Assembly (NCBI GenBank): GCA_050253335.1
Contig: JBFWJG010000005.1
Span: 1,585 to 65,584 of the forward strand
Source of the DNA: Deferribacterales bacterium
GTDB lineage: Bacteria; Chrysiogenota; Deferribacteres; Deferribacterales; Geovibrionaceae
Direction: 5' to 3'
Length of the DNA: 64,000 nucleotides
In this document: positions 1 to 64,000 of the stretch, piece by piece
How positions within the stretch are numbered: position 1 is the stretch's first letter
Layout: every line of letters starts with the position of its first letter
Notes under the pieces: model-generated
The model's database searches: none
What the model was told of the DNA's origin: nothing
The model's input: the letters and a program-made list of their open reading frames with translations, nothing else
Position numbers and translations under genes: made by a program

Positions 1-754
1 CCTCGTCCTCAAAGCCGTTGGTGTAGTATTTGATTTTAAACTCGTAAAGCTGGTTGGTGAAGTGATCCGTAACCGAGCGGGGAACCTCCACCCTTACGCC
101 TATGTCAACGGGGTTAAGGTCATAGCCGAGGGTGTATTTACGGACTATTTCCTGCATCCAGCTGTTGCCGCTTCTGCCCACTGCGGCGATTATTTTGTCA
201 TACTCACGCTCAACGGTTTCGCCGTTTTCTATGGCGCGCAGACCAGTAACCCTGTCGCCTTCGACTATGAGGTCGATAACATCGCTGTTGCAGTGTATTT
301 TTATATGGGGGGACTGTTCAAACATCTCGTACATTTTGCGGATGAAGAGCAGGCAGTTGTCTGTTCCGAGGTGGCGTATTTTCGCAGGGTAAAGCTTGAG
401 GTTCTGCCTGCTGCATGAATACTCAAGATCCTTAACAGCTTCGTAGTTGCTTTTGGAATCAAGCTCAAGAACTCCGCTGACATTTTTCCATATGTCGTCC
501 GCTTCTTCTATGAGGACTTCCAGTTCCTTTTCGCTCATGTAGTCGGTGAGCCAGCCGCCGTATTCGGTGGTGAGGGTGAGTTTGCCGTCGGAGTATGTGC
601 CCGCTCCGCCGAAGCCGGACATGACTTCGTTTCTCTGCCTGTTGTGTATGTCGTTCCCTTTTTCGTAGAGGTCTACCTGAATTCCTGTTTCCTGAAGAAA
701 ATGATAGGCGGCGGTTATGCCCGCACTGCCTGCGCCTATTATGGCTATGCGCAT
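1..754 (-). CDS. NAD(P)/FAD-dependent oxidoreductase, N-terminal part (runs off the left edge)
   Basis: Manual translation from ATG 754: MRIAIIGAGSAGITAAY (GxGxxG Rossmann motif) ... SGFGGAGTYSDGKL; open to position 1. Not in the ORF track because its stop lies outside the window. Confidence 0.85.
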   Translation of the reverse strand, partial: MRIAIIGAGSAGITAAYHFLQETGIQVDLYEKGNDIHNRQRNEVMSGFGGAGTYSDGKLTLTTEYGGWLTDYMSEKELEVLIEEADDIWKNVSGVLELDSKSNYEAVKDLEYSCSRQNLKLYPAKIRHLGTDNCLLFIRKMYEMFEQSPHIKIHCNSDVIDLIVEGDRVTGLRAIENGETVEREYDKIIAAVGRSGNSWMQEIVRKYTLGYDLNPVDIGVRVEVPRSVTDHFTNQLYEFKIKYYTNGFEDE

Positions 755-758
755 TGTG

Positions 759-1247
759 TTACTCCTGAATCTGTTTTATCTCCGCCCTGAACCTGCCGTG
801 TTCTATGAACAGGAGGGCGTATGTTCCCTGCGGCTGGTATCTGTTTGCCGTGGGACTGCCGGGGTTGAGAAAATGGACATCGCCTATCTTACCCCAGAAG
901 GGTTTGTGGGTGTGTCCGTACACTATTATATCCGCACCGTCGAATTCGTAAAGGAGTCTGTTCTCAAGCCCGAAGGGGCTTCCCTCCCCGTGGGTCAGTC
1001 CGACTGTTACTTCGCCGAACCGGAGTGTTCTTTTCGCAGGGAGAAGCTCTTCCGTCACCATGGTGTCCATATTGCCCCGAACTGCGTATGTTGAGGGGTT
1101 TATTTTCCGCAGTCCGGTTATGAGCCCGAGGCCGATTATATCCCCTGCGTGCAGAACCGCATCCGCTCCCTTCGCCTCGGCCAGAACCGCCGCGGGGAGT
1201 TTTTCTATTGAATCGGAGTGGGTATCGGATATAATTAAAATTCTCAT
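759..1247 (-). CDS. YfcE/MJ0936-family metallophosphoesterase
   Basis: Motifs ISDTH, HAGD, VRGNMD, THG, GHTH, NPGS. Confidence 0.9.
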   Translation of the reverse strand: MRILIISDTHSDSIEKLPAAVLAEAKGADAVLHAGDIIGLGLITGLRKINPSTYAVRGNMDTMVTEELLPAKRTLRFGEVTVGLTHGEGSPFGLENRLLYEFDGADIIVYGHTHKPFWGKIGDVHFLNPGSPTANRYQPQGTYALLFIEHGRFRAEIKQIQE

Positions 1248-1321
1248 AAGGGAATAAGTTTATTTTACTTATCCCCCTTTCGTCAATAAATAACGGCTCC
1301 GGTGCCGTTTGGGATGGTATT

Positions 1322-2506
1322 TTGCTTTTTCAGACCGATCTAAAAAGGATTCCTCATATAAATAAAATACTGCAGGCCGCCGCTAATGAAGGCGCGGAGC
1401 TCTATTTCGTGGGCGGCTGTGTTCGGGATATGCTTCTGGGCAGACAGATAAAAGATGTGGATATGGTGTCCTTCCGCGTGGATTATGAAAAATTTGCCTT
1501 TAAACTTGCAAAAAGGATTAAAACAGCGGCAGTTAAATTCAAGGAGAATGTACGCCTTGCGGGAGGCGGGGCGGAGTTTGATGTTTCCGCTCCCAGAGGT
1601 GCGGATATTTATGAGGATCTCGCCAAGAGGGACTTCACCATAAACAACCTCGCCCTCTCCGCTGACGGCAGGGTTATAGGCGATGATGCTGACATCCGTG
1701 CGGGGGTGATCCGCATTGTTCATGACGGCGTGTTTGATGATGATCCCCTGCGTGTTCTGCGCATGTACCGCTTCGCCGCTCAGCTTGGGTTCGGGATAGA
1801 CGGGCATACTGCTGAGCTTGCGGCGGATAAGGCACCGATGCTGAAGGACATAGCCGCAGAGCGTATTTTCGCGGAGATGCAGAAGCTCGCGGAAGGGGCG
1901 CACGCTGCGGAAGTTCTCAAGAGGCTTGTTAAGGACGGGATTCTCCGCATTTTCGCAGATACCTCAGAAGCTGAGGAAGAACGCCTGCTGAAAGCCATAG
2001 GCTCCATGACTGCGGATGATCTGTTTGTAAAGGTCAGCGCGTTCATATACGGCTTCCGGAAAGGCGCGCTCAGGGTTATGGACAGGCAGTGCTACCCTGT
2101 GAAGCTCGCCAAGCGCGCGGCAAATGCGGCGCAGGCTTACCTGATGCTGGAATCATTCCCTGCTTACGGCGTGGATAACCTTATGAAATATATTTATACT
2201 TACAGAGAGGACTGGAGCCTTGCTGCGGATATGTTCACCTCCGTTAAAGGCGGAAGCGGACTTATTCCTAAACTGAAAGAGGCTTTCACGCTTATGCGGT
2301 TTGAGAATGAAAACCTCATAGACGGCAAAGCTCTGGCAGAAATGGGCGTACCCGCCGGCAGGCTGATGGGGGAGATTATCAGAGACGTTTCCTTCCGGCT
2401 TGTGAGCGGCGGCTTGAAAGACAAAGAAGATGCAGAAAATTATATAAAAAATACTTACGGAGAGCGGATAGATGAAGCTGCTGAGATTCAGAACGGGAAA
2501 GGTTGA
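1322..2506 (+). CDS. Class II tRNA nucleotidyltransferase, probably CC-adding type
   Basis: GGCVRD..KDVD, EDLAKRDFTIN, DDPLRVLRMYRF; the flexible loop before motif B is missing. TTG start. Confidence 0.85.
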   Translation: MLFQTDLKRIPHINKILQAAANEGAELYFVGGCVRDMLLGRQIKDVDMVSFRVDYEKFAFKLAKRIKTAAVKFKENVRLAGGGAEFDVSAPRGADIYEDLAKRDFTINNLALSADGRVIGDDADIRAGVIRIVHDGVFDDDPLRVLRMYRFAAQLGFGIDGHTAELAADKAPMLKDIAAERIFAEMQKLAEGAHAAEVLKRLVKDGILRIFADTSEAEEERLLKAIGSMTADDLFVKVSAFIYGFRKGALRVMDRQCYPVKLAKRAANAAQAYLMLESFPAYGVDNLMKYIYTYREDWSLAADMFTSVKGGSGLIPKLKEAFTLMRFENENLIDGKALAEMGVPAGRLMGEIIRDVSFRLVSGGLKDKEDAENYIKNTYGERIDEAAEIQNGKG

Positions 2507-3230
2507 AAAAAAAGGAGCGCTGATTGACGGAAAAATCAGGCGTATACAGGGCTCAATGTTTGAGGATTTCGTTGTGACTACCGAAACATATGAGCTTGGC
2601 GAGGTTGAGATTCTTCCGCCCGTGCTCCCTTCCAAGATTGTCTGTGTGGCGAGGAATTATGCCGCACATGCAAAGGAGCTGGGAAACGATGTCCCCACGA
2701 CTCCGCTGATATTCATAAAACCCTCCACATGCCTCACCGCTCATGAAGGGAATGTTGTTTACCCGCCTTCATCAAAACAGGTGGACTACGAAGGCGAGCT
2801 TGCGGTGGTTATCGGCAAACACTGCAAAAATGTTAAACCTGAAAAAGCGGAGGAATTTATTCTCGGCTATACGATAATGAACGATTTCACCGCGCGGGAT
2901 ATTCAGAAGGAAGAGAACAAATTTACCCGTGCAAAATGCTTTGACACTTTCGCGCCTCTGGGCCCTGTCATCGAGACTGACCTCAACTGGCGGGGAATCT
3001 CCGTGAAAACAAGGGTGAACGGCGAAACAAAGCAGGACGGCACAACGGACATGATGATATTCGACATCCCAACGCTCATATCATTTATTTCGGAAGTGAT
3101 GACACTCCTCCCCGGCGATGTTATAGCCACAGGCACACCTCCCGGGGTGGGGGCGGTTAAGCCCGGTGATGTGGTTGAGGTCGAGGTGGATAATATAGGC
3201 GTGCTGCGTAACTATGTGCGGGAAGCCTGA
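2472..3230 (+). CDS. Fumarylacetoacetate hydrolase family protein
   Basis: KIVCVARNY, IFIKP, DYEGELAVVIG, NDFTARD, PGDVIATGTP. Confidence 0.92.
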   Translation: MKLLRFRTGKVEKKGALIDGKIRRIQGSMFEDFVVTTETYELGEVEILPPVLPSKIVCVARNYAAHAKELGNDVPTTPLIFIKPSTCLTAHEGNVVYPPSSKQVDYEGELAVVIGKHCKNVKPEKAEEFILGYTIMNDFTARDIQKEENKFTRAKCFDTFAPLGPVIETDLNWRGISVKTRVNGETKQDGTTDMMIFDIPTLISFISEVMTLLPGDVIATGTPPGVGAVKPGDVVEVEVDNIGVLRNYVREA

Positions 3231-3468
3231 CAAGCCTGAAATAAAGTGCGCAATGTGCGGTGCGTGCTGCATCGCCTTTGATATAAGCGTGCTGGGCAAA
3301 CCGGCGGGCGAACCCTGCGCACACCTCACGGCGGACAGGCAGTGCGGCATATATGAAGACAGACCGTGGGGATGCAAGGGTTACAGGCCGGACGAGCTCT
3401 GCATATTGTTCTCCTCCCTTTCGGAGGAGGACAGGGTGCGTCTTCTGCGGAAAATCTACGGAGTTTGA
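3214..3468 (+). CDS. YkgJ-family cysteine cluster protein
   Basis: CAMCGACC ... PCAHL ... CGIYEDRPWGC. Confidence 0.8.
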   Translation: MCGKPDKPEIKCAMCGACCIAFDISVLGKPAGEPCAHLTADRQCGIYEDRPWGCKGYRPDELCILFSSLSEEDRVRLLRKIYGV

Positions 3469-3470
3469 TT

Positions 3471-4091
3471 ATGTATCTCGGACTTACAGGAAACATAGCC
3501 GGAGGGAAGACCACAGTCGCAAAAATGTTTGAGCGGCTGGGCTGCTACACAATCGATACCGACATGCTCAGCCGGAGGGTGATGGCGCCGGGCGGACTGG
3601 CTTACCCTATGGTGGTGGACACGTTCGGTGTGGACGTTGTGGACAGTGAAGGGAACATAGACAGAGCCGCACTTCGGAAGATTGTTTTTAATGATGATGC
3701 CGCCCGAAAAAGGCTGGAGGAGATAGTTCATCCCGCTATCCTGAAAACGGAAAGCAGGCTCGTAGGTGAAATAAAAGGGAAGGATGACAGGGCGATCATC
3801 CTGACGCAGGCGGCTCTCTGTGTGGAGACGGGGGCATACACCCGGTTTGACGGGCTTATTGTTGTTTACTGCGAGCCCGAAGAACAGCTCAGACGGCTGA
3901 TGAGCCGTGATAATATCTCAAGGGAAGAAGCGGAGAAAATCATCCGCACTCAGATGCCCATAGATGAAAAGCTGAAATACGCTGACTTTGTGGTGAACAA
4001 CTCCGGCACATCGGAAGAAACCGAAAAAGACGTTAAGCGGGTCTTCGATCTGATTATCTTAATGAAGCAGGCAATGAGGCAGAAGGGGTAA
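3471..4091 (+). CDS. coaE: Dephospho-CoA kinase
   Basis: LGLTGNIAGGKT P-loop, IDRAALRKIVF, IVHP, QLRRLMSRD; start moved to ATG 3471. Confidence 0.93.
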   Translation: MYLGLTGNIAGGKTTVAKMFERLGCYTIDTDMLSRRVMAPGGLAYPMVVDTFGVDVVDSEGNIDRAALRKIVFNDDAARKRLEEIVHPAILKTESRLVGEIKGKDDRAIILTQAALCVETGAYTRFDGLIVVYCEPEEQLRRLMSRDNISREEAEKIIRTQMPIDEKLKYADFVVNNSGTSEETEKDVKRVFDLIILMKQAMRQKG

Positions 4092-4097
4092 ACATTT

Positions 4098-4856
4098 ATG
4101 GCATTAAAAGATGAGTTCAAAGAATGGGCTTGCTCGTTGCAGGGGTGCGATGGAGGAAATCCTGGTGCAGATATTTGGCTCTGTGGCATAGAATGGGGCG
4201 GAGCAGGGGATGCAGAAGAGAGTTGGGAAAAGTATTACAATGTAGAACTTCCTGCTCAGTTTAAAGAAAAAAAACCAGCTTTAAAAGCGAAGTATCCATG
4301 GGAAGAAAGCTTTAAGGAGCGCTCATCTTATGGACGGAGTGCCGGAAAAATAATTGCATCATATTATGGTCAATCTGTTGAAAACTATTATGATTTCTTA
4401 TGTGCAAAACAATTGGAGCTCTTTAAGCTGAATCTTTATCCTATCGCATTTGGTGATGCCAGCCAAGAATTCTGGGATAAGTACGGTCTGAGTGAAAAAC
4501 TTGGTTTTGATGATAAATATTCATATCAGCTTTGGTGCATGTATAACCGTTTTCCTGCTTTACGTGCCAAGGCGCAGGAGCATAACCCCAAGGTTATCAT
4601 CGGTACAGGAATATCTTATTGCACTGAGTTCTTTAAATGCTTTGCGCCGGATAACTTCAGCGGTATTCCCAAAAAAGGCATAATTCATGTTAATGGCGAT
4701 GAAAGAACATACCGCTATGCCCATATTGACTTAAATAGTTGCAGAAAAACCCTGCTGATCGTAATCCCTTTTTTTTCAGGAAGGTACGGTTTAAACAGTA
4801 ATGCGCTTTTGGAAGAGATGGGCAAGCGGATTAAAGCACATTCTGAAGAGTTTTAA
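4098..4856 (+). CDS. AT-rich hypothetical protein with UDG-superfamily-like motifs
   Basis: 252-aa ORF, visibly more AT-rich than its neighbours; GNPGADIWLCGIEWG, NLYP and PKVIIGTG resemble the UDG-fold strands. Confidence 0.7.
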   Translation: MALKDEFKEWACSLQGCDGGNPGADIWLCGIEWGGAGDAEESWEKYYNVELPAQFKEKKPALKAKYPWEESFKERSSYGRSAGKIIASYYGQSVENYYDFLCAKQLELFKLNLYPIAFGDASQEFWDKYGLSEKLGFDDKYSYQLWCMYNRFPALRAKAQEHNPKVIIGTGISYCTEFFKCFAPDNFSGIPKKGIIHVNGDERTYRYAHIDLNSCRKTLLIVIPFFSGRYGLNSNALLEEMGKRIKAHSEEF

Positions 4857-4862
4857 TTTTCT

Positions 4863-6488
4863 CTAATCCGTAATAATCAGCACTTTTCCCGGAAGGATCT
4901 GGGAGCCTGTGAGTTTGTTTGTTTTCTTGATTGCGTTTACGGTTGTTCCGTATTTCTGCGCTATTGCCCAGAGGGATTCACCGCTTTTAACCACGTGGCG
5001 TTTCTTTTTCACAGCGGATGCGGTGTCGTATTTCTTGTATGTGGTTTTCTGCGCCACATATCTCTTGTCGCTTCTTTTGTAGTCCACTGAAACTATTATG
5101 TTCTGTCCGGGGCGGATTCTGCTTGGCTTGATCCCTTTGTTCATAGCCACGACTTCGTTCAGTCCGAGACCGTACTTGCGGGCTATGGCGGAAAGGTTTT
5201 CACCTTTTCTTACAACGTGAACCTTCGGGTTGTAGGGCTTGAGCGATTTAGCAAAAGCCTTGTCCACGGCGGGGTCATAGAACTTCTGCACAGGGATGAA
5301 CACAGGCGTGTCCGTATAGAGTTTCGCGTGGAGAAGTCCGTTTGAGGACTTGAGGTTGTTCAGGCTTATATTGTATTTTTTTGCAATGCTGTCAAGGCTC
5401 TCGCCTCTTTTAGCATAGTAGATTTTATACATGAGAAGTTCGTCCTGAGACATCTGCGCCATCTGAACGCTGAGGTTTTCCGCTGTTCCGTATGGAACTC
5501 TTATGGTGTATGAGTCTGCGGGGGGGGTAACAGGGGTTTTAAGCTCCGGATTGAGCTCTTTCAGGACATCGTAGCTGGTGTTGGTCAGTTTTGCGATAAC
5601 ATAGAGGTTCACCTGCTTATCCACAGTGACGCGGTCGAAGATAAGGGGAGTCTCCACAGGGGTTTCGAAGCCGTATTCCTGATAGTTGCAGAAAATATGA
5701 CGCAGTGCCAGATACTTGGGCACATAATCCTTAGTTTCTCTTTTAAGATATCCGTATTTTGCGAGGGTGTAGAAATCTCTGGATTCGTACATCCTGATGG
5801 CGCGGATGATTTTGCCCATTCCCGCATTATATGCGGCAAGTGCCAGATGCCAGTCGCCCAGATCTTCGTAAAGATCGCGCAGATGTCTTGCCGCGGCTGT
5901 TGTGGCTTTCTCAAAGTCCCTGCGTTCATCAACCCAGAAGTTATCATCGAGATTGTAGCTTTTGCCTGTGCCTTTCATGAACTGCCACATGCCGCTTGCG
6001 CCCGCGCGGGAGATTGCCGTGGCGTTGAAGCCGCTTTCGGTGAAGGGGAGATAAGCCAGTTCGTCCGGCACTCCCTCTCTGCGGAGGATGTCTTTCACTA
6101 TATAGAGATATTTGTTTGATCTGTTGAGCCAGTTCTGGAAAACGTTGGGAATGTCCTGAGTGAACCGCTTGACATAATATTCGTATCTGTCTTCCTCAAC
6201 AAGGGGGATAACATCATAAACATAGCGGGTCTGCACAATGTCGTCAAAGTGGAACTGGGGCTTGGAGGGGAGAAGGCCGTAGTTAAGCTCTCTCTTCGAT
6301 ATTTCGTCTTTCAGAAATACCGGAGTGAAGGCTTCAAACTGCGCCGTGTCGGCGGTTTCCTGCGTTTCCGCCTCTTCCTCCGCCAAAGGTTCCTGCACAA
6401 GGGAGGAATATTTCGGGCCTGCGGGCTGAGTGCCGGCGCATGATACAACAAAAAGAACTGCGGGTATGATAGCTAAATATTTTTTCAT
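4863..6488 (-). CDS. mltD: Lipoprotein lytic transglycosylase with LysM domains (MltD-like)
   Basis: Lipobox VVSC; SLT motifs TESGF, GMWQFM, AAYNAG, ETKDYVPK; C-terminal LysM repeats (HVVRKGENL, HVVKSGESLW). Confidence 0.9.
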   Translation of the reverse strand: MKKYLAIIPAVLFVVSCAGTQPAGPKYSSLVQEPLAEEEAETQETADTAQFEAFTPVFLKDEISKRELNYGLLPSKPQFHFDDIVQTRYVYDVIPLVEEDRYEYYVKRFTQDIPNVFQNWLNRSNKYLYIVKDILRREGVPDELAYLPFTESGFNATAISRAGASGMWQFMKGTGKSYNLDDNFWVDERRDFEKATTAAARHLRDLYEDLGDWHLALAAYNAGMGKIIRAIRMYESRDFYTLAKYGYLKRETKDYVPKYLALRHIFCNYQEYGFETPVETPLIFDRVTVDKQVNLYVIAKLTNTSYDVLKELNPELKTPVTPPADSYTIRVPYGTAENLSVQMAQMSQDELLMYKIYYAKRGESLDSIAKKYNISLNNLKSSNGLLHAKLYTDTPVFIPVQKFYDPAVDKAFAKSLKPYNPKVHVVRKGENLSAIARKYGLGLNEVVAMNKGIKPSRIRPGQNIIVSVDYKRSDKRYVAQKTTYKKYDTASAVKKKRHVVKSGESLWAIAQKYGTTVNAIKKTNKLTGSQILPGKVLIITD

Positions 6489-6576
6489 AGGCTTCAATAT
6501 TATATTTTGATGATAAAGTTATCGTCAGCTTTAGCTTTTTATACAGGTTTAATTTAAAATAGCAAGAAATTACTTT

Positions 6577-7359
6577 TTAGCATGTTGATCGTCTGTTTAA
6601 TCCTGATTTAACAATCTGTTCTTTCCTTTCTGCCTCCTCCAGCGCATGAACAGTGTATTCAAGGGATAAATCGTTGAAAGTGCGAAGGAATTTCCTCAGA
6701 GAGTCCAGTCTGACAGATTCTATATGGTTTATTGAGGCGCTTAACTGATCGTTTGTAACCGATCTTTTGATGATGCACTTTTTTTCGCTGTAGCTTATCT
6801 CATACAGCGCGGCGATACGGAGAAACAGGTCGTAGTCCTCGCATACCCGCATTGATTCGTCAAACATTCCGGCAGTTTCAAACACATCTCTGGATATTAT
6901 TACTGATGAATCGCTTATCCGGCAGATATCCAGAACCTTAGGGAAGATCCGTCCGCCGTAGCGGGCGTGTTTGCAGCTTTGGTTTATGAATCTGTCCCGC
7001 CTGTACCAGAATTCGTTTGTGTGGCAGACTTTTGTGCCCTCCCTGCTGAGAATCTCCATCTGATGGCTTATCTTAAAAGGGAGCCAGACATCATCCGAAT
7101 CCAGAAAGGCGATGAACTCCCCTTCCGCGGCTTTTATACCTTCGTTGCGGGCTCTGCTCACGCCGGAGTTTTTTTCAAGGCGGATGAAGCGGATCATGTT
7201 CATATACGGCTTGAGGCAGGCTGTCAGATCCGTTTCGGAACCATCGTCAACCACGATGATCTCAATGTCGGGATAGTCCTGAAACAGAACGGATTCCACG
7301 GCGTCTTGCAGGGTTTCCGTTCTGTTGTAGACAGGTATTACGGCGCTTACTTTTATCAA
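6577..7359 (-). CDS. Glycosyltransferase family 2
   Basis: VIPVYNR, VVDDGS, ARNEG, AFLDSDD, EDYDL. Confidence 0.9.
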   Translation of the reverse strand: MIKVSAVIPVYNRTETLQDAVESVLFQDYPDIEIIVVDDGSETDLTACLKPYMNMIRFIRLEKNSGVSRARNEGIKAAEGEFIAFLDSDDVWLPFKISHQMEILSREGTKVCHTNEFWYRRDRFINQSCKHARYGGRIFPKVLDICRISDSSVIISRDVFETAGMFDESMRVCEDYDLFLRIAALYEISYSEKKCIIKRSVTNDQLSASINHIESVRLDSLRKFLRTFNDLSLEYTVHALEEAERKEQIVKSGLNRRSTC

Positions 7360-7811
7360 AGCAGCCTTGAGCGGTCGAGTATGGTGGAGAAGACAAGGAT
7401 TGTGTTGGTTTTGGTAACGCCCGGAGTATTGCGGAGTTTTTTGATCAGCGTGCTGAGCGCTTCCGTGTTTTTCACTATTACTTTGATAAGCATGGTGTAC
7501 TCGCCCGTGACATGATGACAGCCGATTATCTCCTTGCCGAGTTTTTTCAGGTGATGCTCAAAGTCGGCAATATTATCCGCGTTGTCGATGAAGATGCCTA
7601 TGAAGGCGAGAATATCGTAACCGAGCTTTTTATAGTTGATCTGTGCTGTGTATCCTGTGAGTATCCCTTCCGTCTCAAGCCATTTGATGCGCTCAATCAC
7701 CGAAGGGGACTTCATGCCCACTGCTTTTGCGATGTCTGCGTAGGAAATGCGCGAGTTCTCAGCGAGAAGATTCAGGATTTGTACATCTGTTTCATCAATA
7801 CGGTGCGCCAC
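7356..7811 (-). CDS. Lrp/AsnC family transcriptional regulator
   Basis: IDETDVQILNLL, HTH, VTGEYTMLIK, GVTKTNT. Confidence 0.92.
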   Translation of the reverse strand: MAHRIDETDVQILNLLAENSRISYADIAKAVGMKSPSVIERIKWLETEGILTGYTAQINYKKLGYDILAFIGIFIDNADNIADFEHHLKKLGKEIIGCHHVTGEYTMLIKVIVKNTEALSTLIKKLRNTPGVTKTNTILVFSTILDRSRLL

Positions 7812-7814
7812 GGC

Positions 7815-8477
7815 TTACCTCCTTGTGGTGACGCCGACTTTAGCACAACTGTCAGAAAGCCTGCAAGCGGAACAGAAAGGGGAAACAGGGCGGCATATGT
7901 ATTTGCCGTAGGTAACCATCATCTCGTTCAGCTTGATCCAGTATTTCTGCGGAAGCTTTTTTCTAAGCTCAGTTTCTGTTTTGTCGGGGTCTTTGGTGCT
8001 CAGGTATCCCAGCCTGTTGAAAATACGGTGGACATGGATGTCCACACAGACTGCGGGTATCTGAAAACCTTCTACGAGTACAAGATTTGCGGTTTTTCTC
8101 CCCACTCCTTTGAGCCTGACCAGCTCGTCTATGTCGGCGGGAACGCTTCCTGCGTATTTTTCTATGAGTATAGCACTAATGTTCTTAATTGTCTGGGTTT
8201 TGTTGCGGTAGAAGCCTGCGGGGTAGATGAGCTTCTCCATGGTTTGGGTGTCAAGCTCAAGAACCTTCTGCGGGGTGTCCGCAGCGGCGAACAGGCGTTC
8301 AGAGGCGGCCACAGTGACCTCGTCCTTTGTGCGGAGGGAGATTATAGTGCTCACCAGAACACGGAACGGGTCGCGCTTTTTCTCCGCTATGGCGGTAACC
8401 GAAGGTTTCTCCAGCCTTTCGTATTCTTCTGCCATCACATCATAAACGTGGTCTATATCAACTGTTTTCTTTCCCAT
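7815..8477 (-). CDS. nth: Endonuclease III
   Basis: HhH motif LKGVGRKTAN, VDIHVHRI, 4Fe-4S motif CRPVSPFCSACRLSDSC. Confidence 0.93.
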   Translation of the reverse strand: MGKKTVDIDHVYDVMAEEYERLEKPSVTAIAEKKRDPFRVLVSTIISLRTKDEVTVAASERLFAAADTPQKVLELDTQTMEKLIYPAGFYRNKTQTIKNISAILIEKYAGSVPADIDELVRLKGVGRKTANLVLVEGFQIPAVCVDIHVHRIFNRLGYLSTKDPDKTETELRKKLPQKYWIKLNEMMVTYGKYICRPVSPFCSACRLSDSCAKVGVTTRR

Positions 8478-8482
8478 TTCTT

Positions 8483-8734
8483 CTAGTCGGCGCTTTCGAT
8501 TGCTTCTCTGGCTTTGGGGCTTATATAAACATCGGCGAGATCAAACTTTTTGACCGCCTCCGCTATAACAGCGGCTTTATAATGGGGGTCTGCCGATTTA
8601 TCAATGATTATGAGAAACTGCTCCCCTTTCTTGCAGAGTCCGCCCCTTGCCTTTGTGCGTTCATAGCGCACCTTGATGTTCAGCTTGGCGGCGACTTCCT
8701 CAAGTTCTTTAAGCAGGTTGTTTGTTTTGCTCAT
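8483..8734 (-). CDS. Small conserved hypothetical protein
   Basis: 83 aa, co-oriented in the run, SD GGAG upstream, normal codon usage. Confidence 0.7.
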   Translation of the reverse strand: MSKTNNLLKELEEVAAKLNIKVRYERTKARGGLCKKGEQFLIIIDKSADPHYKAAVIAEAVKKFDLADVYISPKAREAIESAD

Positions 8735-8783
8735 ACCGGATTCAGCTCCTCAAAATCTCAGGATATTATAGCCCATTCCGTAT

Positions 8784-9935
8784 TTACTGCAACTTATCTG
8801 TCTTCATAATCATTAGCAGAGGCAATGACAGAGCGCACAGGACGGCGGTGACGGTGAAAACTCCTTTGCTGCCGCTTATGTCGTAGGCAATACCTGAAAT
8901 GAATGAACCGCCCACGGAGCCGAGCCCGAAACCGAGACCGGAGTAGATGCTCTGTGCTTTAAGCTGTCTGTCCGCCCCGAAAACACGGCGGAAGTAGGTG
9001 AGCGCCGCCACATGGAACGAACCGTAGGTGAATCCGTGGAGCATATTGGCGAGGAAAAGCACGGCGAGCGAGGGGCTGAACGCTGTGAACAGATAGCGGA
9101 TCACTGCCATTATGACGGAGAAGAGCATCACCCGCTTTGCGCTGAACTTTGTGAGAATACTGTCCGTGAAATAGAGAAGGAGAATTTCAGCGAGCACTCC
9201 CGCCGCCCACATATACCCGGCAAGAGTCTGGGAACCGCCCGCCTCGCTGACTTTTATGTTGAAAAAATTGCCATGGAAGGCGTTGGAGGAGAGATACACC
9301 ACAAGCATCACTGTCATGATCACTGTGTTTCGGTCAAACATGATGCCGAGGGATTTTCTGTGAAGCCTTGTCCAGTGCTCAAGCTGAATCAGTCCGACAG
9401 GGATTGTGCAGAGAAGCCCCATCAGGGTGAACTGTATTATGAATGCGGAGGCTCCGAAGCGGTCAATTATCAGGCCTGAAACAACAGCGGAGACAGTGAA
9501 GCCCAGCGAGCCGTAAAGCCGCATTCTGCCGTAGGGCGTTCCGTGCTCCTCCGCAAAGCCCATTGCGGCGTTGTCCATGACGGGGATGATCCCCACCCTG
9601 AACAGTGAGAAAAGCGCAAGGCACGCAAGGGCAGCCGGAAAGCCGTGGAGGAAAAATAGAGGGAGCATAGACAAGGATGAAAGAACCGCGGCAGCGCGGA
9701 CGAAGAAGGTTTTATGACGGGCTCTGCTGTATGTTTCTGTCCACATTGAAGTGGCGAGAAACTTCATAACGGGAAAAACGGCAAGGAGTATTCCTATCTC
9801 TGTTCCTGAAAATTCCCGTGATTTGAAGAAATAACCCGCATAGGGGAAAATTGCCCCGAGGGTGGAGAAGTGGAGAAAGTAGAAGGAGATTAAGCCGGCG
9901 CGGACTCCGAACCGGCTTTCAGCCTTTTTATTCAC
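8784..9935 (-). CDS. MFS transporter (MFS_1-like, nucleoside/phenylpropionate permease type)
   Basis: About 12 hydrophobic segments; YGRMRLYGSLGF, LHGFTYG. Confidence 0.85.
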   Translation of the reverse strand: MNKKAESRFGVRAGLISFYFLHFSTLGAIFPYAGYFFKSREFSGTEIGILLAVFPVMKFLATSMWTETYSRARHKTFFVRAAAVLSSLSMLPLFFLHGFPAALACLALFSLFRVGIIPVMDNAAMGFAEEHGTPYGRMRLYGSLGFTVSAVVSGLIIDRFGASAFIIQFTLMGLLCTIPVGLIQLEHWTRLHRKSLGIMFDRNTVIMTVMLVVYLSSNAFHGNFFNIKVSEAGGSQTLAGYMWAAGVLAEILLLYFTDSILTKFSAKRVMLFSVIMAVIRYLFTAFSPSLAVLFLANMLHGFTYGSFHVAALTYFRRVFGADRQLKAQSIYSGLGFGLGSVGGSFISGIAYDISGSKGVFTVTAVLCALSLPLLMIMKTDKLQ

Positions 9936-9939
9936 ATTG

Positions 9940-11091
9940 TCAGCCCAGAGGCGACATTGCTCTGAGCTTGTTTGCGCTGGTGCAGATCATTTCCACCGCT
10001 TTTTTTACTTCCTCTTCGGTGGTGAACCTGCCGAAGCTGAAGCGGAGGGAGCCGTGCATGTCCACAGGGTCAACTTTCATGGCGTAAAGAACGTGGGAAG
10101 CGTCAACACTGTCAGATGTGCATGCGCTGCCTGTGGAGCAGCAGACTTCGCTGGCGTAAACCATCAGAGCTTCGCCCTCAATGTATCTGAAAGCGATGTT
10201 GGAAACACTGCACACCCTTTCAGCGCCGGCGCCGTTCACATAGGTGTCGGGCACGCGTGCAAGGACTTCCTGCTCGAACATGTCACGGAAGGCGCGGATG
10301 CGTTTTGTTTCTTCTTCCCCTTCCTGCTCAAGTATTTCGACCGCTTTTGCTATAGCTATGATATTTGCCACGTTTTCAGTGCCCGCGCGGAGCCCGTATT
10401 CCTGACTTCCTCCGCAGACAATGGGGATTATGAGATCTTTTAAGTTTTCATCAATGTAGAGAACGCCTATACCTTTGGGGGCGTTGAATTTGTGTCCGGA
10501 GAAGCTCATGAGCTGAACGCCCAGTTCGCTCACGTCCGTGGAAAGTTTGCCCACAGCCTGAACGGCGTCCGTATGGACTATGATTCCTTTCTCTCTGGCG
10601 ATGGCGGCGATTTCCTTAACGGGCTGGACTGTGCCGACCTCGTTATTGACCAGCATGACGGAAACAAGGATTGTGTCCGGCCTGAGCGCGTTTTTGAAAT
10701 CCTCGACGGATATGACTCCTGCTTTGTTTACAGGCAGGTAGGTTACATCAAACCCTGACTTCTGGAGGGATTTGCAGGTTTCCAGAACCGCCTTGTGTTC
10801 GATGGATGTTGTGATGATGTGCTTGCCTTTATGCTTCAGCGCCTCTGCCATGCCTTTTATGGCAAGGTTGTCGGATGATGTTCCGCTGGCGGTGAATACA
10901 ACTTCGTGTGGTTCGCATTTGATATAGGAGGCAACAACCGCTCTGGCGTTTTCAACGTCTTCCCGCACTTCTCTGCCGAGAATGTGGATGCTGGAGGGGT
11001 TGGCGAATTTTTCCGTAAGGTACGGAATCATAGCCTCGTAAACCCGCCTGTCCACAGGGGTAGTTGCGCTATAGTCCAGATAAATTGGCAT
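9940..11091 (-). CDS. iscS: Cysteine desulfurase (group I)
   Basis: [19 protein letters not shown] (PLP lysine), TGSAC (catalytic Cys). Confidence 0.92.
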   Translation of the reverse strand: MPIYLDYSATTPVDRRVYEAMIPYLTEKFANPSSIHILGREVREDVENARAVVASYIKCEPHEVVFTASGTSSDNLAIKGMAEALKHKGKHIITTSIEHKAVLETCKSLQKSGFDVTYLPVNKAGVISVEDFKNALRPDTILVSVMLVNNEVGTVQPVKEIAAIAREKGIIVHTDAVQAVGKLSTDVSELGVQLMSFSGHKFNAPKGIGVLYIDENLKDLIIPIVCGGSQEYGLRAGTENVANIIAIAKAVEILEQEGEEETKRIRAFRDMFEQEVLARVPDTYVNGAGAERVCSVSNIAFRYIEGEALMVYASEVCCSTGSACTSDSVDASHVLYAMKVDPVDMHGSLRFSFGRFTTEEEVKKAVEMICTSANKLRAMSPLG

Positions 11092-11506
11092 TTTTTCCTC
11101 CGAGAGCGTGCTTCTTCAAGTCGTCTATAGTAATATTTTCGAGGTAATTATCAACATTTTTTTTGAGTCCCAGCCAGAGCCAGTTGATGGCGCATGTGCT
11201 GAATTTGGAGCAGTCCTCCCCGTCGGTGCAGTCAACAGGGCTTATGGGACCGTCCATAGCCACGACGACATCCTTAACGGTTATGCCTGCCGCATCTTTG
11301 GAGAGCATGTATCCGCCGCCCGCGCCCCTTGAGCCGGTGACGATATTGTACTTCTTGAGCTGTATGAAGATCTGCTCCAGATATTTTCTGGAAATGGTCT
11401 CCATCTGCGCTATCTGGGTGAGGGCAACCGGCTCCTTATCCCCGCCGAGAACCACAAGGGCGTAAATAGCCCTTATAGCGTATCTGCTTTTAGTCGTAAT
11501 TTTCAT
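11069..11506 (-). CDS. Rrf2-family regulator (IscR-like)
   Basis: [18 protein letters not shown], three Cys in [13 protein letters not shown]. Confidence 0.9.
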
Positions 11507-12158
11507 TTTCTTTCAGCCTTTTTCTTAGTTCCTGAATCTCTTTCTCAAGCTCGACAACCCTCGCCACCACGCAGCTTATCGCTTTTGCCACGGGGTCAGG
11601 CAGTTTGTCGTGATCCAGTGCACTGATGTTATCATCCTTCTGCTGGCCAACGGCTCTTCCGGGAACGCCGACTACGGTGGCGTTAGGCGGAACTTCCTTC
11701 ACGACTACGGAATTTGAGCCTATTTTTGCGTTTTCGCCTACGGTAAAAGGTCCCAAGACTTTTGAGCCTGAACCAACTATAACATTATTTTTTAAAGTAG
11801 GGTGCCTTTTTTCTTTCTTGAGACTAACTCCGCCCAAAGTCACACCCTGATATATAGTTACATCATCACCGATCTCTGCTGTCTCCCCTATGACCACACC
11901 CATTCCGTGGTCAATGAAGAAGCGTTTGCCTATTGTCGCCCCGGGGTGGATTTCTATCCCCGTGAAGAACCTGCCTAAGTGGGATGTGAATCTGCCGAGA
12001 AAATAGAGCTTTTTGCGCCAGAACCAGTTCGCGGCCCTGTAAAAGAGCATTGCGTGAAAGCCCGGATAACAGAAAATGATCTCCGCTATGCTTCTGACAG
12101 CCGGGTCGCGCTGGTAAATAGTATTTATTTCTTCTTTTAGATATTTGAATACGTTCAT
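11490..12158 (-). CDS. cysE: Serine O-acetyltransferase
   Basis: [38 protein letters not shown]. Confidence 0.95.
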
Positions 12159-12190
12159 ATCCTACTCCGGGTGTAGTATTCTATGTTAAA

Positions 12191-12213
12191 ATAAAAGCCC
12201 CGGGTTGCGGGGC
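12191..12213 (-). terminator. Intrinsic terminator after the ferredoxin gene
   Basis: GCCCCG/CGGGGC stem followed by TTTTAT on the minus strand. Confidence 0.7.
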
Positions 12214-12232
12214 AATTATCAGCAAATGTTAA

Positions 12233-12412
<180 letters not shown>

Positions 12413-12425
12413 TTAATATTTTCCG

Positions 12426-12454
12426 AACATATGATCTTGCCTTTGGGCTGTCAA
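12426..12454 (-). promoter_or_regulatory. Sigma70-type promoter of the ferredoxin gene
   Basis: TTGACA-N17-TATGTT. Confidence 0.65.
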
Positions 12455-12592
12455 TATAAAAATGCGTGTTAGAAATGCCTTACTTAAAGACGTTTCCGGG
12501 GAAGTTTGAAAACACATTGAATTATTGTGCAAAAGCATATACTAAAGAAACAGATCCGTTGCGGTCTAATAAGCGAAAGGTACGGTGAGCTA

Positions 12593-12931
12593 ATGGAAAA
12601 TATCAAATTTGTCAAACTCGTGAGCGGGGATACATGCATAGGCATAAAAGACGATGAAAAGAATATCCTGAAGGATGTCGCTGTGGTTCAGGCTGTCCCC
12701 ATGGGCGGTTCGGGCATTCAGATAGCCATACTCCCCTTCGGCTTCCCCTATGAGGACGAGATAGGCGGGGAAATCGGCTGGGACAAGGTAATGTATGTTT
12801 ACGCCGAATTTCCCGAGGACATCAAAAACAAATATATCGAAGCCAAAAGCGGAATCCGCATGGCCGGCGGAATGGGCGGTCTCGGCGGCGCCGCGCCCAA
12901 AGGCAGAAGCGACAGCGGGATTATTATCTAA
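12593..12931 (+). CDS. Hypothetical protein, possibly Sm-like fold
   Basis: MENIKFVKLVSGDTCIG...; start moved to ATG 12593; abuts the NUDIX gene. Confidence 0.7.
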   Translation: MENIKFVKLVSGDTCIGIKDDEKNILKDVAVVQAVPMGGSGIQIAILPFGFPYEDEIGGEIGWDKVMYVYAEFPEDIKNKYIEAKSGIRMAGGMGGLGGAAPKGRSDSGIII

Positions 12932-13471
12932 ATGAAGAGCCGCTGGCGGTTTCTGAGGACTGAGAAAAAATTTGCCGACCGTGTTCTCTCCGTGGAGCAC
13001 AGGCATTATCATTTTGACGGTGCGGGGGCTTCAATGCCCTTCACTGTGGTAAATATCAGAAACTGGGTCATAACCGTTCCCGTCACGTCTGAGGGGAAGC
13101 TTGTGCTTGTCCGCCAGTTCCGTGTGGGGACGGACAGCGTCACCTATGAGCTGCCCGGCGGCGCTGTGGATGACGGAGAAGTAACCGCGGATGCGGCGCT
13201 GAGGGAGCTTGTGGAGGAAACTGGCTACAGGGCGGAATCTGCCCGCAGTCTGGGGCTTATGCACCCCAACCCTGCCTTCATGACCAACTCATGCCACTGT
13301 TTTCTGGCGGAAAACTGCACAAATGGCGGAACCATGCACCACGACCTGTTTGAAGAAACCGAACCTGCGGAATTTACACGGGAAGAGATTCTCGCCATGG
13401 TGAAGCGGGGCGAAATAACCCACAGCATAACCATAGCCGCAATAGGGCTCTGGATTATGGATCAGGAGTAG
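12932..13471 (+). CDS. NUDIX hydrolase (ADP-ribose pyrophosphatase-like)
   Basis: Nudix box ELPGGAVDDGEVTADAALRELVEETGY. Confidence 0.92.
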   Translation: MKSRWRFLRTEKKFADRVLSVEHRHYHFDGAGASMPFTVVNIRNWVITVPVTSEGKLVLVRQFRVGTDSVTYELPGGAVDDGEVTADAALRELVEETGYRAESARSLGLMHPNPAFMTNSCHCFLAENCTNGGTMHHDLFEETEPAEFTREEILAMVKRGEITHSITIAAIGLWIMDQE

Positions 13472-13476
13472 AGAGC

Positions 13477-13839
13477 CTACCTGTTCAGAATATTCGCCGA
13501 GACCTTATGGCATTCGGAGCATTTATCAAGGGAAGCGTGCCAGCCGTCCGCAGGCCACTGGTTGTGGCAGTCAAAACAGCGTGTGCCGCAGCCGTCTGAA
13601 GAGGCAACGGGGAGAAAGGTTTTCTTATCTGAGGGTTCGTGGCACTGGATGCAGGTTTTGAGGGGCTGATGCTCTTTGCTGTTTGCCAGATTCTGATGGC
13701 AGGTCATGCAGTCTCCGGCACATCCGGCATCTGCTTCATTGACGGGGATCAGCGCTGTCAGGGCTACCATAAAAATTCCGATACAGATTCCGCAAGCAAT
13801 TCCCCTTTTTCCGTCAGCGCGATTTTTCCTTTTTTCCAT
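13477..13839 (-). CDS. Small tetraheme c-type cytochrome
   Basis: Four CxxCH motifs (CMTCH, CIQCH, CFDCH, CSECH) and a signal-peptide-like N-terminus ending ADA. Start uncertain (13839 or 13770). Confidence 0.8.
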   Translation of the reverse strand: MEKRKNRADGKRGIACGICIGIFMVALTALIPVNEADAGCAGDCMTCHQNLANSKEHQPLKTCIQCHEPSDKKTFLPVASSDGCGTRCFDCHNQWPADGWHASLDKCSECHKVSANILNR

Positions 13840-14843
13840 TCCAAAAGACCCTCGCCGCAAAGGCGGCTTATTTTTTCATCCAGTTCGGAATCCCTGTGGT
13901 TATAAAATGCTGAAAGGGAGCTGATGTCAACCCCTTCCGTCATTCTCAGGCCGAAAACCACAGCCTCTTTCAGCAGATCCGCCTGCTCCGTCACGGATAT
14001 TTCATCATAGGATGACGGATCGGCAAGGTAAATGTTCACATCTTTCGCTTTGCCTTTGTGGATTCGCTTATCCGGATGGTTTTCAAGAGACCATGCCGAA
14101 GCGCCTATGCCTGTGAAATCCCTGAGTTTCCAGTAATTTATGTTATGTCTGCTCTCATGTCCGGTTTTTGCGAAATTGGATATTTCGTATTTGGCATAGC
14201 CTTTTGAACCCAGATATTGCTTAACCTCAAGAAACATGCTGTCCGCCGTTTCTCCTTCTTCCGCCAGATAACCCGTGTCAAAGGAGTAGGAATATGCGGA
14301 GATGTGTTCCGGATTGAGGGCGCATATCTCCTCCATGCTTCTGCGCGCCGCTTCCGGCGGAGTTTGGGGTATGTCGAAAATAAGATCCAGATTGATGTCC
14401 GCATCCGGCAGGTGTTTTCTTATGAGATCATATGTGGAGAAAACGGCATCACGGTCATGAAGCCTGCCCAGAAGCCTCAGCACATCGTTGTCCGTGCTCT
14501 GACAGCCCATGCTGAGCCTGCCTGCGCCGTGGGCTTTCATCACTTTGAGAAAATCGGCGGACAGAGATTCGGGATTAGCCTCCACAGTGAACTCCCCCGC
14601 TATGTTGACGGATTTGAGGAGCCTTTCCAGAAATTTGTCCAGAAGTCCGGCGGGAACCGCGCTGGGTGTGCCTCCGCCTATGTACAATGTGTCGAAGGCT
14701 GTTTTTCCCGTGTGTTTCAGGTCTTCAGAAAGGGCATCGAAATACCTGCGTATGAGTGCTTCATCATAAACGTCCAGAGACATGAACCCGCAGTAAAGGC
14801 ATTTTCTCCGGCAGAAGGGAAGGTGTATGTATAGTCCGCTCAT
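13764..14843 (-). CDS. hemW: Radical SAM heme chaperone HemW (HemN-like)
   Basis: YIHLPFCRRKCLYCGF, GGGTPS, EANP, YEISN, HNINYW. Confidence 0.88.
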   Translation of the reverse strand: MSGLYIHLPFCRRKCLYCGFMSLDVYDEALIRRYFDALSEDLKHTGKTAFDTLYIGGGTPSAVPAGLLDKFLERLLKSVNIAGEFTVEANPESLSADFLKVMKAHGAGRLSMGCQSTDNDVLRLLGRLHDRDAVFSTYDLIRKHLPDADINLDLIFDIPQTPPEAARRSMEEICALNPEHISAYSYSFDTGYLAEEGETADSMFLEVKQYLGSKGYAKYEISNFAKTGHESRHNINYWKLRDFTGIGASAWSLENHPDKRIHKGKAKDVNIYLADPSSYDEISVTEQADLLKEAVVFGLRMTEGVDISSLSAFYNHRDSELDEKISRLCGEGLLEWKKGKIALTEKGELLAESVSEFLW

Positions 14844-15904
14844 TTCAGGAGCTTTTCGTATAATTCAATATAAGAGAGAACCATTTTCTCCGCCGAGAAG
14901 CTGTAGGCTCTTTTCAGGGAGTTTTCAGCCATCATGCCCCTAAGCGGTTCATCGTCCAGAAGCCTGCCGTATGCCGCAGCCAGTGCCGCATCATCGCCCA
15001 CTTTGCAGAGAAAGCCGTTTTCGCCCTCAGTCACAAGCTCGGGTATCCCCCCTGCGGCTGTGGCAACAACGGGGAGCGAGGCATTCATGGCATCAATAAT
15101 CGAGGTGCAGAGCCCCTCGGTCTTGGAGGTCATGGTGAAAATATCCATCAGTGAGAGTATTTCCGGTATGTGAGAGCAGAAGCCTGTGAAGACAATGTTC
15201 TCTCTGCATTTCAGCGTATCGGCGTATGCCTTTATTTCATCAAACATGGGGCCGTCCCCAACGGGAAGAAGGAGCACGTCCTGTCTGTCTGCGCAGAGTC
15301 TGTCAAACGCTCTGAGGAGGGTGGGATAATCTTTGTGATCGGCAAAGTTCGCCACGGTTCCGATAACTTTTCTGCCTCGGGGATTAAACTTTTGCCTGAG
15401 TTCCGCCGCAAGCACGGTGTCCACCGTCTCAGGCTTGTCTGAGCCGCTGTATATAAGGCTGATCCTGTCCTTAGGTATGCCGCTTGAGGCTATGATATCC
15501 TGTATGGCTTTGCTGATCGCCACAAGGTTCACTTTACCGCTTCTGTATTTATTGAAGAGCTTTTTTTTCAGCGGGAAATCCACCCTGCGGGTGTGGACAA
15601 GCCTGAATGAACCGTTCAGCCATGAGGAGGCGATGCAGGGGGTCAGTGAATGGCTGTCGTGAGAGTGGACAATATCTGGTCTGAATTTCCGTATCAGAGA
15701 GAGCAGGCGGAAGATATACACAGGGTCGGCCTCACTGCGGAAAGAGAGCGGTTCGGTGTTCTCCGCCCGTTTGATAAGCTCGCCGTCAGGACTGCACACC
15801 ATGAGGCTTTCATGCCCCCGTGCAGTCAGCCCGCTGTGGAGGAAGAGCGCCTGTCTCTGCCCTCCCCTCCACTCTTTTCCTGTGTCAACGTGCAGTATTC
15901 TCAA
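14840..15904 (-). CDS. Glycosyltransferase family 4
   Basis: WRGGQRQ, EGLCTSIIDAM, PELV. Confidence 0.9.
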   Translation of the reverse strand: MRILHVDTGKEWRGGQRQALFLHSGLTARGHESLMVCSPDGELIKRAENTEPLSFRSEADPVYIFRLLSLIRKFRPDIVHSHDSHSLTPCIASSWLNGSFRLVHTRRVDFPLKKKLFNKYRSGKVNLVAISKAIQDIIASSGIPKDRISLIYSGSDKPETVDTVLAAELRQKFNPRGRKVIGTVANFADHKDYPTLLRAFDRLCADRQDVLLLPVGDGPMFDEIKAYADTLKCRENIVFTGFCSHIPEILSLMDIFTMTSKTEGLCTSIIDAMNASLPVVATAAGGIPELVTEGENGFLCKVGDDAALAAAYGRLLDDEPLRGMMAENSLKRAYSFSAEKMVLSYIELYEKLLK

Positions 15905-16728
15905 GCGTCTTCTTCCGGTTTATGAAAGTATATATCCATCTGCGGAAAGGGTATTTCCACGCCGCCGTTTGTGAGGTTTATCTTGATGTTTTCAAGAAGC
16001 TCCGCCTTGGTCGCCCACCAGTCGCCCGTTTCAACCCATGAGCGTGCAAAGAGGTTCACCGAACTGTCCGCCAGTTCGAGCACGCCTGCGGAGGGGGCGG
16101 GATCTTTCAGCACTTTTTCATGCTCCCGCATTGTATCAAGCATGATATCTTTGGCTTTTTTGATATCGCTGCCGTAGCTGATGCCTATCACAAGGGGGAT
16201 CATCCTTGTTCCCTGAAGGGAGAAGTTTATTATTTCGCCGTTCATCACGCTGGAGTTGGGGATCATGATGGTGAGGTTGTCGTATGTTTTGAGAATGGTC
16301 TGGAAAACCTGAATAGTGAGCACGGTTCCAGTTTGCCCTGCAAGAGTGACAACATCCCCCGCTTTGAAGGGGCGGAGCATGACTATGAGCACTCCGGCGC
16401 CGAAGTTTGACACCTGATCTTTAAGGGAGAGGCCGACAGCCAGTCCCGCCGCACCCATAACGGCGACGAGTGAAGTTGTCTGCACGCCGAGAGCGTTGAC
16501 TGAGGCTATCACAACCACCGCGAAAAGCATTGCGTAGATTACATTTTTCAGAAAGCCCGCGAGGGTTTCATCCATATTCGTTTTTTTCATGGCCTTGTGT
16601 GCCACTCTGGAAAGGAATTTCGCCAGATATTTTCCGAAATAGAATATGAGTATGGCGGCGACAATTCTCAGTGCGTAGTCCGCCGCGTGAGCGGTAATCA
16701 GGCTGACAATTTTTTCGTAATCAATCAC
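15901..16728 (-). CDS. mscS: Small-conductance mechanosensitive channel
   Basis: GAAGLAVGLSLKDQVSNF, RPFKAGD, IEIPFPQ-type C-terminus; GTG start with SD GGAGG. Confidence 0.92.
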   Translation of the reverse strand: MIDYEKIVSLITAHAADYALRIVAAILIFYFGKYLAKFLSRVAHKAMKKTNMDETLAGFLKNVIYAMLFAVVVIASVNALGVQTTSLVAVMGAAGLAVGLSLKDQVSNFGAGVLIVMLRPFKAGDVVTLAGQTGTVLTIQVFQTILKTYDNLTIMIPNSSVMNGEIINFSLQGTRMIPLVIGISYGSDIKKAKDIMLDTMREHEKVLKDPAPSAGVLELADSSVNLFARSWVETGDWWATKAELLENIKINLTNGGVEIPFPQMDIYFHKPEEDA

Positions 16729-18185
16729 AGTTTTTCCTCCATAGCGCTGCACATGGTTTCCAGTATTTTGAGCCGGGCATACTTTTTATCGTTTCCGGCA
16801 ATGAGGTTCCATGGTGCGTGTCCTGTGCTGGTGCGGGTTATCATTTCATTCGCCGCATCCTCATACATAGCCCATTTTTCCCTGTTGCGCCAGTCCTCAT
16901 CAGTTATCTTGTATTGTTTCCATGGGAGATTCTCCCGTTCCTTAAAGCGTTTAAGCTGTTCATCCGCATCAATGTGCACCCAGAACTTGACAAGGATTAT
17001 TCCGCTTTCGGTGAGGTGCTCCTCAAAGTCGTTTATCTCTTCAAAGGAGCGTGACCACTCGTTTTCGGCGGCGAATTTCTCCACACGCTCCACGAGAACA
17101 CGGCCGTACCACGAACGGTCGTAAACCGTGATGAATCCGGCGGAGGGTATGTTGCGCCAGAACCGCCAGAGGTAATGGTGCGCCTTTTCCTCGTCTGTCG
17201 GGGCGGCAACCGAGGTTACGCTGGCAAGGCGTATGTCTGTGCCCTGTACTATGCGGCGGATGGCGCTTCCTTTGCCGGCTGCGTCCCACCCTTCAAAAAC
17301 CGCAATGGTTGATTTGCTTTTGCCGTATGCCTTCCATGCGAGGGAGTTAAGCTTCTCCTGCAGTTCGGGCAGGCGTTTTTTATATTCCTCATAGTCTGCG
17401 GTCAGTGTTAAGTCCACCTTGGAGAGAACAGGCGGGGCTATGCTTACAGTTTTCTTTTCCGTTTTCTGTTTTGCGCCTATGGAGGCTATTGCCGCTTCCA
17501 GTGTCTCCACTATTATGCGCAGTGCCTTCAGAGTTCTGTGGCGCTTGTCGTCCGCCTCTATCAAGTGCCAGCGGGCTTTTGCATGATCTGTGAGGCGTAT
17601 TCCCCGCTCGGCGGCTTTTACTATGTCGTCATACTTTTCCCTGTGCCACATCGCGCGTTCAACAATTTCGCCCTTGCCGTATTTCTTTTTCAGGTCATCC
17701 GTTTTTTTCTTCGCAGTCTTTTTGCTGAGGTGAAACCAGAACTTGAGGATCACTGCGCCGTCGTCCGCGAGCATGGACTCAAATGTCGCCGCGCGCTTCA
17801 TACGCCTTTCGTACTCGGCGGTCGGTATGTTTCCTTTGGCGGTTTCGAGCATTTCCCCTGCGTACCAGGCGCCGAAGAAGAAGCCTATATGCCCTCTGTA
17901 CGGAAGGCTCATCCAGTAGCGCCAGTAAAGGGGCTTTGCTTTTTCGGCTTCGTTTTCCTGCCAGAAGGTTTTTATTATGACATTGCGCAGATCCATCAGC
18001 CCGCCGAGGTAATTCATCATCTCGCCCTTGCCTGCGCCGTCAAGCCCGTTGAGTATTATAATGAGTGCTCCGGGATATTTCGCAAAGGCCGTCTGCGCCT
18101 TTATCAGCCTTGTGCGGAGTTCGGGGAGCGCTTCTTCAAACTCTTTTTTGCCGACCTTCTGGCCGAGTTCCACTGCTTCAAACAT
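16725..18185 (-). CDS. ppk2: Polyphosphate:AMP phosphotransferase (two-domain PPK2, class II)
   Basis: GLDGAGKG and EGWDAAGKG Walker A motifs, YDRSWYGRVLVER, ITDEDWRNR. Confidence 0.92.
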   Translation of the reverse strand: MFEAVELGQKVGKKEFEEALPELRTRLIKAQTAFAKYPGALIIILNGLDGAGKGEMMNYLGGLMDLRNVIIKTFWQENEAEKAKPLYWRYWMSLPYRGHIGFFFGAWYAGEMLETAKGNIPTAEYERRMKRAATFESMLADDGAVILKFWFHLSKKTAKKKTDDLKKKYGKGEIVERAMWHREKYDDIVKAAERGIRLTDHAKARWHLIEADDKRHRTLKALRIIVETLEAAIASIGAKQKTEKKTVSIAPPVLSKVDLTLTADYEEYKKRLPELQEKLNSLAWKAYGKSKSTIAVFEGWDAAGKGSAIRRIVQGTDIRLASVTSVAAPTDEEKAHHYLWRFWRNIPSAGFITVYDRSWYGRVLVERVEKFAAENEWSRSFEEINDFEEHLTESGIILVKFWVHIDADEQLKRFKERENLPWKQYKITDEDWRNREKWAMYEDAANEMITRTSTGHAPWNLIAGNDKKYARLKILETMCSAMEEKL

Positions 18186-18269
18186 TTATGACCCCCTTTT
18201 TCTGAGTATAATCTAAAAAGTTTCTGCTATTATTTAAAAATGAATATTTTGTTTCAGGTTTGGTGAGAT

Positions 18270-18959
18270 ATGAAAACTGCGGGTCTTATAGGCGGAATGA
18301 GCTGGGAATCAACAGCCCTTTACTACAAGTATATTAACGAGGGCGTGAAGAAAGCGATGGGAGGACTTCACTCCGCCAGAATGATAATAAACAGCGTGGA
18401 TTTTGAAGAGGTTGCTCAGCTTCAGTCAAAGGGCGAGTGGGAAAAAGGCGCGCTGATGATGATTGATGAGGCCCAAAAGCTCAGGAGAGCAGGGGCGGAC
18501 TTCATAATGATCTGCACAAACACCATGCATATTTCGGCGGACGATGTGGAAAAGGCGCTTGATGTCCCCCTCCTGCGGATTACAGATTCCGCGGCGGAAG
18601 CGGCTCTCTCCGCCGGAGTGAAAAAGGCGGGGCTTCTGGGCACGGGTTTCACTATGGAGCGTGATTTCTACAAGGGGCGGATGGAAAAACTCGGGCTTGA
18701 TGTAATCGTTCCGGATGCCGCAGACAGAAAATTCGTCCACAACGTGATATATAACGAACTCTGCCTCGGCGAGTTTAAGGATGCATCAAAAAAGAGGTTC
18801 ATAGAGATAATAGAAAAGCTCGGCGCAAAAGGCGCAGAGGGGGTGATCCTCGGCTGTACGGAGATTCCGCTCCTTGTTGAGCAGAAGGACAGCCCGCTCA
18901 GTCTCTTCGACACGACAAAACTCCACGCCGAAGCGGCAGTGAGGATGATGCTGGGATGA
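18270..18959 (+). CDS. Aspartate/glutamate racemase family protein (YgeA-like)
   Basis: GLIGGMSWEST, ICTNTMH, LGCTEIP. Confidence 0.92.
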   Translation: MKTAGLIGGMSWESTALYYKYINEGVKKAMGGLHSARMIINSVDFEEVAQLQSKGEWEKGALMMIDEAQKLRRAGADFIMICTNTMHISADDVEKALDVPLLRITDSAAEAALSAGVKKAGLLGTGFTMERDFYKGRMEKLGLDVIVPDAADRKFVHNVIYNELCLGEFKDASKKRFIEIIEKLGAKGAEGVILGCTEIPLLVEQKDSPLSLFDTTKLHAEAAVRMMLG

Positions 18960-19090
18960 GAGCAATAATATATTGAGTCCTGTATAAGAAATATATTATA
19001 TTCTTGTATGGAATATAAAAATGTATATTTAGTCTTGCACTCTGTATTAATCAGAGCGGGAAAAATAGATTATTTAGGAATGAGGAACTA

Positions 19091-20188
19091 ATGACGGACT
19101 GCACTAATATATCTCCAGTTTTTCATTCGAATGTGAATTCTGCTAAGAAAAATCAACAAATTATCACAAAGCACCGGATAAAAACAATGAAGTCTATTGA
19201 ACTATTTGCTGGTGCTGGTGGGTTAGCTTTAGGTTTGGAAAAAGCAGGTTTTTCAACAATAGGACTAATTGAAATTGATAAGGATGCCGTTGACACTCTA
19301 AGAACTAATAGAAATTTCTGGAATATTATTCAAAGCGATATAGCTGCGGTATCTTCATTGAATTTAAATAAAATTTTTAATATCAATACTGGTGAACTGG
19401 ATCTTCTTTCTGGTGGAGCACCCTGTCAGTCTTTTTCTTATGCTGGTAACAGACTTGGGCTTGAAGATGCAAGAGGTACATTATTTTTCCACTATGCCTT
19501 ATTCTTGAATAAACTCAAACCGAAAATGTTTTTATTTGAGAATGTCAGAGGTCTTTTAACTCATGATAATGGACGTACTTATGCAACTATATGTAAGGTA
19601 TTTACTGAAGCAGGGTATAAAATCAAAAATAAAGTGCTTAATGCATGGGATTATGGTGTTGCTCAAAAGAGAGAACGCTTATTAACTGTTGGAATTAGGG
19701 ATGATCTATCAGATAAAATGGACTTTGTTTTTCCACATCCCTATGAGCGTAGACTTGTATTACGAGATATATTACAAAATGTTCCGGAAAGCTCTTACAT
19801 ACCTTATTCTGAATATAAACGTAAGATTTTTGATTTAGTACCTCCCGGGGGATATTGGAAAGATATTCCTGCCGAAATTGCTAAAGAGTATATGAAGAGT
19901 TGCTGGAGCATGGGAGGAGGACGAACAGGAATTCTCAGAAGAATGAGTCTTGACGAACCGTCTCTTACTGTCCTTACATCTCCATCTCAAAAGCAAACGG
20001 AGCGTTGCCACCCAATTGAGACAAGGCCGTTTACTGTTAGAGAGAATGCACGCTGCCAGAGTTTTCCTGATGATTGGTTTTTTTGCGGTAATGTTAGTAG
20101 TCAATATAAGCAAATTGGAAATGCTGTCCCTGTAAATTTGGCTTACGAGGTTGCATTAAAAATCCGAGATAGTTTGGAGCAATTATGA
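19091..20188 (+). CDS. C5-cytosine DNA methyltransferase
   Basis: ELFAGAGG, GAPCQSFS, ENVRGL, QKRERL, QIGNAV; SD GAGGA before ATG 19091. Confidence 0.95.
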   Translation: MTDCTNISPVFHSNVNSAKKNQQIITKHRIKTMKSIELFAGAGGLALGLEKAGFSTIGLIEIDKDAVDTLRTNRNFWNIIQSDIAAVSSLNLNKIFNINTGELDLLSGGAPCQSFSYAGNRLGLEDARGTLFFHYALFLNKLKPKMFLFENVRGLLTHDNGRTYATICKVFTEAGYKIKNKVLNAWDYGVAQKRERLLTVGIRDDLSDKMDFVFPHPYERRLVLRDILQNVPESSYIPYSEYKRKIFDLVPPGGYWKDIPAEIAKEYMKSCWSMGGGRTGILRRMSLDEPSLTVLTSPSQKQTERCHPIETRPFTVRENARCQSFPDDWFFCGNVSSQYKQIGNAVPVNLAYEVALKIRDSLEQL

Positions 20189-20976
20189 CTTGGGATTTAA
20201 GTTTTATAAGTGAAGAATGTCTTACTGAACATATTACTGCTACTATTTGTAAATATGGCGAAAAACTGGAATCTTTTGATTTAAATAAATTTAATAGCAA
20301 TATAGTAGACCCAATAAAATTACTTTTTGATAAAACAGTTTATCGTGTTACTTGGGAAGATATCATAAAAAATGAAATTTTCAGACAACGTGATAAATCA
20401 AATAATAATGATATTGGATACTTTCATCAAAAAATATTTAAATATATTACTGGCTGTGAGGTTCCTGAAGTTGGTTGGGATGTAGTTTATAAGAATGAAC
20501 ATGGGATTATATTACCTGAAGGGGACACCGTTCATACAATTTATGTTGAAATGAAGAATAAACATAATACGATGAATTCAGCATCTTCAAGTAAAACATA
20601 CATGAAAATGCAAAGTCAGATTTTAGACAATGACGACTGTGCGTGTTTTCTGGTTGAAGCAATTGCAAAAAAATCTCAAAACATAAAGTGGGCGGCGACC
20701 GTTGATAATAAAAAAGTGCAACATCGGCTAATTCGCAGGGTGAGTTTAGATCAGTTTTACACTCTTGTTACTGGTCAACAAGATTCATTCTATAAGCTTT
20801 GCATGGCTTTACCAGATATTATTGAAAAGGTTGTTAGTGGCACATCGGAAGTTTCAATCCCTCAAGACACAGTTGTAGATGAATTAAAAGCTATAGCGGA
20901 TACAAATAAAATTTCCTTTGCAATGGCCATTTATATGCTTGGCTTTAGTAGTTATAATGGATTTAAACAATCTTGA
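20185..20976 (+). CDS. Type II restriction endonuclease, Eco47II-like
   Basis: Coupled to the MTase (ATGA overlap); DPIKLLFD, NNDIGYFHQ, GWDV, EMKNKHNTMNS match my recollection of the Eco47II family. Confidence 0.82.
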   Translation: MTWDLSFISEECLTEHITATICKYGEKLESFDLNKFNSNIVDPIKLLFDKTVYRVTWEDIIKNEIFRQRDKSNNNDIGYFHQKIFKYITGCEVPEVGWDVVYKNEHGIILPEGDTVHTIYVEMKNKHNTMNSASSSKTYMKMQSQILDNDDCACFLVEAIAKKSQNIKWAATVDNKKVQHRLIRRVSLDQFYTLVTGQQDSFYKLCMALPDIIEKVVSGTSEVSIPQDTVVDELKAIADTNKISFAMAIYMLGFSSYNGFKQS

Positions 20977-20991
20977 TATTGTTTAGATTTT

Positions 20992-21023
20992 TGTCTGGTG
21001 CCTCTATTTATAGGCACCAGACA
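20992..21023. terminator. Bidirectional terminator between the RM pair and dapL
   Basis: Perfect 12-bp stem TGTCTGGTGCCT/AGGCACCAGACA with AT-rich flanks. Confidence 0.7.
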
Positions 21024-21037
21024 TTAAATATATTGAT

Positions 21038-22267
21038 TTAGAATACGAATTTGTCTTCGCCTAAGCGTCTGTCAATTTCGTTTATTATTCTTGTTTCCTC
21101 TTCCAGCGTGTCCGCTATGAAGGTTACCGTGAAGCGGAGGAAGTTGCCTGCGTCGTCCCACGGAACTGAGCTGATGTATTTTTCTCTTATCATATAGTCG
21201 CAGAACTGCTCGCCGCTTTCGAACTTTTTGCCGGAGGCTGTTCCCTTGGGGATCTCAAAATAGAGGTAGAAGGTTCCCTTGGGTTCGTTCACGAAGAAGC
21301 CGTGCTTGCGCAGAACGGCAGCAAGCGCTTTAAGCCTGCGTGAGTATTTCTCTGTGATCCTTTCTATAAGCGCAGTGTTTTCCAGAGCGTAGGCGGCTGC
21401 CTTCTGAATCGGGATAAACTGGCCTGAGTCGTTGTTGTCCTTAATTGTGGCGAATGCTTTTACAAGGTGCTCGTTTCCGCACACGAAAGCCATTCTCCAG
21501 CCTGTCATGTTGTATGACTTGCTGAGTGAGTGGATTTCGATGCCAACCTCTTTCGCTCCGGGAACGCTGAGGAAGGAGGGCTGTTTTTCGCCGTAGGTGA
21601 GTTCGATATATGCGGCATCGGATATGACCGCTATGTCGTTCTTCTTGGCGAATTCAACAACCTTTTCATAGAAGGACAAGGGCGCGAGGGCTCCCGTGGG
21701 GTTGTTGGGGTAGTTCATATAAAGGAACTTCGCCCTTTTCAGTATATCCGCGGGTATGGAGTCCAGATCGGGGAGGAAGTTGTTTTCTTTTGTGAGTTTG
21801 AGGTTGTAAACCTCGCCGCCGAGATACTTTGTGATTGTGCCGGAAACAGGGTAGCCGGGAACAGTCATCAGCGCAACATCGCCGGGGTTGATAAGGCAGA
21901 AGGGAACGAAGGCAAGGGCAGGTTTTGAGCCTATGCTGTGGTTAACTTCCGTGTTCGGGTTTATGTCAACGCCGAAGCGCTTTTTCATATATTTCGCGGC
22001 GGCGTCTTTAAACTCCTGGATACCGTTGTCGGAGTAGAATCTGTTTTCTCTTTTTTTCGCCTCAAGGCAAAGAGTTTCAACAACGGATGCATCAGCCATT
22101 TCGTCTGGCTCGCCCACGCCCATGTCGATAAGCTCGATGTTGGGGTTGGCTTCCATAGCCGCTCTTTTCGCTCTTTTGATCTTTTCGAATTTGTAGATTG
22201 TGGTGTCCTTGCCGAACATCTTTCCGCCAAGGCGCTCAGCAATGATGTTTTCCATGAAAATACTCAT
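21038..22267 (-). CDS. dapL: LL-diaminopimelate aminotransferase
   Basis: DMGVGEPD, NYPNNPTG, DAAY, SLSKSYNMTGWR; class I/II PLP aminotransferase. Confidence 0.85.
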   Translation of the reverse strand: MSIFMENIIAERLGGKMFGKDTTIYKFEKIKRAKRAAMEANPNIELIDMGVGEPDEMADASVVETLCLEAKKRENRFYSDNGIQEFKDAAAKYMKKRFGVDINPNTEVNHSIGSKPALAFVPFCLINPGDVALMTVPGYPVSGTITKYLGGEVYNLKLTKENNFLPDLDSIPADILKRAKFLYMNYPNNPTGALAPLSFYEKVVEFAKKNDIAVISDAAYIELTYGEKQPSFLSVPGAKEVGIEIHSLSKSYNMTGWRMAFVCGNEHLVKAFATIKDNNDSGQFIPIQKAAAYALENTALIERITEKYSRRLKALAAVLRKHGFFVNEPKGTFYLYFEIPKGTASGKKFESGEQFCDYMIREKYISSVPWDDAGNFLRFTVTFIADTLEEETRIINEIDRRLGEDKFVF

Positions 22268-22280
22268 TAATACCCCCTGA

Positions 22281-23216
22281 TTATTTGCTTTTAAGCCTGT
22301 TTATTTCATTTCTGATTTCTGTTTCGCAAAGGTCGCATGAACTGTGGGTGCATTCATCCCCGCAGGGCTCGATGTGTATCTGAACATCTGCGCCGCCCAA
22401 AGTTTGCGCTATTTCTTTTTCAATCATATCCGCGATGGTGTGGGCATCCTCAATCGTCAGGAGTCTGCTCACCTGAACATGAAGATCCGCGAATTTCTCC
22501 GCTCCGGCTTTGCGGGTGCGGAGTTTATGCCAGCCGACTATAACACAATTATACTGATTAAGTACACCGTGGATTTTTTTTAAGTCGTCCTCATTCAGAG
22601 CCTTGTCCACAAGGTCTTCGGAGACCTCTTTCCCGAGGACTAGGGCAGAGTAGACAGTCTTTAATGCTATCAGAACGGATATGAAAGGGTCAATGGCATT
22701 TATGCCCGTAACTTTCACAAGCACAAGCCCGAGAAGGACTCCGCCGCCGGTGAGAAGGTCTATTTCATAGTGTAGCGATTCGGTTTTCAGGATGGATGAG
22801 TTCTCCTTCTTTGCCACCTTCCGCAGGAAGATAACAAGGAGGAGGGTCACAGTGAGGGAGAAGAGCATAATCCATATGCCCCCCTCTATGCTTTTCACCT
22901 CTCTTCCGCTTTCAAAGCGCCTGTAGGCTTCGTAGAGTATGTAAAGACCGGAAAGGGTGATGACCCCTGCCTGAATGAGCGAGGCCAGAGACTCAAATTT
23001 TGCGTGGCCGTATCGGTGATCCTTGTCCGGCGGCTGTTCGGACTGCCTGATGGCGAAGTAATTCACTGTGGAGGAGCCTATGTCCAGAATGGAGTCCACG
23101 GCGGAAGCGAGGACAGAAACAGAGCCTGTGAAAACGCCGCCGATAAGCTTGACAACGGCGAGCATGAAGGCTGTGTTTACTGAAATGAGAGTGGCAAGCT
23201 TTTTACCGGGAAGCAT
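22281..23216 (-). CDS. Cation diffusion facilitator (FieF-like)
   Basis: ASAVDSILD, HRYGHAKFE, LHYEID, HTIADMIE, IHIEP; start moved to ATG 23216. Confidence 0.9.
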   Translation of the reverse strand: MLPGKKLATLISVNTAFMLAVVKLIGGVFTGSVSVLASAVDSILDIGSSTVNYFAIRQSEQPPDKDHRYGHAKFESLASLIQAGVITLSGLYILYEAYRRFESGREVKSIEGGIWIMLFSLTVTLLLVIFLRKVAKKENSSILKTESLHYEIDLLTGGGVLLGLVLVKVTGINAIDPFISVLIALKTVYSALVLGKEVSEDLVDKALNEDDLKKIHGVLNQYNCVIVGWHKLRTRKAGAEKFADLHVQVSRLLTIEDAHTIADMIEKEIAQTLGGADVQIHIEPCGDECTHSSCDLCETEIRNEINRLKSK

Positions 23217-23217
23217 A

Positions 23218-24108
23218 TCAGTTTTCCGTGGTCTCCTGTTTCGGTTTTCCGAAGAAGTTGAACCAGATGCTGAACAGCCCCACAAGGGCAAGCGCCAGCA
23301 TAAGGGGCGGTTCAGAGAAAATGATTATATAAATGATAGCCTTGAATATGCCCGCAAGCTTGAACCTGTGCACCCAGTGGCGAAGAACCTCAAAACCCTG
23401 AATGAGATAAAGACCGCCGAAGACAAGCAGAGTGTTGAACGCCGCGGAGCGCAAGTAAAGATCCCCCGTGAAGAAGAAGGCGAGCCCCGCCAGCATAACC
23501 CAGACAAGGTTGTCAGGCAGGCGGAAGACCTCGTGTTCGCATTTTTTGATTTTGTAGAAGAATGTCTTGGTGAAATAAGCAACAAGCACAGAGGTGAGGA
23601 ATATCATTCCCGGAAAAATCAGGACAAGGGAGAGCGCCGCCATGTCCATGTTCTTTTCCACAATTGCGGCATATGCCGCCGCTCCGGTGTCGGGAGCTTT
23701 TTTTGCCGCCTCCACCAGAATTTTGAGCACAGAGGTCACATTCTCCGTAAGGGATGCGCGGACGCTTTCCACGAAAAAGACAAGCACCGAAGAAAGGATG
23801 AAGGCGGGGATAGGAGCCGCCGCAACGGGCAGCCAGCCGGATTCAGGCCTGTTCTGCCAGCGGTAGATCATAAATGCGGTGAAGATAACCGTCACAGCGT
23901 AATAGGCTGTAAAGTAGGGTTCGTAGGCGGCGCATGAGCCTGTCAGAACGAGGAAAAGTATATCCGAACGTTTTTCTCTCGCCGGATCTGTCAGATAAAG
24001 AAGCAGAAGCAGCGGGGAGAAAGGGATGAACAGCCCCCCGAATGTGGGGAAGAATAATATTGCTGCGAAAAGGGCTATGCTTGCCGCCGGAAGATAGAAA
24101 ACTCTCAT
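23218..24108 (-). CDS. DUF2232/YybS-family membrane protein
   Basis: Hydrophobic; FRLPDNLVW, QGF; this family normally follows rpsR. Confidence 0.8.
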   Translation of the reverse strand: MRVFYLPAASIALFAAILFFPTFGGLFIPFSPLLLLLYLTDPAREKRSDILFLVLTGSCAAYEPYFTAYYAVTVIFTAFMIYRWQNRPESGWLPVAAAPIPAFILSSVLVFFVESVRASLTENVTSVLKILVEAAKKAPDTGAAAYAAIVEKNMDMAALSLVLIFPGMIFLTSVLVAYFTKTFFYKIKKCEHEVFRLPDNLVWVMLAGLAFFFTGDLYLRSAAFNTLLVFGGLYLIQGFEVLRHWVHRFKLAGIFKAIIYIIIFSEPPLMLALALVGLFSIWFNFFGKPKQETTEN

Positions 24109-24145
24109 ATATTTAATGCTCTTTATGTTTATTGATGTCCGCCTA

Positions 24146-24174
24146 ATGTTAGCCGTAAAAATGTTTAATGTCCA
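24146..24174 (-). promoter_or_regulatory. Putative promoter of the DUF2232 gene
   Basis: TGGACA-N17-TAACAT; the -35 overlaps the palindrome TTTAATG-TC-CATTAAA (24164-24179). Confidence 0.5.
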
Positions 24175-24246
24175 TTAAATGATCCTTTTTTATTATTCTA
24201 ATGGTGCACCTTGTAACACGAAAATGGGAATTCATGGCACACCCCG

Positions 24247-24276
24247 TTGACACAGTCATCAGGAAAGGGTTAATAT
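24247..24276 (+). promoter_or_regulatory. Putative promoter of the SAM methyltransferase gene
   Basis: TTGACA-N18-TAATAT; SD AAGGAGG downstream. Confidence 0.5.
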
Positions 24277-24300
24277 TCATGTTCATTAAGGAGGCGCGGT

Positions 24301-25086
24301 ATGGATTCCGGAAAAACAAGGGAACAGCAGGAAAAGTTCTGGAACAGTAGATCTGAAACTTTTCCCCGCTATGAGGAAGGGGAAGACAGCTATGAAGCGG
24401 GAATGCTGAATGCCGCCCGCAGTCTCGGCGTTGTGTTTAAGGATGCGGAGGTTCTTGATGTGGGCTGCGGAAGCGGTATGTACACCATACGCCTCGCAAA
24501 AGAGGCGAAGCTTGTTACCGCAGTTGACATTTCGGGCGAAATGCTCCGCATACTCAGAGAAGATGCCGCCGCGCAGGGGCTGACCAATATAGACACGTAT
24601 CAGTGCGACTGGCCGGAGTTTAAATCTGACAGGAAGTTTGATGTGGTTTTCTGCTCCATGACACCCGCAGTGCAGTCTGACGAAGGGCGGGAGAAGCTTC
24701 TCCGCCATGCCGGAGGCTGGGTTGTCTACATGGGTTTTGCAGACCGCATTGATAAGGGGATGGCGGCAAAACTATATGAGCATTACGAAATAAAGCCCAA
24801 GCAGTTTCACGATGCACTGCTCATGCGTAAGTGGCTTGAGTCAAAGGGGCTGAGTTTCTCTTCATATTCTGCAAAGGGTGAGTGGGTTATACCAAGAACC
24901 CGTGACGAGGCGATGTCCATCTGCGGCGGCATCCTTAAAATGCATAATCTGGAGCCGGATGCGGATGTCATGGATATGTGCCTCCGTGAAAGCCTTGATG
25001 AGAACGGCAGATATACCGAACGTACGGAGTATAATATTGATATGATTGTATTCGATATGCGGACACAAAAAAAGGGAGCCTTTTAG
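24301..25086 (+). CDS. Class I SAM-dependent methyltransferase
   Basis: VLDVGCGSG, VDISGEML; the last 9 codons and the stop lie inside the terminator repeat. Confidence 0.9.
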   Translation: MDSGKTREQQEKFWNSRSETFPRYEEGEDSYEAGMLNAARSLGVVFKDAEVLDVGCGSGMYTIRLAKEAKLVTAVDISGEMLRILREDAAAQGLTNIDTYQCDWPEFKSDRKFDVVFCSMTPAVQSDEGREKLLRHAGGWVVYMGFADRIDKGMAAKLYEHYEIKPKQFHDALLMRKWLESKGLSFSSYSAKGEWVIPRTRDEAMSICGGILKMHNLEPDADVMDMCLRESLDENGRYTERTEYNIDMIVFDMRTQKKGAF

Positions 25087-25098
25087 GGGGCTCCCTTA
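25058..25098. repeat. Copy 1 of a ~41-bp direct repeat (terminator hairpin)
   Basis: TGCGGACACAAAAAAAGGGAGCCTTTTAGGGGGCTCCCTTA. Confidence 0.9.
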
Positions 25099-25103
25099 AC
25101 AGT

Positions 25104-26240
25104 TTAGTTTTTTATGGTTTTCACCAGCAAAACGGAGGCAGTAAAAAGCATTACCGCCTGCAGCAGAAGAATACTGCTGATAAGATCCGCAGATCTGAAT
25201 ACGCCTATTATGAAAGGTACGGTGAAATACCCTATGCCCCAGAACATGAAGTAAACTCCGGACGAGGCTCCGGCATGGGCAGAATCAGCGTTGAGCTGGA
25301 GATACAGCATTGAGGCTATGCTGAAAACACCAAGCCCTGCCGTAAAGATCAGCAACCCGCCGAAAAGCAGAATCCCGTCATTGCCGATGATTGTCAGCAA
25401 GCCTGCTCCCATGGAAAGCATTCCGATCGGGAGCGCCTGTCTGAGGTTGTGTGCCTTCACAATCCTCCCGGAAAAGATCTGGGTCATCCCCAGAGTAAAA
25501 AAGCTCAGAGAGAAAGCAGTGTTTGCAAGGCCGTGATCCATGTTTTTTACTGACAGCACAAATGCCGGAATAACACTGACAATCAGCCCGTATGATGCCC
25601 CGTACATAACTATACCAGCCAGAACGGATTTGTTGAGCGAGCCGATTATGTTCATCATACTGGTTTTGGTATCGCTTTTCCTGAGTGTGCGGTATTCAGG
25701 GGAAATCATTGTCAATACAATGAATCCTCCGATTACGGAGGCGGCGGAAAAACCCAGAAATGTTGACTGCGCTCCGAAGACGTCTGCGATATATGTTCCC
25801 GCCAGAGGGCCCGCAGTAAGCCCGAAATGGAAGGAGGCCGTGTACCAGCCCATTGCCTGTGCCTTATTCTCAGGGTAGAGCATTGCCAGCAGTACGGGTG
25901 AAAGCGACCAGAGCGGTGCTTCCCCTATCCCCTGAATAATTCTGCCGATGATCAGCCACTGTGCCGAGCCTGCCGAAAAATAGACAATGCCGGATACCCC
26001 GCACAGAAGAAACCCCGCTATGATGACAGGCCTGAAACCGAAACGATCTGCAGCCTTCCCGAGCGGATACTGGGAAAGGATGTAAGCCAGACCGAAGGCA
26101 GAGGCAAGAAAACCGCTCATGGCGGCGGAGCCTGACAGCTTTGTCATTTTATCCGGCAGATAGGTAAAGCAGATACCAAGTCCGAACATGATTATGAATA
26201 TACTGCTGTTGACAGCAGCCATATAACGTATTGATGACAT
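25104..26240 (-). CDS. MFS transporter (DHA1-like exporter)
   Basis: Motif A GKAADRFGFR, GRIIQGIG; about 12 TM segments; SD AAGGAG. Confidence 0.9.
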   Translation of the reverse strand: MSSIRYMAAVNSSIFIIMFGLGICFTYLPDKMTKLSGSAAMSGFLASAFGLAYILSQYPLGKAADRFGFRPVIIAGFLLCGVSGIVYFSAGSAQWLIIGRIIQGIGEAPLWSLSPVLLAMLYPENKAQAMGWYTASFHFGLTAGPLAGTYIADVFGAQSTFLGFSAASVIGGFIVLTMISPEYRTLRKSDTKTSMMNIIGSLNKSVLAGIVMYGASYGLIVSVIPAFVLSVKNMDHGLANTAFSLSFFTLGMTQIFSGRIVKAHNLRQALPIGMLSMGAGLLTIIGNDGILLFGGLLIFTAGLGVFSIASMLYLQLNADSAHAGASSGVYFMFWGIGYFTVPFIIGVFRSADLISSILLLQAVMLFTASVLLVKTIKN

Positions 26241-26334
26241 AAAAATAACTCCTTAGATAAGTGGACACAGTTTCAGGAGTACGCCTTGTATTGCGGTGTT
26301 GATTTAAAACGGACTCCGAATGCCGGTTAAAGAA

Positions 26335-26394
26335 TCAGGCAGTCGGAGGAGGAGGGGTAGTGCCGAAAAGTTTGTGGAAATCTGAAGCAGACAT
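26335..26394 (-). CDS. Putative leader peptide MSASDFHKLFGTTPPPPTA (19 aa)
   Basis: Manual translation; SD-like AGGGA 8 nt upstream; lies within the predicted 5' leader of the MFS gene. Confidence 0.55.
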   Translation of the reverse strand: MSASDFHKLFGTTPPPPTA

Positions 26395-26417
26395 TTTTAT
26401 TTCCCTGTTTTTTTGTG

Positions 26418-26446
26418 AGTATCGCCGTGCTCCCGTGCATTGTCAA
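26418..26446 (-). promoter_or_regulatory. Putative promoter of the MFS leader transcript
   Basis: TTGACA-N17-GATACT; implies a leader of about 170 nt. Confidence 0.55.
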
Positions 26447-26481
26447 TAAATATATCATACGTGCCTTTGGCGGTGGTGCAG

Positions 26482-26523
26482 TGCGGACACAAAAAAAGGG
26501 AGCCTTTTGAGGGGCTCCCTTTA
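26482..26523 (-). terminator. rpsR intrinsic terminator (copy 2 of the direct repeat)
   Basis: Minus strand AAGGGAGCC-CCTCAAAA-GGCTCCC-TTTTTTT, 25 nt after the rpsR stop. Confidence 0.85.
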
Positions 26524-26548
26524 ATATTTTATCGCTGTCTGCTTCAGC

Positions 26549-26779
26549 TTATCTGTCGAGGCTGAAGGGAAGAAGGATGATGGTACGTGCGGTTTTAACA
26601 GCAGAGGCGAGTGCTCTCTGGTGTCTTGCGCATGTGCCTGTAAGCCTTCTGGGCATTATTTTACCTCTTTCGGTTACGAAACCTCTGAGGAGTTTAGCGT
26701 CTTTGTAGTCTATATCGATTTTTTCCGCGCAGAATCTGCACACTTTCTTTTTCTGAAATTTTCTTCTTAAAACAGCCAT
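26549..26779 (-). CDS. rpsR: 30S ribosomal protein S18 (zinc-binding type)
   Basis: [32 protein letters not shown]. Confidence 0.97.
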
Positions 26780-26807
26780 TTTATATAGTCCTCCGTTTGC
26801 TCAGCGC

Positions 26808-27224
26808 CTAAAACGGTATGTCGTCTTCGCTGAAATCGTCGCTGCTGCCGCCGCCTGAAGAGAAGCCGCCGTCACTGCCTGAATATTCTCCTCCCTTGTC
26901 TCCTCTTCTTGATGAGACAAGCTGGATATTTTCGGCGATTACTTCATGCTTGCTGCGTTTCTGTCCTTCCTGTTCCCAGACATTCTGGGAGAGGCGTCCT
27001 TCCACCAGTACAGGGCTGCCTTTCGTGAGGTATTCCCCGCAGATTTCGCCGAGTTTGCCGAAAGCCACTATGTCGATGAACATCGTTTCTTCCTTGTCCT
27101 TGCTTCTTCTGCTGTTGACAGCGAGACCGAACTTGGCCACTGCGAGATCCCTTCCGGGAACATATCTTACTTCGGGGTTGCGGGTACAGTTGCCCAGCAG
27201 TACTACCTTGTTGAAAAAGCCCAT
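26808..27224 (-). CDS. ssb: Single-stranded DNA-binding protein
   Basis: NKVVLLGN, VEGRL, C-terminal DDIPF. Confidence 0.97.
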   Translation of the reverse strand: MGFFNKVVLLGNCTRNPEVRYVPGRDLAVAKFGLAVNSRRSKDKEETMFIDIVAFGKLGEICGEYLTKGSPVLVEGRLSQNVWEQEGQKRSKHEVIAENIQLVSSRRGDKGGEYSGSDGGFSSGGGSSDDFSEDDIPF

Positions 27225-27257
27225 GGTAAATTCCTTATCCGGCGGATATTTATAGTG

Positions 27258-27698
27258 TTATTCGGAAGTTTCTTCCGAGTCAGTCTCTGCTGCCGCTTCA
27301 TCCCCGTCTTCAAAGGGAGCTCTGTCCTCTCTGGGTCTTCTGGGGTTGACTTTCTTGCCCTTTCTGTCGGGTCTGGGAGCGGGGTCTTTTCTGGGTTTCA
27401 GTTTGAATTTCTTGTCGTCGATTTTAACGATGCAGAATCTGAGAACGTCTTCGCTGTAGCGGTAGCGTTTTTCAAGCTCTTCGTTGTAGTTGCCGCTTGC
27501 GTTGTACTGAATAAGGAAGTAGTAGCCTTCGCGGTAGTCCTCAACTTCGTAGGCGAAAGAAAGTTTGCCCCAGGGCTCAACTTTAAGAATTTCGCCGCCG
27601 TTCTGCTCAATGTTCCCCTTGAAGAATTCAAGGTTTGCGTCAATCTCTTCCTGCGTAAGGTCGGGACGGACGATAAAAATAGTTTCGTAAGTAACCAA
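27258..27698 (-). CDS. rpsF: 30S ribosomal protein S6
   Basis: YETIFIVRPD, WGKLSFAYEV, EGYY; TTG start with SD AAGGAGG. Confidence 0.95.
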   Translation of the reverse strand: MVTYETIFIVRPDLTQEEIDANLEFFKGNIEQNGGEILKVEPWGKLSFAYEVEDYREGYYFLIQYNASGNYNEELEKRYRYSEDVLRFCIVKIDDKKFKLKPRKDPAPRPDRKGKKVNPRRPREDRAPFEDGDEAAAETDSEETSE

Positions 27699-27702
27699 TT
27701 TG

Positions 27703-27752
27703 TCCTCCTTTTGGTTAAAGCCGCAGATTCATCAGCTCTGCAGCAAGGCAGA
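27703..27752 (-). promoter_or_regulatory. rpsF leader, candidate S6:S18-binding RNA element
   Basis: CCTT anti-SD, inner stem GCTGCAG/CTGCGGC, unpaired ACCA, then AAGGAGG. Upstream TTGACT-N17-TAAAAA (27786-27758). Confidence 0.55.
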
Positions 27753-27898
27753 AGATCTTTTTATCAATACATATGCGTTAAGTCAACCGAAAAGATCCTT
27801 TTTTATGGTGGATCAGGGGCATCCGCCCAATATTATTGTTATCATTATACACAGATGTGTATTGAGCGGCAGACTGCTATTTATAAAGGAGGTTTACC

Positions 27899-28627
27899 AT
27901 GAAGAGTGTGCTGGCGGTGATTATGTTTCTGATAACCGCTTCGGCTTATGCTGGGGAATCAGTTGTGTATAAGTACGGAAACACAGAGTATGAGGGGTAT
28001 TACTCGCCCGTTTCGGCGCAGGCTCCTCTGGTTCTCATCGTGCATGACTGGGACGGTCTGGACGGGTATGAGATCAAAAGGGTCGAAATGCTTAACAAAC
28101 TGGGTTATTCTGCATTTGCCGCTGATATGTTCGGAAAAGGCGTCCGCCCTGCGGAAATTGCGGAGAGGAGACGGCTCACGAGCGAACTTTACGCTGACAG
28201 GGAAAAAATGAGGCAAATCCTTCAGGCCGGTGTTGACAAGGCCGAATCCTTAGGCGCGAACACCGGCAGCGCGGTGATTATAGGCTACTGCTTCGGCGGA
28301 ACCGTTGCTCTGGAATACGCAAGGAGCGGCGCGCCGCTCAGGGCGTTTGTCTCATTTCACGGCGGTCTTGACACCCCCGAGGGGCAGGACTATTCCGGAA
28401 CAAAAGGGGAAGTGGCTGTTTTCCACGGAACGGCTGACGCGGCCGTAAGTATGGAGAGCTTCGCAAAGCTTGCCGATGAACTCGAAAAGGCAGGGGTAAA
28501 GCATGAAATGCACACATACAGCGGCGCGCCCCATGCGTTCACGGTTTTCGGCTCCCCGAATTACCGCAGGGATGCGGACGAGAAATCGTGGAAACGCTTC
28601 ACGGAGTATCTGAAAGAAATTTTTTAA
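27899..28627 (+). CDS. Dienelactone hydrolase family protein (exported)
   Basis: Signal peptide; HDWDG, GYCFGG, FHG, HAFT. Confidence 0.9.
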   Translation: MKSVLAVIMFLITASAYAGESVVYKYGNTEYEGYYSPVSAQAPLVLIVHDWDGLDGYEIKRVEMLNKLGYSAFAADMFGKGVRPAEIAERRRLTSELYADREKMRQILQAGVDKAESLGANTGSAVIIGYCFGGTVALEYARSGAPLRAFVSFHGGLDTPEGQDYSGTKGEVAVFHGTADAAVSMESFAKLADELEKAGVKHEMHTYSGAPHAFTVFGSPNYRRDADEKSWKRFTEYLKEIF

Positions 28628-28636
28628 GAAGGAACA

Positions 28637-29560
28637 ATGAGATTCACAGACGAAACAGCAGAAGTTATTGAATTCGCGGCAGATGAAGCGGGAATGCGCC
28701 TCGATGTGCTTCTTGCCTCGAAATCCGGCCGGAGCAGAAGCTTCGCCGCCGAGGTGATAGAAGAAGGTCTGGTCGAGGTCAACGGGCGGATTCCCGCCAA
28801 ATCCCTCAAGGTGAAAAAAGGGGACATCATCCGCATGGAGATTCCCGTGGAGGAGGCTCCGAGCCTTGAGCCTCAGCCCGTTGACTTTGATGTGATATTC
28901 GAGGATGAAAACATGATTGTGGTGAACAAGCCCGCAGGGGTGACAGTGCACCCCGCCCCCGGGTCTCCGGACGGAACTCTGGTGAACGGGCTTCTTTACC
29001 GCTACCGGATCGAGGATTACAACGACTTCCGCCCGGGCATAGTCCACAGGCTGGACAGAGACACGTCGGGGCTGATTCTGGTTGCCAGAAACAGAGACGC
29101 GCGGGAAAAGCTCTCTTCCCTGTTTTTGAACCGCGCCGTGGACAAACGTTATCTCGCTTTCTGCTGGGGGACGCCGAAATTTGACACCCTTGTTGTTGAT
29201 GAGCCCATAGGCAGGCATCCCGCAGACCGCAAACGGATGGCTGTCAGAGAAGACGGCAGACAGGCAAAGAGCCTTTTTACCGTAAAAGAACGTTATAAAA
29301 ACGCCTTTCTCGCAGAGGTGCGCATATACACCGGACGTACCCACCAGATAAGAGTTCATGCCGCCCATATTGGACATCCGATACTTGACGATTCGCTCTA
29401 CGGCGGAAAACATAACAGGGGTTACAAAATTGAAAGGCAGGCTTTACACTCATGGAAGCTCGCTTTTAAAAGCCCTTTTGTTCAAAAAGAATTGGATTTT
29501 TGCGCTCCCATGCCTCATGAAATGGAGCTTCTGAGGGAGAGGCTTCTGGCAGTGAAGTAG
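28637..29560 (+). CDS. rluD: RluA/RluD-family pseudouridine synthase
   Basis: S4 domain RLDVLL; NKPAG, GIVHRLDRDTSG, GRTHQIRVH. Confidence 0.92.
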   Translation: MRFTDETAEVIEFAADEAGMRLDVLLASKSGRSRSFAAEVIEEGLVEVNGRIPAKSLKVKKGDIIRMEIPVEEAPSLEPQPVDFDVIFEDENMIVVNKPAGVTVHPAPGSPDGTLVNGLLYRYRIEDYNDFRPGIVHRLDRDTSGLILVARNRDAREKLSSLFLNRAVDKRYLAFCWGTPKFDTLVVDEPIGRHPADRKRMAVREDGRQAKSLFTVKERYKNAFLAEVRIYTGRTHQIRVHAAHIGHPILDDSLYGGKHNRGYKIERQALHSWKLAFKSPFVQKELDFCAPMPHEMELLRERLLAVK

Positions 29561-29671
29561 TATAGGGAAACCCTATACATCCTATTGGTTTACATTACCC
29601 CGAAAACGCCAAATCCTTTGATCTGTAAAACGATGTTTCTTGTTGACAGTGGTGATGCGGTATGATAGACA

Positions 29672-29688
29672 TTGCATACTGTATACAA
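29672..29688. promoter_or_regulatory. Operator-like palindrome upstream of nuoA
   Basis: TTGCATAC-T-GTATACAA (8-1-8, one mismatch), downstream of a TTGACA at 29643. Confidence 0.45.
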
Positions 29689-29704
29689 AATACAGAGGTG
29701 TGGT

Positions 29705-30058
29705 ATGAATGAGTATTTGCCAGTCGCAATCCTTATGCTGATTGCAGGCGCGATAGGCGCCATCATGATGTTTATGGGCGGTCTTATACGTCCGAAAAAG
29801 TACGATAAGGTTAAAAACTCCGTTTACGAATGCGGTATGCCGGAGTTCTCGGATGCCAGAAAAAGGTACAACGTCAGGTTCTACATAGTCGCCCTGCTTT
29901 TTGTTCTCTTCGATGTAGAAATAGTGTTTCTTTATCCGTGGGCTGTTGCTTTCGGAGATATAGGGCTTTACGGGCTTGTCGCTATGTTCCTGTTCCTGAT
30001 AATTCTTGTCATCGGATTTCTGTATGAGTGGAAAAAAGGAGCTCTGGAATGGGTGTAA
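29705..30058 (+). CDS. nuoA: NADH-quinone oxidoreductase subunit A
   Basis: [25 protein letters not shown]. Confidence 0.96.
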
Positions 30059-30525
30059 TGACGAACAAACTGCCGGACAATGTTATCACCACAACGGTGG
30101 ACAGTGTCATCAACTGGGGAAGAAAATCGTCTATCTGGCCTGTGACCTTCGGTCTGGCCTGTTGCGCTATTGAAATGATGGCTACGGGCGCCGCGAAGCA
30201 TGACCTTGACAGGCTTGGTATAATTTTCCGTGCCACACCCCGTCAGGCGGATCTCATGATCGTCGCCGGAACCGTTACGCGCAAGATGGCTCCCATCGTA
30301 CGCAAAGTGTGGGACCAGATGCCCGAACCCAAATGGTGCATAGCCATGGGAAGCTGCGCTACAAGCGGCGGAATATACGATACTTACTCCACGGTTCAGG
30401 GTGTTGATGAGATTCTCCCCGTGGATTTTTACGTTCCCGGCTGTCCTCCCCGTCCTGAAGCTCTTCTTGACGCTATCGTCGAGCTTCAGAAAAAAATCAT
30501 GACTGAAAAAGTGCTTAGGAAATAG
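30049..30525 (+). CDS. nuoB: NADH-quinone oxidoreductase subunit B
   Basis: [31 protein letters not shown]. Confidence 0.96.
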
Positions 30526-30534
30526 GGGGCGGCA

Positions 30535-31032
30535 ATGAATTTTACCGAACTAACCACACAGCTTGAACAGCTTTTTCCCGGCAAGCTGAACTGTTACACA
30601 CAGTTCGGCTGTAATTTTGTCAGGGTTAAGGATGATTCGGCTTATAAAAGTGTTCTCCGTGCGCTGAAAGAGAAATTCTCCTTCAAATACATGGTGGACG
30701 TTGTGGCCACGCACTGGCCCAAGAAAGCCGACAAGTTTGAAGTCACAAACAACCTCTACTCAATCGAGAACAAGCTCAGGGTGTTTGTGAAGCTTTCAAG
30801 ACCCGACCACGTCTTCCCCACGATTACTGATATATGGAAAGGCGCCGACCTCATGGAGAGGGAAGAGTACGACCTTATGGGAATCGTATTCGAAGGTCAC
30901 CCCGATCTGAGAAGAGTTCTTCTCCCTGATTTCTTTGAGGGGCACCCGCTCAGGAAAGACTTCCCTCTGAAAGAGAGGAAGTGGTTCAACAAGACTGACG
31001 AGCAGCGTCTCGGTATCAAGTTCACCAAATAA
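30535..31032 (+). CDS. nuoC: NADH-quinone oxidoreductase subunit C
   Basis: [29 protein letters not shown]. Confidence 0.95.
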
Positions 31033-31048
31033 GGGGTTGGAGACGGTT

Positions 31049-32236
31049 ATGCAGAACATTAACAATAACGTAGCCGAAGTGGTTACCGTCAACATGGGAC
31101 CCCAGCACCCCAGTACTCACGGGGTTCTGAGGCTTGTTGTCGATCTCGACGGCGAAACAATAGTAAACGTTACCCCCGATGTGGGTTATCTTCACAGGGG
31201 AACTGAAAAGCTTGCGGAAAACAGGACTTACCATCAGTTTATCCCCCTCACGGACAGGCTGGACTATCTTTCACCTCTGTCCAACAATCTTGCCTACTGC
31301 CTCGCCGTGGAAAAGTTCTTCGGGTTAAAAATCCCCGAAAGAGCAGACTACATGAGGGTTATATACGCCGAGCTTTCGCGTATCGCCAGCCACCTTGTCT
31401 GGATAGCGACTCACGCTCTTGACATAGGCGCGATGACGGTTTTCCTCTATGCCTTCCGCGAGAGGGAGCGCGTGCTTGATATGTTCGAGTGCGCCACAGG
31501 CCAGAGGATGACAAGCTCATGGATCAGAATCGGCGGCGTTCGCGAAGACGCTCCCGAGGAGTTCTTCAAGCTTGCCAAATCCTTCGTTGATGAGTTTGAC
31601 GGTTTCGTTGATCTTTATGAAAACCTCCTCACCAACAACAGGATATGGAAAATGAGAACCATCGGCATCGGTATGCTTAATGCTGATGACGCTCAGGACT
31701 ACGGCACAAGCGGCCCCCTCATGAGAGGCGCAGGTCTTGATTTCGACCTCAGACGTGACGAGCCGTACTGCTGTTATGACAAATTCAAGTTCGAAGTACC
31801 CACTCAGCCCGAGGGGGATACTTACGCACGTTATAAAGTGAGGATGAAGGAGCTTCGCGAGTCGAATAAAATTGTCGCTCAGGCTCTTGAAAATCTTCCC
31901 GAAGGACCCGTTATGACGGACGACCCCAGAGTGGCTATGCCTTCTCACGAGGACGTTTACGAAAGAATGGAATCCCTTATCAGAAGATTCTACCTCATAT
32001 CAAAAGGTTTCCGCCCTCCCAAGGGTGAAACTTATCAGGGAATCGAGGCGCCCAAAGGCGAGCTCGGCTTCTATATCGTCAGCGAAGGAGAGGAAAGGCC
32101 CTACAGGCTTAAAATCCGTGCTCCTTCCTATGTGAACCTCGGCGTGCTTAACCACATGGCCAAAGGTCACATGCTCGCAGACCTTGTCGCGATCATCGGT
32201 ACAAACGATGTTGTTCTCGGCGAGATAGACAGGTAG
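31049..32236 (+). CDS. nuoD: NADH-quinone oxidoreductase subunit D
   Basis: NMGPQHPSTHGVLRL, GYLHRG, EAPKGELG, C-terminal GEIDR; no NiFe Cys motifs. Confidence 0.96.
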   Translation: MQNINNNVAEVVTVNMGPQHPSTHGVLRLVVDLDGETIVNVTPDVGYLHRGTEKLAENRTYHQFIPLTDRLDYLSPLSNNLAYCLAVEKFFGLKIPERADYMRVIYAELSRIASHLVWIATHALDIGAMTVFLYAFRERERVLDMFECATGQRMTSSWIRIGGVREDAPEEFFKLAKSFVDEFDGFVDLYENLLTNNRIWKMRTIGIGMLNADDAQDYGTSGPLMRGAGLDFDLRRDEPYCCYDKFKFEVPTQPEGDTYARYKVRMKELRESNKIVAQALENLPEGPVMTDDPRVAMPSHEDVYERMESLIRRFYLISKGFRPPKGETYQGIEAPKGELGFYIVSEGEERPYRLKIRAPSYVNLGVLNHMAKGHMLADLVAIIGTNDVVLGEIDR

Positions 32237-32248
32237 GGGGGCGCGAAA

Positions 32249-32773
32249 ATGGCGGAAGTTAAAGCGGTTGTGGAAGAGGTTCAGGAAAGAACCCCCGAAG
32301 AGCTTGACTGGACAAAGTGTGATGCGATATGCGCCCAGTACGCAGGTTTCAAAGGCGCTACCATCCCCGTGCTCCAGAAGGTTCAGGATGCCTACGGCTA
32401 TCTTTATAAAGAGCTTGTGGAGAGAGTGAGCGAAAACCTCAACATCTCCTCGCACACCCTGTACGGCGTAATCACTTTTTACGCTCAGTTTTACACAAAG
32501 CCCAGAGGCAAATATGTCATCAGGGTATGCAGGGGAACGGCGTGCCACGTTAAGGGTTCCGGAAGGATCTCGGAAGTTGTTTTCGAGGAATTCGGAATCA
32601 GAAACGGCGAAACCGATGAAGCAAAACTCTTCACCCTTGAAGAGGTTTCATGCATCGGAGCCTGCGGAATGGCGCCCGTTATTATGGTAAACGATAAAAC
32701 TCACGGTAACCTCACGCCGGAGGAATCCAGGAAAATATTCAGGGATTACGCCTCCGGTAAGATGGAAGCGTAG
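32249..32773 (+). CDS. nuoE: NADH-quinone oxidoreductase subunit E (HydC/BfuA-like 2Fe-2S)
   Basis: VCRGTACHVKG, CIGACGMAP. Confidence 0.93.
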   Translation: MAEVKAVVEEVQERTPEELDWTKCDAICAQYAGFKGATIPVLQKVQDAYGYLYKELVERVSENLNISSHTLYGVITFYAQFYTKPRGKYVIRVCRGTACHVKGSGRISEVVFEEFGIRNGETDEAKLFTLEEVSCIGACGMAPVIMVNDKTHGNLTPEESRKIFRDYASGKMEA

Positions 32774-32783
32774 GGACAGGCAT

Positions 32784-34574
32784 ATGAGCGAGTATAAAGT
32801 CGAACAGATAGAAGTACACGTGTGTATGGGAACCGCGGGAGTCGCCTCCGGCGGTGATGCCGTTATGGCAGCCCTTAACAGTGAGTTTGAAAAACGCGGC
32901 CTGGTAAACACCGATGTCAAGGAGCGCAACTGCAAAGCCAAACAGACCGGCTGCAGGGGGCTCTGCGCCAGAGATGTTCTTATCGACGTGTATATCCCCG
33001 GACAGGGGCCTGTAACTTACGAACACGTGACGGCGGAAATGGTTCCCACAATAATCGAGGAGCACATCATTGGCGGTGAAATTGTCACCAAATGGGCTGC
33101 CAAGAAGGACTATTTCGAATTTTACGATAAACAGAAGCGCTATGTTCTCAATGACTGCGGAAAAGTTGACCCCGACAGCCTTGAGGACTACATAGCCCAC
33201 GGCGGCTATGACGCTCTTAAAAAGTCTCTGAAAATGACCTCCGAAGAGGTTATTGACGAAGTCAAAAAGTCCGGTCTCAGAGGCAGGGGGGGCGGCGGTT
33301 TCCCCACAGGACTTAAATGGACATTCTGCCGCAACTCTCCGGGAGATCTCAAGTATCTTATCTGCAACGCGGATGAGGGCGACCCCGGCGCGTTCATGGA
33401 CAGATCAATAATTGAGGGCAACCCCCACGCAGTTATAGAAGGAATGCTGATAGCGGCCTACGCAATAGGCTGCAAGGAAGGCTACATATACTGTCGTGCG
33501 GAATATCCCCTTGCTATCAAAAGGGTTAAAAAGGCCCTCATAGACGCGGAAAAAGCAGGCTATCTCGGCGACAACGTTCTCGGAAGCGGCTTTGAGTTTC
33601 ACCTCAAGCTGAAAGAGGGAGCGGGCGCTTTCGTCTGCGGAGAGGAAACGGCTCTCATCGCCTCCATCGAAGGCGAAAGGGGAATGCCCAGATCCAGACC
33701 CCCCTTCCCCGCTGTGAAAGGTCTCTGGCAGAAACCCTCAAACGTTAACAACGTTGAGACTTTCGCCAACCTTCCCGTTATCATCCTCAACGGCGCGGAC
33801 TGGTACGCAAACATAGGAACAGAGAAGTCCAAGGGAACAAAAATCTTCGCCCTTTCAGGCAAGGTTAAGTCCACGGGCCTTATCGAGGTTCCCATGGGAA
33901 TTACCGTGCGTGAGCTGATTTTCGAGGTCGGCGGCGGCATTCCCAAGAAAAGAAAGTTCAAAGCGGTTCAGCTCGGCGGTCCCTCAGGCGGCTGTCTTAC
34001 CGAAGCGCACCTTGATACAAAGATAGACTACGACTCGCTCATCGCCGCAGGCGCGATGATGGGCTCCGGAGGCGTGGTTGTTCTTGATGAAACCAACTGT
34101 ATGGTGAACGTTGCTCAGTTCTTCCTTACCTTCACACAGAGGGAGTCATGCGGAAAATGCATCCCCTGCCGTGTCGGTACAAAAACCATGCTGGACATCC
34201 TCGATAGGATAACATCCGGCAAGGGAAGGGAAGGCGATATCGAAAGGCTGGAATCCCTGGCGAGCGATATCAAGATAGCTTCACTCTGCGGTCTCGGACA
34301 AACGGCTCCCAACCCTATTCTTACCACAATCAGGTATTTCAGGGACGAGTACGAGGCGCACATCTTCAAACAGAAATGTCCCGCAAGGGAATGCCCCGAG
34401 CTCATCGAGTTCGTGGTTGTGGATGAAAGATGCAAGAAGTGCGGTATCTGCAAAAAGGTCTGCCCCGTTGACGCTATAACGTGGGAGAAGGGACAGTTTG
34501 CATACATCGACAAGGCTAAGTGCGTTAAGTGCCGTGAGTGCATAGTGAACTGCCCGTTCAACTCAATAGATTAA
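32784..34574 (+). CDS. nuoF: Long NuoF (HydB/BfuB architecture)
   Basis: SGLRGRGGGGFPTG, NADEGDPGAFMDR, ESCGKCIPCR, N-terminal Trx-like domain, C-terminal 2x[4Fe-4S]. Confidence 0.93.
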   Translation: MSEYKVEQIEVHVCMGTAGVASGGDAVMAALNSEFEKRGLVNTDVKERNCKAKQTGCRGLCARDVLIDVYIPGQGPVTYEHVTAEMVPTIIEEHIIGGEIVTKWAAKKDYFEFYDKQKRYVLNDCGKVDPDSLEDYIAHGGYDALKKSLKMTSEEVIDEVKKSGLRGRGGGGFPTGLKWTFCRNSPGDLKYLICNADEGDPGAFMDRSIIEGNPHAVIEGMLIAAYAIGCKEGYIYCRAEYPLAIKRVKKALIDAEKAGYLGDNVLGSGFEFHLKLKEGAGAFVCGEETALIASIEGERGMPRSRPPFPAVKGLWQKPSNVNNVETFANLPVIILNGADWYANIGTEKSKGTKIFALSGKVKSTGLIEVPMGITVRELIFEVGGGIPKKRKFKAVQLGGPSGGCLTEAHLDTKIDYDSLIAAGAMMGSGGVVVLDETNCMVNVAQFFLTFTQRESCGKCIPCRVGTKTMLDILDRITSGKGREGDIERLESLASDIKIASLCGLGQTAPNPILTTIRYFRDEYEAHIFKQKCPARECPELIEFVVVDERCKKCGICKKVCPVDAITWEKGQFAYIDKAKCVKCRECIVNCPFNSID

Positions 34575-34585
34575 GGGATATGGAT

Positions 34586-36835
34586 ATGCAGATGGTAACC
34601 TTGAAAATAGACGGAATACAGGTTGAGGTGCCGAAGGATTACACAATCCTTCAGGCGGCGGAAAAGGCCGGGGTGCATATCCCCGTTCTCTGCCACGATG
34701 CGCGCCTGAACCCCTTCGGTGCATGCAGGGTGTGTCTTATCGAGGCTGTGGGCAACCCCAGAATGATGACGGCGTGCACAACGCCCGTCGCCCCCGATAT
34801 GGACATCCTCACCAACACCGAAAAGCTCCAGAGGATCAGGAAAACTGTGATTGAGCTTCTGCTTGTGAACCACCCCCTTGAGTGCCCCGTGTGCGATAAG
34901 GGCGGCGAGTGCACGCTTCAGGATCTCACTTACGAGGTCGGCCTCACAAAGGTGCGCTTCGATGCAAAGCCCGCGGATACTCCCGTTGACCACACCAACC
35001 CCTTCATCGAAAGAGATGTTGACAGGTGTGTTCTCTGCGGACGCTGCGTAAGGATATGCGACGAAGTGGTGAACATACAGGCGATAAGCTTCATAAACCG
35101 CGGTATGGAAACCATGATCGGAACAGCCTTCGATCAGCCGTGGAACTGCGAATTCTGCGGACAGTGCATAAGCGTCTGCCCCGTGGGTTCGCTCAACAAC
35201 AGAGTTTATCTTTTCAAAAACAGGCCGTGGAACCTTGAAAAAACAGATTCCGTATGCGGTCTCTGCGGCTGCGGCTGTTATATAGAGCTTGAAACCGAAG
35301 GCAACGAGCTTTACAGAATGGGCGAGCTCCCCGAAAAGGGCGCAAACCACGGCAATCTCTGCGCCAAAGGCAGATTCGGCTTCGAATTTGTCAACAGCGT
35401 GAAGCGTGAAACCTCGGCAAAAATCAAGTCAGCCGGCGAGCTTGCCGATGCCGACTTCGATCAGGCTGTGGTCACAATTGCTGAAAAAGTGAAGAGCATC
35501 AAAGCTCAGCACGGAGCTGACTCCGTTGCTGTTCTCGTTTCGCCGAGGCTGACAAACGAGGAAGCCTTCCTTGCGAAGAAGCTGGCGAAGGATGTTCTCG
35601 GAACAGGCGGCATGTATGCCCTTGAACCTCACACATCACTCCCCGAGGCAACATACGCGGACATAGAAAAAAGCGACGCCGTCGCTGTCCTCAACATAGA
35701 CGTAACTGAAGCCAACCCGATTCTCGGCCTTGCGGTGAGAGCCGCTGCCAGAATGAACGAGGCTCCTCTTTATGTCTTCTACCCTTCCGAAACTGCTTTG
35801 AAAAGGCTGATCGAAAAACAGTTCACCGGAACTCCGGATGAAGTTTACGCCAGCATGACAAGGCTTGTTGAAGGGCAGGGAGAAGAGGCCGCAGTGCTTG
35901 AGGTTCTCAAAAAGGCCGAAAAGCCCGTTGCTGTCTACAACCCCTACAATGAAGCGGATCTCTGGTTTGTTTCAGAACTGAAAAAACAGGTTCCGGCACT
36001 TAAACTCGCTGCGGCAAGATCCAAGGCGAACTCACAGGGTGTCGTTGACATGGGCGCTCTGGATGCCGCGAAGCTGAAAGAAGGAATACAGAACAAAACA
36101 ATAAAGGCTCTCATATGCTTAGGTGAAAACCCCGCTGTGAGAACAGGCTGGGCGGAACTTTCACTGGATTCCCTTGAGCTGCTCGCCGTTACGGATCCTT
36201 TCATGAGCGAAACCGCGAAGAAAGCCTCTGTTTACATCCCCGTTGCGACATACGCGGAGAAAGACGGCAGCTTCACCAGCCTTGAGGGAAGGGTTCAGTC
36301 GGTTAATAAGGCGCTCTGCAAAGGGCTTAAGACCGATGCCGAAGTCATTTCCGCACTTGCGGCAAGGCTCGGCGGCAGTCTGACTTCCTGCTCATGCGAG
36401 GCCAGAGAGCTTATCCGCAAAGAGATTCCGCTTTACAAAGACGCCGACTTTGACGGCGGCCTTATAAGCTACCCCTATGCGGTAAAAGGCGAATTCGAAA
36501 AGCCTGCGAAAGCGGCTGCGGGAGAGGGCACATACTTCCTCTACCCCTCATCACTCAGACTTCATTCAGGCTCATACACCAGATGGTCTCCCGACCTCGC
36601 CAAAGTTTACGGCGAAGCCAAGCTTGAGATTTCCCCCGCTGATGCGGAGGCGCTCGGTCTCAGCGACGGAGCGGCGGTGAACGTGAGCGCTGCGGGAATC
36701 ACAAAGACTTTCAAGGTTCATGTGGAGAAACACATAACGAAAGGCTGTGTCGCCCTTCCTGAGGACTATGCCGATACGGCTGTGTTCTTTGGCAAAGGCA
36801 GATACCCGAAAGTGGCTCTGGGTAAAAAAGGTTGA
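34586..36835 (+). CDS. nuoG: NADH-quinone oxidoreductase subunit G
   Basis: IPVLCH..GACRVC..ACTT, HPLECPVCDKGGEC, CVLCGRCVRIC, CEFCGQCISVCP, CGLCGCGC..LCAKG; degenerate molybdopterin-oxidoreductase body. Confidence 0.93.
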   Translation: MQMVTLKIDGIQVEVPKDYTILQAAEKAGVHIPVLCHDARLNPFGACRVCLIEAVGNPRMMTACTTPVAPDMDILTNTEKLQRIRKTVIELLLVNHPLECPVCDKGGECTLQDLTYEVGLTKVRFDAKPADTPVDHTNPFIERDVDRCVLCGRCVRICDEVVNIQAISFINRGMETMIGTAFDQPWNCEFCGQCISVCPVGSLNNRVYLFKNRPWNLEKTDSVCGLCGCGCYIELETEGNELYRMGELPEKGANHGNLCAKGRFGFEFVNSVKRETSAKIKSAGELADADFDQAVVTIAEKVKSIKAQHGADSVAVLVSPRLTNEEAFLAKKLAKDVLGTGGMYALEPHTSLPEATYADIEKSDAVAVLNIDVTEANPILGLAVRAAARMNEAPLYVFYPSETALKRLIEKQFTGTPDEVYASMTRLVEGQGEEAAVLEVLKKAEKPVAVYNPYNEADLWFVSELKKQVPALKLAAARSKANSQGVVDMGALDAAKLKEGIQNKTIKALICLGENPAVRTGWAELSLDSLELLAVTDPFMSETAKKASVYIPVATYAEKDGSFTSLEGRVQSVNKALCKGLKTDAEVISALAARLGGSLTSCSCEARELIRKEIPLYKDADFDGGLISYPYAVKGEFEKPAKAAAGEGTYFLYPSSLRLHSGSYTRWSPDLAKVYGEAKLEISPADAEALGLSDGAAVNVSAAGITKTFKVHVEKHITKGCVALPEDYADTAVFFGKGRYPKVALGKKG

Positions 36836-36864
36836 AAGACATTAAAGATATATGAGGTAGAGGA

Positions 36865-37848
36865 ATGTTGCTCCCTATAGTTTTCACAATAATCAAGATA
36901 CTGATCATTGTAACTGTAATCCTCCTCGCGGTGGCATACATGACGTATGCCGAGCGTAAGGTTATAGGCGCAATGCAGGTGCGTCTTGGGCCGATGCATA
37001 CCGGACCTTACGGTCTCCTTCAGCCCATCGCGGACGCGGTGAAGCTGATCGCAAAGGAAGACCTTACGCCCGATATGGTTGACAGACCGGTATTCATCCT
37101 GGCTCCCCTGCTTACGATGGTTCCGGCGCTGGCAGGATTCGCCGTTATCCCCTTCGCCGACAACTTCACAATGTTCGGCATGGAGATAAAGCCCTACATA
37201 ACTGACCTTAACATCGGTCTGCTTTATGTTCTGGCAATTTCGTCCGTGGGCACCTACGGCGTTATCATGTCCGGCTGGGCTTCAAACTCAAAGTACGCCC
37301 TTCTCGGCAGCTTGCGTTCTTCGGCTCAGGTTCTGAGCTACGAAACAGCAATGGGTCTTGCCCTTGTGGCGCCTGTTCTGCTGGCCGGTTCTCTCTCTCT
37401 CAGGGAGATAACCCTCGCTCAGTCGGAGATGTGGTTTGTTGTTCCGCAGATAGTGGCTTTCGTGGTTTACGTTATAGCCGCCATAGCAGAAACAAACAGA
37501 GCGCCCTTCGACCTTGCGGAAGCTGAGACCGAAATCGTTGCGGGTTTCCATGTGGAATACTCCTCAATGAAGTTCGCCCTCTTCTTCCTCGGCGAATACG
37601 CAAATATGTACCTTGTTTCCACAATCGCCGTTGTTATGTTCCTCGGCGGATGGAACGGACCCTTCCTGCCTCCTCTGGTCTGGTTCGTAATCAAGGTTCT
37701 GTTCATTATGTTTATCTTCCTCTGGCTGAGAGCCACTCTCCCCAGACTCCGCTTTGACCAGCTTATGAGTCTCGGCTGGAAGGTACTTATACCGATTGCC
37801 CTTGCCAATCTTATGATAACGGCAATCGTGGTTCACATTGTCAGGTAG
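36865..37848 (+). CDS. nuoH: NADH-quinone oxidoreductase subunit H
   Basis: ERKVIG, QPIADAVK, ETNRAPFDLAEAE, LPRLRFDQLM. Confidence 0.97.
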   Translation: MLLPIVFTIIKILIIVTVILLAVAYMTYAERKVIGAMQVRLGPMHTGPYGLLQPIADAVKLIAKEDLTPDMVDRPVFILAPLLTMVPALAGFAVIPFADNFTMFGMEIKPYITDLNIGLLYVLAISSVGTYGVIMSGWASNSKYALLGSLRSSAQVLSYETAMGLALVAPVLLAGSLSLREITLAQSEMWFVVPQIVAFVVYVIAAIAETNRAPFDLAEAETEIVAGFHVEYSSMKFALFFLGEYANMYLVSTIAVVMFLGGWNGPFLPPLVWFVIKVLFIMFIFLWLRATLPRLRFDQLMSLGWKVLIPIALANLMITAIVVHIVR

Positions 37849-37857
37849 GGGTGAAGC

Positions 37858-38325
37858 ATGAAAAATATATTCGATACTCTGCTCTTAACTGAAATTTTTC
37901 AGGGTCTTGGAATTACTCTGAAACATTTGTTCAAGAAGAAAGTAACGTACAAATACCCTTATGAGGATACTCCGATATTCCCCAGATTCAGGGGTGTTCA
38001 GTACATTAAAACCCATGAGAACGGCGCGACAAAATGTGTCGGCTGCTATCTCTGTCAGAAGGTATGCCCTTCAGAGTGCATACACATAGTGACAGACTGC
38101 GGACCGAACGGCGAGAGGCTCATCCGTAAATACGAGCTTGACCTTTCCCGCTGCATCTACTGCGGCTTCTGCGAAGAAGCCTGCCCGGTTGACGCGGTTC
38201 ACATGGGGCGTAACTATCACACGACAGACTCAACCAGAGACAATTATGTGATAAACATGAAAACTCTTTCTGAAAACTACAAAAAGGAACTGGCTAACGC
38301 ACAGGCTAAAGGAGAGCAGTTATGA
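37858..38325 (+). CDS. nuoI: NADH-quinone oxidoreductase subunit I
   Basis: CVGCYLCQKVCP, CIYCGFCEEACP. Confidence 0.95.
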   Translation: MKNIFDTLLLTEIFQGLGITLKHLFKKKVTYKYPYEDTPIFPRFRGVQYIKTHENGATKCVGCYLCQKVCPSECIHIVTDCGPNGERLIRKYELDLSRCIYCGFCEEACPVDAVHMGRNYHTTDSTRDNYVINMKTLSENYKKELANAQAKGEQL

Positions 38326-38825
38326 TGGCGCAGATTGCATTTTACATTCTTGCTGGTTTGGCCGTGGTTTCAGCTCTCGGTGTAATCACCCGTGAGAACC
38401 CCGTTCACTCGGCTCTCTGGATGCTTCTTACGTTTTTCAGCGTTGCGGGAATTTTTGTTCAGCTCGGTGCGGAATTCGTTGCGGCGATTCAGGTTCTCGT
38501 TTACGCAGGCGCGATTTTGGTTCTGTATCTCTTCGTGGTTATGCTGCTAAACCCCCGTTCGGGCGGTTTCATCAGGATGCCCGCGAAATACATAATCGGA
38601 TCTGCTGTTTCGATTGTGGTCTTCTTTCAGGTAGCCATAACAATCTGGAGCTCCGGAATCTTCAAAAACGGCGCTATCGGACCGCTGCCCTATGCTGAAG
38701 GCATGAACAACGTCAGAGCATACGGAAACGTTCTGTTCACAAAGTATCTGGTACCCTTTGAAATCGCTTCCATACTTCTTCTTGTCGCGATGATCGGTGC
38801 CATCGTAATAGCAAGAAAGGACTAG
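38322..38825 (+). CDS. nuoJ: NADH-quinone oxidoreductase subunit J
   Basis: QVLVYAGAILVL, FEIASILLLVAMIGA. Confidence 0.95.
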   Translation: MMAQIAFYILAGLAVVSALGVITRENPVHSALWMLLTFFSVAGIFVQLGAEFVAAIQVLVYAGAILVLYLFVVMLLNPRSGGFIRMPAKYIIGSAVSIVVFFQVAITIWSSGIFKNGAIGPLPYAEGMNNVRAYGNVLFTKYLVPFEIASILLLVAMIGAIVIARKD

Positions 38826-38834
38826 GAGGGGACT

Positions 38835-39140
38835 ATGGAATTGACGCTGGCTCATTACCTTATACTCAGCGCGGTTATATTCGCCCTTGGAATGGCAGGG
38901 GTTCTGATAAGGAAAAACCTCATCGTTATGTTCATGTCGCTGGAGCTTATGCTTAACGCGGTGAACATCAACCTCGCTGCTTTTTCCAACTATCTGCAGG
39001 ATATGACCGGACAGATTTTCATAGTCTTCGTCATGGCGGTGGCCGCTGCCGAAGCTGCAGTGGGACTCGCGCTCATTATCAGTCTGTTCAGAAACAAACA
39101 GACTATTAATGCCGAAGAACTTAATATCATGAGAGGATAG
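38835..39140 (+). CDS. nuoK: NADH-quinone oxidoreductase subunit K
   Basis: [19 protein letters not shown]. Confidence 0.96.
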
Positions 39141-39149
39141 GGGTAGGAT

Positions 39150-41063
39150 ATGCATTTGGAGGTCTTGATACTTCTCGGGCCGTTGGTTGCTTTTCTTATC
39201 AACGGTCTGTTCGGAAGGCTCTACATCAAAAATAACGCGCACTTCGTCGCGATTGCGGGTGTCGGTCTTTCATGGATTGTGTCAATCATCACTTTTTTCA
39301 GAGTGATGGGCGGGCACAGTGTGGATGCCACCCTATATAACTGGGTTGTTGCGGGCAAATACAGTGTTCCCTTCGGAATACTTGTGGATCCGCTTACTGC
39401 GATAATGCTCATAGTAGTAACCACCGTCAGCACGATGGTGCACATCTACTCCATGGGCTATATGCATGACGACGAGGGATACTGGAGATTCTTTACTTAT
39501 CTTTCAGTGTTCACCTTCTCAATGCTCATTCTTGTTATGGGGAACAACTTCCTCATGCTTTTCGTGGGCTGGGAGCTTGTGGGTCTTTCTTCTTACCTGC
39601 TTATCGGCTTCTGGTTCTATAAAAAGAGCGCTGCTGACGCATGTAAGAAAGCTTTCGTTATGAACAGAGTGGGCGACTTCGGTTTCTATATCGGTCTCCT
39701 GCTTGTTATAATCACATTCAAAGGTCTTAACTACAGCGATGCTTTCCAGTATGAGTCTATTCAGGCGATAAAAGCCAGCACATACACTGTGTTCGGCATG
39801 CAGTTCAGCCTGATAGACCTTATGACGCTCGGCCTCTTCTGCGGTGCTATGGGTAAATCTGCCCAGTTCCCGCTGCATACTTGGCTTCCCGACGCGATGG
39901 AAGGCCCCACACCCGTTTCGGCACTTATCCACGCCGCAACGATGGTTACCGCAGGGGTTTACATGGTTGCACGCTGCAACGCTCTGTTCTCCGAAGCGCA
40001 CATAACCAGCATGGTTGTTGTGTATGTCGGTATGTTCACAGCGTTTCTGGGCGCCACAATCGGTCTTACCCAGTACGACCTTAAACGCATACTTGCGTAC
40101 TCAACAGTGTCTCAGCTTGGCTACATGATTATGGCCACAGGTGTGGGCGCTTATGTTGCGGGTATATTCCACCTGTTTACACACGCTTTCTTCAAGGGTC
40201 TGCTCTTCCTCTGCTCCGGTTCAGTTATGCACGCTATGCACAACGACCTCGACGTGAGAAAGATGGGCGGCCTGAAAAAGAAAATGCCCATTACATACTG
40301 GACTTACCTCATAGGCTGTATCGCCATTGCAGGTATTCCCCCCCTTGCGGGCTTCTGGTCAAAGGATGAGATCCTCGCCATGACCTTCGCAAACGGCCAT
40401 ATGTTCCCTTGGTTCGTGGCCACTGTTGTTGCGGGCATGACGGCTTTCTATATGTTCCGCTCCTTCTTCCTTGTGTTTGAGGGAACGCCCAGAAACCAGC
40501 ATATGCACGACCACGCACACGAATCCCCCGCTACGATGACAGGTCCCCTTGTGTTCCTTGCCATCCTTTCGGTTCTCGCGGGCGCAGTATTCGGCTATCC
40601 GCTGGAAAACGGCTTCATACACCACTTCCTCGGGCCGGTGCTTACACCTGAGGGAGCGCATCCGCACCACCTTGAGCATTCAACGGCGCTTATGCTGATG
40701 ATACTCTCCATAGTGGTTGCTGCTGCGGGCATATTCATAAGCTGGCTGTACTACATTAAAGTTCCCTCACTGCCGGGAAAAACTGTCAAGGCATTCAAGC
40801 CCGTTCATACCTTCTTCTACAACAAGTGGTTCTTTGACGAGCTTTATGACGCGATTATCGTTTTCCCTATAGTGACAATTTCCAGATTCCTCTGGAGAGG
40901 CTTTGACGTAAACGTAATAGACTTCACCGTAAACGCATTCGGCAAGGTGCCGATGTTCCTCGGCGGAGTGGCAAGACACCTTCAGACTGGACGCATGCAG
41001 ACATACATCTTCACGATGGTTGTGGGCGTGATAGTTCTGTTCACAATATTCTACACGGTATAA
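39150..41063 (+). CDS. nuoL: NADH-quinone oxidoreductase subunit L
   Basis: GKSAQFPLHTWLPDAMEGPTPVSALIHAATMV, HAFFK. Confidence 0.97.
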   Translation: MHLEVLILLGPLVAFLINGLFGRLYIKNNAHFVAIAGVGLSWIVSIITFFRVMGGHSVDATLYNWVVAGKYSVPFGILVDPLTAIMLIVVTTVSTMVHIYSMGYMHDDEGYWRFFTYLSVFTFSMLILVMGNNFLMLFVGWELVGLSSYLLIGFWFYKKSAADACKKAFVMNRVGDFGFYIGLLLVIITFKGLNYSDAFQYESIQAIKASTYTVFGMQFSLIDLMTLGLFCGAMGKSAQFPLHTWLPDAMEGPTPVSALIHAATMVTAGVYMVARCNALFSEAHITSMVVVYVGMFTAFLGATIGLTQYDLKRILAYSTVSQLGYMIMATGVGAYVAGIFHLFTHAFFKGLLFLCSGSVMHAMHNDLDVRKMGGLKKKMPITYWTYLIGCIAIAGIPPLAGFWSKDEILAMTFANGHMFPWFVATVVAGMTAFYMFRSFFLVFEGTPRNQHMHDHAHESPATMTGPLVFLAILSVLAGAVFGYPLENGFIHHFLGPVLTPEGAHPHHLEHSTALMLMILSIVVAAAGIFISWLYYIKVPSLPGKTVKAFKPVHTFFYNKWFFDELYDAIIVFPIVTISRFLWRGFDVNVIDFTVNAFGKVPMFLGGVARHLQTGRMQTYIFTMVVGVIVLFTIFYTV

Positions 41064-41077
41064 GGGGGAGTTAAGAG

Positions 41078-42577
41078 ATGATGGAAAACATCCTTTCAAT
41101 ACTGATTTTCTTCCCGCTGGTTGCCGCTTTTGTCATCTTTCTGTTCTTCAGAGGCGGTAAAACCACAATGTGGGCGACTTTCATCGCCACAATTATTGAG
41201 TTCATCCTCACTATACCGCTGATGACCTCATTTGATAAGACGACGGCAGCAATGCAGTTTGTTGAAAAGGCAGACTGGATTCCCGCTCTGGGGATTCAGT
41301 ATTATGTAGGGGTTGACGGAATATCGATACTCATGATCTTCCTGACCACCCTGCTTACGGCGATTGCGGTTCTCGGCTCCTTCACCTATATCCAGAAGCG
41401 CCAGAGAGAGTTCTATCTCTCCCTGCTTGTACTGGAAACAGGGATGGTCGGCGTGTTCCTCGCCCTTGACTTCTTCCTTTTCTACATCTTCTGGGAAGCG
41501 ATGCTCATACCCATGTACCTTATAATAGGTGTCTGGGGCGGCAAAAGAAGAATCTATGCCGCGGTCAAGTTCTTCCTTTACACCCTTGCGGGTTCAGTGC
41601 TTATGATGCTTGCAATCATAGCCCTGTTCTTCAAGCACGGCGAGATTACAGGAGTCTACACTTTCGATATTATGGCAATCACCGCTCAGGCTGTTAAGTA
41701 CACAGCGGGATTCCAGACTATCATATTCCTTGCCTTCTTCCTCGGCTTCGCCATCAAGGTTCCCATGTTCCCGGTTCATACATGGCTTCCCGATGCGCAC
41801 GTTGAGGCGCCCACTGCGGGTTCGGTTATACTTGCGGGCGTACTGCTTAAAATGGGTACATACGGTTTCCTGAGGTTCTGCCTCCCCATCACTCCGGCGG
41901 CTTCCATAAGCTTCATGCCCTTTGTCGCGATCCTTTCCGTGATTGCGATTGTATACGGCGCGCTGGTTGCGATGGTGCAGAGCGATGTTAAAAAACTTGT
42001 CGCCTACTCCTCAGTGAGCCACATGGGTTTTGTTACTCTCGGTATCTACGCCATAAATCAGGCTGGCATCGAGGGCGGTATTCTCCAGATGTTCAACCAC
42101 GGTATAATAACAGGCGCGCTGTTCCTTCTGATCGGCGCTATATATGAAAGAACCCACACAAGGGAGATTTCGGAATACGGCGGTATCGCTGCAAGCGTAC
42201 CTATGTTCGCCACAATCTTCCTTATATTCACAATGGGTTCCATCGGTCTCCCCGGCATGGGCGCGTTCATCGGCGAGTTCCTTGTTCTTGTGGGCGCGTT
42301 CGAGGCTTTCAGCGACTACGCGATAATAGCCGCCAGCGGCGTTATCTTCGCCGCGGTCTACATGCTCTGGATGTACCAGAGAGTACTGTATGAAAGCCTT
42401 AATAAACGTTGGGAAAACCTCAAAGACATGAACCTCAGAGAGATAATCTATATTATGCCTCTCTTGATCATTGTTTTCTGGGTGGGTATATACCCTGAAA
42501 CTTTCACATCCTATATGCACGAAAGCGTGAAACACCTTGTTGAACAGGTATTCAGCGCCGGCGTGGCGATGAAATAA
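41078..42577 (+). CDS. nuoM: NADH-quinone oxidoreductase subunit M
   Basis: FWEAMLIP, IKVPMFPVHTWLPDAHVEAP, LAGVLLKMG. Confidence 0.97.
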   Translation: MMENILSILIFFPLVAAFVIFLFFRGGKTTMWATFIATIIEFILTIPLMTSFDKTTAAMQFVEKADWIPALGIQYYVGVDGISILMIFLTTLLTAIAVLGSFTYIQKRQREFYLSLLVLETGMVGVFLALDFFLFYIFWEAMLIPMYLIIGVWGGKRRIYAAVKFFLYTLAGSVLMMLAIIALFFKHGEITGVYTFDIMAITAQAVKYTAGFQTIIFLAFFLGFAIKVPMFPVHTWLPDAHVEAPTAGSVILAGVLLKMGTYGFLRFCLPITPAASISFMPFVAILSVIAIVYGALVAMVQSDVKKLVAYSSVSHMGFVTLGIYAINQAGIEGGILQMFNHGIITGALFLLIGAIYERTHTREISEYGGIAASVPMFATIFLIFTMGSIGLPGMGAFIGEFLVLVGAFEAFSDYAIIAASGVIFAAVYMLWMYQRVLYESLNKRWENLKDMNLREIIYIMPLLIIVFWVGIYPETFTSYMHESVKHLVEQVFSAGVAMK

Positions 42578-42585
42578 GGAGGCTG

Positions 42586-44016
42586 ATGATGACACCGCAG
42601 TTATTTAATGACATCATCACGGTTTACCCCGAAATTCTGATGACGATATTTGCACTTACACTTATCGTCATAGATGTGGTTGCGGGTGATAAAATGAAGG
42701 CCAGCGTAGGCTACTTCGGCATAGCATTTGTCGCGATAGTGGCTCTGCTCTGCCCCGCCGGACCTTTTATCGGCTTCAGCAACATGCTTATATGGGACAA
42801 CTTCAGCTATGTTTTCTTCCTTATATTCGCTATGGCTTATACCCTGACTACATTGGGCTCCATCGAGTATCTGAAAGATAAAAACATGCTCAAAGGCGAA
42901 ATATACATAGTTATGTTCTTCAGCCTGATCGGCATGATGTTCATGGTAAGCGCAAATGACCTTACCATCTTCTATGTCGGTCTGGAGACAATGGCTATCT
43001 CCATGTATGTTCTCGCAGGTTTCAACAAGCACTGCCTGAAGTCAAATGAAGCAGGCGTTAAGTATTTCCTTATGGGCGCATTCTCCTCAGGTCTTTTCCT
43101 GTACGGGCTTACGTTCATTTACGGACTCACAGGAAGCCTTACCTACACCGATATAGCCGCGGCTCTTCAGGGGCACAGCGGTTCGCTCGGAATCAAGTTC
43201 GGCCTTCTGCTTATGCTTGTGGGCTTCGCGTTTAAAATATCCGCAGTTCCCTTCCATATGTGGGCTCCGGATGTTTACACAGGCTCACCCACTCCTATCG
43301 CGGGCTTTATGACTGTTGCTCCCAAGGCTGCTGCCTTCGGCGCGCTGATCCGCTTCACATGGGTAGCCATCGCCCCCGCTTCCGAACAGTGGACGCTTTT
43401 CTTCACTATCCTCGCCGTTCTCACTATGACATACGGCAACCTTGTTGCTCTCGCGCAGGAGAATGTGAAGAGAATGCTTGCCTACTCAGCCATAGCTCAT
43501 GCGGGCTACATGCTGATAGGCCTTGTCACCATGACTCCGGAAGGGATCAGGGCAATCACGATCTACATGCTGATCTACAGCTTTATGAACATAGGCGCTT
43601 TCACTGTTATCGGTCTGCTCAAAAACAAAGGCATGATAGACGATGAAAGAATAGAGAGCTTCGCCGGTCTTTCCAAAAAGAACCCGCTTGTTGCTCTTGC
43701 CATGCTGCTTTTCATGTTCTCTCTGGCGGGAATACCTCCGCTTGCGGGATTCGTGGGCAAGTTCTATATCTTTATCGCAGCCATCAAAGCTGAGGTATAC
43801 TGGCTTGCCATAGTGGGCGTTCTTAACAGTGCCCTTGCCTGCTACTACTATATGCGTGTGACAATATACATGTATTTCAAAGAGCCGGAATACGAAACAG
43901 AGCTTACGCTTAAAGCACCCAGCTTCATCGCCACTTTTATAGCGGCTGTGCTTGTGGTTCTGGTTGGTTTCTTCCCCTCTTTCTTCGTAAATCTCGTAAG
44001 CTCGCTTACGGTGTAA
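42586..44016 (+). CDS. nuoN: NADH-quinone oxidoreductase subunit N
   Basis: EAGVKYF, FKISAVPFHMWAPDVY, KRMLAYSAIAH. Confidence 0.97.
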   Translation: MMTPQLFNDIITVYPEILMTIFALTLIVIDVVAGDKMKASVGYFGIAFVAIVALLCPAGPFIGFSNMLIWDNFSYVFFLIFAMAYTLTTLGSIEYLKDKNMLKGEIYIVMFFSLIGMMFMVSANDLTIFYVGLETMAISMYVLAGFNKHCLKSNEAGVKYFLMGAFSSGLFLYGLTFIYGLTGSLTYTDIAAALQGHSGSLGIKFGLLLMLVGFAFKISAVPFHMWAPDVYTGSPTPIAGFMTVAPKAAAFGALIRFTWVAIAPASEQWTLFFTILAVLTMTYGNLVALAQENVKRMLAYSAIAHAGYMLIGLVTMTPEGIRAITIYMLIYSFMNIGAFTVIGLLKNKGMIDDERIESFAGLSKKNPLVALAMLLFMFSLAGIPPLAGFVGKFYIFIAAIKAEVYWLAIVGVLNSALACYYYMRVTIYMYFKEPEYETELTLKAPSFIATFIAAVLVVLVGFFPSFFVNLVSSLTV

Positions 44017-44025
44017 CGGGGTAAA

Positions 44026-44490
44026 ATGATGGATGCATCTGTAAGAAAAGCGCTTGAAGAGGCAAAAGAAAAGAAAGCACTGTCCTATGAATTTTATGAC
44101 AAGCTGCTTAAAGTCGTGAGTGATCTCAGCACCAAGGAACTTATAAAAGATCTTATGGAGCAGAAGAAAAAGCATGTTGAGATCATTAAGCATGCGCTTG
44201 AGACAGGTTCGCTGGAAAACCTCGGTCTTGATGTAAGCTGCCGCTGGAAAGGTCTTGGGATCGGCCAGGGTGTGAAGCCTGAGGTGGTCACCGGCGAGCT
44301 TACGGTTCAGGATGTGCTTCTGATAGCCATCAGATACGAAGATAACTCTGTGAAGTACTATGAAGATCTTTCTGAAAAGTTTAAGGGAACCCCCGCAGGG
44401 GAGGTTTTCTTTAAGCTGGCAAGCGATGAGGCATGTCACAGAAACGATGTTCAGCGCATGTATGACGACATAGTAAATCTTGAGAATTAA
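44026..44490 (+). CDS. Ferritin-like (rubrerythrin-type) protein at the end of the nuo operon
   Basis: AIRYEDNSVKYY ... DEACH helix pair; starts 9 nt after nuoN. Confidence 0.8.
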   Translation: MMDASVRKALEEAKEKKALSYEFYDKLLKVVSDLSTKELIKDLMEQKKKHVEIIKHALETGSLENLGLDVSCRWKGLGIGQGVKPEVVTGELTVQDVLLIAIRYEDNSVKYYEDLSEKFKGTPAGEVFFKLASDEACHRNDVQRMYDDIVNLEN

Positions 44491-44520
44491 GAAGGCGGCA
44501 GTACTGTTGTCTTTATACCT

Positions 44521-44547
44521 GGCGGGGGCTGATGCTCCCGCCTTTTT
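44521..44547 (+). terminator. Intrinsic terminator of the nuo operon
   Basis: GGCGGG..CCCGCC stem followed by TTTTT; a weaker G-U-rich hairpin at 44491-44514 precedes it. Confidence 0.8.
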
Positions 44548-44558
44548 CATTTTACGGT

Positions 44559-45018
44559 AAAAATTTACCATCCATGGAAATTTTTACACACGCTCGCGGT
44601 CTGCAAAGCAGACCTTCGCTACGCACGGCGTGCTCCCTTCCATGGCAGCATGTTTATAAGCTGCTTGCTGCTCTGGTTACGCTTGCGTTCCTCGCGTTCG
44701 CTGCGGTACGCGCTCCACGGGCAACATCCATGTGCCTGTTATTCGGCTTCGCTCCGCACGGCGCAGTATCTGTCTTTCCGCTCCAAAAACTACATCCTGT
44801 GTTTTTTCCGCACACGCTCGCGCCGAAGCAAGTTCGGCTTCGCTCCGCACGACGCAGTTCCGTCCATGGAACTGTTTATGTCATTCTGAGCGTCAGCGAA
44901 GAATCTCTTATTTATAAATAGTTCAGAAACGGCACATCCTGTCCGTTTCCTCACACGCTCGCGCCGAAGCAAGTTCGGCTTCGCTTCGCACGGCGCAGTT
45001 CCATCCATGGAACTGTTT
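44559..45018 (-). repeat. Modular palindromic repeat cluster A (7 GGA-loop hairpins)
   Basis: Units at 44559-44650, 44785-44877 and 44926-45018, a partial unit at 44741-44767, a diverged unit at 44651-44740 and a 28-nt module at 44880-44907; 44811-44877 and 44952-45018 differ at 3 of 67 positions. Confidence 0.92.
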
Positions 45019-45049
45019 GCGTCCAAAGGAAAGAAGAAGGAATTAATAA

Positions 45050-45700
45050 TTACCCCTCAACCAGCCCCTTTTCCGTGAGGAACATTTTGCGTGCGCCGAC
45101 TTTCTCGATGAAATCAGTATCGTGAGAAACTATCAGCATTGTTTTGTCGATTCCGCGGAGAATTTCAGCAAGCTTATCTGCGCTTTTTTCATCCAGCGCC
45201 GCTGAGGGCTCGTCGAGAAGAAGTATTTCCGGCTTCATGACAAGGACAGAAGCGAGAGCCACCATTTTCTTTTCCCCTCCTGAAAGGTGAAGAGTTATGC
45301 GGTCACGCAGATGAACTATATGCAGTTCACTAAGCATGGCTTCTGCCTTTGCGGCGGCGTCAGCCTGCTTCATGCCTTCATTGAGAAGACCGAAGGCAAC
45401 CTCTTCTATCACTGTCGGGGCTATTATCTGATCATCCGGATCCTGAAAAAGGAAGCCTATCTTTCGCCTTGCATCCGCGAAATCCTTTTCTGTTTCAAGT
45501 TTTTTATGGTGAATCTCGAAATGGCCGCCGCATGTTCCGCCCAAGCCCACTATCGCCTTGAGAAGCGTGGTCTTTCCAGCGCCGTTAGGCCCGAGGACTG
45601 CTATTTTATCCTTATGGGTAAGATTTATTGAAACGTTTTCAAAGAGAATTCTGTCTGCTGTGCGGCAAGATATGTTTTTCAGAGAAAGTGTACAGCTCAT
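45050..45700 (-). CDS. cbiO: ECF/ABC transporter ATPase (CbiO/NikO)
   Basis: GPNGAGKTT, FQDPDDQ, LSGGEKK, LLDEP. Confidence 0.9.
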   Translation of the reverse strand: MSCTLSLKNISCRTADRILFENVSINLTHKDKIAVLGPNGAGKTTLLKAIVGLGGTCGGHFEIHHKKLETEKDFADARRKIGFLFQDPDDQIIAPTVIEEVAFGLLNEGMKQADAAAKAEAMLSELHIVHLRDRITLHLSGGEKKMVALASVLVMKPEILLLDEPSAALDEKSADKLAEILRGIDKTMLIVSHDTDFIEKVGARKMFLTEKGLVEG

Positions 45701-46353
45701 AAAACCTGCCTGATAATGAGCGCTGTCTGGATTATGAGCACAGCCGCCAGAAAGCCGTCAGCTATGCACAGAGGGCGGGCGTTAAACGGATATAGTTTGC
45801 CCTTAAATCCCCTAAGCTGCATTGCGTGATGCAGAGATTTTGCCTTTTCCATGCTTTTTACGAACAGCATACCCACCAGATACCCGAATGTTTTGTAAGT
45901 GAACAGGTTAGTTTTCGGATTAAAGCACCGTATCCTGAGTGAGTCACGCATTTTTTTATATTCCGAGCCCAAAATCTCAATGTATTTTATAACAAAGAAT
46001 AAAAGTACCGTAAACCTGTCAGGGAATTTCAGCCCGCTGAACCCGTAATAAATGCCCATTGCTCCGTGAGGGGCGAAAAGAAGAAGATTAGCGCTGAGGA
46101 TTAGGTTTGCCCTCAGAAAAATAAGCAGAGCGTATGATGTGTCACGATGAAAAATGAGAACTGTGGCACATATGAAAAGTATCACAAGGTTAAGCCTAAG
46201 CAGACGGAGAAAGGGTCTGAAAGCGGATTTTAACGACACGGCCGCCAAAAACAGAGCAAAAACAGCGTCATATGCATTTATTTCTGTCCTGAACGCTATC
46301 AGCAGTGAGTAAATGACTGCGGCTGCAATTGAAGCAGCAGGCGAAAATTTCAT
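45697..46353 (-). CDS. cbiQ: ECF transporter T component (CbiQ/NikQ)
   Basis: LRIRCF and MQLRGF Arg motifs; hydrophobic. Confidence 0.88.
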   Translation of the reverse strand: MKFSPAASIAAAVIYSLLIAFRTEINAYDAVFALFLAAVSLKSAFRPFLRLLRLNLVILFICATVLIFHRDTSYALLIFLRANLILSANLLLFAPHGAMGIYYGFSGLKFPDRFTVLLFFVIKYIEILGSEYKKMRDSLRIRCFNPKTNLFTYKTFGYLVGMLFVKSMEKAKSLHHAMQLRGFKGKLYPFNARPLCIADGFLAAVLIIQTALIIRQVL

Positions 46354-46868
46354 TTTTTCCTGAAAAGTAAGAAAAGTCCGAAGATTCCGAAGAGGTAGCC
46401 TATCCCGGCTATTATCTTATCAGTGTCTGAACGCCCCTTGTCTATGGCGGCCTGAATCTCAAGAGTCTGCCTGGAGAGTTCCTGACGGATTACGGAACGC
46501 AGAGAATCTGCATCAGCGGCTGTCAGTGCTTCTGCGCCAGAGGATGCTTCAGCGGTTTCAGAGGGCGCTTCAGTCGCAACTTCCGTTTTGGCGAAGTGCC
46601 CCATGCCTGCATCAACATTAACGAAGAATGATGACGGCAGCTCACCGCTAAGCACTGCTTCCCCGCCTTCGCTGAGTTTTCCGCTGAACAGAACATGGCC
46701 GTCCGCAGATGTGACGGTATACCCGCAGCTTTTGCAGTAGGTTCCGTCCGCAAAGTAGGAGGTGATGCTCAGGGTTCCCTCCTCATTGAAGGCAAGGACG
46801 TTCAGCTTGTGAGCGTAAACAGGTGAAAGTATCGAAAAAAAGAGTAAAAAAGTAAAAAAACTTTTCAT
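46350..46868 (-). CDS. Accessory exported/membrane component of the Ni/Co ECF transporter
   Basis: Signal peptide then AHKLNV, DAGMGH, C-terminal TM GIGYLFGIFGL. Confidence 0.75.
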   Translation of the reverse strand: MKSFFTFLLFFSILSPVYAHKLNVLAFNEEGTLSITSYFADGTYCKSCGYTVTSADGHVLFSGKLSEGGEAVLSGELPSSFFVNVDAGMGHFAKTEVATEAPSETAEASSGAEALTAADADSLRSVIRQELSRQTLEIQAAIDKGRSDTDKIIAGIGYLFGIFGLFLLFRKK

Positions 46869-46875
46869 TTTAGCC

Positions 46876-47472
46876 TCATTTGTCAAGCAATGAAGGATAA
46901 ACCTTCAGGATGAATCTTAATATAAAAACTGTGGCTGTCCCTTCAATCAGCATGACGGGTAAATGCGCCAGAAAAATAGCCTGTGCCGCCTGAAACAGCT
47001 TGTCACCGCTGAGAAAAAGCATGAATGCAACCAGAAGGCTTGAAAGAGCCACGGGTACGAAGCCTGTAAGAAAAAACAGAAACGTTCTGAGGATGCCATC
47101 AGCCGATGCAGCTTTTCTGAAAATGAAAAAAGCGCATACAGCGGGGAACGCAGCGTCAAATGTATTTACTCCCAGTGTCGTTATGCCGCCGAACTGAAAG
47201 AGAAGCCCCTGAAGCAGAAGCGCCATGAATATTGCGGGAAAGGCCGCAAAACCGAGCACAGCGCCTACCAGTCCGTTCAGAAGCAGATGAACACTTGAGG
47301 GACCTAAGGGCACGTGTATGAAGGAACCGACAAAAAACAGGCTGGACATCAGCGCTGTTTTCGTCAGCAGTTCATCCTTCATTTCGCGAAAGCCGTAAAC
47401 GAGAAATCCAATCGAGGCGGCCGCCCCTGCGCCAAGCACAGGAGCGGAAAGAACGCCTTCGGAAATGTGCAT
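46876..47472 (-). CDS. cbiM: ECF S component CbiM/NikM
   Basis: N-terminal MHISEG metal-binding motif, SVHLLLNG, LLFQFGGITTLG. Confidence 0.92.
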   Translation of the reverse strand: MHISEGVLSAPVLGAGAAASIGFLVYGFREMKDELLTKTALMSSLFFVGSFIHVPLGPSSVHLLLNGLVGAVLGFAAFPAIFMALLLQGLLFQFGGITTLGVNTFDAAFPAVCAFFIFRKAASADGILRTFLFFLTGFVPVALSSLLVAFMLFLSGDKLFQAAQAIFLAHLPVMLIEGTATVFILRFILKVYPSLLDK

Positions 47473-47473
47473 A

Positions 47474-48229
47474 CTAGTCTGCTCCGTAAGTTTTCACCCA
47501 GAAAACAGCGCCAAGCTCAACGGGATATTCTTTGCCTTCGTGTTTGACTGTAACATCGTCTTCAATGAGAGCGGCGAATGCCCACCAGCCTGCAAAGGGC
47601 ATGGAATATGAAAAAACACCGTTGGCGTCTGCCTTGATAACCTGAGTTATGTGTGCGTCTGTGGGGTGTTTAATCTTACTGCCTTTGTTATAAAATTCAA
47701 CCTCAATCTCGGCATTGGGGACTGCTTTGCCTTTATAGATAACCTTGCCAGTGAAGCTGTTTCCTTTCCAGAGGCCGTAGGGGCGTGTGAGAGGCACAAT
47801 TTCCGCTTTAAGGCCGACAGGCGTGTCCCAGCCTTCTTCCATGCCGAAAGCGTTGACTACAGTCTTTGTGATGTGCTGGATGAATACGCCTTCGGCGGGT
47901 TCAAAGTAGTAGTCAGGAGTCACTGTGAAAATATAGTCGCCGGGCTTGGTGAAAGAGTATTTGAAGCCCCATGTTGATTTACCCTGAACCGCAGTCTTTG
48001 TTATTGATTTCATAAGGTCGGTTTTTTTGCCGTCGAAATAGACTGAGACATCTTTCGGCTTAACCATTTCCATGATAGGACCCTGCTCAAACGGATGGGT
48101 GAACTCCATTCCGAAGGAAGCTGTTCTGGAAGCAGGTGTTACAACATCCGCAGAGGGTATAAGGGTCTGAAAATGCGCGAAAGCCGCTGACGCGCAGAAT
48201 ACGAGCAAAACAATAATAAATTTCTTCAT
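47474..48229 (-). CDS. DUF4198 periplasmic metal-transport accessory protein
   Basis: Signal peptide, mature N-terminus HFQ, THPFE, EIVPLTRP. Confidence 0.85.
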   Translation of the reverse strand: MKKFIIVLLVFCASAAFAHFQTLIPSADVVTPASRTASFGMEFTHPFEQGPIMEMVKPKDVSVYFDGKKTDLMKSITKTAVQGKSTWGFKYSFTKPGDYIFTVTPDYYFEPAEGVFIQHITKTVVNAFGMEEGWDTPVGLKAEIVPLTRPYGLWKGNSFTGKVIYKGKAVPNAEIEVEFYNKGSKIKHPTDAHITQVIKADANGVFSYSMPFAGWWAFAALIEDDVTVKHEGKEYPVELGAVFWVKTYGAD

Positions 48230-48239
48230 ACTGATCTCC

Positions 48240-48299
48240 GTGTTACGAATTTAGATCACGGTGTTATCATGGTGGCATAAAAAAGTCAATACGTGTTAT
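48240..48299 (-). promoter_or_regulatory. Promoter of the ECF operon with NikR-like half-sites
   Basis: GTGTTAY at 48240, 48261 and 48293; TTGACT-N17-TAACAC (48289-48261) with a TG extension. Confidence 0.6.
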
Positions 48300-48362
48300 T
48301 GTGACGGAATATGATTTTTGAGCTGCTGCTGCGGATTGGCTGTATTTTAAGTTAAGGATGAG

Positions 48363-48506
48363 ATTCTGAACGTAGTGAAGAATCTGAGACCGCCGTAAAA
48401 TATATGCTGTGTACAGTTCCACGGAGGGAACTGCGTCGTGCGGAGCGAAGGGCGGTTTATCCGCCCGCGAGCGTGTATTCAAAATTTCCATGGACGGGAG
48501 AATTTC
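48363..48506 (+). repeat. Modular palindromic repeat cluster B
   Basis: 23-nt module at 48363-48385 plus one full unit; 48413-48497 matches 53049-53133 at 82 of 85 positions. Confidence 0.92.
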
Positions 48507-48521
48507 GATTATATAAAGCAA

Positions 48522-48552
48522 AAAGGCTTGCTCTTTAGAGGAGCAAGCCTTT
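48522..48552 (-). terminator. Terminator after tRNA-fMet
   Basis: 12-bp stem AAAGGCTTGCTC/GAGCAAGCCTTT. Confidence 0.8.
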
Positions 48553-48565
48553 AAACTGTTCGAAA

Positions 48566-48639
<74 letters not shown>

Positions 48640-48651
48640 CCAAGGATTGCT

Positions 48652-48680
48652 AACATACACGCCGGATCTTTTGTTGTCAA
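48652..48680 (-). promoter_or_regulatory. Promoter of tRNA-fMet
   Basis: TTGACA-N17-TATGTT with a TG extension. Confidence 0.75.
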
Positions 48681-48807
48681 GAATAAATATGAAATTTTTT
48701 TTAAATCTGTCGGTGTTGAAAAATAACAAAGACTATCATAGGATTAATTATGGCTTGCCGAAGGGTTTTGACGGCATGTTCCTTACGAATTTAAAGGGAG
48801 AATTTTC

Positions 48808-49656
48808 ATGAATACTGTCTATATATCCGCTGTCCTTTTTGCCGCTGCCGCTGCCGCATCGTATATTCTGCCCCAGCTTCCCGGCGGGAACAACCATGTC
48901 ATCCTTACGCTGCTTGTGTGTCTGACAGCTTTTTCGGCCGGATTCGGCTGGTGGCGTGCTAAAAAGAACCGCATGAGGGAAGAGGAACTCAGCGGAATGA
49001 TTCTGCGTGAGGAGAAGCGCACCGTTGGCAGGTTCCTGATCCATGAGTGGCGTGGGCTTATCCAGAATATCGGCATTCAGGCGGAGATGATGGAGCGTGC
49101 CGAGAACATGGAGGGCGTTAGGGTAAACTGCGGCGTTATAAGGAAAATTCTTCGTGAAGAGGCTGAGAAGACAGACAGAGCCGAGTTTTATTTCCGCAAG
49201 GACGGCACAAGTATGAAGAAATCCTCAAAAGCTGTCCAGAAAGCCGTTTCGGATGCTGAGATTTTTCACGGGAAAAAAAGAGTAAAAGTTGTGTACAATA
49301 CAGCAAAAAAAGACCTTAAATCAGACTTTGACAAGCTTCATCCGTGCGTATTCTTCGCGCTGATGAACACTTTTTCCGCTGTTAAGGATAAGAACGGAAC
49401 CGTAACCCTCAGCGTGGCGGAAAGGGTTCTTGGATTTACCGAGTTTCTTGAGATATCTGTTGAGGGGGGCGAAATGCTTTTTGACAAGGAGACGGAAGAT
49501 CTCTTTCACCCATTCAATGTATCCCCTGATAAGTTCAGAGGATATTTCGGCCTTGCGACAGTGAGGAGGCTCGCCTCCGATATGGGCGGGTTTGCAGAAG
49601 TCGAACGGGGTATAGACAAAACATGCGTATATATCGTTATTCCGGTGGCTAAATGA
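48808..49656 (+). CDS. Membrane-anchored, degenerate histidine-kinase-like protein
   Basis: Two N-terminal TM segments; H-box-like LIHEWRG; F box LFHPF; altered N, G1 and G2 boxes. Confidence 0.7.
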   Translation: MNTVYISAVLFAAAAAASYILPQLPGGNNHVILTLLVCLTAFSAGFGWWRAKKNRMREEELSGMILREEKRTVGRFLIHEWRGLIQNIGIQAEMMERAENMEGVRVNCGVIRKILREEAEKTDRAEFYFRKDGTSMKKSSKAVQKAVSDAEIFHGKKRVKVVYNTAKKDLKSDFDKLHPCVFFALMNTFSAVKDKNGTVTLSVAERVLGFTEFLEISVEGGEMLFDKETEDLFHPFNVSPDKFRGYFGLATVRRLASDMGGFAEVERGIDKTCVYIVIPVAK

Positions 49657-52493
49657 CGGAAAAATTTGAAAAAACAGTTCAGAGGATTAACCATCCGGAC
49701 AGAAATGATCTCGCCGCAGTATTCAGGCACTCCGTCTTTATTGCCGACTGGCTTGAGAAAAATCCAGAATATGCGGCAAAGGCTCTTGATTCGGCAAAAA
49801 CCGAGCGGAATGTGGACTCAATTCTCAATGACATTCTCACGCAGGATTTCCACGAACTGGATGAAGAGGCTCTGCTGAGGCATCTGCGACTTGTTAAAAT
49901 GACCGAGTACACCGCAATTGCCCTGAAAGATCTGGTTTACGGGGCGGATGTGAAGGATGTCACTGCGCACATATCCTCATTCGCCTCCGCTTCGCTTGAA
50001 GCGGCCTATAAGTACGCTTATTTCAAGGTAAGCCGGGAACTGGGTAGGCCGCAGGACGCGGAAGGCTCAAGGGTCGGCATGACTGTGATAGGGCTTGGCA
50101 AGCTGGGCGGGTGGGAGCTGAATTTCAGCTCTGACATAGACATAATGTATGTTTACGGCACGGAGATGGGCAGAACCGATGACAGCGGGGAGAAGGCTTC
50201 CGTGGAGAACCATGTTTTCTTTACCCGCGTTGCCGAGAAAGTGACCCACTACATAGGCACAAGAACGGCGGACGGCATCGTTTTTCGTGTGGATCTCCGC
50301 CTCCGCCCCGACGGAGACAGAGGCGCGATAGTTCTTCCTGTCAGAAGCTGTGAGATATATTACGAATCATACGGGCAGGGCTGGGAGAGGATGATGCTTC
50401 TCAAGGCGAGACCCGTAGCGGGGGACAAACGCACCGGAGCGGAATTTCTCCGCGCGGTTAGGCCGTTTGTCTTCAGGCGCAGTCTGGATTATAAGCTTCT
50501 GGACGAACTGAAAAGCATAAAACAGAAGATAGACCGCCGAGAAGAGATAAGGGGGAACAGGAATGTCAAACTGGGCTACGGCGGCATAAGGGAGATAGAG
50601 TTTGTTGTTCAGGCTTTTCAGATTCTCTATTATCCGAAATTCCCTGAGATTTACCACCCCTCGACTCTGGACGGAATAGACCTGCTTGTGAAATTCGGCC
50701 AGCTTGAGGCGCAGGCCGGGGAGAGACTGAAGGACGAATACCGCTTTCTGCGCAGGCTGGAGCACATGGCGCAGATTGAGAACGAGAAGCAGACCCACGT
50801 GATCCCCGAGGACAGCCCCGTCTTTCCGCTTTATCTTGAGCGGTGCGGTTTTGACTGTGCTGAAAAGTTTAATGAAAAATTCACCGAAACCACAAGGTTC
50901 GTCCATAAGGTTTTCTCCGGGATCTTCAAAGAGCACGAAGCTCCGGACGCTTCCTCCCTTATCTTTGACAAAGAGCTTGAACAGGAGGAAGTGGCAAGGA
51001 TAATACAGGACAAAGGGATCAGGGACGCCGTCAGGTGTTCGTCTATAATAAAAGACATACTTCAGGGGCGGAAAAACACCATACGCACGCCGGAGGAGAT
51101 CCGTATTATCGAGATGGTGCTCACCCGTGTTCTGGAGCATCTGCCGGAGAGGACGGATCCGGCGGGAACCCTGCTGAATTTTGAAAAGCTTCTCTCGCAC
51201 CCGACCACTGTTTATCTGCTTCAGGACATCATAACCGGAGCACCTGCTATTCTGGACAAGCTGGAGAATATTTTCTCCTTCAGCCGCTATATGTCCGACC
51301 AGATAATAAGCGACCGCACGCTTCTGGATTATATATACGATCCCAAAGACCCCGACTTCAAAAGCGGCTTTATCCGCCTTGACTACCATGAGCGCACAAA
51401 CAAATACACGGGCGATACGGAATACATAATGGAGATAGCCCGCCAGCGGCACAAAGCTTATATTTTCAACGCAGGCTATGCCTTCCTCAACGGAACCCTG
51501 AACGTGATCCACACCATGAAGGCGCTTACGGAACTGGCCAAGGGCACAATACAGTTCGCTGTGGACGCCGTGTATGATCAGGTTGCCGCCAGATACGGAA
51601 GGCCAATGACCGCAGACGGCAGGATATGCGATTTCCTCGTTGTGGGAATGGGTAAGCTCGGGAGCTATGAGATGAGCTTCGGCTCCGATCTGGACATTAT
51701 TTTCCTTTACGAGGAGAACGGGCGGACAGACGGCAAAAACTCTATAACCAACATGGAGTTTTTCACCAAAGTGCTCCAGAGGGCAATATCCTTTCTCAGC
51801 TCATATACCACAAACGGCATTCTTTATAAGATAGATACGAGACTCCGCCCCAGCGGTTCCAGCGGAACTTTGGTGACAAGCCTTCCCGCCTTCAGGGAGT
51901 ACCAGCTCAAAGAGGCGATGACATGGGAAAAGCAGGCACTGGCACGTTCAAGCGTGGTCAATGCGGATTCGCCTCTCAGCGGCAAATTTGATGAAATTAA
52001 GACCGAGTGCCTTTTCAGTTCACCTTTGGGAAAAGAAAGGATAAAAGATATAAAGGAAATGCGCGCAAGGATAGAGACGGAAAAAGGCTCGCCCCCTGAA
52101 AAGAATGATATAAAGGCGGGCTATGGAGGAATGCTGGACATAGAGTTTGCGGTGCAGATGCTCCAGCTTCTGACCGGACACGAGGATGAGAATGTCCGCA
52201 ATCCCAACACCCATGACGTGATGGTTCATCTAAAGGACAAGGGTTTTATAAAGGACAGGGACTATTACGCCCTGCACGACAGCTATCATTTCTACAGAAC
52301 ACTGGAAAATGTTCTGAGGATCTATGAGAATACATCAACATCAAAGCTTCCTTCCAATGAGGAGGTTCTGGCCAAGGCGGGGATGTTCTTCTGTTTTGAG
52401 AAAAATCCCGCGGAGTGTTTAAGCGAAAAATACGCATGGGTGCGCAAAAGCGTCCGTGCGGCCTACAACAGAGTTTTTGAGAGGTACATGTAA
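49653..52493 (+). CDS. glnE: Glutamine synthetase adenylyltransferase/deadenylylase
   Basis: Two NT domains: GLGKLGGWELNFSSDIDI, DLRLRPDG, KLGYGGIREIEF; GMGKLGSYEMSFGSDLD, DTRLRPSG. Confidence 0.95.
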   Translation: MTEKFEKTVQRINHPDRNDLAAVFRHSVFIADWLEKNPEYAAKALDSAKTERNVDSILNDILTQDFHELDEEALLRHLRLVKMTEYTAIALKDLVYGADVKDVTAHISSFASASLEAAYKYAYFKVSRELGRPQDAEGSRVGMTVIGLGKLGGWELNFSSDIDIMYVYGTEMGRTDDSGEKASVENHVFFTRVAEKVTHYIGTRTADGIVFRVDLRLRPDGDRGAIVLPVRSCEIYYESYGQGWERMMLLKARPVAGDKRTGAEFLRAVRPFVFRRSLDYKLLDELKSIKQKIDRREEIRGNRNVKLGYGGIREIEFVVQAFQILYYPKFPEIYHPSTLDGIDLLVKFGQLEAQAGERLKDEYRFLRRLEHMAQIENEKQTHVIPEDSPVFPLYLERCGFDCAEKFNEKFTETTRFVHKVFSGIFKEHEAPDASSLIFDKELEQEEVARIIQDKGIRDAVRCSSIIKDILQGRKNTIRTPEEIRIIEMVLTRVLEHLPERTDPAGTLLNFEKLLSHPTTVYLLQDIITGAPAILDKLENIFSFSRYMSDQIISDRTLLDYIYDPKDPDFKSGFIRLDYHERTNKYTGDTEYIMEIARQRHKAYIFNAGYAFLNGTLNVIHTMKALTELAKGTIQFAVDAVYDQVAARYGRPMTADGRICDFLVVGMGKLGSYEMSFGSDLDIIFLYEENGRTDGKNSITNMEFFTKVLQRAISFLSSYTTNGILYKIDTRLRPSGSSGTLVTSLPAFREYQLKEAMTWEKQALARSSVVNADSPLSGKFDEIKTECLFSSPLGKERIKDIKEMRARIETEKGSPPEKNDIKAGYGGMLDIEFAVQMLQLLTGHEDENVRNPNTHDVMVHLKDKGFIKDRDYYALHDSYHFYRTLENVLRIYENTSTSKLPSNEEVLAKAGMFFCFEKNPAECLSEKYAWVRKSVRAAYNRVFERYM

Positions 52494-52494
52494 A

Positions 52495-53025
52495 GTGCTG
52501 AAGTTTTTGGCGGTTATAGACTATGAAACCTTCGGGGAGGACTATCTGAAGGTTGCAGAAAGGGTTGCGGACAGGGCGGAGATGATCTGGTTCCGCGCGA
52601 AGAACCTTACTGCGGCGGAAATCTATCAGAAAGCGGTGAAGATGCGGGAGCTTCTGCCGGATGCTTTTCTTATTTTATCTGAAAGACCGGATATCGCCGC
52701 CGCTGCCGGATTTGACGGTGTTCAGCTCAATGAGCGCACCCTCCCGCCGGAAACGGTGGAGCAGGTTTTTCCCGAGCTTATCACAGGATATTCAGCTCAT
52801 TCTCTGGAAGAGATTGTGAAAATTCAGGCGGATTTTTTCACCCTCAGCCCGATTTTCATGACCGACAAGCCTTACGAGGTCAACCCTCTGGGGGCGGTGG
52901 ATGTAACGGATACGGAGAAAAAGGTTTATGCTCTGGGCGGCGTTACGGCAGGCTCACTTCCGCTTCTGAGAGGGAAGGGCTACTACGGCTACGCCGGAAT
53001 CGGCATAATCAAAGGGATGATATAA
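52495..53025 (+). CDS. Thiamine-phosphate synthase-like (ThiE/TenI) protein
   Basis: FDGVQL, GYSAHS, LSPIF, YALGGV; GTG start just after glnE. Confidence 0.82.
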   Translation: MLKFLAVIDYETFGEDYLKVAERVADRAEMIWFRAKNLTAAEIYQKAVKMRELLPDAFLILSERPDIAAAAGFDGVQLNERTLPPETVEQVFPELITGYSAHSLEEIVKIQADFFTLSPIFMTDKPYEVNPLGAVDVTDTEKKVYALGGVTAGSLPLLRGKGYYGYAGIGIIKGMI

Positions 53026-53046
53026 CAGTTTTCAAACGATGATAAT

Positions 53047-53434
53047 AAACAGTTCCATGGAGGGAACTGCGCCGTGCGCAGCGAAGGGCGGTTTATCCGC
53101 CCGCGAGCGTGTATTCAAAATTTCCATGGACGGCAAATTTTGAATTATTAAGAAAAGACACTGCGCCGTGCGGAGCGAAGCCGCATTCATTGCGGCGCGA
53201 GCGTGTACATCAAACCGACAGGATGTGCGGTTTGATGTTGTTAAATGAGAGACTCTTCGCTTTGCTCAGAGTGACATTTCGGCTGGTCATTCTGAACGCA
53301 GTGAAGAATCTCAAACCGCTTTAATGTATATGATTCCAAACAGTTCCACGGAAGGAACTGCGCCGTGCGGAGCGAAGCCGCATTCATTGCGGCGCGAGCG
53401 TGTACATCAAACCGACAGGATGTGCGGTTTGATG
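53047..53434 (+). repeat. Modular palindromic repeat cluster C (5 GGA-loop hairpins)
   Basis: Units at 53047-53143, 53160-53238 and 53338-53434; 53161-53237 is identical to 53358-53434 over 77 nt; inverted 27-nt doublet at 53249-53275 and 53286-53312. Confidence 0.93.
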
Positions 53435-53437
53435 CCA

Positions 53438-54211
53438 TTAATAGAAGTGATTCACCGGCCCGTGGCCTCTGCCGATATTCATTGAATCCGCATGGCGTAT
53501 CGCCTCGGTGATATACCGCTTTGCCTCGAATGCCGCCTCTGTTATGTCATAATCCTTTGCAAGCCAAGCCGCCACAGCCGAGGCGAATGTGCACCCTGTT
53601 CCGTGGGTGTTGCGTGTTGCGACCCTCGGAGCATCCAGCCAGATAAACTCATTGCCGTCATACAGAAGATCACGGCTGTGCGAGCCTGAACCGTGCCCCC
53701 CTTTGAGGATGACATTTGCACATCCGAGTGCCCGCAGTTCCTTTGCCGCCTCCTCAAAATTATCTATGCTGTGCCCCAGAAGAACCTCCGCCTCCGGAAT
53801 ATTCGGCGTGATCACAAGCGCCAGCGGGATAAGGTTCTTCTTCACGGTTTCCACCGCCTCCTGACGGAGAAGAGGGCTTCCCCCCTTGGCCACCATAACC
53901 GGATCGACAACAAGCTTGCGCACACCGTATTTCTTCATGGCATCCGCGACAGTGAGAACGATTTCAGGGGAGGAGAGCATCCCTGTTTTCACGGCGTCCG
54001 CCCCCATATCCGCAAAAATCGCGTCTATCTGGGAATTTATTATGCTTAAAGGAAGGTCAAAAACATCCGTAACGCCCAGAGTGTTCTGCGCGGTGATGGC
54101 GGTGACTGCGCTCATGCCGAAAACACCGTTTGCGCTGAACGACTTAATATCCGCCTGAATGCCTGCGCCGCCGCCTGAATCGCTCCCTGCTATGGTTAGT
54201 GCCTTTTTCAT
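53438..54211 (-). CDS. thiD: Hydroxymethylpyrimidine/phosphomethylpyrimidine kinase
   Basis: ALTIAGSDSGGGAGIQAD, VDPVMV, ITPNIPEA, NTHGTGCT. Confidence 0.96.
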   Translation of the reverse strand: MKKALTIAGSDSGGGAGIQADIKSFSANGVFGMSAVTAITAQNTLGVTDVFDLPLSIINSQIDAIFADMGADAVKTGMLSSPEIVLTVADAMKKYGVRKLVVDPVMVAKGGSPLLRQEAVETVKKNLIPLALVITPNIPEAEVLLGHSIDNFEEAAKELRALGCANVILKGGHGSGSHSRDLLYDGNEFIWLDAPRVATRNTHGTGCTFASAVAAWLAKDYDITEAAFEAKRYITEAIRHADSMNIGRGHGPVNHFY

Positions 54212-57200
54212 GCCGCCCCTCCGCTGTACTGCTTTTTGCGCCAGCCGTTGCTGCGGCCGTTTCCGTTGTCCTGAAGCTCCTCGGTTTTCACTTTCACGTC
54301 GAAGCGTTTCTCGCCGAAAATATTTTCTATATCTTTAAAAAGTCCGAAGCTCGGCTTCACTCTGAAGTCGCTTCCGGCGCTCATCTTCACCACAAACTTC
54401 GATGGCATTTCCACCTCGAACATAACTGCCGCATCCCCCTGATGATCAGAGAGAAGCTGTCTCAGCCTGTGCATTCTCTCCTCTGAAAAAGCCACGGCGT
54501 TCAGTTTAATCACAACAGTTTCCGTGAGCTTTTCCACCGTTTCGTCAGCATCAAAAATCTCCTCCGCCTTGAAGCTCACACGGTCGTCTTTTTTACTCAC
54601 TCTGCCTTTTATGACAATTATTTTGTCCTCTTCCAGATAGCGGATGTTCTCCTGATACATCTTGGGGAAAACAAGCACATCCACCTCGCCCTGCATATCC
54701 TCAAGGGTTATGAATGCCATTTTCTCCTGCTTGGTCTTGGTGATGTGATGCTTCACAGCCTTCACCATTCCGCCTGCTATCGCGAAGGTGTCGTCATCCT
54801 TCTCCGCCAGGTCTTTAGAGGATACGGTAAATGTGTCCAGCACTGAGCTGTAGCGGGCAAGGGGGTGGTTGGTCACGTAAAAGCCCAGAACCTCTTTTTC
54901 GAAAACAAGAAGCTCATTCTCCGGCATCTCCTCGCATTCGGGGTAAAACTCGTCATTGCCGCCGTCCTCATCGTCATCTCCGGCATTGAGGAAATCCTCT
55001 ATGGACATTATCCCCTGCTCCTTCATCTTCTGCTTGCGCTGACCCTGTTCCAGAGCCTGCTCCAGAACCTGAAGGTGCTGTCTGCGGTTTTTGCCGAAGC
55101 TGTCCAGCGCCCCGGCTTTTATCAGCGATTCCAGAACCTTTTTGTTGGCGAGGCGGAGATCGATCCTCTCGCAGAGGTCGTAAATCGATGTATAGGGTCT
55201 TTCCTCTCTGTTCTGAACTATGGAGTCTATGGCGCTGAAACCCACGTTCTTTATGGCTCCCATGCCGAAGCGGATATTGCCGCTCTTTATACTGAAATCC
55301 TTCCCGCTCTCGTTTATGTCCGGCGGGAGGACAAGGATTCCCATCTTCTCCGTCTCTTCCTTGAAGGCGACAACCTTCTCCCCCTTGTCAAGTTCGCAGG
55401 AGAGGAGAGCGGCCATATATTCCACCGAATAGTTGGCCTTGAGCCACGCCGTCTGGTAGGCGACAATGGCATAAGCCGCTGAGTGGCTTTTGTTGAAGCC
55501 GTAGTCGGCGAATTTCTCCATTAGGTTGAAGAGCTCTTCGGCTTTTTCTTTTGTGAAGCCGCGCTTGATTGCGCCCTCCACGCCCATTTTCTCATCGCCG
55601 TTGATGAAAATATTCTTGTGCTCCTCCATCAGCGAGGCCTTTTTCTTGCCCATTGCACGGCGGAGAATATCCGCGTTGCCGAGGGAGTATCCGCCCACGA
55701 CCTGAGCAATCTGCATTACCTGTTCCTGATAGACGATAATGCCGTAAGTCTCTTTCAGTATAGGGACAAGCTCTTCCAGAGGATAGTCGATGACCTCCTC
55801 CCCGTGCTTTCTTTTCACGAATGAGTCAAGCATGCCGCTGCCTATGGGCCCCGGACGGTAAAGGGCAACGAGGGCTATAACGTCCTCTATGCATTCGGGG
55901 CGGAGCTTTTTCAGGAGGTTTTTCATCCCCTCGCTTTCAAGCTGGAAAACGCCTGTGGTGTCCCCCGCCGAAAGCATGTCATAGGTCTTCTGATCGCCGA
56001 GATCAAGCTTCTGCATGTCTATGTCTATGCCGTGAACGGCCTTTATGTTTTTCACCGCGCTGTCTATGATCGTAAGGTTTTTGAGGCCGAGGAAGTCGAA
56101 CTTGACAAGACCGACCTCCTCCAGCGTGTCCTTCTCGAACTGGGTAACAACCTCGTCATTCTGCCCCTTGCAGAGGGGAACATAAACGTCCAGCGGTTTA
56201 TCGCCGATGACTATCCCCGCTGCGTGCATCCCTGCGTTCCTCAGGAGCCCTTCCAACTTGCGGGCGTGCCGGAGTATATCTGTCCCTTTCTCTATCTCCG
56301 CAAAGGCGGATTCCAGATCGCTGTCAGCCTTAAGCGCCTTGTTTATGGTCATCCCCGGCGACTCGGGTATGGTTTTGGCAAGCTTATCCACATCTTTGAG
56401 CGGAACTTCAAGCACCCTTCCCACATCACGCACGGAGCCCCTTCCTAGAAGCTGGCCGAAGGTGATAATCTGCGCCACCCTGTCATCCCCGTATTTACGG
56501 CGGACGTACTTGATCACCTCTTCACGTCCGTTTACGCAGAAGTCTATATCGAAGTCGGGCATGGACTCCCTTTCCGGGTTGAGGAAACGCTCAAACAGCA
56601 GGTTGAAGCGGATCGGGTCTATATCCGTTATGCCGAGGGAGTAAGCCACGAGAGAACCGGCGCCTGACCCCCTTCCGGGGCCGACAGGTATCTTCTGAGT
56701 GTGAGCATAGTTTATGAAGTCCCACACTATGAGGAAATAGCCCGCAAAACCTTTCATAACAATGATTTTGAGTTCCGTCACGAGCCTGTCGTAATATTCC
56801 TGATGCAGATTTTCGGGCACATGGGCAAGCTTGCGCCTGAGCCCTTCCCTTGAAAGATGCTCAAGGTAGGAATCGATGCTGTAGCCTTCCGGCACATCAT
56901 ACTCCGGCAGGTGGAGATTGCCGAACTCAATGGAGCTTTCGCATCTTTCGGCTATTGTCAAAGTGTTGGTCAGCGCCTCAGGCACATCCCTGAACGAAGC
57001 CCACATCTCCTCCGGCGATTTCACCCAGAGCTGGTCTGTGTGGATCTCCATCCTGTTGGGAGAGCTGAGGAGAGACTGGGTCTGTATGCACATAAGCACC
57101 TCATGGGAGAGGTGATCGCCCTTGTCCAGATAGTGGCAGTCGTTTGTCGCAACAAGGGGAATGCCCATGTCCTTGGACATTTTCATAAGCTGTCTGTTTA

Positions 57201-57762
57201 CCTGCACCTGCTCCGGCAGACCGTTGTCCTGTATCTCGAGGAAGAAGTTTTCCTTGCCCAGAATGTCCCTGTAGGTTTCCGCGGTGCGGACAGCGTGGGG
57301 CAGGTCATTGCGCATTATGGCACGGGGGATCTCCCCCGCGAGGCAGGCGGAAAGGCCTATGAGCCCTTCGGAGTACTGCGCCAGAAGTTCCTTGTCTATC
57401 CTCGGTTTGTAGTGGAAACCCTCAAGCTGGGCTCTGGAAGCGAGAAAGCGGAGATTGGCAAGCCCCGTATTGTCTTTCGCCAGAAGGATGAAGTGGTGGT
57501 TTTTGTCCTCACCCTTCTCGTAGCTCTTGTTGAACCTCGTATCCGGCGCGACATAGACCTCACACCCGAGAATAGGCTTGAGTTCGGCCGCTTTTGCCTT
57601 TTTGTAGAAATCCACAATGCCGTACATTGTGCCGTGATCCGTCACGGCGACCGATTTACTGCCCTGCTCTTTTATCCTTTCCATGAGATCGGCGACTTTG
57701 ATCGCGCCGTCCAGAAGTGAATACTGTGTATGTAAATGAAGGTGAACAAATTCGTTTGCCAT
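54208..57762 (-). CDS. dnaE: DNA polymerase III alpha subunit
   Basis: FVHLHLHTQYSLLDG PHP domain, GRGSGAGS, MPDFDIDF, YGFNKSHSAAY; start moved to ATG 57762. Confidence 0.98.
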   Translation of the reverse strand: MANEFVHLHLHTQYSLLDGAIKVADLMERIKEQGSKSVAVTDHGTMYGIVDFYKKAKAAELKPILGCEVYVAPDTRFNKSYEKGEDKNHHFILLAKDNTGLANLRFLASRAQLEGFHYKPRIDKELLAQYSEGLIGLSACLAGEIPRAIMRNDLPHAVRTAETYRDILGKENFFLEIQDNGLPEQVQVNRQLMKMSKDMGIPLVATNDCHYLDKGDHLSHEVLMCIQTQSLLSSPNRMEIHTDQLWVKSPEEMWASFRDVPEALTNTLTIAERCESSIEFGNLHLPEYDVPEGYSIDSYLEHLSREGLRRKLAHVPENLHQEYYDRLVTELKIIVMKGFAGYFLIVWDFINYAHTQKIPVGPGRGSGAGSLVAYSLGITDIDPIRFNLLFERFLNPERESMPDFDIDFCVNGREEVIKYVRRKYGDDRVAQIITFGQLLGRGSVRDVGRVLEVPLKDVDKLAKTIPESPGMTINKALKADSDLESAFAEIEKGTDILRHARKLEGLLRNAGMHAAGIVIGDKPLDVYVPLCKGQNDEVVTQFEKDTLEEVGLVKFDFLGLKNLTIIDSAVKNIKAVHGIDIDMQKLDLGDQKTYDMLSAGDTTGVFQLESEGMKNLLKKLRPECIEDVIALVALYRPGPIGSGMLDSFVKRKHGEEVIDYPLEELVPILKETYGIIVYQEQVMQIAQVVGGYSLGNADILRRAMGKKKASLMEEHKNIFINGDEKMGVEGAIKRGFTKEKAEELFNLMEKFADYGFNKSHSAAYAIVAYQTAWLKANYSVEYMAALLSCELDKGEKVVAFKEETEKMGILVLPPDINESGKDFSIKSGNIRFGMGAIKNVGFSAIDSIVQNREERPYTSIYDLCERIDLRLANKKVLESLIKAGALDSFGKNRRQHLQVLEQALEQGQRKQKMKEQGIMSIEDFLNAGDDDEDGGNDEFYPECEEMPENELLVFEKEVLGFYVTNHPLARYSSVLDTFTVSSKDLAEKDDDTFAIAGGMVKAVKHHITKTKQEKMAFITLEDMQGEVDVLVFPKMYQENIRYLEEDKIIVIKGRVSKKDDRVSFKAEEIFDADETVEKLTETVVIKLNAVAFSEERMHRLRQLLSDHQGDAAVMFEVEMPSKFVVKMSAGSDFRVKPSFGLFKDIENIFGEKRFDVKVKTEELQDNGNGRSNGWRKKQYSGGAA

Positions 57763-57833
57763 TTGGTAATACCGCCTTAGTGGTTTGAAAAACCCGCTTG
57801 CTTTGCGGATCAAAATTCAGTGATAATCACACT

Positions 57834-59543
57834 ATGCTACTACATAAAATCCGCATGTACAAGGTGGAAGGCTTCTTTTTTGCCTCTATTATTTCCGCTG
57901 TGCTGACAGCAGGTTATCTTTATGCGCAGATTGCGGCGGCGCTCCTTGTAACCGCTGTTTTCCTTTCACGGCGGATGTTTGCGGCAATAGGTTTTCTTAT
58001 AATTTCCCTGATGCTCTTCATACATTTTACTGTGCTGGTAACGGCTGAGAAAGACCCCGGAAAGGAGCGCACCACATACGAAACCACCAGAGGCACGGTG
58101 CTTGCGGACAATGAATATGCCCTGCGGGCGGGGGAGGCGGTAATAGGCCGTTATGCCAAAGTGCCTTACCGCGGCAGGGAGGGGCGGCTTGCCCCGGGGT
58201 ATCTGGTGCTGGAGAAAGTGTATTTCCGCACGGAGCTTCCGCTGGTGTCCGCCGTGCTTGAAAAAAGGAAGGAACTCTCTGAAAAGATGTACGCCGAATC
58301 CGCAGGACGGCTGAGGATAATTCAGGCGCTTCTTCTCGGGGACAAGTCTCACCTTGAGGGGCGGGTGCAGGATGTCTATCTGCTCACGGGGCTGAGCCAC
58401 CTTCTGGCGGTATCGGGAACGCATGTGGGCGTGATAACTCTGATCTGCTTCTCACTGCTCTTTTTCCTGCCGCTGAAACTGCGCATGTTCGTCTCATGCT
58501 TCGCCCTTGCCGCTTTTGTGCCTCTGGCAGGGTTCAAGGTTCCGGTTATGCGCGCCGCCGTCACAGCGGTAACCGCCATGACAGCGTGGATTCTCGACTG
58601 CCGGACAGACTTCCGCAAGCTTCTGCTGTTTCTCTGGGGCTTCTTTCTTCTTGTCGCTCCGGGGCTTCTGGGGAATATTTCGTTTCTTTTGTCGTTTGCG
58701 GCGGTGTACGGCATAACCTCACTGAGGTTCAAGGGTTTAAGCTGGTTTGAGGGAACGATAAAGGCAGGCATAGCGGCAACGGCATTCACAATGCCTTTGT
58801 CCATGTACGTTTTCGGCACATTCAATCCCGCCAGCATTTTCAGCACGATCATAATGGTTCCCGTGGTATATCTCCAGCTTATCACAGGCTTTTTGTATAT
58901 GCTTTTTCCCTCTCTCACTCTTGAGCCTCTGGTTATGCTGGAAAAGCTCAATATATACACTTCAGACCTCATGGCTTCACTCACAGGGGTGTTCTTCGTG
59001 CTGAAAACTATGAGCCTGCATATCTTCATGCTTCTCATGCTCTTTCTTGCGGTCATTTCCCGCACAAGGCATGTTCTTCTCTCTGCGGCGGTATTTCTCG
59101 CCGTGTTCATCCCCGCGAAGGCTGAGGACGGACTGCACTTCCCCGAACTGGGGAGGTACAGGGCGTTCATTTACAAGGAGGGGGACAGGATCGAGGCGTT
59201 TTATTCCGGAATGCGCTCAAACTATCTCTATTCGTTTATCCCTTTTGCCGCAAAATTCGGTGTGACAAATTTTGACTACGCTGAGATAGAAATCTATGAC
59301 AGCGAAAACATTATTTTTACAAGCGCAGAAGCTCAGGGAGAATTTTCGAAGATTTGCGTGAATAATCCGGAATGCTTAAAACCCTTGATTTATATGACAA
59401 GATCGAACACCATAACAAAATCAAACATCAATGCCGAAAAAACCTATTTCCTCTATAAAAACAGGCTGAAAGCGGACAACATAGTGGAATTGTACGATTC
59501 AGCACCGCTGCACTACAGGCCGGAGGAAAGGACGGAAGAATGA
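57834..59543 (+). CDS. comEC: ComEC/Rec2 family competence protein
   Basis: ALLLGD, GLSHLLAVSGTHV, MRAA, SFLLSFAAV; start uncertain. Confidence 0.85.
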   Translation: MLLHKIRMYKVEGFFFASIISAVLTAGYLYAQIAAALLVTAVFLSRRMFAAIGFLIISLMLFIHFTVLVTAEKDPGKERTTYETTRGTVLADNEYALRAGEAVIGRYAKVPYRGREGRLAPGYLVLEKVYFRTELPLVSAVLEKRKELSEKMYAESAGRLRIIQALLLGDKSHLEGRVQDVYLLTGLSHLLAVSGTHVGVITLICFSLLFFLPLKLRMFVSCFALAAFVPLAGFKVPVMRAAVTAVTAMTAWILDCRTDFRKLLLFLWGFFLLVAPGLLGNISFLLSFAAVYGITSLRFKGLSWFEGTIKAGIAATAFTMPLSMYVFGTFNPASIFSTIIMVPVVYLQLITGFLYMLFPSLTLEPLVMLEKLNIYTSDLMASLTGVFFVLKTMSLHIFMLLMLFLAVISRTRHVLLSAAVFLAVFIPAKAEDGLHFPELGRYRAFIYKEGDRIEAFYSGMRSNYLYSFIPFAAKFGVTNFDYAEIEIYDSENIIFTSAEAQGEFSKICVNNPECLKPLIYMTRSNTITKSNINAEKTYFLYKNRLKADNIVELYDSAPLHYRPEERTEE

Positions 59544-60352
59544 AAATATATGTAAATGAAAAGGAAAGAACAGTTGAAAAGGGCGTTTCCGCCTTCGCTG
59601 TCAGGGCTTTTTTCAAAGCCGATGCCGATGTCGTGATCCTCAACGGACACCTGATCGGCGCGGACATGCCTCTTAATGACGGCGACAGAATATCACTGAT
59701 AAAAAAGGGCGAAATACCCCCCGCGGATGAACTGGAGAGCCTGCTTGTCTCCCGCCACACCCCCGGGGTTCATGAGAAGATGAAGAAGGCGAAAATAGCT
59801 GTTGCGGGCCTCGGCGGTCTCGGTTCGAACATAGCCGTAAGCCTTGCCAGAATGGGCGCAGGGGATATGCTCCTTGTGGATTATGATGTGGTGGAACCCT
59901 CCAACATAAACCGTCAGCAGTACTTTGTTGACCAGATAGGGATGAAGAAAACAGAAGCCCTGAAGGCGAATCTGGAACGCATAAATCCTTACGCATCCTA
60001 CACATATCTGGACATTTTCCTCACTGAGGCAAACACGGCGGAAATTTTCAGCGGCTATGACGTGATCATAGAAGCAATAGACAAAGCCGAAACAAAGGCT
60101 ATGATAATACGCGAATGCGCGGCAAAGTGCCGTGAAAGCTTCATAATAGGCGCAAGCGGACTGGCGGGCTACGCGGATACTTCCGCTATAAGCGTGCGCT
60201 TCGCCGGAAAGATGGCAATAGCGGGGGACTTCGTTAACGAGGCGAAACCCGGGCAGGGGCTTATGGCTCCGAGGGTGGCCGTTGCGGCGAATATTCAGGC
60301 CAATCTGGCTGTGAGATACATTCTGGGCGATCTGCAGGAGGTTAAAAGATGA
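59540..60352 (+). CDS. thiF: Sulfur-carrier adenylyltransferase ThiF with an N-terminal ThiS-like domain
   Basis: GLGGLGS, DYDVVEPSNINRQ; ubiquitin-like N-terminal ~55 aa. Confidence 0.9.
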   Translation: MKIYVNEKERTVEKGVSAFAVRAFFKADADVVILNGHLIGADMPLNDGDRISLIKKGEIPPADELESLLVSRHTPGVHEKMKKAKIAVAGLGGLGSNIAVSLARMGAGDMLLVDYDVVEPSNINRQQYFVDQIGMKKTEALKANLERINPYASYTYLDIFLTEANTAEIFSGYDVIIEAIDKAETKAMIIRECAAKCRESFIIGASGLAGYADTSAISVRFAGKMAIAGDFVNEAKPGQGLMAPRVAVAANIQANLAVRYILGDLQEVKR

Positions 60353-60552
60353 TCAAAACCGTTATAAACGGAAAAGAGGCTGAAATTAAAAAGGACTCCA
60401 CCTTAGCTGAGGTTATAGCTTTATACAAACTTAATCCGGAGCGTGTTGTGGCAGAGGTGAACGGAAATGTCCTCACGAGGGATAAATACGCCGATACCGT
60501 CATAAACAGCGGGGATAAAGTGGAGCTGATAAACTTTGTGGGCGGCGGCTAG
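60349..60552 (+). CDS. thiS: Sulfur carrier protein ThiS
   Basis: 67 aa ending FVGGG. Confidence 0.93.
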   Translation: MIKTVINGKEAEIKKDSTLAEVIALYKLNPERVVAEVNGNVLTRDKYADTVINSGDKVELINFVGGG

Positions 60553-60917
60553 GAAAGAGCCGCCTTTATGGCGTTCATGAGTGTTTCTTTCATGACTGGC
60601 TTGCTTATGTAAGCCTTTACACCCAATCCTTCCGCTTTGTTGATGAACTCGCGGTCATTGAAGGCGGTTGTCACGATCACTTTCACATCGGGCTTTTCCT
60701 GCATTATCTTTTCGCACATCTCCAGACCGTCCATGACGGGCATCTGTATATCCGTGATTACAAAATCAGGGTTGTACAGCCTGTGCATCTCAAGCCCTTC
60801 ACGGCCGTCACGGGCTTCTATTACGTTGGAGAACCTTCTGCGCAGGAGACGGAGGAGCGACTCACGCACATATAAATCATCCTCAACATAAAGAACCGTC
60901 AGAGCATCTGCTTCCAA
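60549..60917 (-). CDS. Stand-alone response regulator receiver
   Basis: YVEDD, ITDIQMP, TTAF, SKP; TTG start; its stop overlaps the thiS stop (CTAG). Confidence 0.88.
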   Translation of the reverse strand: MEADALTVLYVEDDLYVRESLLRLLRRRFSNVIEARDGREGLEMHRLYNPDFVITDIQMPVMDGLEMCEKIMQEKPDVKVIVTTAFNDREFINKAEGLGVKAYISKPVMKETLMNAIKAALS

Positions 60918-61132
60918 TTTAAGTCACCAAAAGATAATTGTCCGTGGCTGAAATTAGCGTGCTGCTAACTTTTTGCCAAGCCGCGTAAGTAATTTACGCT
61001 TACTGGATAATATTAAATGCTGTTTTATATCAAAAAAGTCAAGTTTTTTTAAAATTTTAAATCATTATTTATATGTATATTATGCACACAATAGCACTGT
61101 TTAGTCAAATTTTACACTTGACTTTCTATGTT

Positions 61133-61152
61133 ATATGAATAACTGTTCATAT
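61133..61152. promoter_or_regulatory. SmtB/CadC-type operator
   Basis: ATATGAA-TAACTG-TTCATAT inverted repeat just upstream of the ArsR gene. Confidence 0.7.
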
Positions 61153-61175
61153 ATTAATGCATCAAAAGGAAAGGT

Positions 61176-61535
61176 ATGCAGAATAATTCAGAATCATGCA
61201 CCGCCAGAATAATCCACGAGGACAGGATCGCAGAAGCCGAGCAGAACGCCCTGCCCGTGAGCGACATAAAAAAAATGGCGGCATTGTTTAAGGCCATGGG
61301 CGATCCGAACAGGATAAGGCTTCTCACCGCCCTGAAAACAGGCGAGATGTGCGTATGCGATATATCTGTCCTTCTGGGGATAACGGAATCCGCCGCCAGC
61401 CATCAGCTTAGGGTGCTGAAAAGCTTGGATCTGGTAAGTTTCCGCAGGGAAAAACAATGCTGCTACTATTCTCTGAGCGATGGTCATGTACATGAACTTA
61501 TCAGCATCTGCCTTGAACACGTGAGGCACAAATGA
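61176..61535 (+). CDS. ArsR/SmtB family metal-sensing repressor
   Basis: alpha3 site MCVCDI, N-terminal Cys/His, alpha5 site DGH-x10-H-x2-H. Confidence 0.92.
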   Translation: MQNNSESCTARIIHEDRIAEAEQNALPVSDIKKMAALFKAMGDPNRIRLLTALKTGEMCVCDISVLLGITESAASHQLRVLKSLDLVSFRREKQCCYYSLSDGHVHELISICLEHVRHK

Positions 61536-62608
61536 CAGATTTTCTTCTGAAAATACTTGAATCATCCCTTGATATACTTCTGGACACAGCCCCTTTCATG
61601 ATACTGGGCATAGCCGCGGGCGGAGCGGTAAAATCATTTTTCAGCACCGCCTTCATAGCAAAACATCTCAGCGGGGGGAAGTTTCTTCCCGTTGTTAAGT
61701 CTGCGGCGGCGGGTGTGCCTCTTCCGCTCTGCTCGTGCAGTGTTGCGCCCACGGCGGCCTCCCTCAAGAAGCAGGGAGCAAACAAAGGCGCAGTATCTTC
61801 TTTCCTTATCTCCACCCCTGAGTCAAGCATGGACAGCATAGCACTGACCTATGTTCTCATCGACCCCATAATGACCGTGATCCGCCCCGCGGCGGCTTTT
61901 CTTACCGCAACAGCCGCAGGTATCGTTCAGAACTTTCTGCCCGGAGAAGAGGAAAATCAGCCTGATGGGGGGACAGGGCATGAACATCATGTGGAAAAAG
62001 TTGCAGAAGGCACATTCTTTAAGCGTCTTAAAGACGGGCAGGTTTACGCCTTCTTTGATCTCTGGCGTGAGCTTCTGCCTTGGTTCGCTTTGGGCATTGC
62101 AGCCGCAGGGGTGATACACGCCCTGATTCCGCCTTCATTTTTCGAGAACAATTTCGGAGGCGGAATAGGCGGAATGCTCATCGTGCTTATGGCTGCGATG
62201 GGTATGTATATATGCTCCTCTGCTTCCACTCCCATAGCCGCCGCCATGATCCTGAAAGGGATGAGCCCGGGAACTGCGCTTGTGTTCATGCTGGCGGGGC
62301 CTGCGGTGAATGTGGCTTCTTTGGGGATGATCACCTCCATTCTCGGCAAAAGGGGCGCGGCGGTGCACATAACGGTTCTGGCTCTGTGCACTATCGCCTT
62401 CGGGCTGACGGTGGATGTGCTGTATCTTTATATGGGCGCATCCGCGGCAGCTTCCGTATCGCAGACAGGGGAGATTCTTCCCGCGTGGCTTCAGTGGCTT
62501 TCTGTTGCCGTGCTCGCAGGGACGGCTCTTCTCCCTCTGCTGATGAAGAAAAAAGAGGTAATGAGCGAATGTTCATGTGATTCAGGCTGCTGCGGCTCTT
62601 CAAAGTGA
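61532..62608 (+). CDS. Heavy-metal permease (DUF318/SO_0444-like)
   Basis: GVPLPLCSCSVAP, STPES, MYICSSASTP, GPAVN; His-rich loop; Cys-rich tail. Confidence 0.85.
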   Translation: MTDFLLKILESSLDILLDTAPFMILGIAAGGAVKSFFSTAFIAKHLSGGKFLPVVKSAAAGVPLPLCSCSVAPTAASLKKQGANKGAVSSFLISTPESSMDSIALTYVLIDPIMTVIRPAAAFLTATAAGIVQNFLPGEEENQPDGGTGHEHHVEKVAEGTFFKRLKDGQVYAFFDLWRELLPWFALGIAAAGVIHALIPPSFFENNFGGGIGGMLIVLMAAMGMYICSSASTPIAAAMILKGMSPGTALVFMLAGPAVNVASLGMITSILGKRGAAVHITVLALCTIAFGLTVDVLYLYMGASAAASVSQTGEILPAWLQWLSVAVLAGTALLPLLMKKKEVMSECSCDSGCCGSSK

Positions 62609-62680
62609 AATTTGTTCTGGCATTATAAATCTTTTCTCTATATATTCGCATTCATATTCAACTTTGCGGAGGTATAGAAA

Positions 62681-63565
62681 ATGGGCGGTTGCTCACAGGA
62701 CGAATCGAGCTGCGGCAGTTGCAGCTCCGCCGGCGCATGCAGTACCGACGAAAAACAGAAACACACGGATGAGCTGATTAAGAAGAGACTTTCAGACATC
62801 AAATACAAGATCATGGTTATGAGCGGCAAGGGGGGCGTCGGGAAATCCACCGTCAGCGTAAGCCTTGCCTCAATGCTTAACGCCATGGGCTACACAGTAG
62901 GCATTCTTGACGCCGATATCCACGGCCCCAACATCCCCAAGATGCTCGGCATCACCAAAAAAGGCGCCATGAGCGGCGAGGACGGCATAGTCCCCTTTGA
63001 ACCCATAGAGGGTCTCAAGGTTATGTCGGTCGGCTTTCTTGTTGAAAACGACGATGACGCCATAATATGGCGCGCCGCCATCAAGCACAGCATGATACAG
63101 CAGTTCATAAGCGATGTGGCATGGGGCGAGCTTGACTTCCTCATAATCGACCTTCCCCCCGGAACAGGGGATGAACCTCTGTCCGCCGCGCATGTAATAG
63201 GCAATGTGGACGGAAGCGTCATTGTCACCACTCCTCAGGACGTTGCTCTGCTTGACTCACGCAAGTCCGTGACATTCAGCAGAAAGCTGAATGTGCCTAT
63301 TTTCGGCATAGTGGAAAACATGAGCGGTTTCTGCTGCCCCCACTGCGGCGGAGGCGTTGACCTCTTCAAAACAGGCGGAGGCGAGAAGGCGGCTCTTGAA
63401 CTCGGCGTCACCTTCCTCGGCAAAATTCCCCTTGAGCCTCAGGTCGTGCAGGACGGCGACTCCGGCACTCCTCATGTTATCGGCCATCCCGGTTCGCCTG
63501 TGGCCAAGGCAATGAAGGAAGTGACCATAAAAATTCTCGAGCAGACAATAAAAAAAGAGGGGTAA
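62681..63565 (+). CDS. mrp: Mrp/NBP35 Fe-S cluster carrier ATPase
   Basis: SGKGGVGKST, DADIHGP, DLPPGTGD, ENMSGFCCPHC; N-terminal Cys cluster. Confidence 0.93.
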   Translation: MGGCSQDESSCGSCSSAGACSTDEKQKHTDELIKKRLSDIKYKIMVMSGKGGVGKSTVSVSLASMLNAMGYTVGILDADIHGPNIPKMLGITKKGAMSGEDGIVPFEPIEGLKVMSVGFLVENDDDAIIWRAAIKHSMIQQFISDVAWGELDFLIIDLPPGTGDEPLSAAHVIGNVDGSVIVTTPQDVALLDSRKSVTFSRKLNVPIFGIVENMSGFCCPHCGGGVDLFKTGGGEKAALELGVTFLGKIPLEPQVVQDGDSGTPHVIGHPGSPVAKAMKEVTIKILEQTIKKEG

Positions 63566-63569
63566 GCCC

Positions 63570-64000
63570 ATGAAAATGCCTAAGGTGCTTTTTGTATCGA
63601 GTGAAATTGCTCCCTACGCTAAGACGGGCGGGCTGGCGGATGTCGGCTCCTCCCTGCCTAAGGCATTGAAATCCGAAGGGGCGGACGTGATAAGCGTCAT
63701 GCCCCTTTACTCCTCAATCAACCGTGCAAAATACGGACTCGCCGTGGTTTTTCAGTCCGCCTGCGTCCACATGGGCAACTGTGAGGAATGGTACAGCGTG
63801 TACAAGGCATCCCTCGGCGGGGTTGACACCTATTTCATAGAATTTTCCAAATACTTTGACCGTCCGGGGATTTATCACACAAAGGCGGGCGAATACGCCG
63901 ACAATGCCTATCGATTCGCTTTCTTCTGCCGTGCGGCAATACAGACGGCCAAAGACCTTAAATTCAAGCCTGACATAATCCACTGCAACGACTGGCAGAC
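63570..64000 (+). CDS. glgA: Glycogen synthase, N-terminal part (runs off the right edge)
   Basis: MKMPKVLFVSSEIAPYAKTGGLADV (KTGGL motif), DNAYRFAFF, IIHCNDWQ. Confidence 0.93.
   Translation, partial: MKMPKVLFVSSEIAPYAKTGGLADVGSSLPKALKSEGADVISVMPLYSSINRAKYGLAVVFQSACVHMGNCEEWYSVYKASLGGVDTYFIEFSKYFDRPGIYHTKAGEYADNAYRFAFFCRAAIQTAKDLKFKPDIIHCNDWQ

Follow-up and report, generated by a model that had tools for sequence, protein, structure and literature searches.

The window analysed here, a stretch of 64,000 nucleotides, belongs to a Deferribacterales genome of 2.58 Mb with 49% G+C. On its minus strand, ssb is followed by rpsR and the rpsR terminator, then by a leader region and by a gene encoding an MFS transporter, which is closed by a terminator of its own (Table 1). 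Beyond this second terminator lie a convergent methyltransferase gene and a DUF2232 gene. The leader carries a promoter, a short upstream ORF (uORF) with a run of proline codons near its end, and RNA segments that can pair in alternative ways, one of them being the Shine-Dalgarno (SD) sequence of the MFS gene.

Table 1. Features of the leader-MFS locus (positions in the window).
Feature	Position	Strand	Details
rpsR	26549-26779	-	
rpsR terminator	26495-26522	-	
Sigma-70-type promoter	26418-26446	-	TTGACA (26446-26441), N17, GATACT (26423-26418); 10/12 consensus matches
SD-like element of the uORF	26402-26406	-	AGGGA, 7 nt 5′ of the ATG
Leader uORF	26335-26394	-	MSASDFHKLFGTTPPPPTA*; 19 codons + TGA
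Four consecutive Pro codons	26344-26355	-	CCT CCT CCT CCG; proposed pause site
Segment 1	26338-26348	-	CUCCGACUGCC; 5′ arm of hairpin 1:2; 10/11 paired, 3 compensatory pairs
Segment 2	26306-26324	-	26324-26314 pairs with segment 1; 26317-26306 (GGAGUCCGUUUU) alternatively pairs with segment 3
5′ arm of the constitutive middle hairpin	26306-26311	-	CGUUUU; within segment 2
Segment 3	26275-26287	-	26287-26276 (AAGGCGUACUCC) pairs with segment 2; anti-SD ACUCCU (26280-26275) pairs with the MFS SD
Segment 4 (MFS SD)	26248-26253	-	AGGAGU; 8 nt from the GGAG core to the ATG
MFS transporter gene	25104-26240	-	378 aa, 12 TMS, DHA1-like; Pfam MFS_1, E = 2.6e-44
Intrinsic terminator after the MFS gene	25072-25097	-	Terminator scan; near copy of the rpsR terminator

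Over its full length, the MFS protein is weakly similar to NorA and to pumps of the Tet(A) type. DHA1 transporters have motif C (GxxxGPxxG) in TM5 and motif A in the stretch that links TM2 to TM3. In the family of this protein, motif A (G61..D65-R..G68) and the antiporter motif C (G140xxxG144-P145) do not vary, and the protein combines them with the MFS_1 fold and the 12 TMS of DHA1 drug:H+ antiporters. Together with the NorA/Tet similarity, these motifs argue for a proton antiporter, that is a putative exporter rather than an importer. No substrate is predicted for it, all NCBIfam resistance models scoring far below their cut-offs on this protein. The closest relatives are found in Geovibrio ferrireducens (85% identity), in G. 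thiophilus (80%) and in a further genome (G001, 67%), followed by the metagenomic pairs L033/L036 (58%) and L034/L035 (54%). In searches of 5.8 billion proteins, the family has only seven members that reach at least 54% identity, and the next relatives do not exceed 36%. One of these distant relatives, L037 (36%), has no proline uORF upstream. Within the metagenomic pair L033/L036, L033 has an intact MFS gene (1695-2831) behind a leader with LPPP. In L036 (1695-2831) the leader has PPPP and the gene is split into ORFs of 56 and 319 aa, the larger of which is the family member P0007; this split gene may be a pseudogene or an assembly error.

The preliminary description of this DNA had proposed an ermC-like leader upstream of the transporter, and its individual elements were all recovered. 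The promoter, the AGGGA element and the uORF lie on the minus strand where they had been placed, with 23 nt between the end of the promoter and the uORF ATG; in a consensus scan this promoter is one of just two promoter-like sites within 2.3 kb. The pairing of segment 1, CTCCGACTGCC (26348-26338), with segment 2, GGCATTCGGAG (26324-26314), holds at 10 of 11 positions, and that of the anti-SD ACTCCT (26280-26275) with the MFS SD AGGAGT (26253-26248) at 6 of 6. The alternative pairing of GGAGTCCG with CGTACTCC was found as described (7/8) and the helix proved longer, extending to 12 positions, 11 of them paired, between GGAGUCCGUUUU (26317-26306) and AAGGCGUACUCC (26287-26276). The last two proline codons sit within the 5′ arm of helix 1:2, and the stop codon of the uORF, directly 3′ of segment 1, forms the 5′ end of the loop. 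Proline codon usage in this genome (CCT 26%, CCG 26%, CCC 44%, CCA 4%) gives no hint of a rare-codon effect.

We compared the leaders of four Geovibrio species, namely the window, L002, L003 and L004 (sequences G002, G003 and G001, respectively), and of two metagenomic lineages, L033/L036 and L034/L035. Conservation of the uORF upstream of MFS homologues had been suggested as a check, and the same layout indeed precedes every known close homologue (at least 54% identity). Promoter, SD, uORF, three hairpins and MFS SD are kept in seven distinct leaders. At all eight loci the short leader ORF with its SD is found, and the promoter consists of TTGACA, a spacer of 17-18 nt and an xAxAxT -10 element, 22-27 nt 5′ of the uORF start. 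In each lineage, the uORF ATG has a purine-rich SD-like element 5′ of it, and 94-108 nt separate the uORF from the MFS ATG. The uORF has 16-20 codons in all relatives and ends in (T/S)PPPP(T/A)(A/V/I)-stop, with LPPP in L033. The predicted leader peptides are MSASDFHKLFGTTPPPPTA in the window, MSASDFHKLFGLTPPPPAA in G002, MIASDFHDRFGLTPPPPAA in G003, MNLNHRFSLTPPPPTA in G001, MIEYLIPLCFIGCTLPPPTI in L033, MIEYLIPLCFIGCTPPPPTI in L036 and MNIFFKQINSTVSPPPPAV in L034/L035. Their N-terminal halves are unrelated among the three deep lineages; start, frame, SD and stop are preserved, and conservation of the peptide is confined to the polyproline run with the two codons and the stop after it.

The nature of the substitutions is informative as well. 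Changes in the threonine and proline codons are almost all synonymous (ACC/ACA/ACT, CCT/CCC, CCG/CCA), and the CCG to CCA change is compensated in helix 1:2. L033 and L036 differ at only four of 261 nt; one of these differences is CTT/CCT, which accounts for LPPP in L033 and PPPP in L036, and another is TAG to TAA, which preserves the uORF stop. These signatures suggest that the uORF is translated and that the only feature of the peptide under selection is the proline run with its distance to the stop. The last two proline codons are also constrained as RNA and the CCUCC repeats resemble an anti-SD, so selection at the peptide level and at the RNA level is not fully separable over this run. 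From the proline codons to the MFS ATG, identity between lineages amounts to 62-89%, while the synonymous third positions of the MFS gene reach only 28-66%; this contrast indicates that the leader RNA is under strong purifying selection. This comparison with relatives indicates that the layout of the leader is more than a product of chance.

The cassette formed by the leader and the MFS gene is found in four genomic contexts and the leader is kept in each of them. In the window, G002 and G003, the cassette follows rpsR. In G001 it is flanked by a DUF5677 gene and a Na+/H+ exchanger gene, whereas it lies between an AraC-type regulator and thiamine genes in L033, and between a dehydratase and a Crp-type regulator in L034. 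As the L034 dehydratase is 92% identical to its counterpart in another genus of the same family, the leader-MFS module is a patchy accessory cassette of Geovibrionaceae-like genomes. In the window, a 40-nt direct repeat that carries the rpsR terminator (25058-25097 and 26482-26521; 95% identical, 1424 bp apart) flanks exactly the leader and the MFS gene. This repeat suggests that the cassette was inserted behind rpsR with a duplication of the terminator.

The fold of the window leader taken alone is not better than that of shuffled sequences (z = -1.34); the support for the helices comes from the alignment. On the six-sequence alignment, 89% of helix 1:2 is paired, with double compensatory changes at three of the 11 pairs (G-C to A-U twice, C-G to U-A). 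Two of these changes, G-C to A-U and C-G to U-A, occur in L033, and the other G-C to A-U change, at the third position of the last proline codon, in L034. With just seven distinct leaders, four of them from one genus, this covariation rests on two divergent lineages. When the 3′ strand was moved by 1-3 columns, pairing dropped from 90% to 27-50% (helices 1:2 and 3:4 counted together). Helix 2:3 is 90% paired over its 12 positions versus 38-61% when slid, and its changes are one-sided only (U-A/U-G). As for helix 3:4, its CUCC:GGAG core is invariant in all relatives, as is CGUnCUCCUGA across all lineages.

Unguided RNAalifold predictions gave three hairpins: 1:2, a middle hairpin CGUUUU:AAAACG, and a 3:4 hairpin that is bipartite in the relatives, being made of CUCCU:AGGAG and of an inner GAU:AUC helix. 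The latter would explain why the UGAGAUU and AUCAA blocks are invariant. The helix of the putative ON state corresponds to the middle hairpin lengthened outward by GGAG of segment 2 and CUCC of segment 3. Given this geometry, the switch would be a strand exchange among CUCC(1), GGAG(2), CUCC(3) and GGAG(4), the last being the SD. These predictions refine the preliminary description in that the 12-bp helix 2:3 grows from a constitutive hairpin and helix 3:4 has two parts. In the window itself, the inner helix is broken (26270-26272 versus 26256-26258), AAC replacing GAU as a result of two substitutions, at 26272 and 26270. The OFF state of the window is therefore predicted to be somewhat weaker than that of the relatives, and this species may express the pump more leakily.

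Helix energies were computed as -10 to -15 kcal/mol for 1:2, -3 to -7 kcal/mol for outer 3:4 and about -10 to -11 kcal/mol for 2:3, the latter being weak in G001 (-3.6). In the absence of a ribosome, the most favourable OFF fold is 1-9 kcal/mol more stable than the most favourable fold containing helix 2:3; when 2:3 is formed and segment 1 is left free in these foldings, segment 1 tends to pair with the SD. To model a ribosome, we then masked all RNA as far as 15 nt 3′ of the first base in the P site; for six sequences, the ensemble cost of exposing GGAG was calculated at each P-site codon. The predicted cost is 4.9-8.4 kcal/mol without a ribosome. A ribosome on the N-terminal codons leaves it near this value in five of the six sequences, the window giving 3.0-4.9 kcal/mol. 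With the P site anywhere from the polyproline run through the last sense codon, it falls to 0.8-3.6 kcal/mol in all six, in agreement with the earlier proposal that a ribosome on these codons frees the MFS SD. The drop starts two codons before the proline run in most lineages, and at the third proline codon in the window and G002; overall, the modelled cost is lowered by about 3-5 kcal/mol only with the ribosome on the last 5-8 codons. With the third proline codon (26349) in the P site, coverage reaches about 26334 and includes all of segment 1 and the stop codon, and nothing of segment 2. Indeed, because the uORF stop lies in the 1:2 loop, a ribosome could never unwind segment 2. In the model, the arrest site is thus placed such that the ribosome masks segment 1 and spares segment 2.

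Altogether, these observations lead us to propose, with a probability of about 0.7, that the leader is a translational attenuator that sets the translation of a DHA1-like MFS exporter according to the dwell time of the ribosome on the polyproline run. The cassette would be transcribed from its own promoter, the transcript starting about 15-20 nt 5′ of the uORF. As long as the 3′ end of the uORF is free of ribosomes, the three hairpins would form: the last two proline codons with the Thr/Ala and Ala codons would pair with GGCAUUCGGAG in 1:2, the middle hairpin CGUUUU:AAAACG would close, and CUCCU:AGGAG would bury the MFS SD in 3:4. A ribosome with its P site on the last 5-8 codons, including one that waits with Pro-Pro in its P site while Pro-tRNA occupies the A site, would cover segment 1. 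The freed GGAG of segment 2 would then capture CUCC of segment 3, turning the middle hairpin into the 12-bp helix 2:3, and the SD would become single-stranded and allow translation of the MFS gene. Termination, two codons after the prolines and within the 1:2 loop, would let the more stable OFF fold return. The output of the MFS gene would thereby scale with the pause at PPPP. The analysis bears directly on the sequence elements, their conservation, the covariation in helix 1:2 and the thermodynamic plausibility of the switch, whereas uORF translation and pausing, as well as the signal and what the pump transports, are inferred.

Polyproline slows peptide-bond formation, EF-P relieves this effect, and such runs are sensitive to prolyl-tRNA supply. 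The pause would presumably be longer under a shortage of prolyl-tRNA(Pro) or of EF-P activity, or in the presence of a peptidyl-transferase-centre (PTC) inhibitor. EF-P is encoded in this genome, and with EF-P present PPPP may pause the ribosome only briefly. A leader peptide of at most 20 residues cannot leave the exit tunnel, so sensing would take place at the PTC, the A site or in the tunnel. The proC gene (TIGR00112; Pfam P5CR_dimer) was not detected in this assembly (99.9% complete, 142 contigs), which does contain proB, and is present in all 15 other genomes of the family; its absence reflects either an assembly gap or a real loss that would make the strain a proline auxotroph. We discarded proline auxotrophy as a rationale for the leader, since the other three leader-bearing Geovibrio genomes have proC and no correlation is seen.

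The closest functional precedent is mgtP rather than mgtL, to which the preliminary description had referred. The leader of Salmonella mgtCBR contains the 17-codon ORF mgtP with three consecutive proline codons, responds to proline limitation, and has the last codons of mgtP in the left arm of a stem-loop; it adopts a fold C+D or a fold with E, D hiding the ribosome-binding site (Lee & Groisman 2012, PMC3641672). Like mgtP (and mgtL), the Geovibrio leader has a short ORF (16-20 versus 17 codons) with its own SD and at least three consecutive prolines near its 3′ end. As in mgtP, these last codons belong to the left arm of the switch helix, the RNA can adopt either of two folds and in one of them the downstream ribosome-binding site is hidden, and slow decoding of proline would operate the switch. 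The Geovibrio leader differs in its four prolines, after which come exactly two codons and then the stop. Furthermore, there is no sequence or phylogenetic relation between the two (Deferribacterota versus Enterobacteria): the region has no Rfam hit below E = 0.86, and the downstream gene is an MFS_1 gene, not mgtA or mgtCBR. While mgtP was described as a transcription attenuator in a long, multi-signal leader, the element reported here would be a compact, stand-alone translational switch with no terminator. The regulated gene differs as well, being neither mgtC nor a Mg2+ transporter gene; here a DHA1-like MFS exporter would be controlled.

The architecture is that of ermC/ermCL, and also of cat86, cmlA and fexA: 1:2 and 3:4 compete with 2:3, the SD is in segment 4, and an arrested ribosome would cover segment 1. 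This logic had been put forward in the preliminary description, and each of its elements is kept in all known relatives, with covariation in 1:2 and about 90% pairing in 2:3 and 3:4. As with cmlA and fexA, the gene under control would encode an MFS exporter. However, the ermC-type leaders are unrelated to it in peptide and RNA sequence, and their arrest depends on a drug and a peptide (IFVI, KNAD-K), while the Geovibrio leader has an intrinsic polyproline run and no known inducer. CutF/CruR-type leaders combine a proline-rich C-terminal motif near the stop with a stem-loop shielding the next SD; the CutF protein carries a Sec signal peptide as well as a copper site of the CxxxC type, is exported, and detects copper beyond the cytoplasm (Ozturk et al. 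2023, PMC9973294). What the Geovibrio leader has in common with these leaders is limited to a proline run close to the stop and a shielded SD; its peptides of 16-20 residues have no sensor domain, no signal peptide and no CxxxC motif, unlike CutF (DUF2946), and would stay in the exit tunnel before the pause. In addition, CutF acts by direct unwinding of one stem-loop, whereas the Geovibrio leader would be a three-helix toggle. In sequence, the leader is unrelated to any of these systems. We regard it as an independently evolved example of a known control principle.

Other explanations deserve to be weighed. As a sub-variant of the polyproline attenuator, the leader could be drug-sensing: a long pause would require the binding of a ribosome-targeting compound, for instance a macrolide or a PTC binder resembling phenicols or oxazolidinones, and the MFS protein would then be a resistance pump, on the pattern of cmlA, fexA, cat and erm. 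The residue classes T, S and A define the context-specific arrest caused by chloramphenicol and linezolid, and T or S always precedes the proline run in the leader peptides, T or A always being the penultimate residue. Furthermore, the MFS phenicol exporters cmlA and fexA have leader-peptide translational attenuators, the gene downstream encodes a DHA1-like antiporter with motifs A and C, and a peptide too short to exit the tunnel implies sensing in the tunnel or at the PTC. Nevertheless, the peptides contain no known drug-arrest motif, the sole conserved motif being (T/S)PPPP(T/A)(A/V/I), and bear no resemblance to any known peptide whose arrest depends on a drug; helix 1:2 also constrains the T/A codon that follows the prolines (A-U/G-U, conserved mismatch, U-A), no substrate is predicted, and the NCBIfam resistance models all stay far under their cut-offs. 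We therefore hold this variant to be rather unlikely. A reading without any signal is that uORF translation opens the structure at a fixed rate, the prolines being a built-in delay; any regulation would occur at the promoter, and the leader would set a low basal level or couple the MFS gene to translation capacity. Helix 1:2 must, from its geometry, melt for every passing ribosome, EF-P may keep the pause short and constant, and inner 3:4 is already weakened in the window, all of which fits such a constitutive activation. Yet a four-segment toggle under strong purifying selection is hard to explain without a variable input, and so is a conserved run of the slowest-reacting amino acid at the very position where occupancy would flip the switch; in the mgtP precedent, such leaders respond to proline supply (PMC3641672). 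Constitutive activation hence seems quite improbable to us.

Two further alternatives were considered. If the uORF were incidental, the pyrimidine tract CCUCCUCCUCC and the hairpins could form a switch for a protein, an sRNA or a ligand, or a stability element. The CUCC/GGAG repeats do pair in several registers, free segment 1 can pair with the SD, and SD regions containing GGA are typical targets of CsrA. But ORF, SD and promoter distance are kept in three lineages with unrelated N-terminal codons, the stop is preserved through a TAG to TAA change, the threonine and proline codons change synonymously, and the RNA has no Rfam match, which makes an RNA-only element very improbable. Alternatively, hairpin 1:2 and UCCGUUUU could be an intrinsic terminator, prevented by a ribosome paused on the prolines, since a stable hairpin (-10 to -15 kcal/mol) is followed by the invariant CGUUUU. 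However, the U run has just 4 U and begins 4 nt past the stem, the terminator scan did not call it, CGUUUU is already explained as a strand of the middle and 2:3 helices, and the downstream anti-SD:SD helix would be left without a role. We rejected this candidate terminator on account of its short, displaced U run and the negative scan, and find transcription attenuation highly unlikely.

We also looked for further copies of the leader. The Rfam scan of the region gave noise only, the best E-value (0.86) falling on the neighbouring rpsR terminator, and literature searches found no published description, in keeping with the earlier view that the leader is undescribed. A covariance model of the leader (R1), run on 68 Deferribacterota species, matched a single copy in each of the four Geovibrio genomes and none elsewhere; as it matches once per genome, the leader is not reused before other genes. 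Genome-wide, 26 intergenic small ORFs contain PPP, and only this uORF pairs an SD with a C-terminal PPPP, so no regulon is apparent. A strict DNA pattern (hairpin 1:2 and CGTTTT) gave 0 matches in metagenome contigs. A looser pattern gave 69 matches in the same collection, all of which were dismissed as chance; most (within L038-L106) are one 95-98 nt sequence from about 58 human-gut assemblies (CTCCGGAAGGGGAGTGG...CGTACTCCTGA), unrelated to the leader and without a proline uORF. A protein-guided scan of genome contigs returned only G001, already known, and an unrelated Virgibacillus MFS. The leader-MFS family is very rare, being found only in Geovibrionaceae-like genomes, and this rarity limits the reach of our findings.

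A broader function can also be envisaged, which we consider unlikely: the leader may use the intrinsic weakness of the ribosome at polyproline to sense a broad range of natural inhibitors of prolyl-tRNA synthetase, EF-P or the PTC, the MFS protein being the cognate resistance pump of a self-contained, horizontally moving sensor-plus-pump cassette. If this were true, the attenuator would sense drugs without relying on an arrest peptide specific to any of them. Returning to the polyproline attenuator that we favour, its confirmation would establish an independently evolved polyproline leader switch outside Enterobacteria, a compact one of about 190 nt that is purely translational and serves an efflux pump instead of Mg2+ transport. 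The leader could then serve as a portable reporter, of natural origin, for EF-P activity and the supply of prolyl-tRNA. A sensor logic based on proline codons, as in mgtP, would have evolved repeatedly, and an MFS family that is otherwise uncharacterised would gain a regulatory input.

Follow-up and report, generated by a model that had tools for sequence, protein, structure and literature searches.

A Geovibrio complex I operon with a BfuABC-type NuoEFG head, a predicted member of the Nuo-Bfu class

Introduction

The class of respiratory complexes I called "Nuo-Bfu" was defined from genomes by Schut et al. in 2022 (Front Microbiol 13:946711, PMC9304861), who named Deferribacteres among its carriers and proposed that NADH plus reduced ferredoxin reduce menaquinone with proton pumping. 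[quoted passage not shown] Membership in the Bfu family as a whole is defined by a BfuB with Nuo51 FMN-binding, SLBB, NuoF 4Fe-4S, and ferredoxin-type 4Fe-4S domains (PMC9304861). In G. sulfurreducens, GSU0338-0351 is essential on acetate/fumarate and the canonical complex I is dispensable (PMC5585712). In solved Bfu enzymes, clusters B3 and B4 form the ferredoxin-side branch, and the "flavobicluster" is defined by the FMN/NAD loop, the four Cys of the B1 [4Fe-4S] cluster, and the four Cys of the BfuC C1 [2Fe-2S] cluster (PMC12018979). We found no biochemical test of any Nuo-Bfu in the searchable literature, in agreement with an earlier note on the DNA analyzed here, whose author knew of no biochemical proof for such a complex I.

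Here, we analyzed a 64,000-nucleotide stretch of DNA (the window) from a Geovibrio genome (Deferribacterota), in which that note had suggested that a complete complex I may couple NAD(H), ferredoxin, and quinone. Schut et al. (2022) had already published this suggestion as the Nuo-Bfu hypothesis. The Nuo-Bfu concept has been known since 2022, and Geovibrio provides one more example with a few comparative details. The additions made here are small: a clade-wide Cys-to-Gly change, NuoG motifs that are not diagnostic, a lost formate dehydrogenase (Fdh) segment, a 15th gene, and the presence of Nqr and a contig-truncated Rnf in the genome.

Results

Pfam and NCBIfam profiles located a complete set of 14 nuoA-N genes at 29672-44016 of the window, all on the forward strand, as the earlier note had stated. 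The operon opens with nuoA (29672..30058; Pfam Oxidored_q4, E = 6e-39), nuoB (30028..30525; NCBIfam NuoB, 255 bits; N2 ligands including the tandem Cys45/46), nuoC (30535..31032; Pfam Complex1_30kDa, E = 9e-39), and nuoD, which encodes the quinone-module subunit (31037..32236; TIGR01962 NuoD, 576 bits, above the cut-off). Inspection of the NuoD sequence found neither of the NiFe-binding motifs RxCGxC and DPCxxC, again as first noticed. The interval 32249-36835 is bounded exactly by the start of nuoE and the stop of nuoG and contains nuoE (32249..32773), nuoF (32784..34574), and nuoG (34586..36835). The listed nuoG open reading frame begins at GTG 34538, within nuoF; ATG 34586 or 34592, right after the nuoF stop codon (34572-34574), is the more probable start. 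Downstream lie nuoH (36865..37848; Pfam NADHdh, E = 1.5e-127), nuoI with clusters N6a and N6b (37858..38325; NCBIfam NuoI, 151 bits, above the cut-off), nuoJ (38322..38825; Pfam Oxidored_q3), nuoK (38835..39140; Pfam Oxidored_q2), and the genes for three antiporter-like subunits, nuoL (39150..41063; Pfam Proton_antipo_M, Proton_antipo_N, and Proton_antipo_C), nuoM (41078..42577; Pfam Proton_antipo_M), and nuoN (42586..44016; Pfam Proton_antipo_M).

A 15th gene on the same strand (44026..44490) begins 10 nt past nuoN and encodes a ferritin-like/rubrerythrin-like protein of 154 aa (Pfam Rubrerythrin, E = 2.5e-9; PDB 1vjx [TM1526], E = 5e-8). By synteny, this position is kept in 12 other Deferribacterales operons, and the product may be an accessory subunit of the Nuo-Bfu form of complex I. 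The strongest terminator-like hairpin of the region (44521..44552, forward strand; 9-bp stem with 8 GC pairs, and a T-run) probably marks the operon end. An open reading frame at 44532-44921 was ruled out as a gene, since dozens of repeat copies dispersed through the genome match its translation.

All of the NuoF features quoted in the earlier note were found in the 596-aa sequence, namely, the motifs CMGTAG, GCRGLC, NADEGDPGAFMDR, FKAVQLGGPSGG, TNCMV, YEAHI, and KCPAREC and a C-terminal 2x[4Fe-4S] domain. The canonical N-module has a NuoF of ~420 to 450 aa with FMN and N3 only, whereas this NuoF carries two extra Fe-S domains. Its FMN/NADH core contains NADEGDPGAFMDR, a sequence shared with five solved BfuBs, and its DEGDPGAFMDR loop matches all five exactly (canonical NuoFs, DE[SG]E[PT]GT.KD[RH]). 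All four Bfu-defining domains scored above the Pfam cut-offs (PF01512, PF10531, PF10589, and PF00037/PF12838; named Complex1_51K, SLBB, NADH_4Fe-4S, and Fer4). The B1 (N3) ligands are C456/459/462/502. The ferredoxin domain (34401..34571, forward strand; Pfam Fer4/Fer4_7, residues 544 to 595) holds the B3 and B4 sites as two CxxCxxCxxxCP motifs, C550/553/556/560 and C580/583/586/590, each followed by Pro. The hinge (B2/Zn) site is recognized by a conserved His and Cys residues that are absent from nonbifurcating homologues. Its ligands here, C439, T477, H526, C532, and C537, align with C438, C476, H525, C531, and C536 of the NiFe enzyme (numbering from PMC9304861), a set mostly missing from canonical short NuoFs. 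Over residues 9 to 595, NuoF matched the BfuB of the bifurcating NiFe-HydABCSL (7t2r_B) with 808 bits, and it matched NfnB, StnB, and FeFe-HydB with 719 to 765 bits; canonical NuoFs scored about 390 to 413 bits over the core region only. Identity was 62% to 7t2r_B at full length and 47% to the canonical short NuoFs of nuo operons. The profile TIGR01959 (nuoF_fam) gave 520 bits, under its cut-off of 558.65.

[quoted passage not shown] Here C14, C57, and C61 are present, and residue 19 is Gly where Cx4C enzymes carry the second Cys, a replacement that the earlier note had spotted. The change is not confined to Geovibrio: it occurs throughout the clade, invariably with an extra upstream Cys (Cys50), which is present in 143/143 members with the Gly change and absent from 48 of 50 Cx4C representatives. 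Despite this perfect co-occurrence, we do not claim a "ligand swap" in which Cys50 stands in for the lost B5 ligand, because the thioredoxin-fold topology puts Cys50, seven residues upstream of C57, at the opposite end of the strand that runs into Cys57, which may be too distant for a ligand role. This departure from the hydrogenase pattern weighs against bifurcation by the Geovibrio enzyme: deletion of the B5 domain abolished bifurcation in T. kivui HydABC. However, bifurcation was retained with Zn at B5 in the T. sibiricus Nfn-Bfu (PMC12018979).

NuoE carries the [2Fe-2S] (C1/N1a) ligands C94, C99, C135, and C139. In comparisons with PDB entries, it scored 146 to 160 bits against HydC, NfnC, and NiFe-BfuC, 116 to 126 bits against HydC of T. 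maritima and of 7q4v, and 48 to 105 bits against canonical and mitochondrial NuoE. NuoG, numbered on the listed protein (P0003), has ligands for N1b (C52/63/66/80), the His-ligated N5 (H112 and C116/119/125), N4 (C164/167/170/214), an extra [4Fe-4S] cluster (C204/207/210/174), and N7 (C240/243/247/275), corresponding to a BfuA of type 3 with clusters A1 to A5. Both full CxxCxxCxxxC motifs reported in the earlier note are thus present, as is its N7-type motif. As support for a Bfu-type head, however, they failed and were rejected as a marker, because a canonical complex I NuoG (locus L048), partnered with a short NuoF, also holds both ferredoxin motifs and N7. Formate dehydrogenases of the Fdh-Bfu/FdsA type are defined by a Sec/Cys-His active-site motif and a complete bis-pterin domain in the A subunit. 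The NuoG molybdopterin domain lacks the Sec/Cys-His catalytic segment: the NVDHCARLUHSS segment of Nitrospirota FdhA falls in a 15-residue alignment gap, and ~130 more residues are missing. Profile scores were 422 bits as NuoG and 192 bits as Fdh-alpha.

NuoF is 97% identical to that of Geovibrio thiophilus. In the IQ-TREE maximum likelihood (ML) tree, the nuo-linked long NuoFs formed a single clade (support, 93/73) nested in a 98/98 clade with all five solved bifurcating BfuBs (7t2r, 7q4v, 9n5u, 8oh5, and 9bov); a NuoF phylogeny against the Bfu subtypes had been proposed as a check, and its outcome favors the Bfu assignment. Canonical short NuoFs fell outside the BfuB clade (100/98), and FastTree concurred. 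Within the crown BfuB clade, the ML tree did not resolve whether Fdh-Bfu or Nfn/Stn is sister to Nuo-Bfu. Geovibrio NuoF and the nuo-linked NuoFs of Desulfuromonadales share one clade, matching clade 38 (Deferribacteres plus Proteobacteria). Synteny of nuoA-N with a long NuoF is kept in ~20 Deferribacterales loci and in Desulfuromonas, and 33/68 genomes of the phylum encode a full-length NuoF copy with at least 76% identity. From Deferribacterota to Desulfuromonadales, across 63% overall identity (measured against the Desulfuromonas nuo-linked NuoF), no variation is seen in the eight Cys of B3/B4 or in the His/Cys of the hinge site. Together, full-length similarity, ligand sets, and phylogeny strongly support assignment of NuoE, NuoF, and NuoG to the BfuC, BfuB, and BfuA (HydABC/BfuABC) type, as the earlier note had held.

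The closest NuoF relatives without nuo linkage are soluble Fdh-Bfu modules of Nitrospirota. The Nitrospirota loci L019 to L029, L040, and L046 were considered as Nuo-Bfu (compare clade 39) and rejected, because nuo genes are absent from the surrounding 10 kb. Of these, L019 and L024 were examined and are Sec-containing Fdh-Bfu modules next to formate-THF ligase, and L019 also lies by CODH/ACS.

The host genome, 99.9% complete, contains a single PF01512 gene and a single NuoD; therefore, the Bfu-type head must serve the sole complex I. Five POR-family loci are ferredoxin sources. Menaquinone is made by the futalosine pathway, with MqnA/D present and MenD not found in the genome. The genome also encodes nqrA-F (Na+-NQR) and rnfD'GEAB; neither RnfC nor a second PF01512 gene was found in it. 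Since rnfD'GEAB begin at the cut start of a contig (C125), rnfC was probably simply unassembled. With these genes present, we dropped the idea of complex I as the sole ferredoxin outlet. Nqr and Rnf provide NADH-to-quinone and ferredoxin-to-NAD+ routes, and confurcation is therefore not demanded by physiology.

Discussion

BfuCBA lies in the middle of the nuoA-N cluster, and NuoG carries clusters A1 to A5. By these features, the Geovibrio complex I belongs to the published Nuo-Bfu class, and we see even odds that it is, as predicted, a confurcating, 14-subunit, proton-pumping menaquinone reductase with a BfuCBA module. The gene set, the domains and ligands, the position in the tree, the single copy in the genome, and the conservation across the order are shown here, whereas ferredoxin binding, obligate coupling, and the direction of operation are predictions. 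In the proposed mechanism, NADH would give hydride to the FMN of NuoF, and reduced ferredoxin from the organism's own 2-oxoacid:ferredoxin oxidoreductases would dock at the C-terminal 2x[4Fe-4S] domain. From there, its electrons would reach the FMN/B1/C1 flavobicluster by way of B4, B3, and the mobile [2Fe-2S] cluster of NuoE. At the flavobicluster, the low-potential and NADH electrons would merge (confurcation) and leave via B1 to N1b, N4, and N5 of NuoG and then via NuoI and NuoB (N2) to menaquinone. Merged electrons would enter at about -390 mV, not at about -280 mV, and against menaquinone (-74 mV) this could provide enough drive for full pumping of 4 H+/2e-. The reaction should be reversible, such that proton-motive force could also drive reduction of ferredoxin and NAD+. 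We tentatively assign a probability of about 0.4 to a true confurcating, reversibly bifurcating complex I, in which NADH and ferredoxin are oxidized jointly and menaquinone is reduced with full proton pumping. The cofactor set is necessary for bifurcation but may not be sufficient.

An ordinary NADH:menaquinone complex I, in which a Bfu head acquired by module exchange works as a plain NuoEFG, ferredoxin is not a substrate, and the terminal Fe-S domains of NuoF are structural, regulatory, or electron-storage leftovers, seems unlikely but deserves serious weight. It fits the altered B5 ligand set, the separate ferredoxin:NAD+ route (rnf genes) and second NADH:quinone enzyme (Nqr) of the genome, and the extra cluster and N7 in the canonical L048 NuoG, which suggest that spare clusters can persist in the family; the case for ferredoxin use, moreover, comes from sequence. 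Nevertheless, strict conservation of the B3/B4 Cys and hinge His/Cys would be unexpected for a functionless domain, and relatives found experimentally to be nonbifurcating lack the extra Fe-S domains rather than retaining them (PMC9304861, PMC13556243). The same cofactor evidence that suggests confurcation also applies to a complex with two independent inputs, a combined NADH:menaquinone and ferredoxin:menaquinone oxidoreductase resembling the cyanobacterial ferredoxin-dependent NDH-1 plus an NADH site, where NADH at FMN and ferredoxin at B4/B3 each reduce menaquinone alone. Ferredoxin-producing oxidoreductases are plentiful in the genome, and quinone is far more positive than both donors (potentials from PMC9304861), such that neither half-reaction would thermodynamically need the other. 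However, in solved Bfu enzymes the BfuC domain moves in an NAD(H)-dependent manner, which gates the low-potential branch and enforces coupling (PMC12018979), and NuoE here is of that BfuC type, making uncoupled inputs rather improbable.

Operation mainly in reverse, with proton-motive force driving menaquinol oxidation and the head bifurcating to NAD+ and ferredoxin, would, during growth on H2 or other donors at the quinone level, provide low-potential reductant for biosynthesis or for carboxylations that depend on ferredoxin. Reversibility is a property of Bfu enzymes as well as of complex I (PMC9304861), five POR-family enzymes could use reduced ferredoxin reductively, and the climb from about -74 to about -390 mV would cost ~0.63 eV/2e-, near 4 H+ at a proton-motive force of ~150 to 160 mV. 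We nonetheless regard this direction as very unlikely, given that the homologous Geobacter operon is essential in acetate oxidation, which needs the forward direction (PMC5585712), that rnf genes could make reduced ferredoxin from NADH, and that the window holds no sign of autotrophy. Least credible, to the point of being nearly discounted, is a separate soluble Bfu enzyme (e.g., a formate dehydrogenase) encoded by nuoEFG inside the operon, with an 11-subunit membrane complex using another donor. The nearest non-nuo NuoF relatives are indeed soluble Fdh-Bfu modules, and NuoG and Nitrospirota FdhA align end to end; but NuoG, without the 15-residue Sec-His segment and much of the pterin domain, has no third-substrate site and scores far better as NuoG than as Fdh-alpha, the nuoD-E-F-G-H order is conserved in two phyla, and the genome has no other N-module.

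If the confurcating reading is true, no respiratory complex before this one would have been shown to unite flavin-based bifurcation and redox-driven proton pumping, and a single machine would then link the two great principles of energy coupling in anaerobes. In reverse, powered by proton-motive force, the complex would produce reduced ferredoxin. Confurcation by Nuo-Bfu would explain how menaquinone-dependent anaerobes (Geobacter and Deferribacteres) reoxidize the ferredoxin produced by the 2-oxoglutarate:ferredoxin oxidoreductase of the TCA cycle and how complex I could reach its full proton-pumping yield despite menaquinone. The question is more tractable in G. sulfurreducens, whose homologous operon has already proved essential.

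Compared with canonical complex I (Thermus thermophilus Nqo1-3 and Escherichia coli NuoEFG), the Geovibrio complex has the same 14 core subunits, N2 tandem Cys, three antiporter-like subunits, NuoD without NiFe motifs, and N1b, N4, N5, and N7 in NuoG. In contrast, its NuoF is ~150 aa longer, with the extra N-terminal thioredoxin-like and C-terminal 2x[4Fe-4S] domains and the Bfu loop, and its NuoG carries an additional [4Fe-4S] cluster that would connect N7 to the chain. Delivery of electrons from ferredoxin to the Q-module and proton pump of a complex I would be a functional analogy with cyanobacterial and chloroplast NDH-1 (PMC9304861). NDH-1 is not known to contain NuoEFG, and subunits of the NdhS/NdhO type serve as its ferredoxin-binding site, whereas the Geovibrio complex I has a complete flavin-containing Bfu head. 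The BfuBs of NiFe-HydABCSL of Acetomicrobium mobile (7T2R/7T30), FeFe-HydABC, NfnABC, and StnABC are collinear with NuoF (57 to 62% identity) and share its NAD/FMN loop and its B1, B3, B4, and hinge-site ligands, and NuoE is BfuC-like. The differences are a third substrate predicted to be membrane quinone via the Q-module rather than H2 or NADP+, Cx4G plus the upstream Cys rather than Cx4C at B5, and Thr at the position of Cys476 in the NiFe enzyme, as in FeFe enzymes. Sec-containing Fdh-Bfu modules of Nitrospirota, near Wood-Ljungdahl genes (L019 and L024), have a BfuB 53 to 59% identical to NuoF with the same Cx4G and upstream Cys and a BfuA collinear with NuoG across all five clusters; they retain the HCARLUHS active site and a full pterin domain, whereas NuoG has lost both and sits in a membrane complex. 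Nuo-Bfu as described by Schut et al. (2022) shows no essential difference: the phylum, the 14-gene operon, BfuC/B/A at nuoE/F/G, the type 3 BfuA with A1 to A5, and the presumed acceptor menaquinone are all the same. Geobacter has a second, canonical complex I, which this Geovibrio genome lacks, and in the Deferribacterales operons a ferritin-like gene is conserved as a 15th member.

Results

The 14 adjoining plus-strand genes at 29672 to 44016 were all assigned by Pfam and NCBIfam, as nuoA, B, C, D, E, F, G, H, I, J, K, L, M, and N, bearing out the complete set claimed in the earlier note. The region to which that note had attributed a HydABC/BfuABC-type head, 32249 to 36835, coincides exactly with nuoE, nuoF, and nuoG, its limits being the start of the first and the stop codon of the last. 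As listed, the nuoG open reading frame (ORF) begins with a GTG within nuoF; an ATG directly past the nuoF stop (34586 or 34592) is the more likely start. NuoB carries the tandem Cys of cluster N2, and NuoD (TIGR01962, 576 bits) contains neither NiFe-binding motif, as the note had observed. The Q-module is thus that of a true NADH:quinone oxidoreductase.

The operon probably extends beyond nuoN. A 154-amino-acid (aa) ferritin-like, rubrerythrin-like protein (44026 to 44490, plus strand; Pfam Rubrerythrin, E = 2.5e-9) is encoded 10 nt 3' of nuoN and ahead of the terminator-like hairpin (44521 to 44552), the strongest in the region. Given this spacing and the hairpin that follows, the transcription unit probably comprises 15 genes. 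The nearest solved relative of the 15th product is the Thermotoga diiron-carboxylate protein TM1526, and the gene occupies the same place in 12 other Deferribacterales nuo operons (42 to 93% identity); its product may be an accessory factor of the Geovibrio complex I. A 129-aa ORF at 44532 to 44921 was rejected as a coding sequence: when translated, it hits dozens of places spread over many contigs of the same genome, placing the region 44532 to 45018 within a dispersed intergenic repeat family. Elsewhere in the window, G+C content falls to 0.41 to 0.42 at 18001 to 22000, compared to approximately 0.50 in the rest.

Publicly annotated as plain "NuoF," the 596-aa product contains Complex1_51K, SLBB, and NADH_4Fe-4S domains plus two Fer4 motifs (Pfam), and every motif quoted for it previously was located in the sequence. 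Its best match among solved structures was 7t2r_B, the BfuB subunit of the electron-bifurcating NiFe-hydrogenase HydABCSL (808 bits, residues 9 to 595; 62% identity), followed by the NfnB, StnB, and FeFe HydB chains (663 to 765 bits). In contrast, canonical NuoFs (Thermus, Aquifex, and Escherichia coli) scored only about 385 to 413 bits over residues from about 125 to 530, and identity to the short NuoFs of nuo operons was 47%. The NAD/FMN loop DEGDPGAFMDR is the same in NuoF and in all five solved BfuBs, whereas canonical NuoFs have DE[SG]E[PT]GT.KD[RH] at this position. Cluster B1 is ligated by C456/459/462/502, B3 and B4 by two complete CX2CX2CX3CP motifs, and the hinge site by C439, T477, H526, C532, and C537, the hinge-site positions by alignment based on the NiFe-enzyme residue numbers of PMC9304861. 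NuoE likewise scored higher against HydC, NfnC, and BfuC (146 to 160 bits) and against HydC of T. maritima and 7q4v (116 to 126 bits) than against the NuoE of complex I (48 to 105 bits). Together, the structure matches, loop identity, NuoF ligand sets, and NuoE scores strongly support a HydABC/BfuABC-type head. None of the solved structures joins a BfuB to a membrane arm of complex I.

NuoG was less informative. It carries N1b, N4, His-ligated N5, a second full ferredoxin-type cluster (C204/207/210 plus C174), and N7, so the two full ferredoxin motifs and the N7 motif that the note had listed are indeed present. However, these motifs are not diagnostic of a Bfu head, because in Terriglobales a canonical complex I whose NuoF is short (L048) retains N7 as well as the extra cluster; three other canonical NuoGs have neither. 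NuoG aligns end to end with a Nitrospirota FdhA but lacks the 15-residue active-site segment and a further ∼130 residues, and its pterin domain is therefore predicted to be catalytically dead, as it is in ordinary NuoG.

The phylogeny proposed in the note was built from the NuoF core (residues 125 to 530). The ingroup comprised nuo-linked long NuoFs, non-nuo relatives of known gene context, 50%-identity representatives, and five solved bifurcating BfuBs (sequences taken from structure alignments); canonical short NuoFs of nuo operons served as the outgroup. Trees from FastTree (188 rows) and IQ-TREE (LG+C20, 61 rows) agreed. The nuo-linked long NuoFs formed one clade (93/73) nested in a 98/98 clade with NiFe-HydB, FeFe-HydB, NfnB, and both StnB chains, and canonical NuoFs fell outside (100/98). 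NuoF thus groups with the bifurcating BfuBs. Branching order inside the Bfu crown was not resolved by these trees. Rooted on canonical NuoFs, the trees suggest that complex I recruited its head from within the Bfu crown group and that this head is not a primitive intermediate.

The closest non-nuo relatives of NuoF were Nitrospirota BfuCBA modules (53 to 59% identity). Two BfuC-BfuB-FdhA loci from Nitrospirota metagenome-assembled genomes (MAGs) were examined (L019, 9401 to 15883; L024, 9529 to 16962). Both lie beside formate-tetrahydrofolate ligase, the former with CODH/ACS subunits upstream, and both encode a selenocysteine formate dehydrogenase as the A subunit, with an in-frame TGA in HCARLUHS. 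These modules look like Fdh-Bfu enzymes serving the Wood-Ljungdahl pathway.

The Nitrospirota Fdh-Bfu BfuBs and nuo-linked NuoFs also have in common an unusual N-terminal B5 site. Replacement of one Cys by Gly, pointed out earlier, is correct (Cx4C to Cx4G, at Gly19), and this pattern occurs throughout the nuo-linked clade and its Nitrospirota relatives (143 of 143 sequences); it is therefore not a private defect of the Geovibrio NuoF. All 143 also carry an extra Cys 7 residues upstream of the CxxxC pair, which is absent from 48 of the 50 Cx4C sequences in a set of 150 representatives (50% identity clusters). In NuoF this residue is Cys50, a doubtful candidate for a ligand; in a thioredoxin fold, the strand running to Cys57 would have Cys50 at its distant end. 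A third pattern, GxxxCG, found in Nfn and Stn enzymes, was about as common as Cx4C. B5 is known to vary, being a [2Fe-2S] cluster in the hydrogenases, essential in that of T. kivui, and Zn in T. sibiricus Nfn-Bfu, where bifurcation is retained (PMC12018979).

NuoF is 97% identical to its counterparts in Geovibrio thiophilus, Geovibrio sp. ADMFC3, and a Deferribacterales MAG, and the nuoA-N order with a long NuoF is kept in about 20 Deferribacterales loci and in Desulfuromonas. When 68 genomes of the phylum were scanned, a full-length copy (at least 76% identity) was present in 33, and three families had none. Three genomes from a different class of the phylum (G001 to G003) each carry two NuoF-type genes: a long form ending near residue 538, without the C-terminal 2x[4Fe-4S] domain (50 to 51% identity), and a canonical short form (43 to 45%). 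These pairs could serve as a natural comparison set for the contribution of the ferredoxin domain. A HydABC/Bfu-type trio (BfuB 53% identical to the query) was also seen in "Mycoplasma sp. P36-A1" (NZ_CP168083.1, 1.97 Mb), which is unexpected for Mycoplasma and suggests that the name is wrong or that the organism is an atypical mollicute.

The genome containing the window (2.58 Mb, 99.94% complete) has one PF01512 gene and one NuoD, making the Nuo-Bfu-type enzyme its only complex I. It encodes five POR-family 2-oxoacid:ferredoxin oxidoreductase loci, and MqnA/D are present and MenD was not found, indicating menaquinone synthesis by the futalosine route. Outside the window lie a complete nqrABCDEF (Na+-NQR; contig C33, 20798 to 26573) and rnfD'GEAB cut by a contig start (C125, 1 to 3177). 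A search of the whole assembly gave no rnfC; with the cluster at a contig edge, this gene is probably unassembled. The ion-pumping enzymes for NADH or ferredoxin in this small genome would then number three: Nuo-Bfu, Nqr, and Rnf.

Discussion

Modelled on current structural work on Bfu enzymes (PMC12018979), NADH would reduce the NuoF FMN, and reduced ferredoxin would pass electrons through B4 and B3 to the mobile NuoE [2Fe-2S] cluster (C1). The FMN/B1/C1 flavobicluster would merge the two streams, which would then leave B1 for NuoG (N1b, N4, N5), NuoI, the NuoB cluster N2, and finally menaquinone. With potentials of about −280 mV for NADH, about −500 mV for ferredoxin, and −74 mV for menaquinone (PMC9304861), we calculate about 0.41 eV per 2e− for NADH alone and, for a 1 NADH:2 ferredoxin mix averaging about −390 mV, about 0.63 eV per 2e−. 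By this arithmetic, only the mix would cover 4 H+ at a proton-motive force of about 150 mV.

The sequence data show which cofactor sites are encoded, how strictly they are conserved, where NuoF falls in the trees, and in what genomic setting the operon lies; the confurcating route itself is inferred. Two serious rivals are a plain NADH:menaquinone enzyme and a dual-input enzyme that accepts both donors without coupling them. Since the genome also encodes Nqr and Rnf components, confurcation is not demanded by the physiology of the organism.

As the earlier note had allowed, the gene set is not unique. Besides the Deferribacterales and Desulfuromonas loci, Schut et al. (2022) described the same arrangement under the name "Nuo-Bfu," with 14 subunits and assigned to Bfu type 3 (PMC9304861); theirs is the only paper using that term in the literature searched. 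That search returned no biochemical or structural study of a Nuo-Bfu complex, in agreement with the note's statement that no biochemical proof was known. The note's description of the feature is accurate, but both the class and the hypothesis had already been published, with the phylum named; the biochemical question is worthwhile, but the Geovibrio locus does not make it newly testable. What the window adds is Geovibrio as a further member, the clade-wide B5 pattern, the nondiagnostic NuoG motifs, the putatively dead pterin domain, and the conserved ferritin-like 15th gene. The operon cited by Schut et al. as Nuo-Bfu in G. sulfurreducens is GSU0338-0351 (PMC9304861); during growth on acetate/fumarate it is essential, whereas the canonical type-E complex I of that organism is dispensable (PMC5585712).

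Follow-up and report, generated by a model that had tools for sequence, protein, structure and literature searches.

Few post-transcriptional regulators are as widespread as CsrA, whose SELEX consensus reads RUACARGGAUGU. [quoted passage not shown] To our knowledge, RNA antagonists of CsrA have been demonstrated only in Gammaproteobacteria, and elsewhere only FliW and flagellin mRNA are known to act. A structured motif of similar layout, TD-2, reportedly came from the Breaker/Weinberg screens, in Treponema denticola, as a motif of unknown function; we know of no report of a replication-polar orientation for it. The TwoAYGGAY motif (RF01731; Weinberg 2010, PMC2864571) consists of two hairpins, each ending in an AYGGAY terminal loop, and has tandem-GA motifs in a stem (PMC4333381), and CsrA sequestration by this motif was predicted, not shown, by Gardner and Eldai in 2015 (PMC4333381). 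The Deferribacterales are listed among the FliW-type taxa lacking BarA-UvrY (PMC4682653). For one FliW-type CsrA, 276 of 328 bound sites have AAGGA in the loop of a hairpin, and sites between genes in polycistrons are among them (PMC4894983).

The window, i.e. the whole analysed stretch of 64,000 nucleotides, contains three clusters of a repeat unit of about 100 nt, in which three hairpins and two cores follow in the order HP1, core1, HP2, core2, HP3 (Table 1). An earlier note on this DNA had counted 14 GGA-loop hairpins; the recount gave the same total, and re-reading of the sequences also bore out the strands, positions and cores (core1, CGCCGTGCGNAGCGAAG; core2, CGCGAGCGTGT) that it described. 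In cluster A these hairpins are HP1 and HP3 of units 1, 2 and 4, together with the single GGA hairpin of the partial unit, which is followed by “module X”, present in 13 copies in the genome. Clusters A and C lie between convergent ORFs, as the note had placed them, and cluster B is antisense to both of its neighbours.

Table 1. Repeat units of the three clusters and adjacent features in the window
Feature	Position	Strand	Description
Cluster A	44559-45018	-	Seven GGA-loop hairpins
TD-2 model match	44552-44649		Cluster A unit 4; full-length, 22.3 bits
Cluster A, unit 4	44556-44655	-	HP1 loop ATGGAA; HP2 GTCTGCTTTGCAGAC; HP3 AAAATTTCC-ATGGAT-GGTAAATTTT
Cluster A, partial unit	44660-44776	-	Linker AAGACAGATACTG instead of HP1; core1 44747-44763; hairpin GGCAC-ATGGATGT-TGCC; module X (…GGAACGCAAGCGTAACCAGAGCAGCAA)
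Cluster A, unit 2	44783-44877	-	HP1 loop ATGGAC; core1; HP2 CCGAACTTGCTTCGG; core2; HP3 loop ACAGGATGT
Small palindromic repeat	44880-44908	.	GTCATTCTGAGCG-TCA-GCGAAGAATCTC
Cluster A, unit 1	44920-45018	-	HP1 44996-45015, loop ATGGAT; core1 44979-44995; HP2 44964-44978; core2 44953-44963; HP3 44926-44949, loop ACAGGATGT
ORF beside cluster B	47474-48229	-	
Cluster B	48413-48506	+	Two GGA-loop hairpins
Cluster B, single unit	48413-48512	+	HP1 loop ACGGAG; HP3 loop ATGGAC
tRNA beside cluster B	48566-48639	-	
ORF before cluster C	52456-53025	+	Stop codon 22 nt before cluster C unit 1
Cluster C	53047-53434	+	Five GGA-loop hairpins
Cluster C, unit 1	53047-53148	+	HP1 loop ATGGAG; HP3 loop ATGGAC
Cluster C, unit 2	53155-53244	+	Linker AAGACACTG in place of HP1; HP3 loop ACAGGATGT
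Cluster C, unit 3	53337-53441	+	HP1 loop ACGGAA; HP3 loop ACAGGATGT
ORF after cluster C	53438-54211	-	257 aa, convergent; stop codon abutted by unit 3

The recurrence of the unit is far beyond chance. The source genome (G000, 2.58 Mb) holds 137 full core1-HP2-core2 units, with 119 occurrences of core1 at no more than one mismatch and 128 exact occurrences of core2, and arrays reach four to five units, that is, 8–10 GGA hairpins in 400–500 nt. Each of three congeners carries at least 100 units. Diverged copies that keep the GGA loops and AGCGAA…GAGCG are found in other Deferribacterales genera and in another family, the copy number differing tenfold or more between genera; scored matches per genome number about 1–20 in the sister genera and reach 33 in one genome of another family. 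GGA is present in 104 of 117 HP1 loops (89%) and in 101 of 105 HP3 loops (96%), and in none of the 137 HP2 loops; the genome-wide copy number and loop conservation that the earlier note had proposed to check are both high.

Folded as a single strand, the unit has HP1 first and a small hairpin next, then a helix with tandem G.A on which the variable HP2 forms the cap, and finally a long A/T-rich HP3. The HP1 loop follows the pattern C-A-N-G-G-A-N-G (loops A[U/C/A]GGAN), and the HP3 loop is ACAGGAUGU or CAUGGANG, also given as AUGGAN or ACAGGAUGU. Three elements are additional to the earlier description: (i) a 3-bp mini-hairpin, CGC-CGU-GCG; (ii) a 2-bp GC/GC helix around tandem G.A / A.G, adjoining HP2; (iii) the tail TRTTAAR, which forms the 3' end of the unit. 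The 2-bp helix covaries and flanks the GCGAAG/CGCGAGC segment, which appears to be held by tandem G.A pairing. A kink-turn reading of this segment was discarded, since its loop geometry is unlike that of a standard K-turn, and only the tandem G.A within a helix was kept. Nor was a stable d(GCGAAGC) mini-hairpin accepted as the conserved fold: the covariation favours the long-range GC/GC helix, and the closing C is found in only about half of the units. Across 53 diverse units the paired cells amount to 94.3%, against 68.5% in shuffles and 31–49% with slid partners, and the cells changed on both sides number 373, against 107 in shuffles. Compensatory changes occur in 23 of the 27 stem pairs, and covariation is strong in all helices. 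The stems are almost purely Watson-Crick, with no real G-U excess (G-U 23 vs A-C 14), a pattern indicative of very young stems or of palindromes at the DNA level; as a pointer to the RNA strand, this comparison is uninformative.

The repeat family is a very abundant, newly found variant within a known motif class. Its units align end to end with the TD-2 model (Rfam RF03162, clan CL00124) at 22–45 bits and fall short of its 48.7-bit gathering threshold (best 33.8 in G000 and 45.1 in G007, of a sister genus). Both are multi-copy and intergenic, and both have three hairpins within some 98 nt, the outer two bearing AYGGAY loops, a layout with which the consensus of 53 units agrees. In the TD-2 model, HP1 has the loop AUGGAU and is separated by a linker from a central hairpin, which a long A/U-rich HP3 with the loop ACGGAU follows. 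The Deferribacterales repeat differs from TD-2 in its linker and cores, CGCCGUGCGNAGCGAAG and CGCGAGCGUGU being specific to this lineage, in the phylum, and in its far greater copy number of at least 100 per genome. The features of TwoAYGGAY, i.e. two AYGGAY loops and a tandem G.A in the stem (here a putative pairing), are found as well; in contrast to that motif, the two GGA hairpins of the unit are separated by a third one, and the unit also has conserved cores. The TwoAYGGAY model (cut-off 43 bits) gave a sole match in nine genomes, of 22.4 bits (E = 0.67), on a hairpin outside the units, and none at E ≤10 in clusters A and C. The earlier idea of a CsrA sponge in a lineage with no known CsrB-type RNA is therefore not without precedent, given the sub-threshold TD-2 matches and the 2015 prediction for TwoAYGGAY.

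The CsrA reading draws on the following observations. The fliW-csrA pair that the earlier note proposed to look for is present in the source genome, csrA lying immediately downstream of fliW and a flgK/L-like gene, and the RNA-binding segment SVHRKEI of the encoded protein aligns with E. coli SVHREEI. Both flagellin 5' UTRs of this genome carry a C-AAGGAA-G hairpin (CANGGANG type) and an AAGGAGG Shine-Dalgarno (SD) sequence, and the variable positions of the unit loops are the N positions of CANGGANG. The gene csrA is found in 36 of the 41 genomes of the order, and its co-occurrence with the repeat is uninformative because it is nearly universal there. In each copy the tips of two hairpins agree with the docking site of CsrA, and judged from sequence a CsrA-sponge role is plausible, CsrA docking appearing to be the best mechanism for the family; the role is nevertheless unproven, because the orientation of the units follows replication and not gene direction. 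Core conservation exceeds what CsrA binding would need, which counts against the CsrA reading, as does the nature of the genes downstream of the units, which show no flagellar or motility enrichment and are ordinary housekeeping genes. What stands of the sponge proposal is the presence of csrA, the GGA kept in HP1 and HP3, the same hairpin in the flagellin leaders and the FliW-type background of the order; the replication-led orientation, the lack of a G-U excess and the lack of a conserved promoter weigh on the other side.

The preferred account, held tentatively and at rather less than an even chance as a whole, is that of an old, Deferribacterales-wide interspersed structured element, with the architecture of TD-2, that would dock CsrA and would not represent CsrB-like genes. 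Units located in operon spacers and 3' UTRs, with the GGA strand as the mRNA sense of the adjacent gene at about three quarters of the loci, would be co-transcribed with the adjacent genes at sense loci. Each unit may dock a CsrA dimer at HP1 and HP3, or at HP3 and a Shine-Dalgarno sequence further downstream. The transcriptome would thereby gain about 200 high-affinity CsrA sites, which could titrate CsrA and locally tune the neighbouring genes. Spread and orientation are set apart from this as DNA-level processes: preferentially, the GGA strand is the leading-strand sequence, copies multiply by tandem duplication, and recombination swaps modules between loci. Many copies do fill 125–200-nt intergenic regions inside operons, some directly past stop codons, and every one of the eight copies whose intergenic region measures no more than 200 nt is sense. 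About 15 units end within approximately 35 nt of a start codon; in such units the HP3 GGA lies about 23–29 nt upstream of the SD, as measured in three copies. Genes preceded by a unit 13–30 nt before their start include rplJ, dnaK, dnaG and gatA.

The orientation of the units tracks replication direction, not gene direction or transcription. Leading loci outnumber lagging ones by 55 to 17 in G000 and by 40 to 14 in G003, so that at about 75% of the loci the GGA strand is the leading-strand sequence, that is, the lagging-strand template. In convergent intergenic regions 28 loci are leading and 10 lagging, and beside lagging-strand genes (both genomes together) 4 of 14 loci are sense and 10 antisense to those genes. 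Units are over-represented in convergent intergenic regions and scarce in divergent ones (3 of 66, against a 25% background). One strand is common to all copies of any intergenic region of the genome, which extends what the earlier note saw within single clusters, and inverted doublets are absent among the genome-wide units. Orthologous loci differ in the presence and copy number of units, module swapping between loci was seen, cluster C coincides with a synteny breakpoint, and contig ends often lie inside units (28 “edge” units).

Such behaviour is what would be expected of a REP/BIME-like selfish or structural DNA element, forming ssDNA hairpins on the lagging-strand template, with loops and cores read by a mobilising or DNA-binding protein and with a coincidental or secondary likeness to CsrA sites. 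This explanation is a serious possibility, if not a probable one. The replication polarity in two genomes, independent of gene direction, argues for it, together with the perfect Watson-Crick stems (G-U/A-C ratio near 1), the convergent enrichment and divergent depletion, the tandem arrays, the locus-level copy differences, module swaps and breakpoint, and the edge units; IS200/IS605-type elements likewise target the lagging-strand template (PMC6006769). The repeat also resembles REP/BIME (REPIN)-RAYT systems and the BOX elements of Streptococcus pneumoniae in being abundant, modular, intergenic, hairpin-forming and often 3' of genes, and in its tandem clusters and rearrangement hotspots. It differs from REP in the absence of a RAYT, of a GTAG-footed single palindrome and of inverted doublets, and its stems vary while its loops are conserved, the reverse of REP. 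Instead of the inverted 20–40-nt single palindromes of a REPIN doublet, each region holds a 100-nt three-hairpin module on one strand.

No agent that would mobilise such an element emerged from the searches. The Y1 transposase/RAYT domain (PF01797) is absent from all high-copy genomes (G000–G003, G004 and G028), and the same profile search did detect the domain in control genomes; RAYT/IS200 mobilisation was rejected on this ground. Reverse transcriptase (PF00078, RVT_1) is absent from G000, G002, G003, G004 and G028, and retro-mobilisation or an RT-partnered ncRNA was likewise dropped. At the unit ends no target-site duplication was found, only A(A) on the 5' side and TRTTAAR on the 3' side being conserved. 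The “mobile, self-spreading” character attributed to the family in the earlier note thus has neither a Y1 transposase/RAYT nor a reverse transcriptase behind it in the searched genomes. Besides these absences and that of inverted doublets, two properties speak against a purely DNA-level element: the fixed and free loop positions reproduce CANGGANG exactly, with the same hairpin in the native flagellin leader, and the repeat persists at the level of the order with a conserved non-canonical helix.

An RNA element of REP type that acts independently of CsrA, through 3'-exonuclease protection of the upstream mRNA, attenuation of read-through, or SD-like ribosome standby sites, is unlikely. It would account for the placement directly past stop codons and in tight operon junctions, for the predicted hairpin stability of -35 to -50 kcal/mol per unit, for the short T-rich tails after HP3 and, on the opposite strand, after HP1, and for the SD-like GGAG or AGGA in the loops. 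A stabiliser, however, requires neither conserved loops nor a conserved tandem-G.A helix, and transcription does not govern the orientation.

Stand-alone sponge sRNA genes of the CsrB/RsmZ type, each with its own promoter and terminator, are very improbable. The likeness lies in the repeated hairpins, which in CsrB, CsrC and RsmX/Y/Z show CAGGAUG or ANGGA loops, two or more per CsrA dimer, and the density of GGA hairpins in the arrays is like that of CsrB; a cluster like B, antisense or “orphan”, could moreover be made only from a promoter of its own. Nevertheless, no conserved promoter was found upstream of HP1, where only one or two A residues are conserved, and promoter-like matches upstream of units are at chance level (12 vs 8.9 expected), so that the units are not stand-alone CsrB-like genes and this version of the earlier proposal was abandoned. 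Units that fill operon spacers argue in the same direction. [quoted passage not shown] The known sRNAs are single-gene products, whereas the Deferribacterales element is a promoterless dispersed repeat of a FliW-type lineage.

A replication-linked ssDNA signal on the lagging-strand template, for instance a site for priming or for primosome assembly, or some other polar signal of the chromosome, is the least probable explanation: the strand bias and a three-hairpin layout resembling that of G4-type single-strand initiation signals, known from ssDNA phages and plasmids, would suit it, but a bias of 75% is modest, genera differ at least tenfold in copy number, and the Chi/KOPS-like words of the cores (AGCGAAG, GCGAGCG and similar) are unskewed outside units, unlike the polar word of this genome, GGGCAGGG (122 vs 43).

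It is conceivable, albeit doubtful, that TD-2, TwoAYGGAY and the Deferribacterales family belong to a single class of CsrA-docking repeats, dispersed, amplifiable and shared across phyla, which would serve as the missing RNA arm of Csr control in FliW-type lineages without CsrB-like sRNAs, act as hundreds of two-site clamps in operon spacers and 3' UTRs, and spread in fixed polarity by a replication-coupled, transposase-independent process. Bulk transcription would then titrate CsrA, and new insertions would wire genes into the CsrA regulon. A 2.6-Mb genome that contains some 200 consensus CsrA hairpins would make the question of RNA antagonists directly testable, provided that a member of the genus or of a sister genus is culturable. 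Independently of what the loops bind, TD-2 and TwoAYGGAY, both orphan motifs of Rfam, gain a relative that is large, deeply sampled and clear in its covariation, and a replication-polar orientation without any known single-strand transposase is a new fact on such elements.

The small palindromic repeat interleaved with the units of cluster A is unrelated to them; more copies of it are located at 48363-48385, 53249-53275 and 53287-53313.

Searches of the whole genome (2.58 Mb, 48.9% G+C, 142 contigs) showed that the repeats of the window belong to a real, abundant, structured and old element. Its unit of about 100 nt consists of a first hairpin (HP1), core1 (CGCCGTGCGNAGCGAAG), a second hairpin (HP2), core2 (CGCGAGCGTGT) and a third hairpin (HP3), with a 3' tail TRTTAAR as part of it. 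There are 119 matches to core1 at no more than one mismatch, 128 exact matches to core2 and 137 full core1-HP2-core2 units, in 127 of which HP2 measures exactly 15 nt. Head-to-tail arrays carry a short linker, AAGACAnnACTG, in place of HP1. No target-site duplication was found at the units. The repeat breaks the assembly, since 28 units fall at contig ends. The three clusters of the window stand as the earlier note had described them, repeat finding aligning them mutually in direct and inverted orientation, and its 14 GGA-loop hairpins were counted again.

Location of the repeat clusters and of associated features (window, contig C5:1585-65584)
Feature	Location	Strand	Description
Cluster A	window 44559-45018	-	7 GGA-loop hairpins; between convergent ORFs
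Cluster B	window 48413-48506	+	2 GGA-loop hairpins; between minus-strand ORF and minus-strand tRNA
Cluster C	window 53047-53434	+	5 GGA-loop hairpins; between convergent ORFs
Module X (…CGTGGAGCGCGTACCGCAGCGAACGCGAGGAACGCAAGCGTAACCAGAGCAGCAAGCAGC)	window 44660-44746	-	preceded by core1 and hairpin GGCAC-ATGGATGT-TGCC
Palindrome (G)TCATTCTGAGCG-N-GCGAAGAATCTC	window 44880-44908, 48363-48385, 53249-53275, 53287-53313		second small repeat
tRNA	window 48566-48639	-	
tRNA terminator	window 48519-48553		strong hairpin, between tRNA and cluster B
Sigma-70-like match	window 53017-53046	+	weak, ATGATA-18-GATAAT (9/12); ends 1 base before cluster C
Solo HP3-type hairpin	C7:50632-50764	-	GTAAAAATTGCC-ATGGAT-GGCAAATTTTTAC, directly 3' of stop codon; second hairpin next
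csrA	C12:10982-11215		directly follows fliW and a flgK/L-like gene (1400 aa)
Flagellin genes	C10:8301, C10:19673	-	leader hairpin with AAGGAA loop

The structure was derived with RNAalifold from an alignment of 53 diverse units (A1), giving 27 pairs in five helices with compensatory changes at 23 of them. Under this fixed structure, 94.3% of cells are paired, against 68.5% in shuffled alignments and 31-49% with slid partners; both-sided changes number 373 cells against 107 in shuffles. Beside HP1, HP2 and HP3 there is an extra mini-hairpin (CGC-CGU-GCG) and, adjoining HP2, a 2-bp helix GC/GC around GA/GA, lying within the words GCGAAG and CGCGAGC, which covaries (AGTGAAG with CGAACG, AATGAAG with CGAATG). 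The stems are almost wholly Watson-Crick, G-U (23) being not clearly more frequent than A-C (14), a pattern compatible with palindromy at the DNA level or with young, recombined stems.

Of the well-formed HP1 loops, 104 of 117 contain GGA, as do 101 of 105 HP3 loops, but none of the 137 HP2 loops; full units alone supply 205 GGA-loop hairpins of the CsrA-consensus type. The consensus is C-A-[U/C/A]-G-G-A-N-G for HP1, and ACAGGA[U/C/A]G[U/C] or CAUGGANG for HP3. The CsrA/RsmE consensus is CANGGANG, and the variable loop positions coincide with its N positions; the HP3 loop includes the CsrB repeat, CAGGAUG. Hairpin loops bearing GGA are documented to bind CsrA homologues (PMC4894983, PMC4333381). 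The earlier note's link to CsrA finds csrA itself in the genome, directly after fliW; as the gene occurs in 36 of 41 relatives, its co-occurrence is uninformative. Both flagellin leader hairpins (GCGC-AAGGAA-GCGC or GAC-AAGGAA-GTC) are followed about 40 nt downstream by the SD AAGGAGGAUG, and hairpin and SD are predicted to be the CsrA sites BS1 and BS2 in the canonical two-site arrangement. This presumed native CsrA target has an HP1-type loop. A published list of lineages presumed to govern CsrA through FliW, not through BarA-UvrY-driven sRNAs, includes Deferribacteres (PMC4682653).

No match to the units reached an Rfam gathering score. The TD-2 motif (RF03162, clan CL00124) aligned end to end with the last unit of cluster A at 22.3 bits under permissive thresholds, its consensus sharing the layout over 98 nt: HP1 (AuGGAu), central hairpin and HP3 (AcGgAU). 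Its best scores lie below the cut-off of 48.7 bits, at 33.8 in this genome and 45.1 in a sister genus. The units gave no match to the TwoAYGGAY motif (RF01731), and the CsrB model scored 6 bits. The unit is most fittingly classed with TD-2 and TwoAYGGAY, as a new variant in high copy number. The solo HP3-type hairpin on contig C7 matches both motifs alike, marginally, and isolated modules therefore occur outside full units. TwoAYGGAY, also with tandem-GA motifs, has been predicted to sequester CsrA (Gardner and Eldai, PMC4333381).

An exact-pattern scan of species representatives matched only the MAG Deferribacterales bacterium Deferri_01 (G001). A covariance model (R1) detected at least 100 copies in every one of the genus's four genomes; diverged copies number 1-20 in sister genera, and a genome from another family has at least 33. 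In the diverged copies core1 is not conserved in its 5' half; HP1 and HP3 retain CAGGANG, CAUGGAUG or ACAGGAUGU, and AGCGAA…GAGCG flanking HP2 is kept. Even at order level, therefore, the loops show no drift.

The key new result on the family is that its orientation is set by replication. In co-directional intergenic regions 31 units are sense and 11 antisense; units are enriched in convergent regions (21/66) and rare in divergent ones (3/66 against a background of 25%). The leading strand was assigned by local GC skew and validated by the KOPS-like word GGGCAGGG (122 leading against 43 lagging); in the complete genome G003, replichores were taken from coordinates and skew for 54 fetched loci. 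The GGA strand is leading:lagging at 55:17 loci here and 40:14 in G003, and at 15:4 and 13:6 within convergent regions. Sense:antisense ratios are 26:4 and 19:6 beside leading-strand genes, 3:5 and 1:5 beside lagging-strand genes. Replication direction alone (~75%) reproduces every locus class, whereas sense-strand preference does not. The GGA strand therefore tends to be the template of lagging-strand synthesis, a strand transiently single-stranded at the fork. Such polarity is known for single-strand transposition of the IS200/IS605 type (PMC6006769), although the high-copy genomes here lack a Y1 transposase. The octamers GGGCAGGG, GGACAGGG and AGGGCAGG, the most strand-skewed of the genome when oriented by GC skew, are candidate KOPS-like words for orienting FtsK in this lineage.

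As mechanism we tentatively prefer that the units act as co-transcribed CsrA-docking modules. At some three quarters of loci the GGA strand is the sense strand of an adjacent gene, and the eight copies within intergenic regions no longer than 200 nt are all sense. Some 15 units have their end 13-35 nt ahead of a start codon; in three that were measured, 23-29 nt separate the HP3 GGA from the SD downstream, a distance that one CsrA dimer can bridge. The match of fixed and free loop positions to the CsrA consensus, with a putative native flagellin site of the same type, also favours this reading. Only slightly less probable is a repeat with replication polarity that acts at the DNA level, its loops serving another protein, a reading to which the tracking of replication at ~75% and the near-pure Watson-Crick pairing point. 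CsrA docking and a DNA-level role are compatible: orientation and spread have the look of DNA biology, loop conservation that of CsrA biology. The strict reading of the clusters as CsrB-like sponge genes is not supported.

The family was also held to be mobile and self-spreading; evidence for any particular transposition mechanism was not found, with no Y1 transposase in any high-copy genome and no reverse transcriptase in those checked. At the orthologous locus of cluster A, each of the four species has 1-4 units, on the same strand throughout, with differing HP1, HP2 and HP3 variants swapped in. Cluster C is a synteny breakpoint, its units accompanying a 257-aa gene in two species and missing in a third; the genes flanking it (window 53025-53438) lie 23-44 kb apart in three congeners (L046-L051), which marks a rearrangement. 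Arrays carry along flanking spacer sequence, indicating tandem duplication. Growth thus proceeds by duplication and recombination.

Sigma-70-like matches such as the one before cluster C are at chance level across the region. The small palindrome has about 80 genome copies, 28 of them within 250 nt of a unit; similar words are found in many unrelated phyla. Module X has 13 copies genome-wide and is preserved in a congener at the orthologous locus (L052).

Follow-up and report, generated by a model that had tools for sequence, protein, structure and literature searches.

A covarying 15-nt hairpin is the middle arm of a dispersed three-hairpin intergenic repeat in one genus of Deferribacterales

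A stretch of 64,000 nucleotides from a Deferribacterales bacterium (contig JBFWJG010000005.1; hereafter the window) contains several copies of a short hairpin that changes in sequence from copy to copy while retaining its pairing, which raises the question of what element this hairpin belongs to and what its structure might serve. An earlier note on this DNA had reported four hairpin sequences, each with a 5-bp stem and a 5-nt loop, and all four were found at the positions given in Table 1. The pattern GCGAAG-[5 bp/5 nt/5 bp]-CGCGAGCG gave seven matches in the window against a chance expectation of 0.04, and none of 100 shuffled sequences contained seven or more matches to GCGAAG-N15-CGCGAGCG.

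Table 1. Units of the repeat in the window. The core comprises the 5' linker, hairpin B and the 3' linker; hairpin B is written as arm-loop-arm in unit orientation.
Feature	Strand	Extent	Hairpin B	Hairpin B sequence	44-nt core	Hairpin A	Hairpin C	Remark
Unit A1	-		44599-44613	GTCTG-CTTTG-CAGAC	44588-44631	44631-44650	44556-44589	
Truncated unit	-	44741-44771						5' linker and first B arm (CCGAA), joined to a different repeat module
Unit A2	-		44823-44837	CCGAA-CTTGC-TTCGG	44812-44855	44855-44874	about 44779-44812	
Unit A3	-		44964-44978	CCGAA-CTTGC-TTCGG	44953-44996	44996-45015	44921-44954	starts about 30 nt past the stop codon of an ABC ATPase gene (45050-45700, - strand)
Locus B	+	48414-48512	48451-48465	GGCGG-TTTAT-CCGCC	48433-48476	48414-48433	48475-48512	hairpin C imperfect
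Unit C1	+		53087-53101	GGCGG-TTTAT-CCGCC	53069-53112	53050-53069	53113-53145	starts 25 nt past the stop codon of a thiE-like gene (52456-53025)
Unit C2	+		53181-53195	CCGCA-TTCAT-TGCGG	53163-53206	absent	53207-53238	short tandem form
Unit C3	+		53378-53392	CCGCA-TTCAT-TGCGG	53360-53403	53341-53360	53405-53434	

The hairpin, here called hairpin B, is the middle arm of an undescribed intergenic repeat of about 100 bases that folds into three hairpins and is present in hundreds of copies; the earlier note had recognized the hairpin but missed this larger unit around it. The unit (~100 nt) is laid out as [hairpin A]-CGCCGUGCG-N-AGCGAAG-[B]-CGCGAGCG(UGU)-[hairpin C] and comprises five helices, namely hairpin A, a 3-bp mini-hairpin (CGC-CGU-GCG), a 2-bp helix between G13C14 and G39C40, hairpin B (the G18-C34 pair, five free pairs and a 5-nt loop) and hairpin C. 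RNAalifold predicted all five independently from 36 full units, with compensatory changes in 25 of the 29 predicted pairs, and explicit pair counts concur with this fold; variants of the 3-9 pair were AU (six times) and GU (five times). A closing helix proposed by RNAfold (GUGCG/UGUAC) was discarded because its 3' half lies within hairpin C and lacks conservation in the sister genus, and RNAalifold favored the mini-hairpin over it. Sequence varies freely in the stems of A, B and C while pairing is kept, whereas the nucleotides of the 29-nt junction around B are 92-100% conserved and include an invariant purine-rich 3x4 internal loop (GAA/GCGA). The motifs flanking B had been described as unable to form Watson-Crick pairs and as a possible non-canonical junction. 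This was partly right. G13C14 and G39C40 do form a helix, in which AU and UA variants covary, and a further pair joins G18 to C34; the invariant GAA/GCGA loop is what is left.

We further analyzed the length and covariation of hairpin B. Of the 144 copies of the window's genome, 133 have a 15-nt insert between the linkers, 7 a 16-nt insert and 4 a 14-nt insert. Overall, the 15-nt form makes up 92-94% of copies. The constant length claimed earlier is thus accurate for ~93% of copies, but in the sister genus the insert is mostly 14 nt (5+4+5). Among 109 distinct copies, 97.8% of the pair cells of B hold standard pairs compared with 71.5% in shuffles, 203 cells are altered on both sides compared with 55, and slid pairing registers are just 28-61% paired. 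An independent set made up of a third genome and the sister genus was 98.4% paired, against 68.9%. Because the covarying cells collapse to about 20 distinct stems, they represent at least about 20 independent pair replacements. Three two-step paths between stems have a surviving intermediate: GGCGG/CCGCC to GACGG/CCGTC by way of GGCGG/CCGTC, GTTTG/CAAAC to GTCTG/CAGAC by way of GTTTG/CAGAC, and CCTTG/CAAGG to GCTTG/CAAGC by way of GCTTG/CAAGG; the mutational intermediates include the series G-C, G.U, A-U. The proposal that selection acts on a single-stranded structure is supported by stems that are saturated with variation and yet 96.8% Watson-Crick over 20 different stems, by pairing across three genomes and the sister genus, and by these stepwise intermediates. 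The existence of subfamilies shared across loci is supported as well, because the two species have 13 of the 20 stems in common.

The loops of B are pyrimidine-rich pentanucleotides (UUUAU, UUUAC, CUUUG, UUCAT). Since G.U pairs are not favored over A.C mismatches within B (12 versus 10), this hairpin alone carries no strand-specific signal. Sequence by itself also leaves undecided whether RNA or single-stranded DNA is the folding strand. In the stems of hairpins A and C, the corresponding ratios are 64:3 and 72:7, an excess of G.U that supports folding of the sense strand.

To describe the distribution of the repeat, we searched whole genomes and public collections. The genome of the window contains 144 copies at 88 loci, a complete congeneric genome 277 copies in 2.8 Mb (scanned up to its final 197 kb), and the sister genus 10 copies. 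Pattern matches from outside Deferribacterales (Steroidobacteraceae, Pirellulales and others) in a public genome scan were lost under the covariance model and were therefore treated as chance; one weak match from Muribaculaceae was left, at 28 bits. The three-hairpin unit is specific to one genus of Deferribacterales. A scan against the covariance models of Rfam 15 returned no family over the units (43000-55000, E<=10), only a tRNA being significant, and the literature searched on Geovibrio repeats contained no description of the three-hairpin element.

The units are placed after a stop codon and ahead of the ribosome-binding site of the next gene, or in 3' regions, usually in the sense orientation and often in direct tandem arrays of up to 8 units. 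Of 154 loci, 61 have a core that begins 0-40 nt past the stop codon upstream. A Shine-Dalgarno sequence (SD) with a start codon is present downstream in 61 of 210 loci (29%), with a sharp mode 40-49 nt past the core; all 10 copies of the sister genus are directly 5' of an SD. Convergent intergenic loci outnumber divergent ones (20 versus 6) against a background of 188 and 257. Between co-directional genes, sense and antisense units number 31:10 in the window's genome and 87:29 in two genomes combined, and roughly one locus in four is antisense to its neighbors. Independently of transcription, orientation also tracks the direction of replication: units between convergent genes run with the leading strand at 38:17, and next to lagging-strand genes the sense:antisense count is 14:14. 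An attempt to separate the two effects failed, as transcription and replication each contribute with odds of about 2.2.

In orthologous units, the linkers are 97% identical, the free position N11 47% and the B stems 73%, while the flanking genes are about 80-90% identical. Linker conservation above that of the flanking genes points to strong purifying selection. In addition, 79% of syntenic loci are common to both species despite genes that are just 80-90% identical.

The tips of hairpins A and C carry the CsrA-type motif CA-N-GGA-NG (loop motifs CAUGGAUGG and ACAGGAUGU), whereas hairpin B and the junction lack GGA. GGA is apical in 71% of A and 85% of C hairpins, compared with 8-13% in shuffled sequence. 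A(N)GGA in an apical loop is a binding site of CsrA (PMC5207318). Hairpins A and C, not B, resemble CsrA/RsmA sites and the CsrB/RsmZ RNAs in offering at least two apical A(N)GGA sites within bridging distance, two per unit and many per array. At the 29% of loci with a downstream SD, the last GGA lies a median of 27 nt from this GGA-containing SD, a distance that would suit translational control or mRNA stabilization. The window's genome encodes flgL-fliW-csrA, and its CsrA is of the FliW-partnered type. CsrA is widespread and occurs also in related genera that lack the three-hairpin element.

Based on these data, the reading we prefer, at a probability of about 0.5, is that the unit serves as an RNA-level docking module in mRNAs, within intercistronic spacers and 3' regions. 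Together, the invariant junction and hairpin B would make up a rigid platform recognized by a protein or engaged in a tertiary contact. B would contribute to this platform solely a helix of set length, a fixed-length strut, so that its sequence could drift by compensatory change while length and pairing are kept. The platform would present the two GGA hairpins as candidate sites for the FliW-type CsrA of this genome. Weighing against this reading are the missing strand signal in B, the link between orientation and replication, the loci antisense to their neighbors, and the occurrence of CsrA in related genera without the element. A more speculative extension, which we consider rather doubtful, is a genus-wide CsrA network borne by the repeat, with the composite RNA module at about 90-125 operon junctions in each genome. 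The junction motif and the B strut would position two high-affinity GGA hairpins, and CsrA, alone or with a second junction-binding protein, would set downstream translation and the stability of the upstream message. Such a network would be a dispersed functional counterpart of the CsrB/RsmZ sponges, of which we know none in the lineage of the window's host. Should CsrA indeed bind the GGA hairpins, the family would exemplify how a repeat can build and spread the regulon of a global regulator, and the RNA junction motif would be a further new addition. REP, BIME and bcr1 are examples of common structured intergenic repeats, for most of which it is unsettled whether they serve the host or themselves. 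The present family is an unusually clean case, with hundreds of old, position-conserved copies in which a nearly invariant 29-nt junction contrasts with three stems that drift under strict pairing. It offers a ready covariance model, a natural compensatory series and a concrete set of possibly controlled genes.

A tentative alternative is a REP/BIME-like element that acts in the form of single-stranded DNA, its hairpins and linkers being recognized by a putative copying or recombination activity on the lagging-strand template; it would persist through this activity, and any RNA effects would be secondary. Like REP and BIME elements, which are associated with the RAYT (TnpA_REP) transposase (PMC2817692, PMC3733652, PMC8266576), the unit is a short, extragenic, high-copy hairpin element enriched at 3' ends (144 and 277 copies) and present in intercistronic spacers, with mosaic arrays and subfamilies within a genome. 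Unit counts of the direct arrays differ between species at the same locus, the B type was replaced at about 20 of 46 shared loci, and the modules are reshuffled, B having no mutual information with A or C. In B, pairing is strictly Watson-Crick, and G.U occurs about as often as A.C. In about 70-75% of cases, convergent loci included, the sense strand of the element coincides with the lagging-strand template, and this reading keeps its share of probability because orientation follows replication direction. However, a search for RAYT/Y1 HUH transposases (PF01797) and IS200, in which control genomes do match, was negative both for the window's genome, which is 99.9% complete, and for all four genomes of the genus. 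The aligned copies lack the GTAG/CGTC tag, the flanks of B being GCGAAG and CGCGAG. Arrays are direct rather than alternating (all multi-copy arrays of the window's genome; mixed-orientation loci, 0 of 88 there and 2 of 124 in genome G003), and the roughly 100-nt unit has a long invariant junction and freely varying rather than class-conserved stems. Filled and empty sites differed by messy duplications and deletions instead of the terminal inverted repeats and short target-site duplications of a MITE, and the flanking duplications (35-50 nt) extend into gene tails. The precise position between stop codon and SD and the retention of most loci between species also count against a self-copying element. 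The element also resembles bcr1 of the Bacillus cereus group, another dispersed intergenic multi-hairpin repeat with folds kept by compensatory changes. bcr1 is about 155 bp long, lies between 5-bp direct repeats and does not keep its positions from strain to strain (PMC3184786), whereas the present element has shared loci, lacks short duplications and is unrelated in sequence.

Other explanations concern RNA elements of different kinds, or no function at all. It is unlikely that the arrays are stand-alone small RNAs that titrate CsrA in the manner of CsrB/RsmZ, with B and the junction as spacers. The two GGA hairpins per unit, the arrays of up to 8 units and locus B, which is antisense to both neighbors, would agree with such sponges, but most units adjoin a stop codon and/or an SD inside operons. 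Nor does the unit include a promoter of its own or an intrinsic terminator; downstream of hairpin C comes UUAUUAAG, not a U-run. A spacer role also leaves the 92-100% conservation of the junction unexplained. Further differences from the sponge RNAs are that the GGA sites are carried by a dispersed operon repeat rather than a dedicated sRNA gene, that they are linked by the junction and hairpin B, and that the host CsrA is FliW-partnered. Lambda boxB is likewise a 5-bp stem with a 5-nt loop beside conserved single-stranded boxes, and the boxB of rrn operons is conserved in structure, not sequence. By analogy with nut/boxB or BIMEs, the units, which lie inside and at the ends of operons, might act on transcription elongation through pausing, Rho-dependent attenuation or antitermination, the linkers corresponding to boxA and hairpin B to boxB. 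We regard this as quite improbable, since nut boxB has a purine-rich GNRA-like pentaloop with boxA adjacent, whereas the loops here are pyrimidine-rich (UUUAU, CUUUG) and the linkers are unlike the boxA consensus. A further difference is that the copies run to hundreds. Least probable of all, and to our minds very improbable, is covariation without a functional cause, in which quasi-palindrome template switching during replication copies one arm onto the other. This process predicts perfect Watson-Crick arms without G.U preference, as in B, but stepwise G.U, U.G and G.G intermediates exist, stem length is fixed without creep into the loop or flanks, the linkers around B are under strong purifying selection, and A and C accept G.U, not A.C.

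Finally, the invariant junction was compared with the kink-turn, in which tandem sheared G.A/A.G pairs lie by a 3-nt bulge between a canonical and a non-canonical helix. Read at the sequence level, the junction has a 3x4 loop (GAA/GCGA) in place of the 3-nt bulge, while G15.A38 and A16.G37 are both possible, invariant and located beside the 13-14/39-40 helix.

Hairpin B, the 15-nt middle arm of a repeat unit of about 100 nt with three hairpins (A-B-C), is strongly supported as a real structural constraint. All seven hairpins quoted in the earlier note lie exactly where it placed them, between GCGAAG and CGCGAGCG, and this pattern has 7 matches in the window against 0.04 expected by chance. The window spans C5:1585-65584 (contig C5) in a draft genome of 2.58 Mb (48.9% G+C), in which a tolerant scan located 144 copies spread over 88 loci. 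The insert, described as constant in length, is 15 nt long in 133 of the 144 copies, but 16 nt in seven and 14 nt in four. When 109 distinct 44-nt cores (linker-B-linker) were aligned without gaps, standard pairs filled 97.8% of the pair cells compared with 71.5% in shuffled sequence, and 203 cells were altered on both sides compared with 55, which bears out the proposed covariation; registers shifted by 1-3 columns were only 28-61% paired. The five B stem pairs also ranked highest in a mutual-information scan of 302 distinct copies from two genomes, followed by pair 24-28, a C-G or U-A pair in about 40% of copies, where a triloop is left.

Hairpin B is not free-standing; it is part of an undescribed, genus-specific, modular repeat. 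By core numbering, the order along the unit is hairpin A (6-8 bp), C2GCCGUGCG10, N11, A12GCGAAG18, hairpin B, C34GCGAGCG41, UGU, hairpin C (8-12 bp) and UUAUUAAG. Among 278 distinct copies, conservation was 92-100% at positions 2-10, 12-18 and 34-44, with G15 and A17 invariant and N11 free. From 36 full units aligned with MAFFT, RNAalifold independently predicted five helices: hairpin A, a mini-hairpin of 3 bp (C2-G10, G3-C9, C4-G8; loop CGU), a 2-bp helix (G13-C40, C14-G39), hairpin B closed by G18-C34, and hairpin C. Compensatory changes occurred at 25 of the 29 pairs predicted. The 2-bp helix shows covariation (GC to AU, CG to UA), pair 3-9 is AU in six instances and GU in five, and covariation of pair 18-34 was seen in a wider set including a third genome and a sister genus. 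The suggestion that the flanks do not pair and may form a non-canonical junction therefore holds in part: G13-C40, C14-G39 and G18-C34 do pair, whereas an invariant 3x4 internal loop (G15A16A17 / G35C36G37A38) stays unpaired. Judged by its sequence, this loop could hold tandem sheared G.A pairs; a canonical kink-turn was a poor fit.

The units matched nothing in Rfam. With a covariance model of the core, each of the four genomes of the genus searched gave at least 116-150 copies. Of four genomes from one sister genus, two had 4-6 copies, and another 33 genomes from the family and order had none; a public pattern scan listed 'Deferribacterales bacterium Deferri_01' among the carriers. Ten sister-genus copies retain the linkers and GGA hairpins with different B stems (AGCAU, CCGGA, AAUAA, CCACA, CAUAA, CCUGA). 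In an independent alignment of copies from the third genome and the sister genus, 98.4% of cells were paired, compared with 68.9% after shuffling. Sister-genus B is mostly 14 nt long (5 bp, a 4-nt CUUG loop, 5 bp), and a Shine-Dalgarno (SD) sequence immediately follows all ten copies (sequence stretches L052, L053, L058, L059 and L200-L205).

We also compared the draft with 2.8 of the 2.998 Mb of G003, a complete congeneric genome, which carries 277 copies at 124 loci in the part covered. Of 58 loci syntenic between the two species, 46 have units in both, with flanking genes about 75-99% identical (mostly 80-90%); at shared loci the unit number varies, and the B type has been replaced at roughly 20. 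Across 17 orthologous unit pairs, linkers were 97% identical, while N11 was 47% identical (29% in random pairs) and B stems 73% (47% in random pairs). The copies are thus old, with strong purifying selection acting on the junction; had gene conversion alone been at work, N11 and B would have been homogenised too.

Arrays in the draft genome are all in direct orientation. Between codirectional genes, units are sense at 31 loci and antisense at 10, and 20 loci lie between convergent genes versus 6 between divergent genes (background 188 and 257). In 61 of 154 loci, the core begins within 0-40 nt of an upstream stop codon, which sets hairpin A against that codon. Of 210 loci, 61 are followed by an SD and start codon; the distances peak sharply 40-49 nt past the core, about 10 nt past hairpin C, and the last GGA is 27 nt (median) from the SD. 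On the opposite side, 15 loci have an SD and start codon.

Unit-bearing loci of the window and other features
Feature	Position	Strand	Context
Locus A			3' of an ABC ATPase gene
Locus B		antisense	flanked by a DUF4198 gene and a tRNA gene
Locus C			3' of a thiE-like gene, facing thiD
Bidirectional terminator-like hairpin	window 48520-48552		beside the tRNA gene and locus B
tRNA gene	window 48566-48639	-	adjoins locus B; anticodon loop CUCAUAA, anticodon CAU
Second dispersed repeat	window 48363-48390	+	
Second dispersed repeat	window 53289-53316	+	
Second dispersed repeat	window 44880-44905	-	
Third module	window 44650-44740	-	joined to a truncated unit
csrA/fliW	contig C12:10500-11220 (L047 1016-1731)		

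The written strand is the folding strand, because internal G.U far exceeds A.C in the stems of hairpins A and C (64:3 and 72:7; 55:5 in the draft genome alone). Hairpin B, with 12 G.U and 10 A.C among 1930 pairs, is uninformative on this point; a further 19 mismatches are a recurrent A19.G33. Hairpins A and C vary in their lower stems but carry a conserved tip, CA-N-GGA-NG (CAUGGAUGG, ACAGGAUGU). Of 305 distinct A hairpins, 217 have GGA in the apical loop, as do 277 of 327 distinct C hairpins; the corresponding counts in shuffled sequence are 23 and 44. By these motif counts, the tips resemble the motif that CsrA recognises (AUGGA/ANGGA in apical loops; PMC5207318). The genome's csrA lies directly 3' of fliW and a flagellin-family gene, and its 4-nt overlap with fliW in this setting marks CsrA as the FliW-partnered type.

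We favour an RNA-level role, with a probability of about one half. We infer that B, as a helix of fixed length and free sequence, would form with the invariant junction a recognition platform, which may present two putative CsrA-type hairpins at operon junctions. A less likely reading, in which the units are REP-like and act as single-stranded DNA at the lagging-strand template, is retained because unit orientation tracks replication as well as transcription, each with odds of about 2.2. In the two genomes combined, units are sense at 73 and antisense at 15 loci beside leading-strand genes, and 14 and 14 beside lagging-strand genes. Between convergent genes, the leading strand is the sense one at 38 loci versus 17; most loci are common to both species, so these counts are not independent. 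The replication-strand bias is independent of gene direction. Along the G003 chromosome (L060-L199), orientation flips with GC skew at the origin (near 150 kb) and terminus (near 1.61 Mb). Against a REP-like role, all four genomes of the genus searched lack a Y1/RAYT (REP-associated) transposase, the units have no GTAG tag and form no inverted pairs, and empty-site comparisons revealed no terminal inverted repeats or target-site duplications. These comparisons instead revealed 35-50-nt duplications taking in the upstream gene tail, and deletions that run from the GGA loop of A to the similar loop of C. At C29:15063 and C7:21835, compared with G003, units are bracketed by such copies of the upstream gene 3' end, and some losses resemble A-C loop deletions that left hybrid hairpins.

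Other rivals to the RNA-level role at operon junctions are that the arrays are stand-alone sponge RNAs or that the units act in transcription elongation. Least likely is a purely mutational origin of the B covariation by template switching, against which stand stepwise replacement intermediates: G-C to G.U to A-U (GGCGG/CCGCC, GGCGG/CCGTC, GACGG/CCGTC), U-A to U.G to C-G (GTTTG/CAAAC, GTTTG/CAGAC, GTCTG/CAGAC) and C-G to G.G to G-C (CCTTG/CAAGG, GCTTG/CAAGG, GCTTG/CAAGC). Such paths argue for classical compensatory evolution over one-step switching. At the orthologous locus C17:33806, the two species differ by a compensated pair in both array members. The 15-nt form, sampled as 386 copies from two species, has 20 distinct stems with perfect pairing, of which 13 occur in both species, in line with the subfamilies that the earlier note saw shared across loci, and a minimum spanning tree requires about 20 pair replacements. 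The covariation is thus solid, and its independent events number tens, not hundreds.

Two further modules accompany the units. The second dispersed repeat, (G)TCATTCTGARCGNAGNGAAGAATCT(C), is a small hairpin with 26-41 genome copies that often adjoins three-hairpin units. The third module, GGCACAUGGAUGUGCC-CGUGGAGYGCG...AGCGAAYGCGAGGAACGCAAGCGYAACCAGAGCAGCAAG, has about 10 genome copies and likewise carries GGA-loop hairpins.
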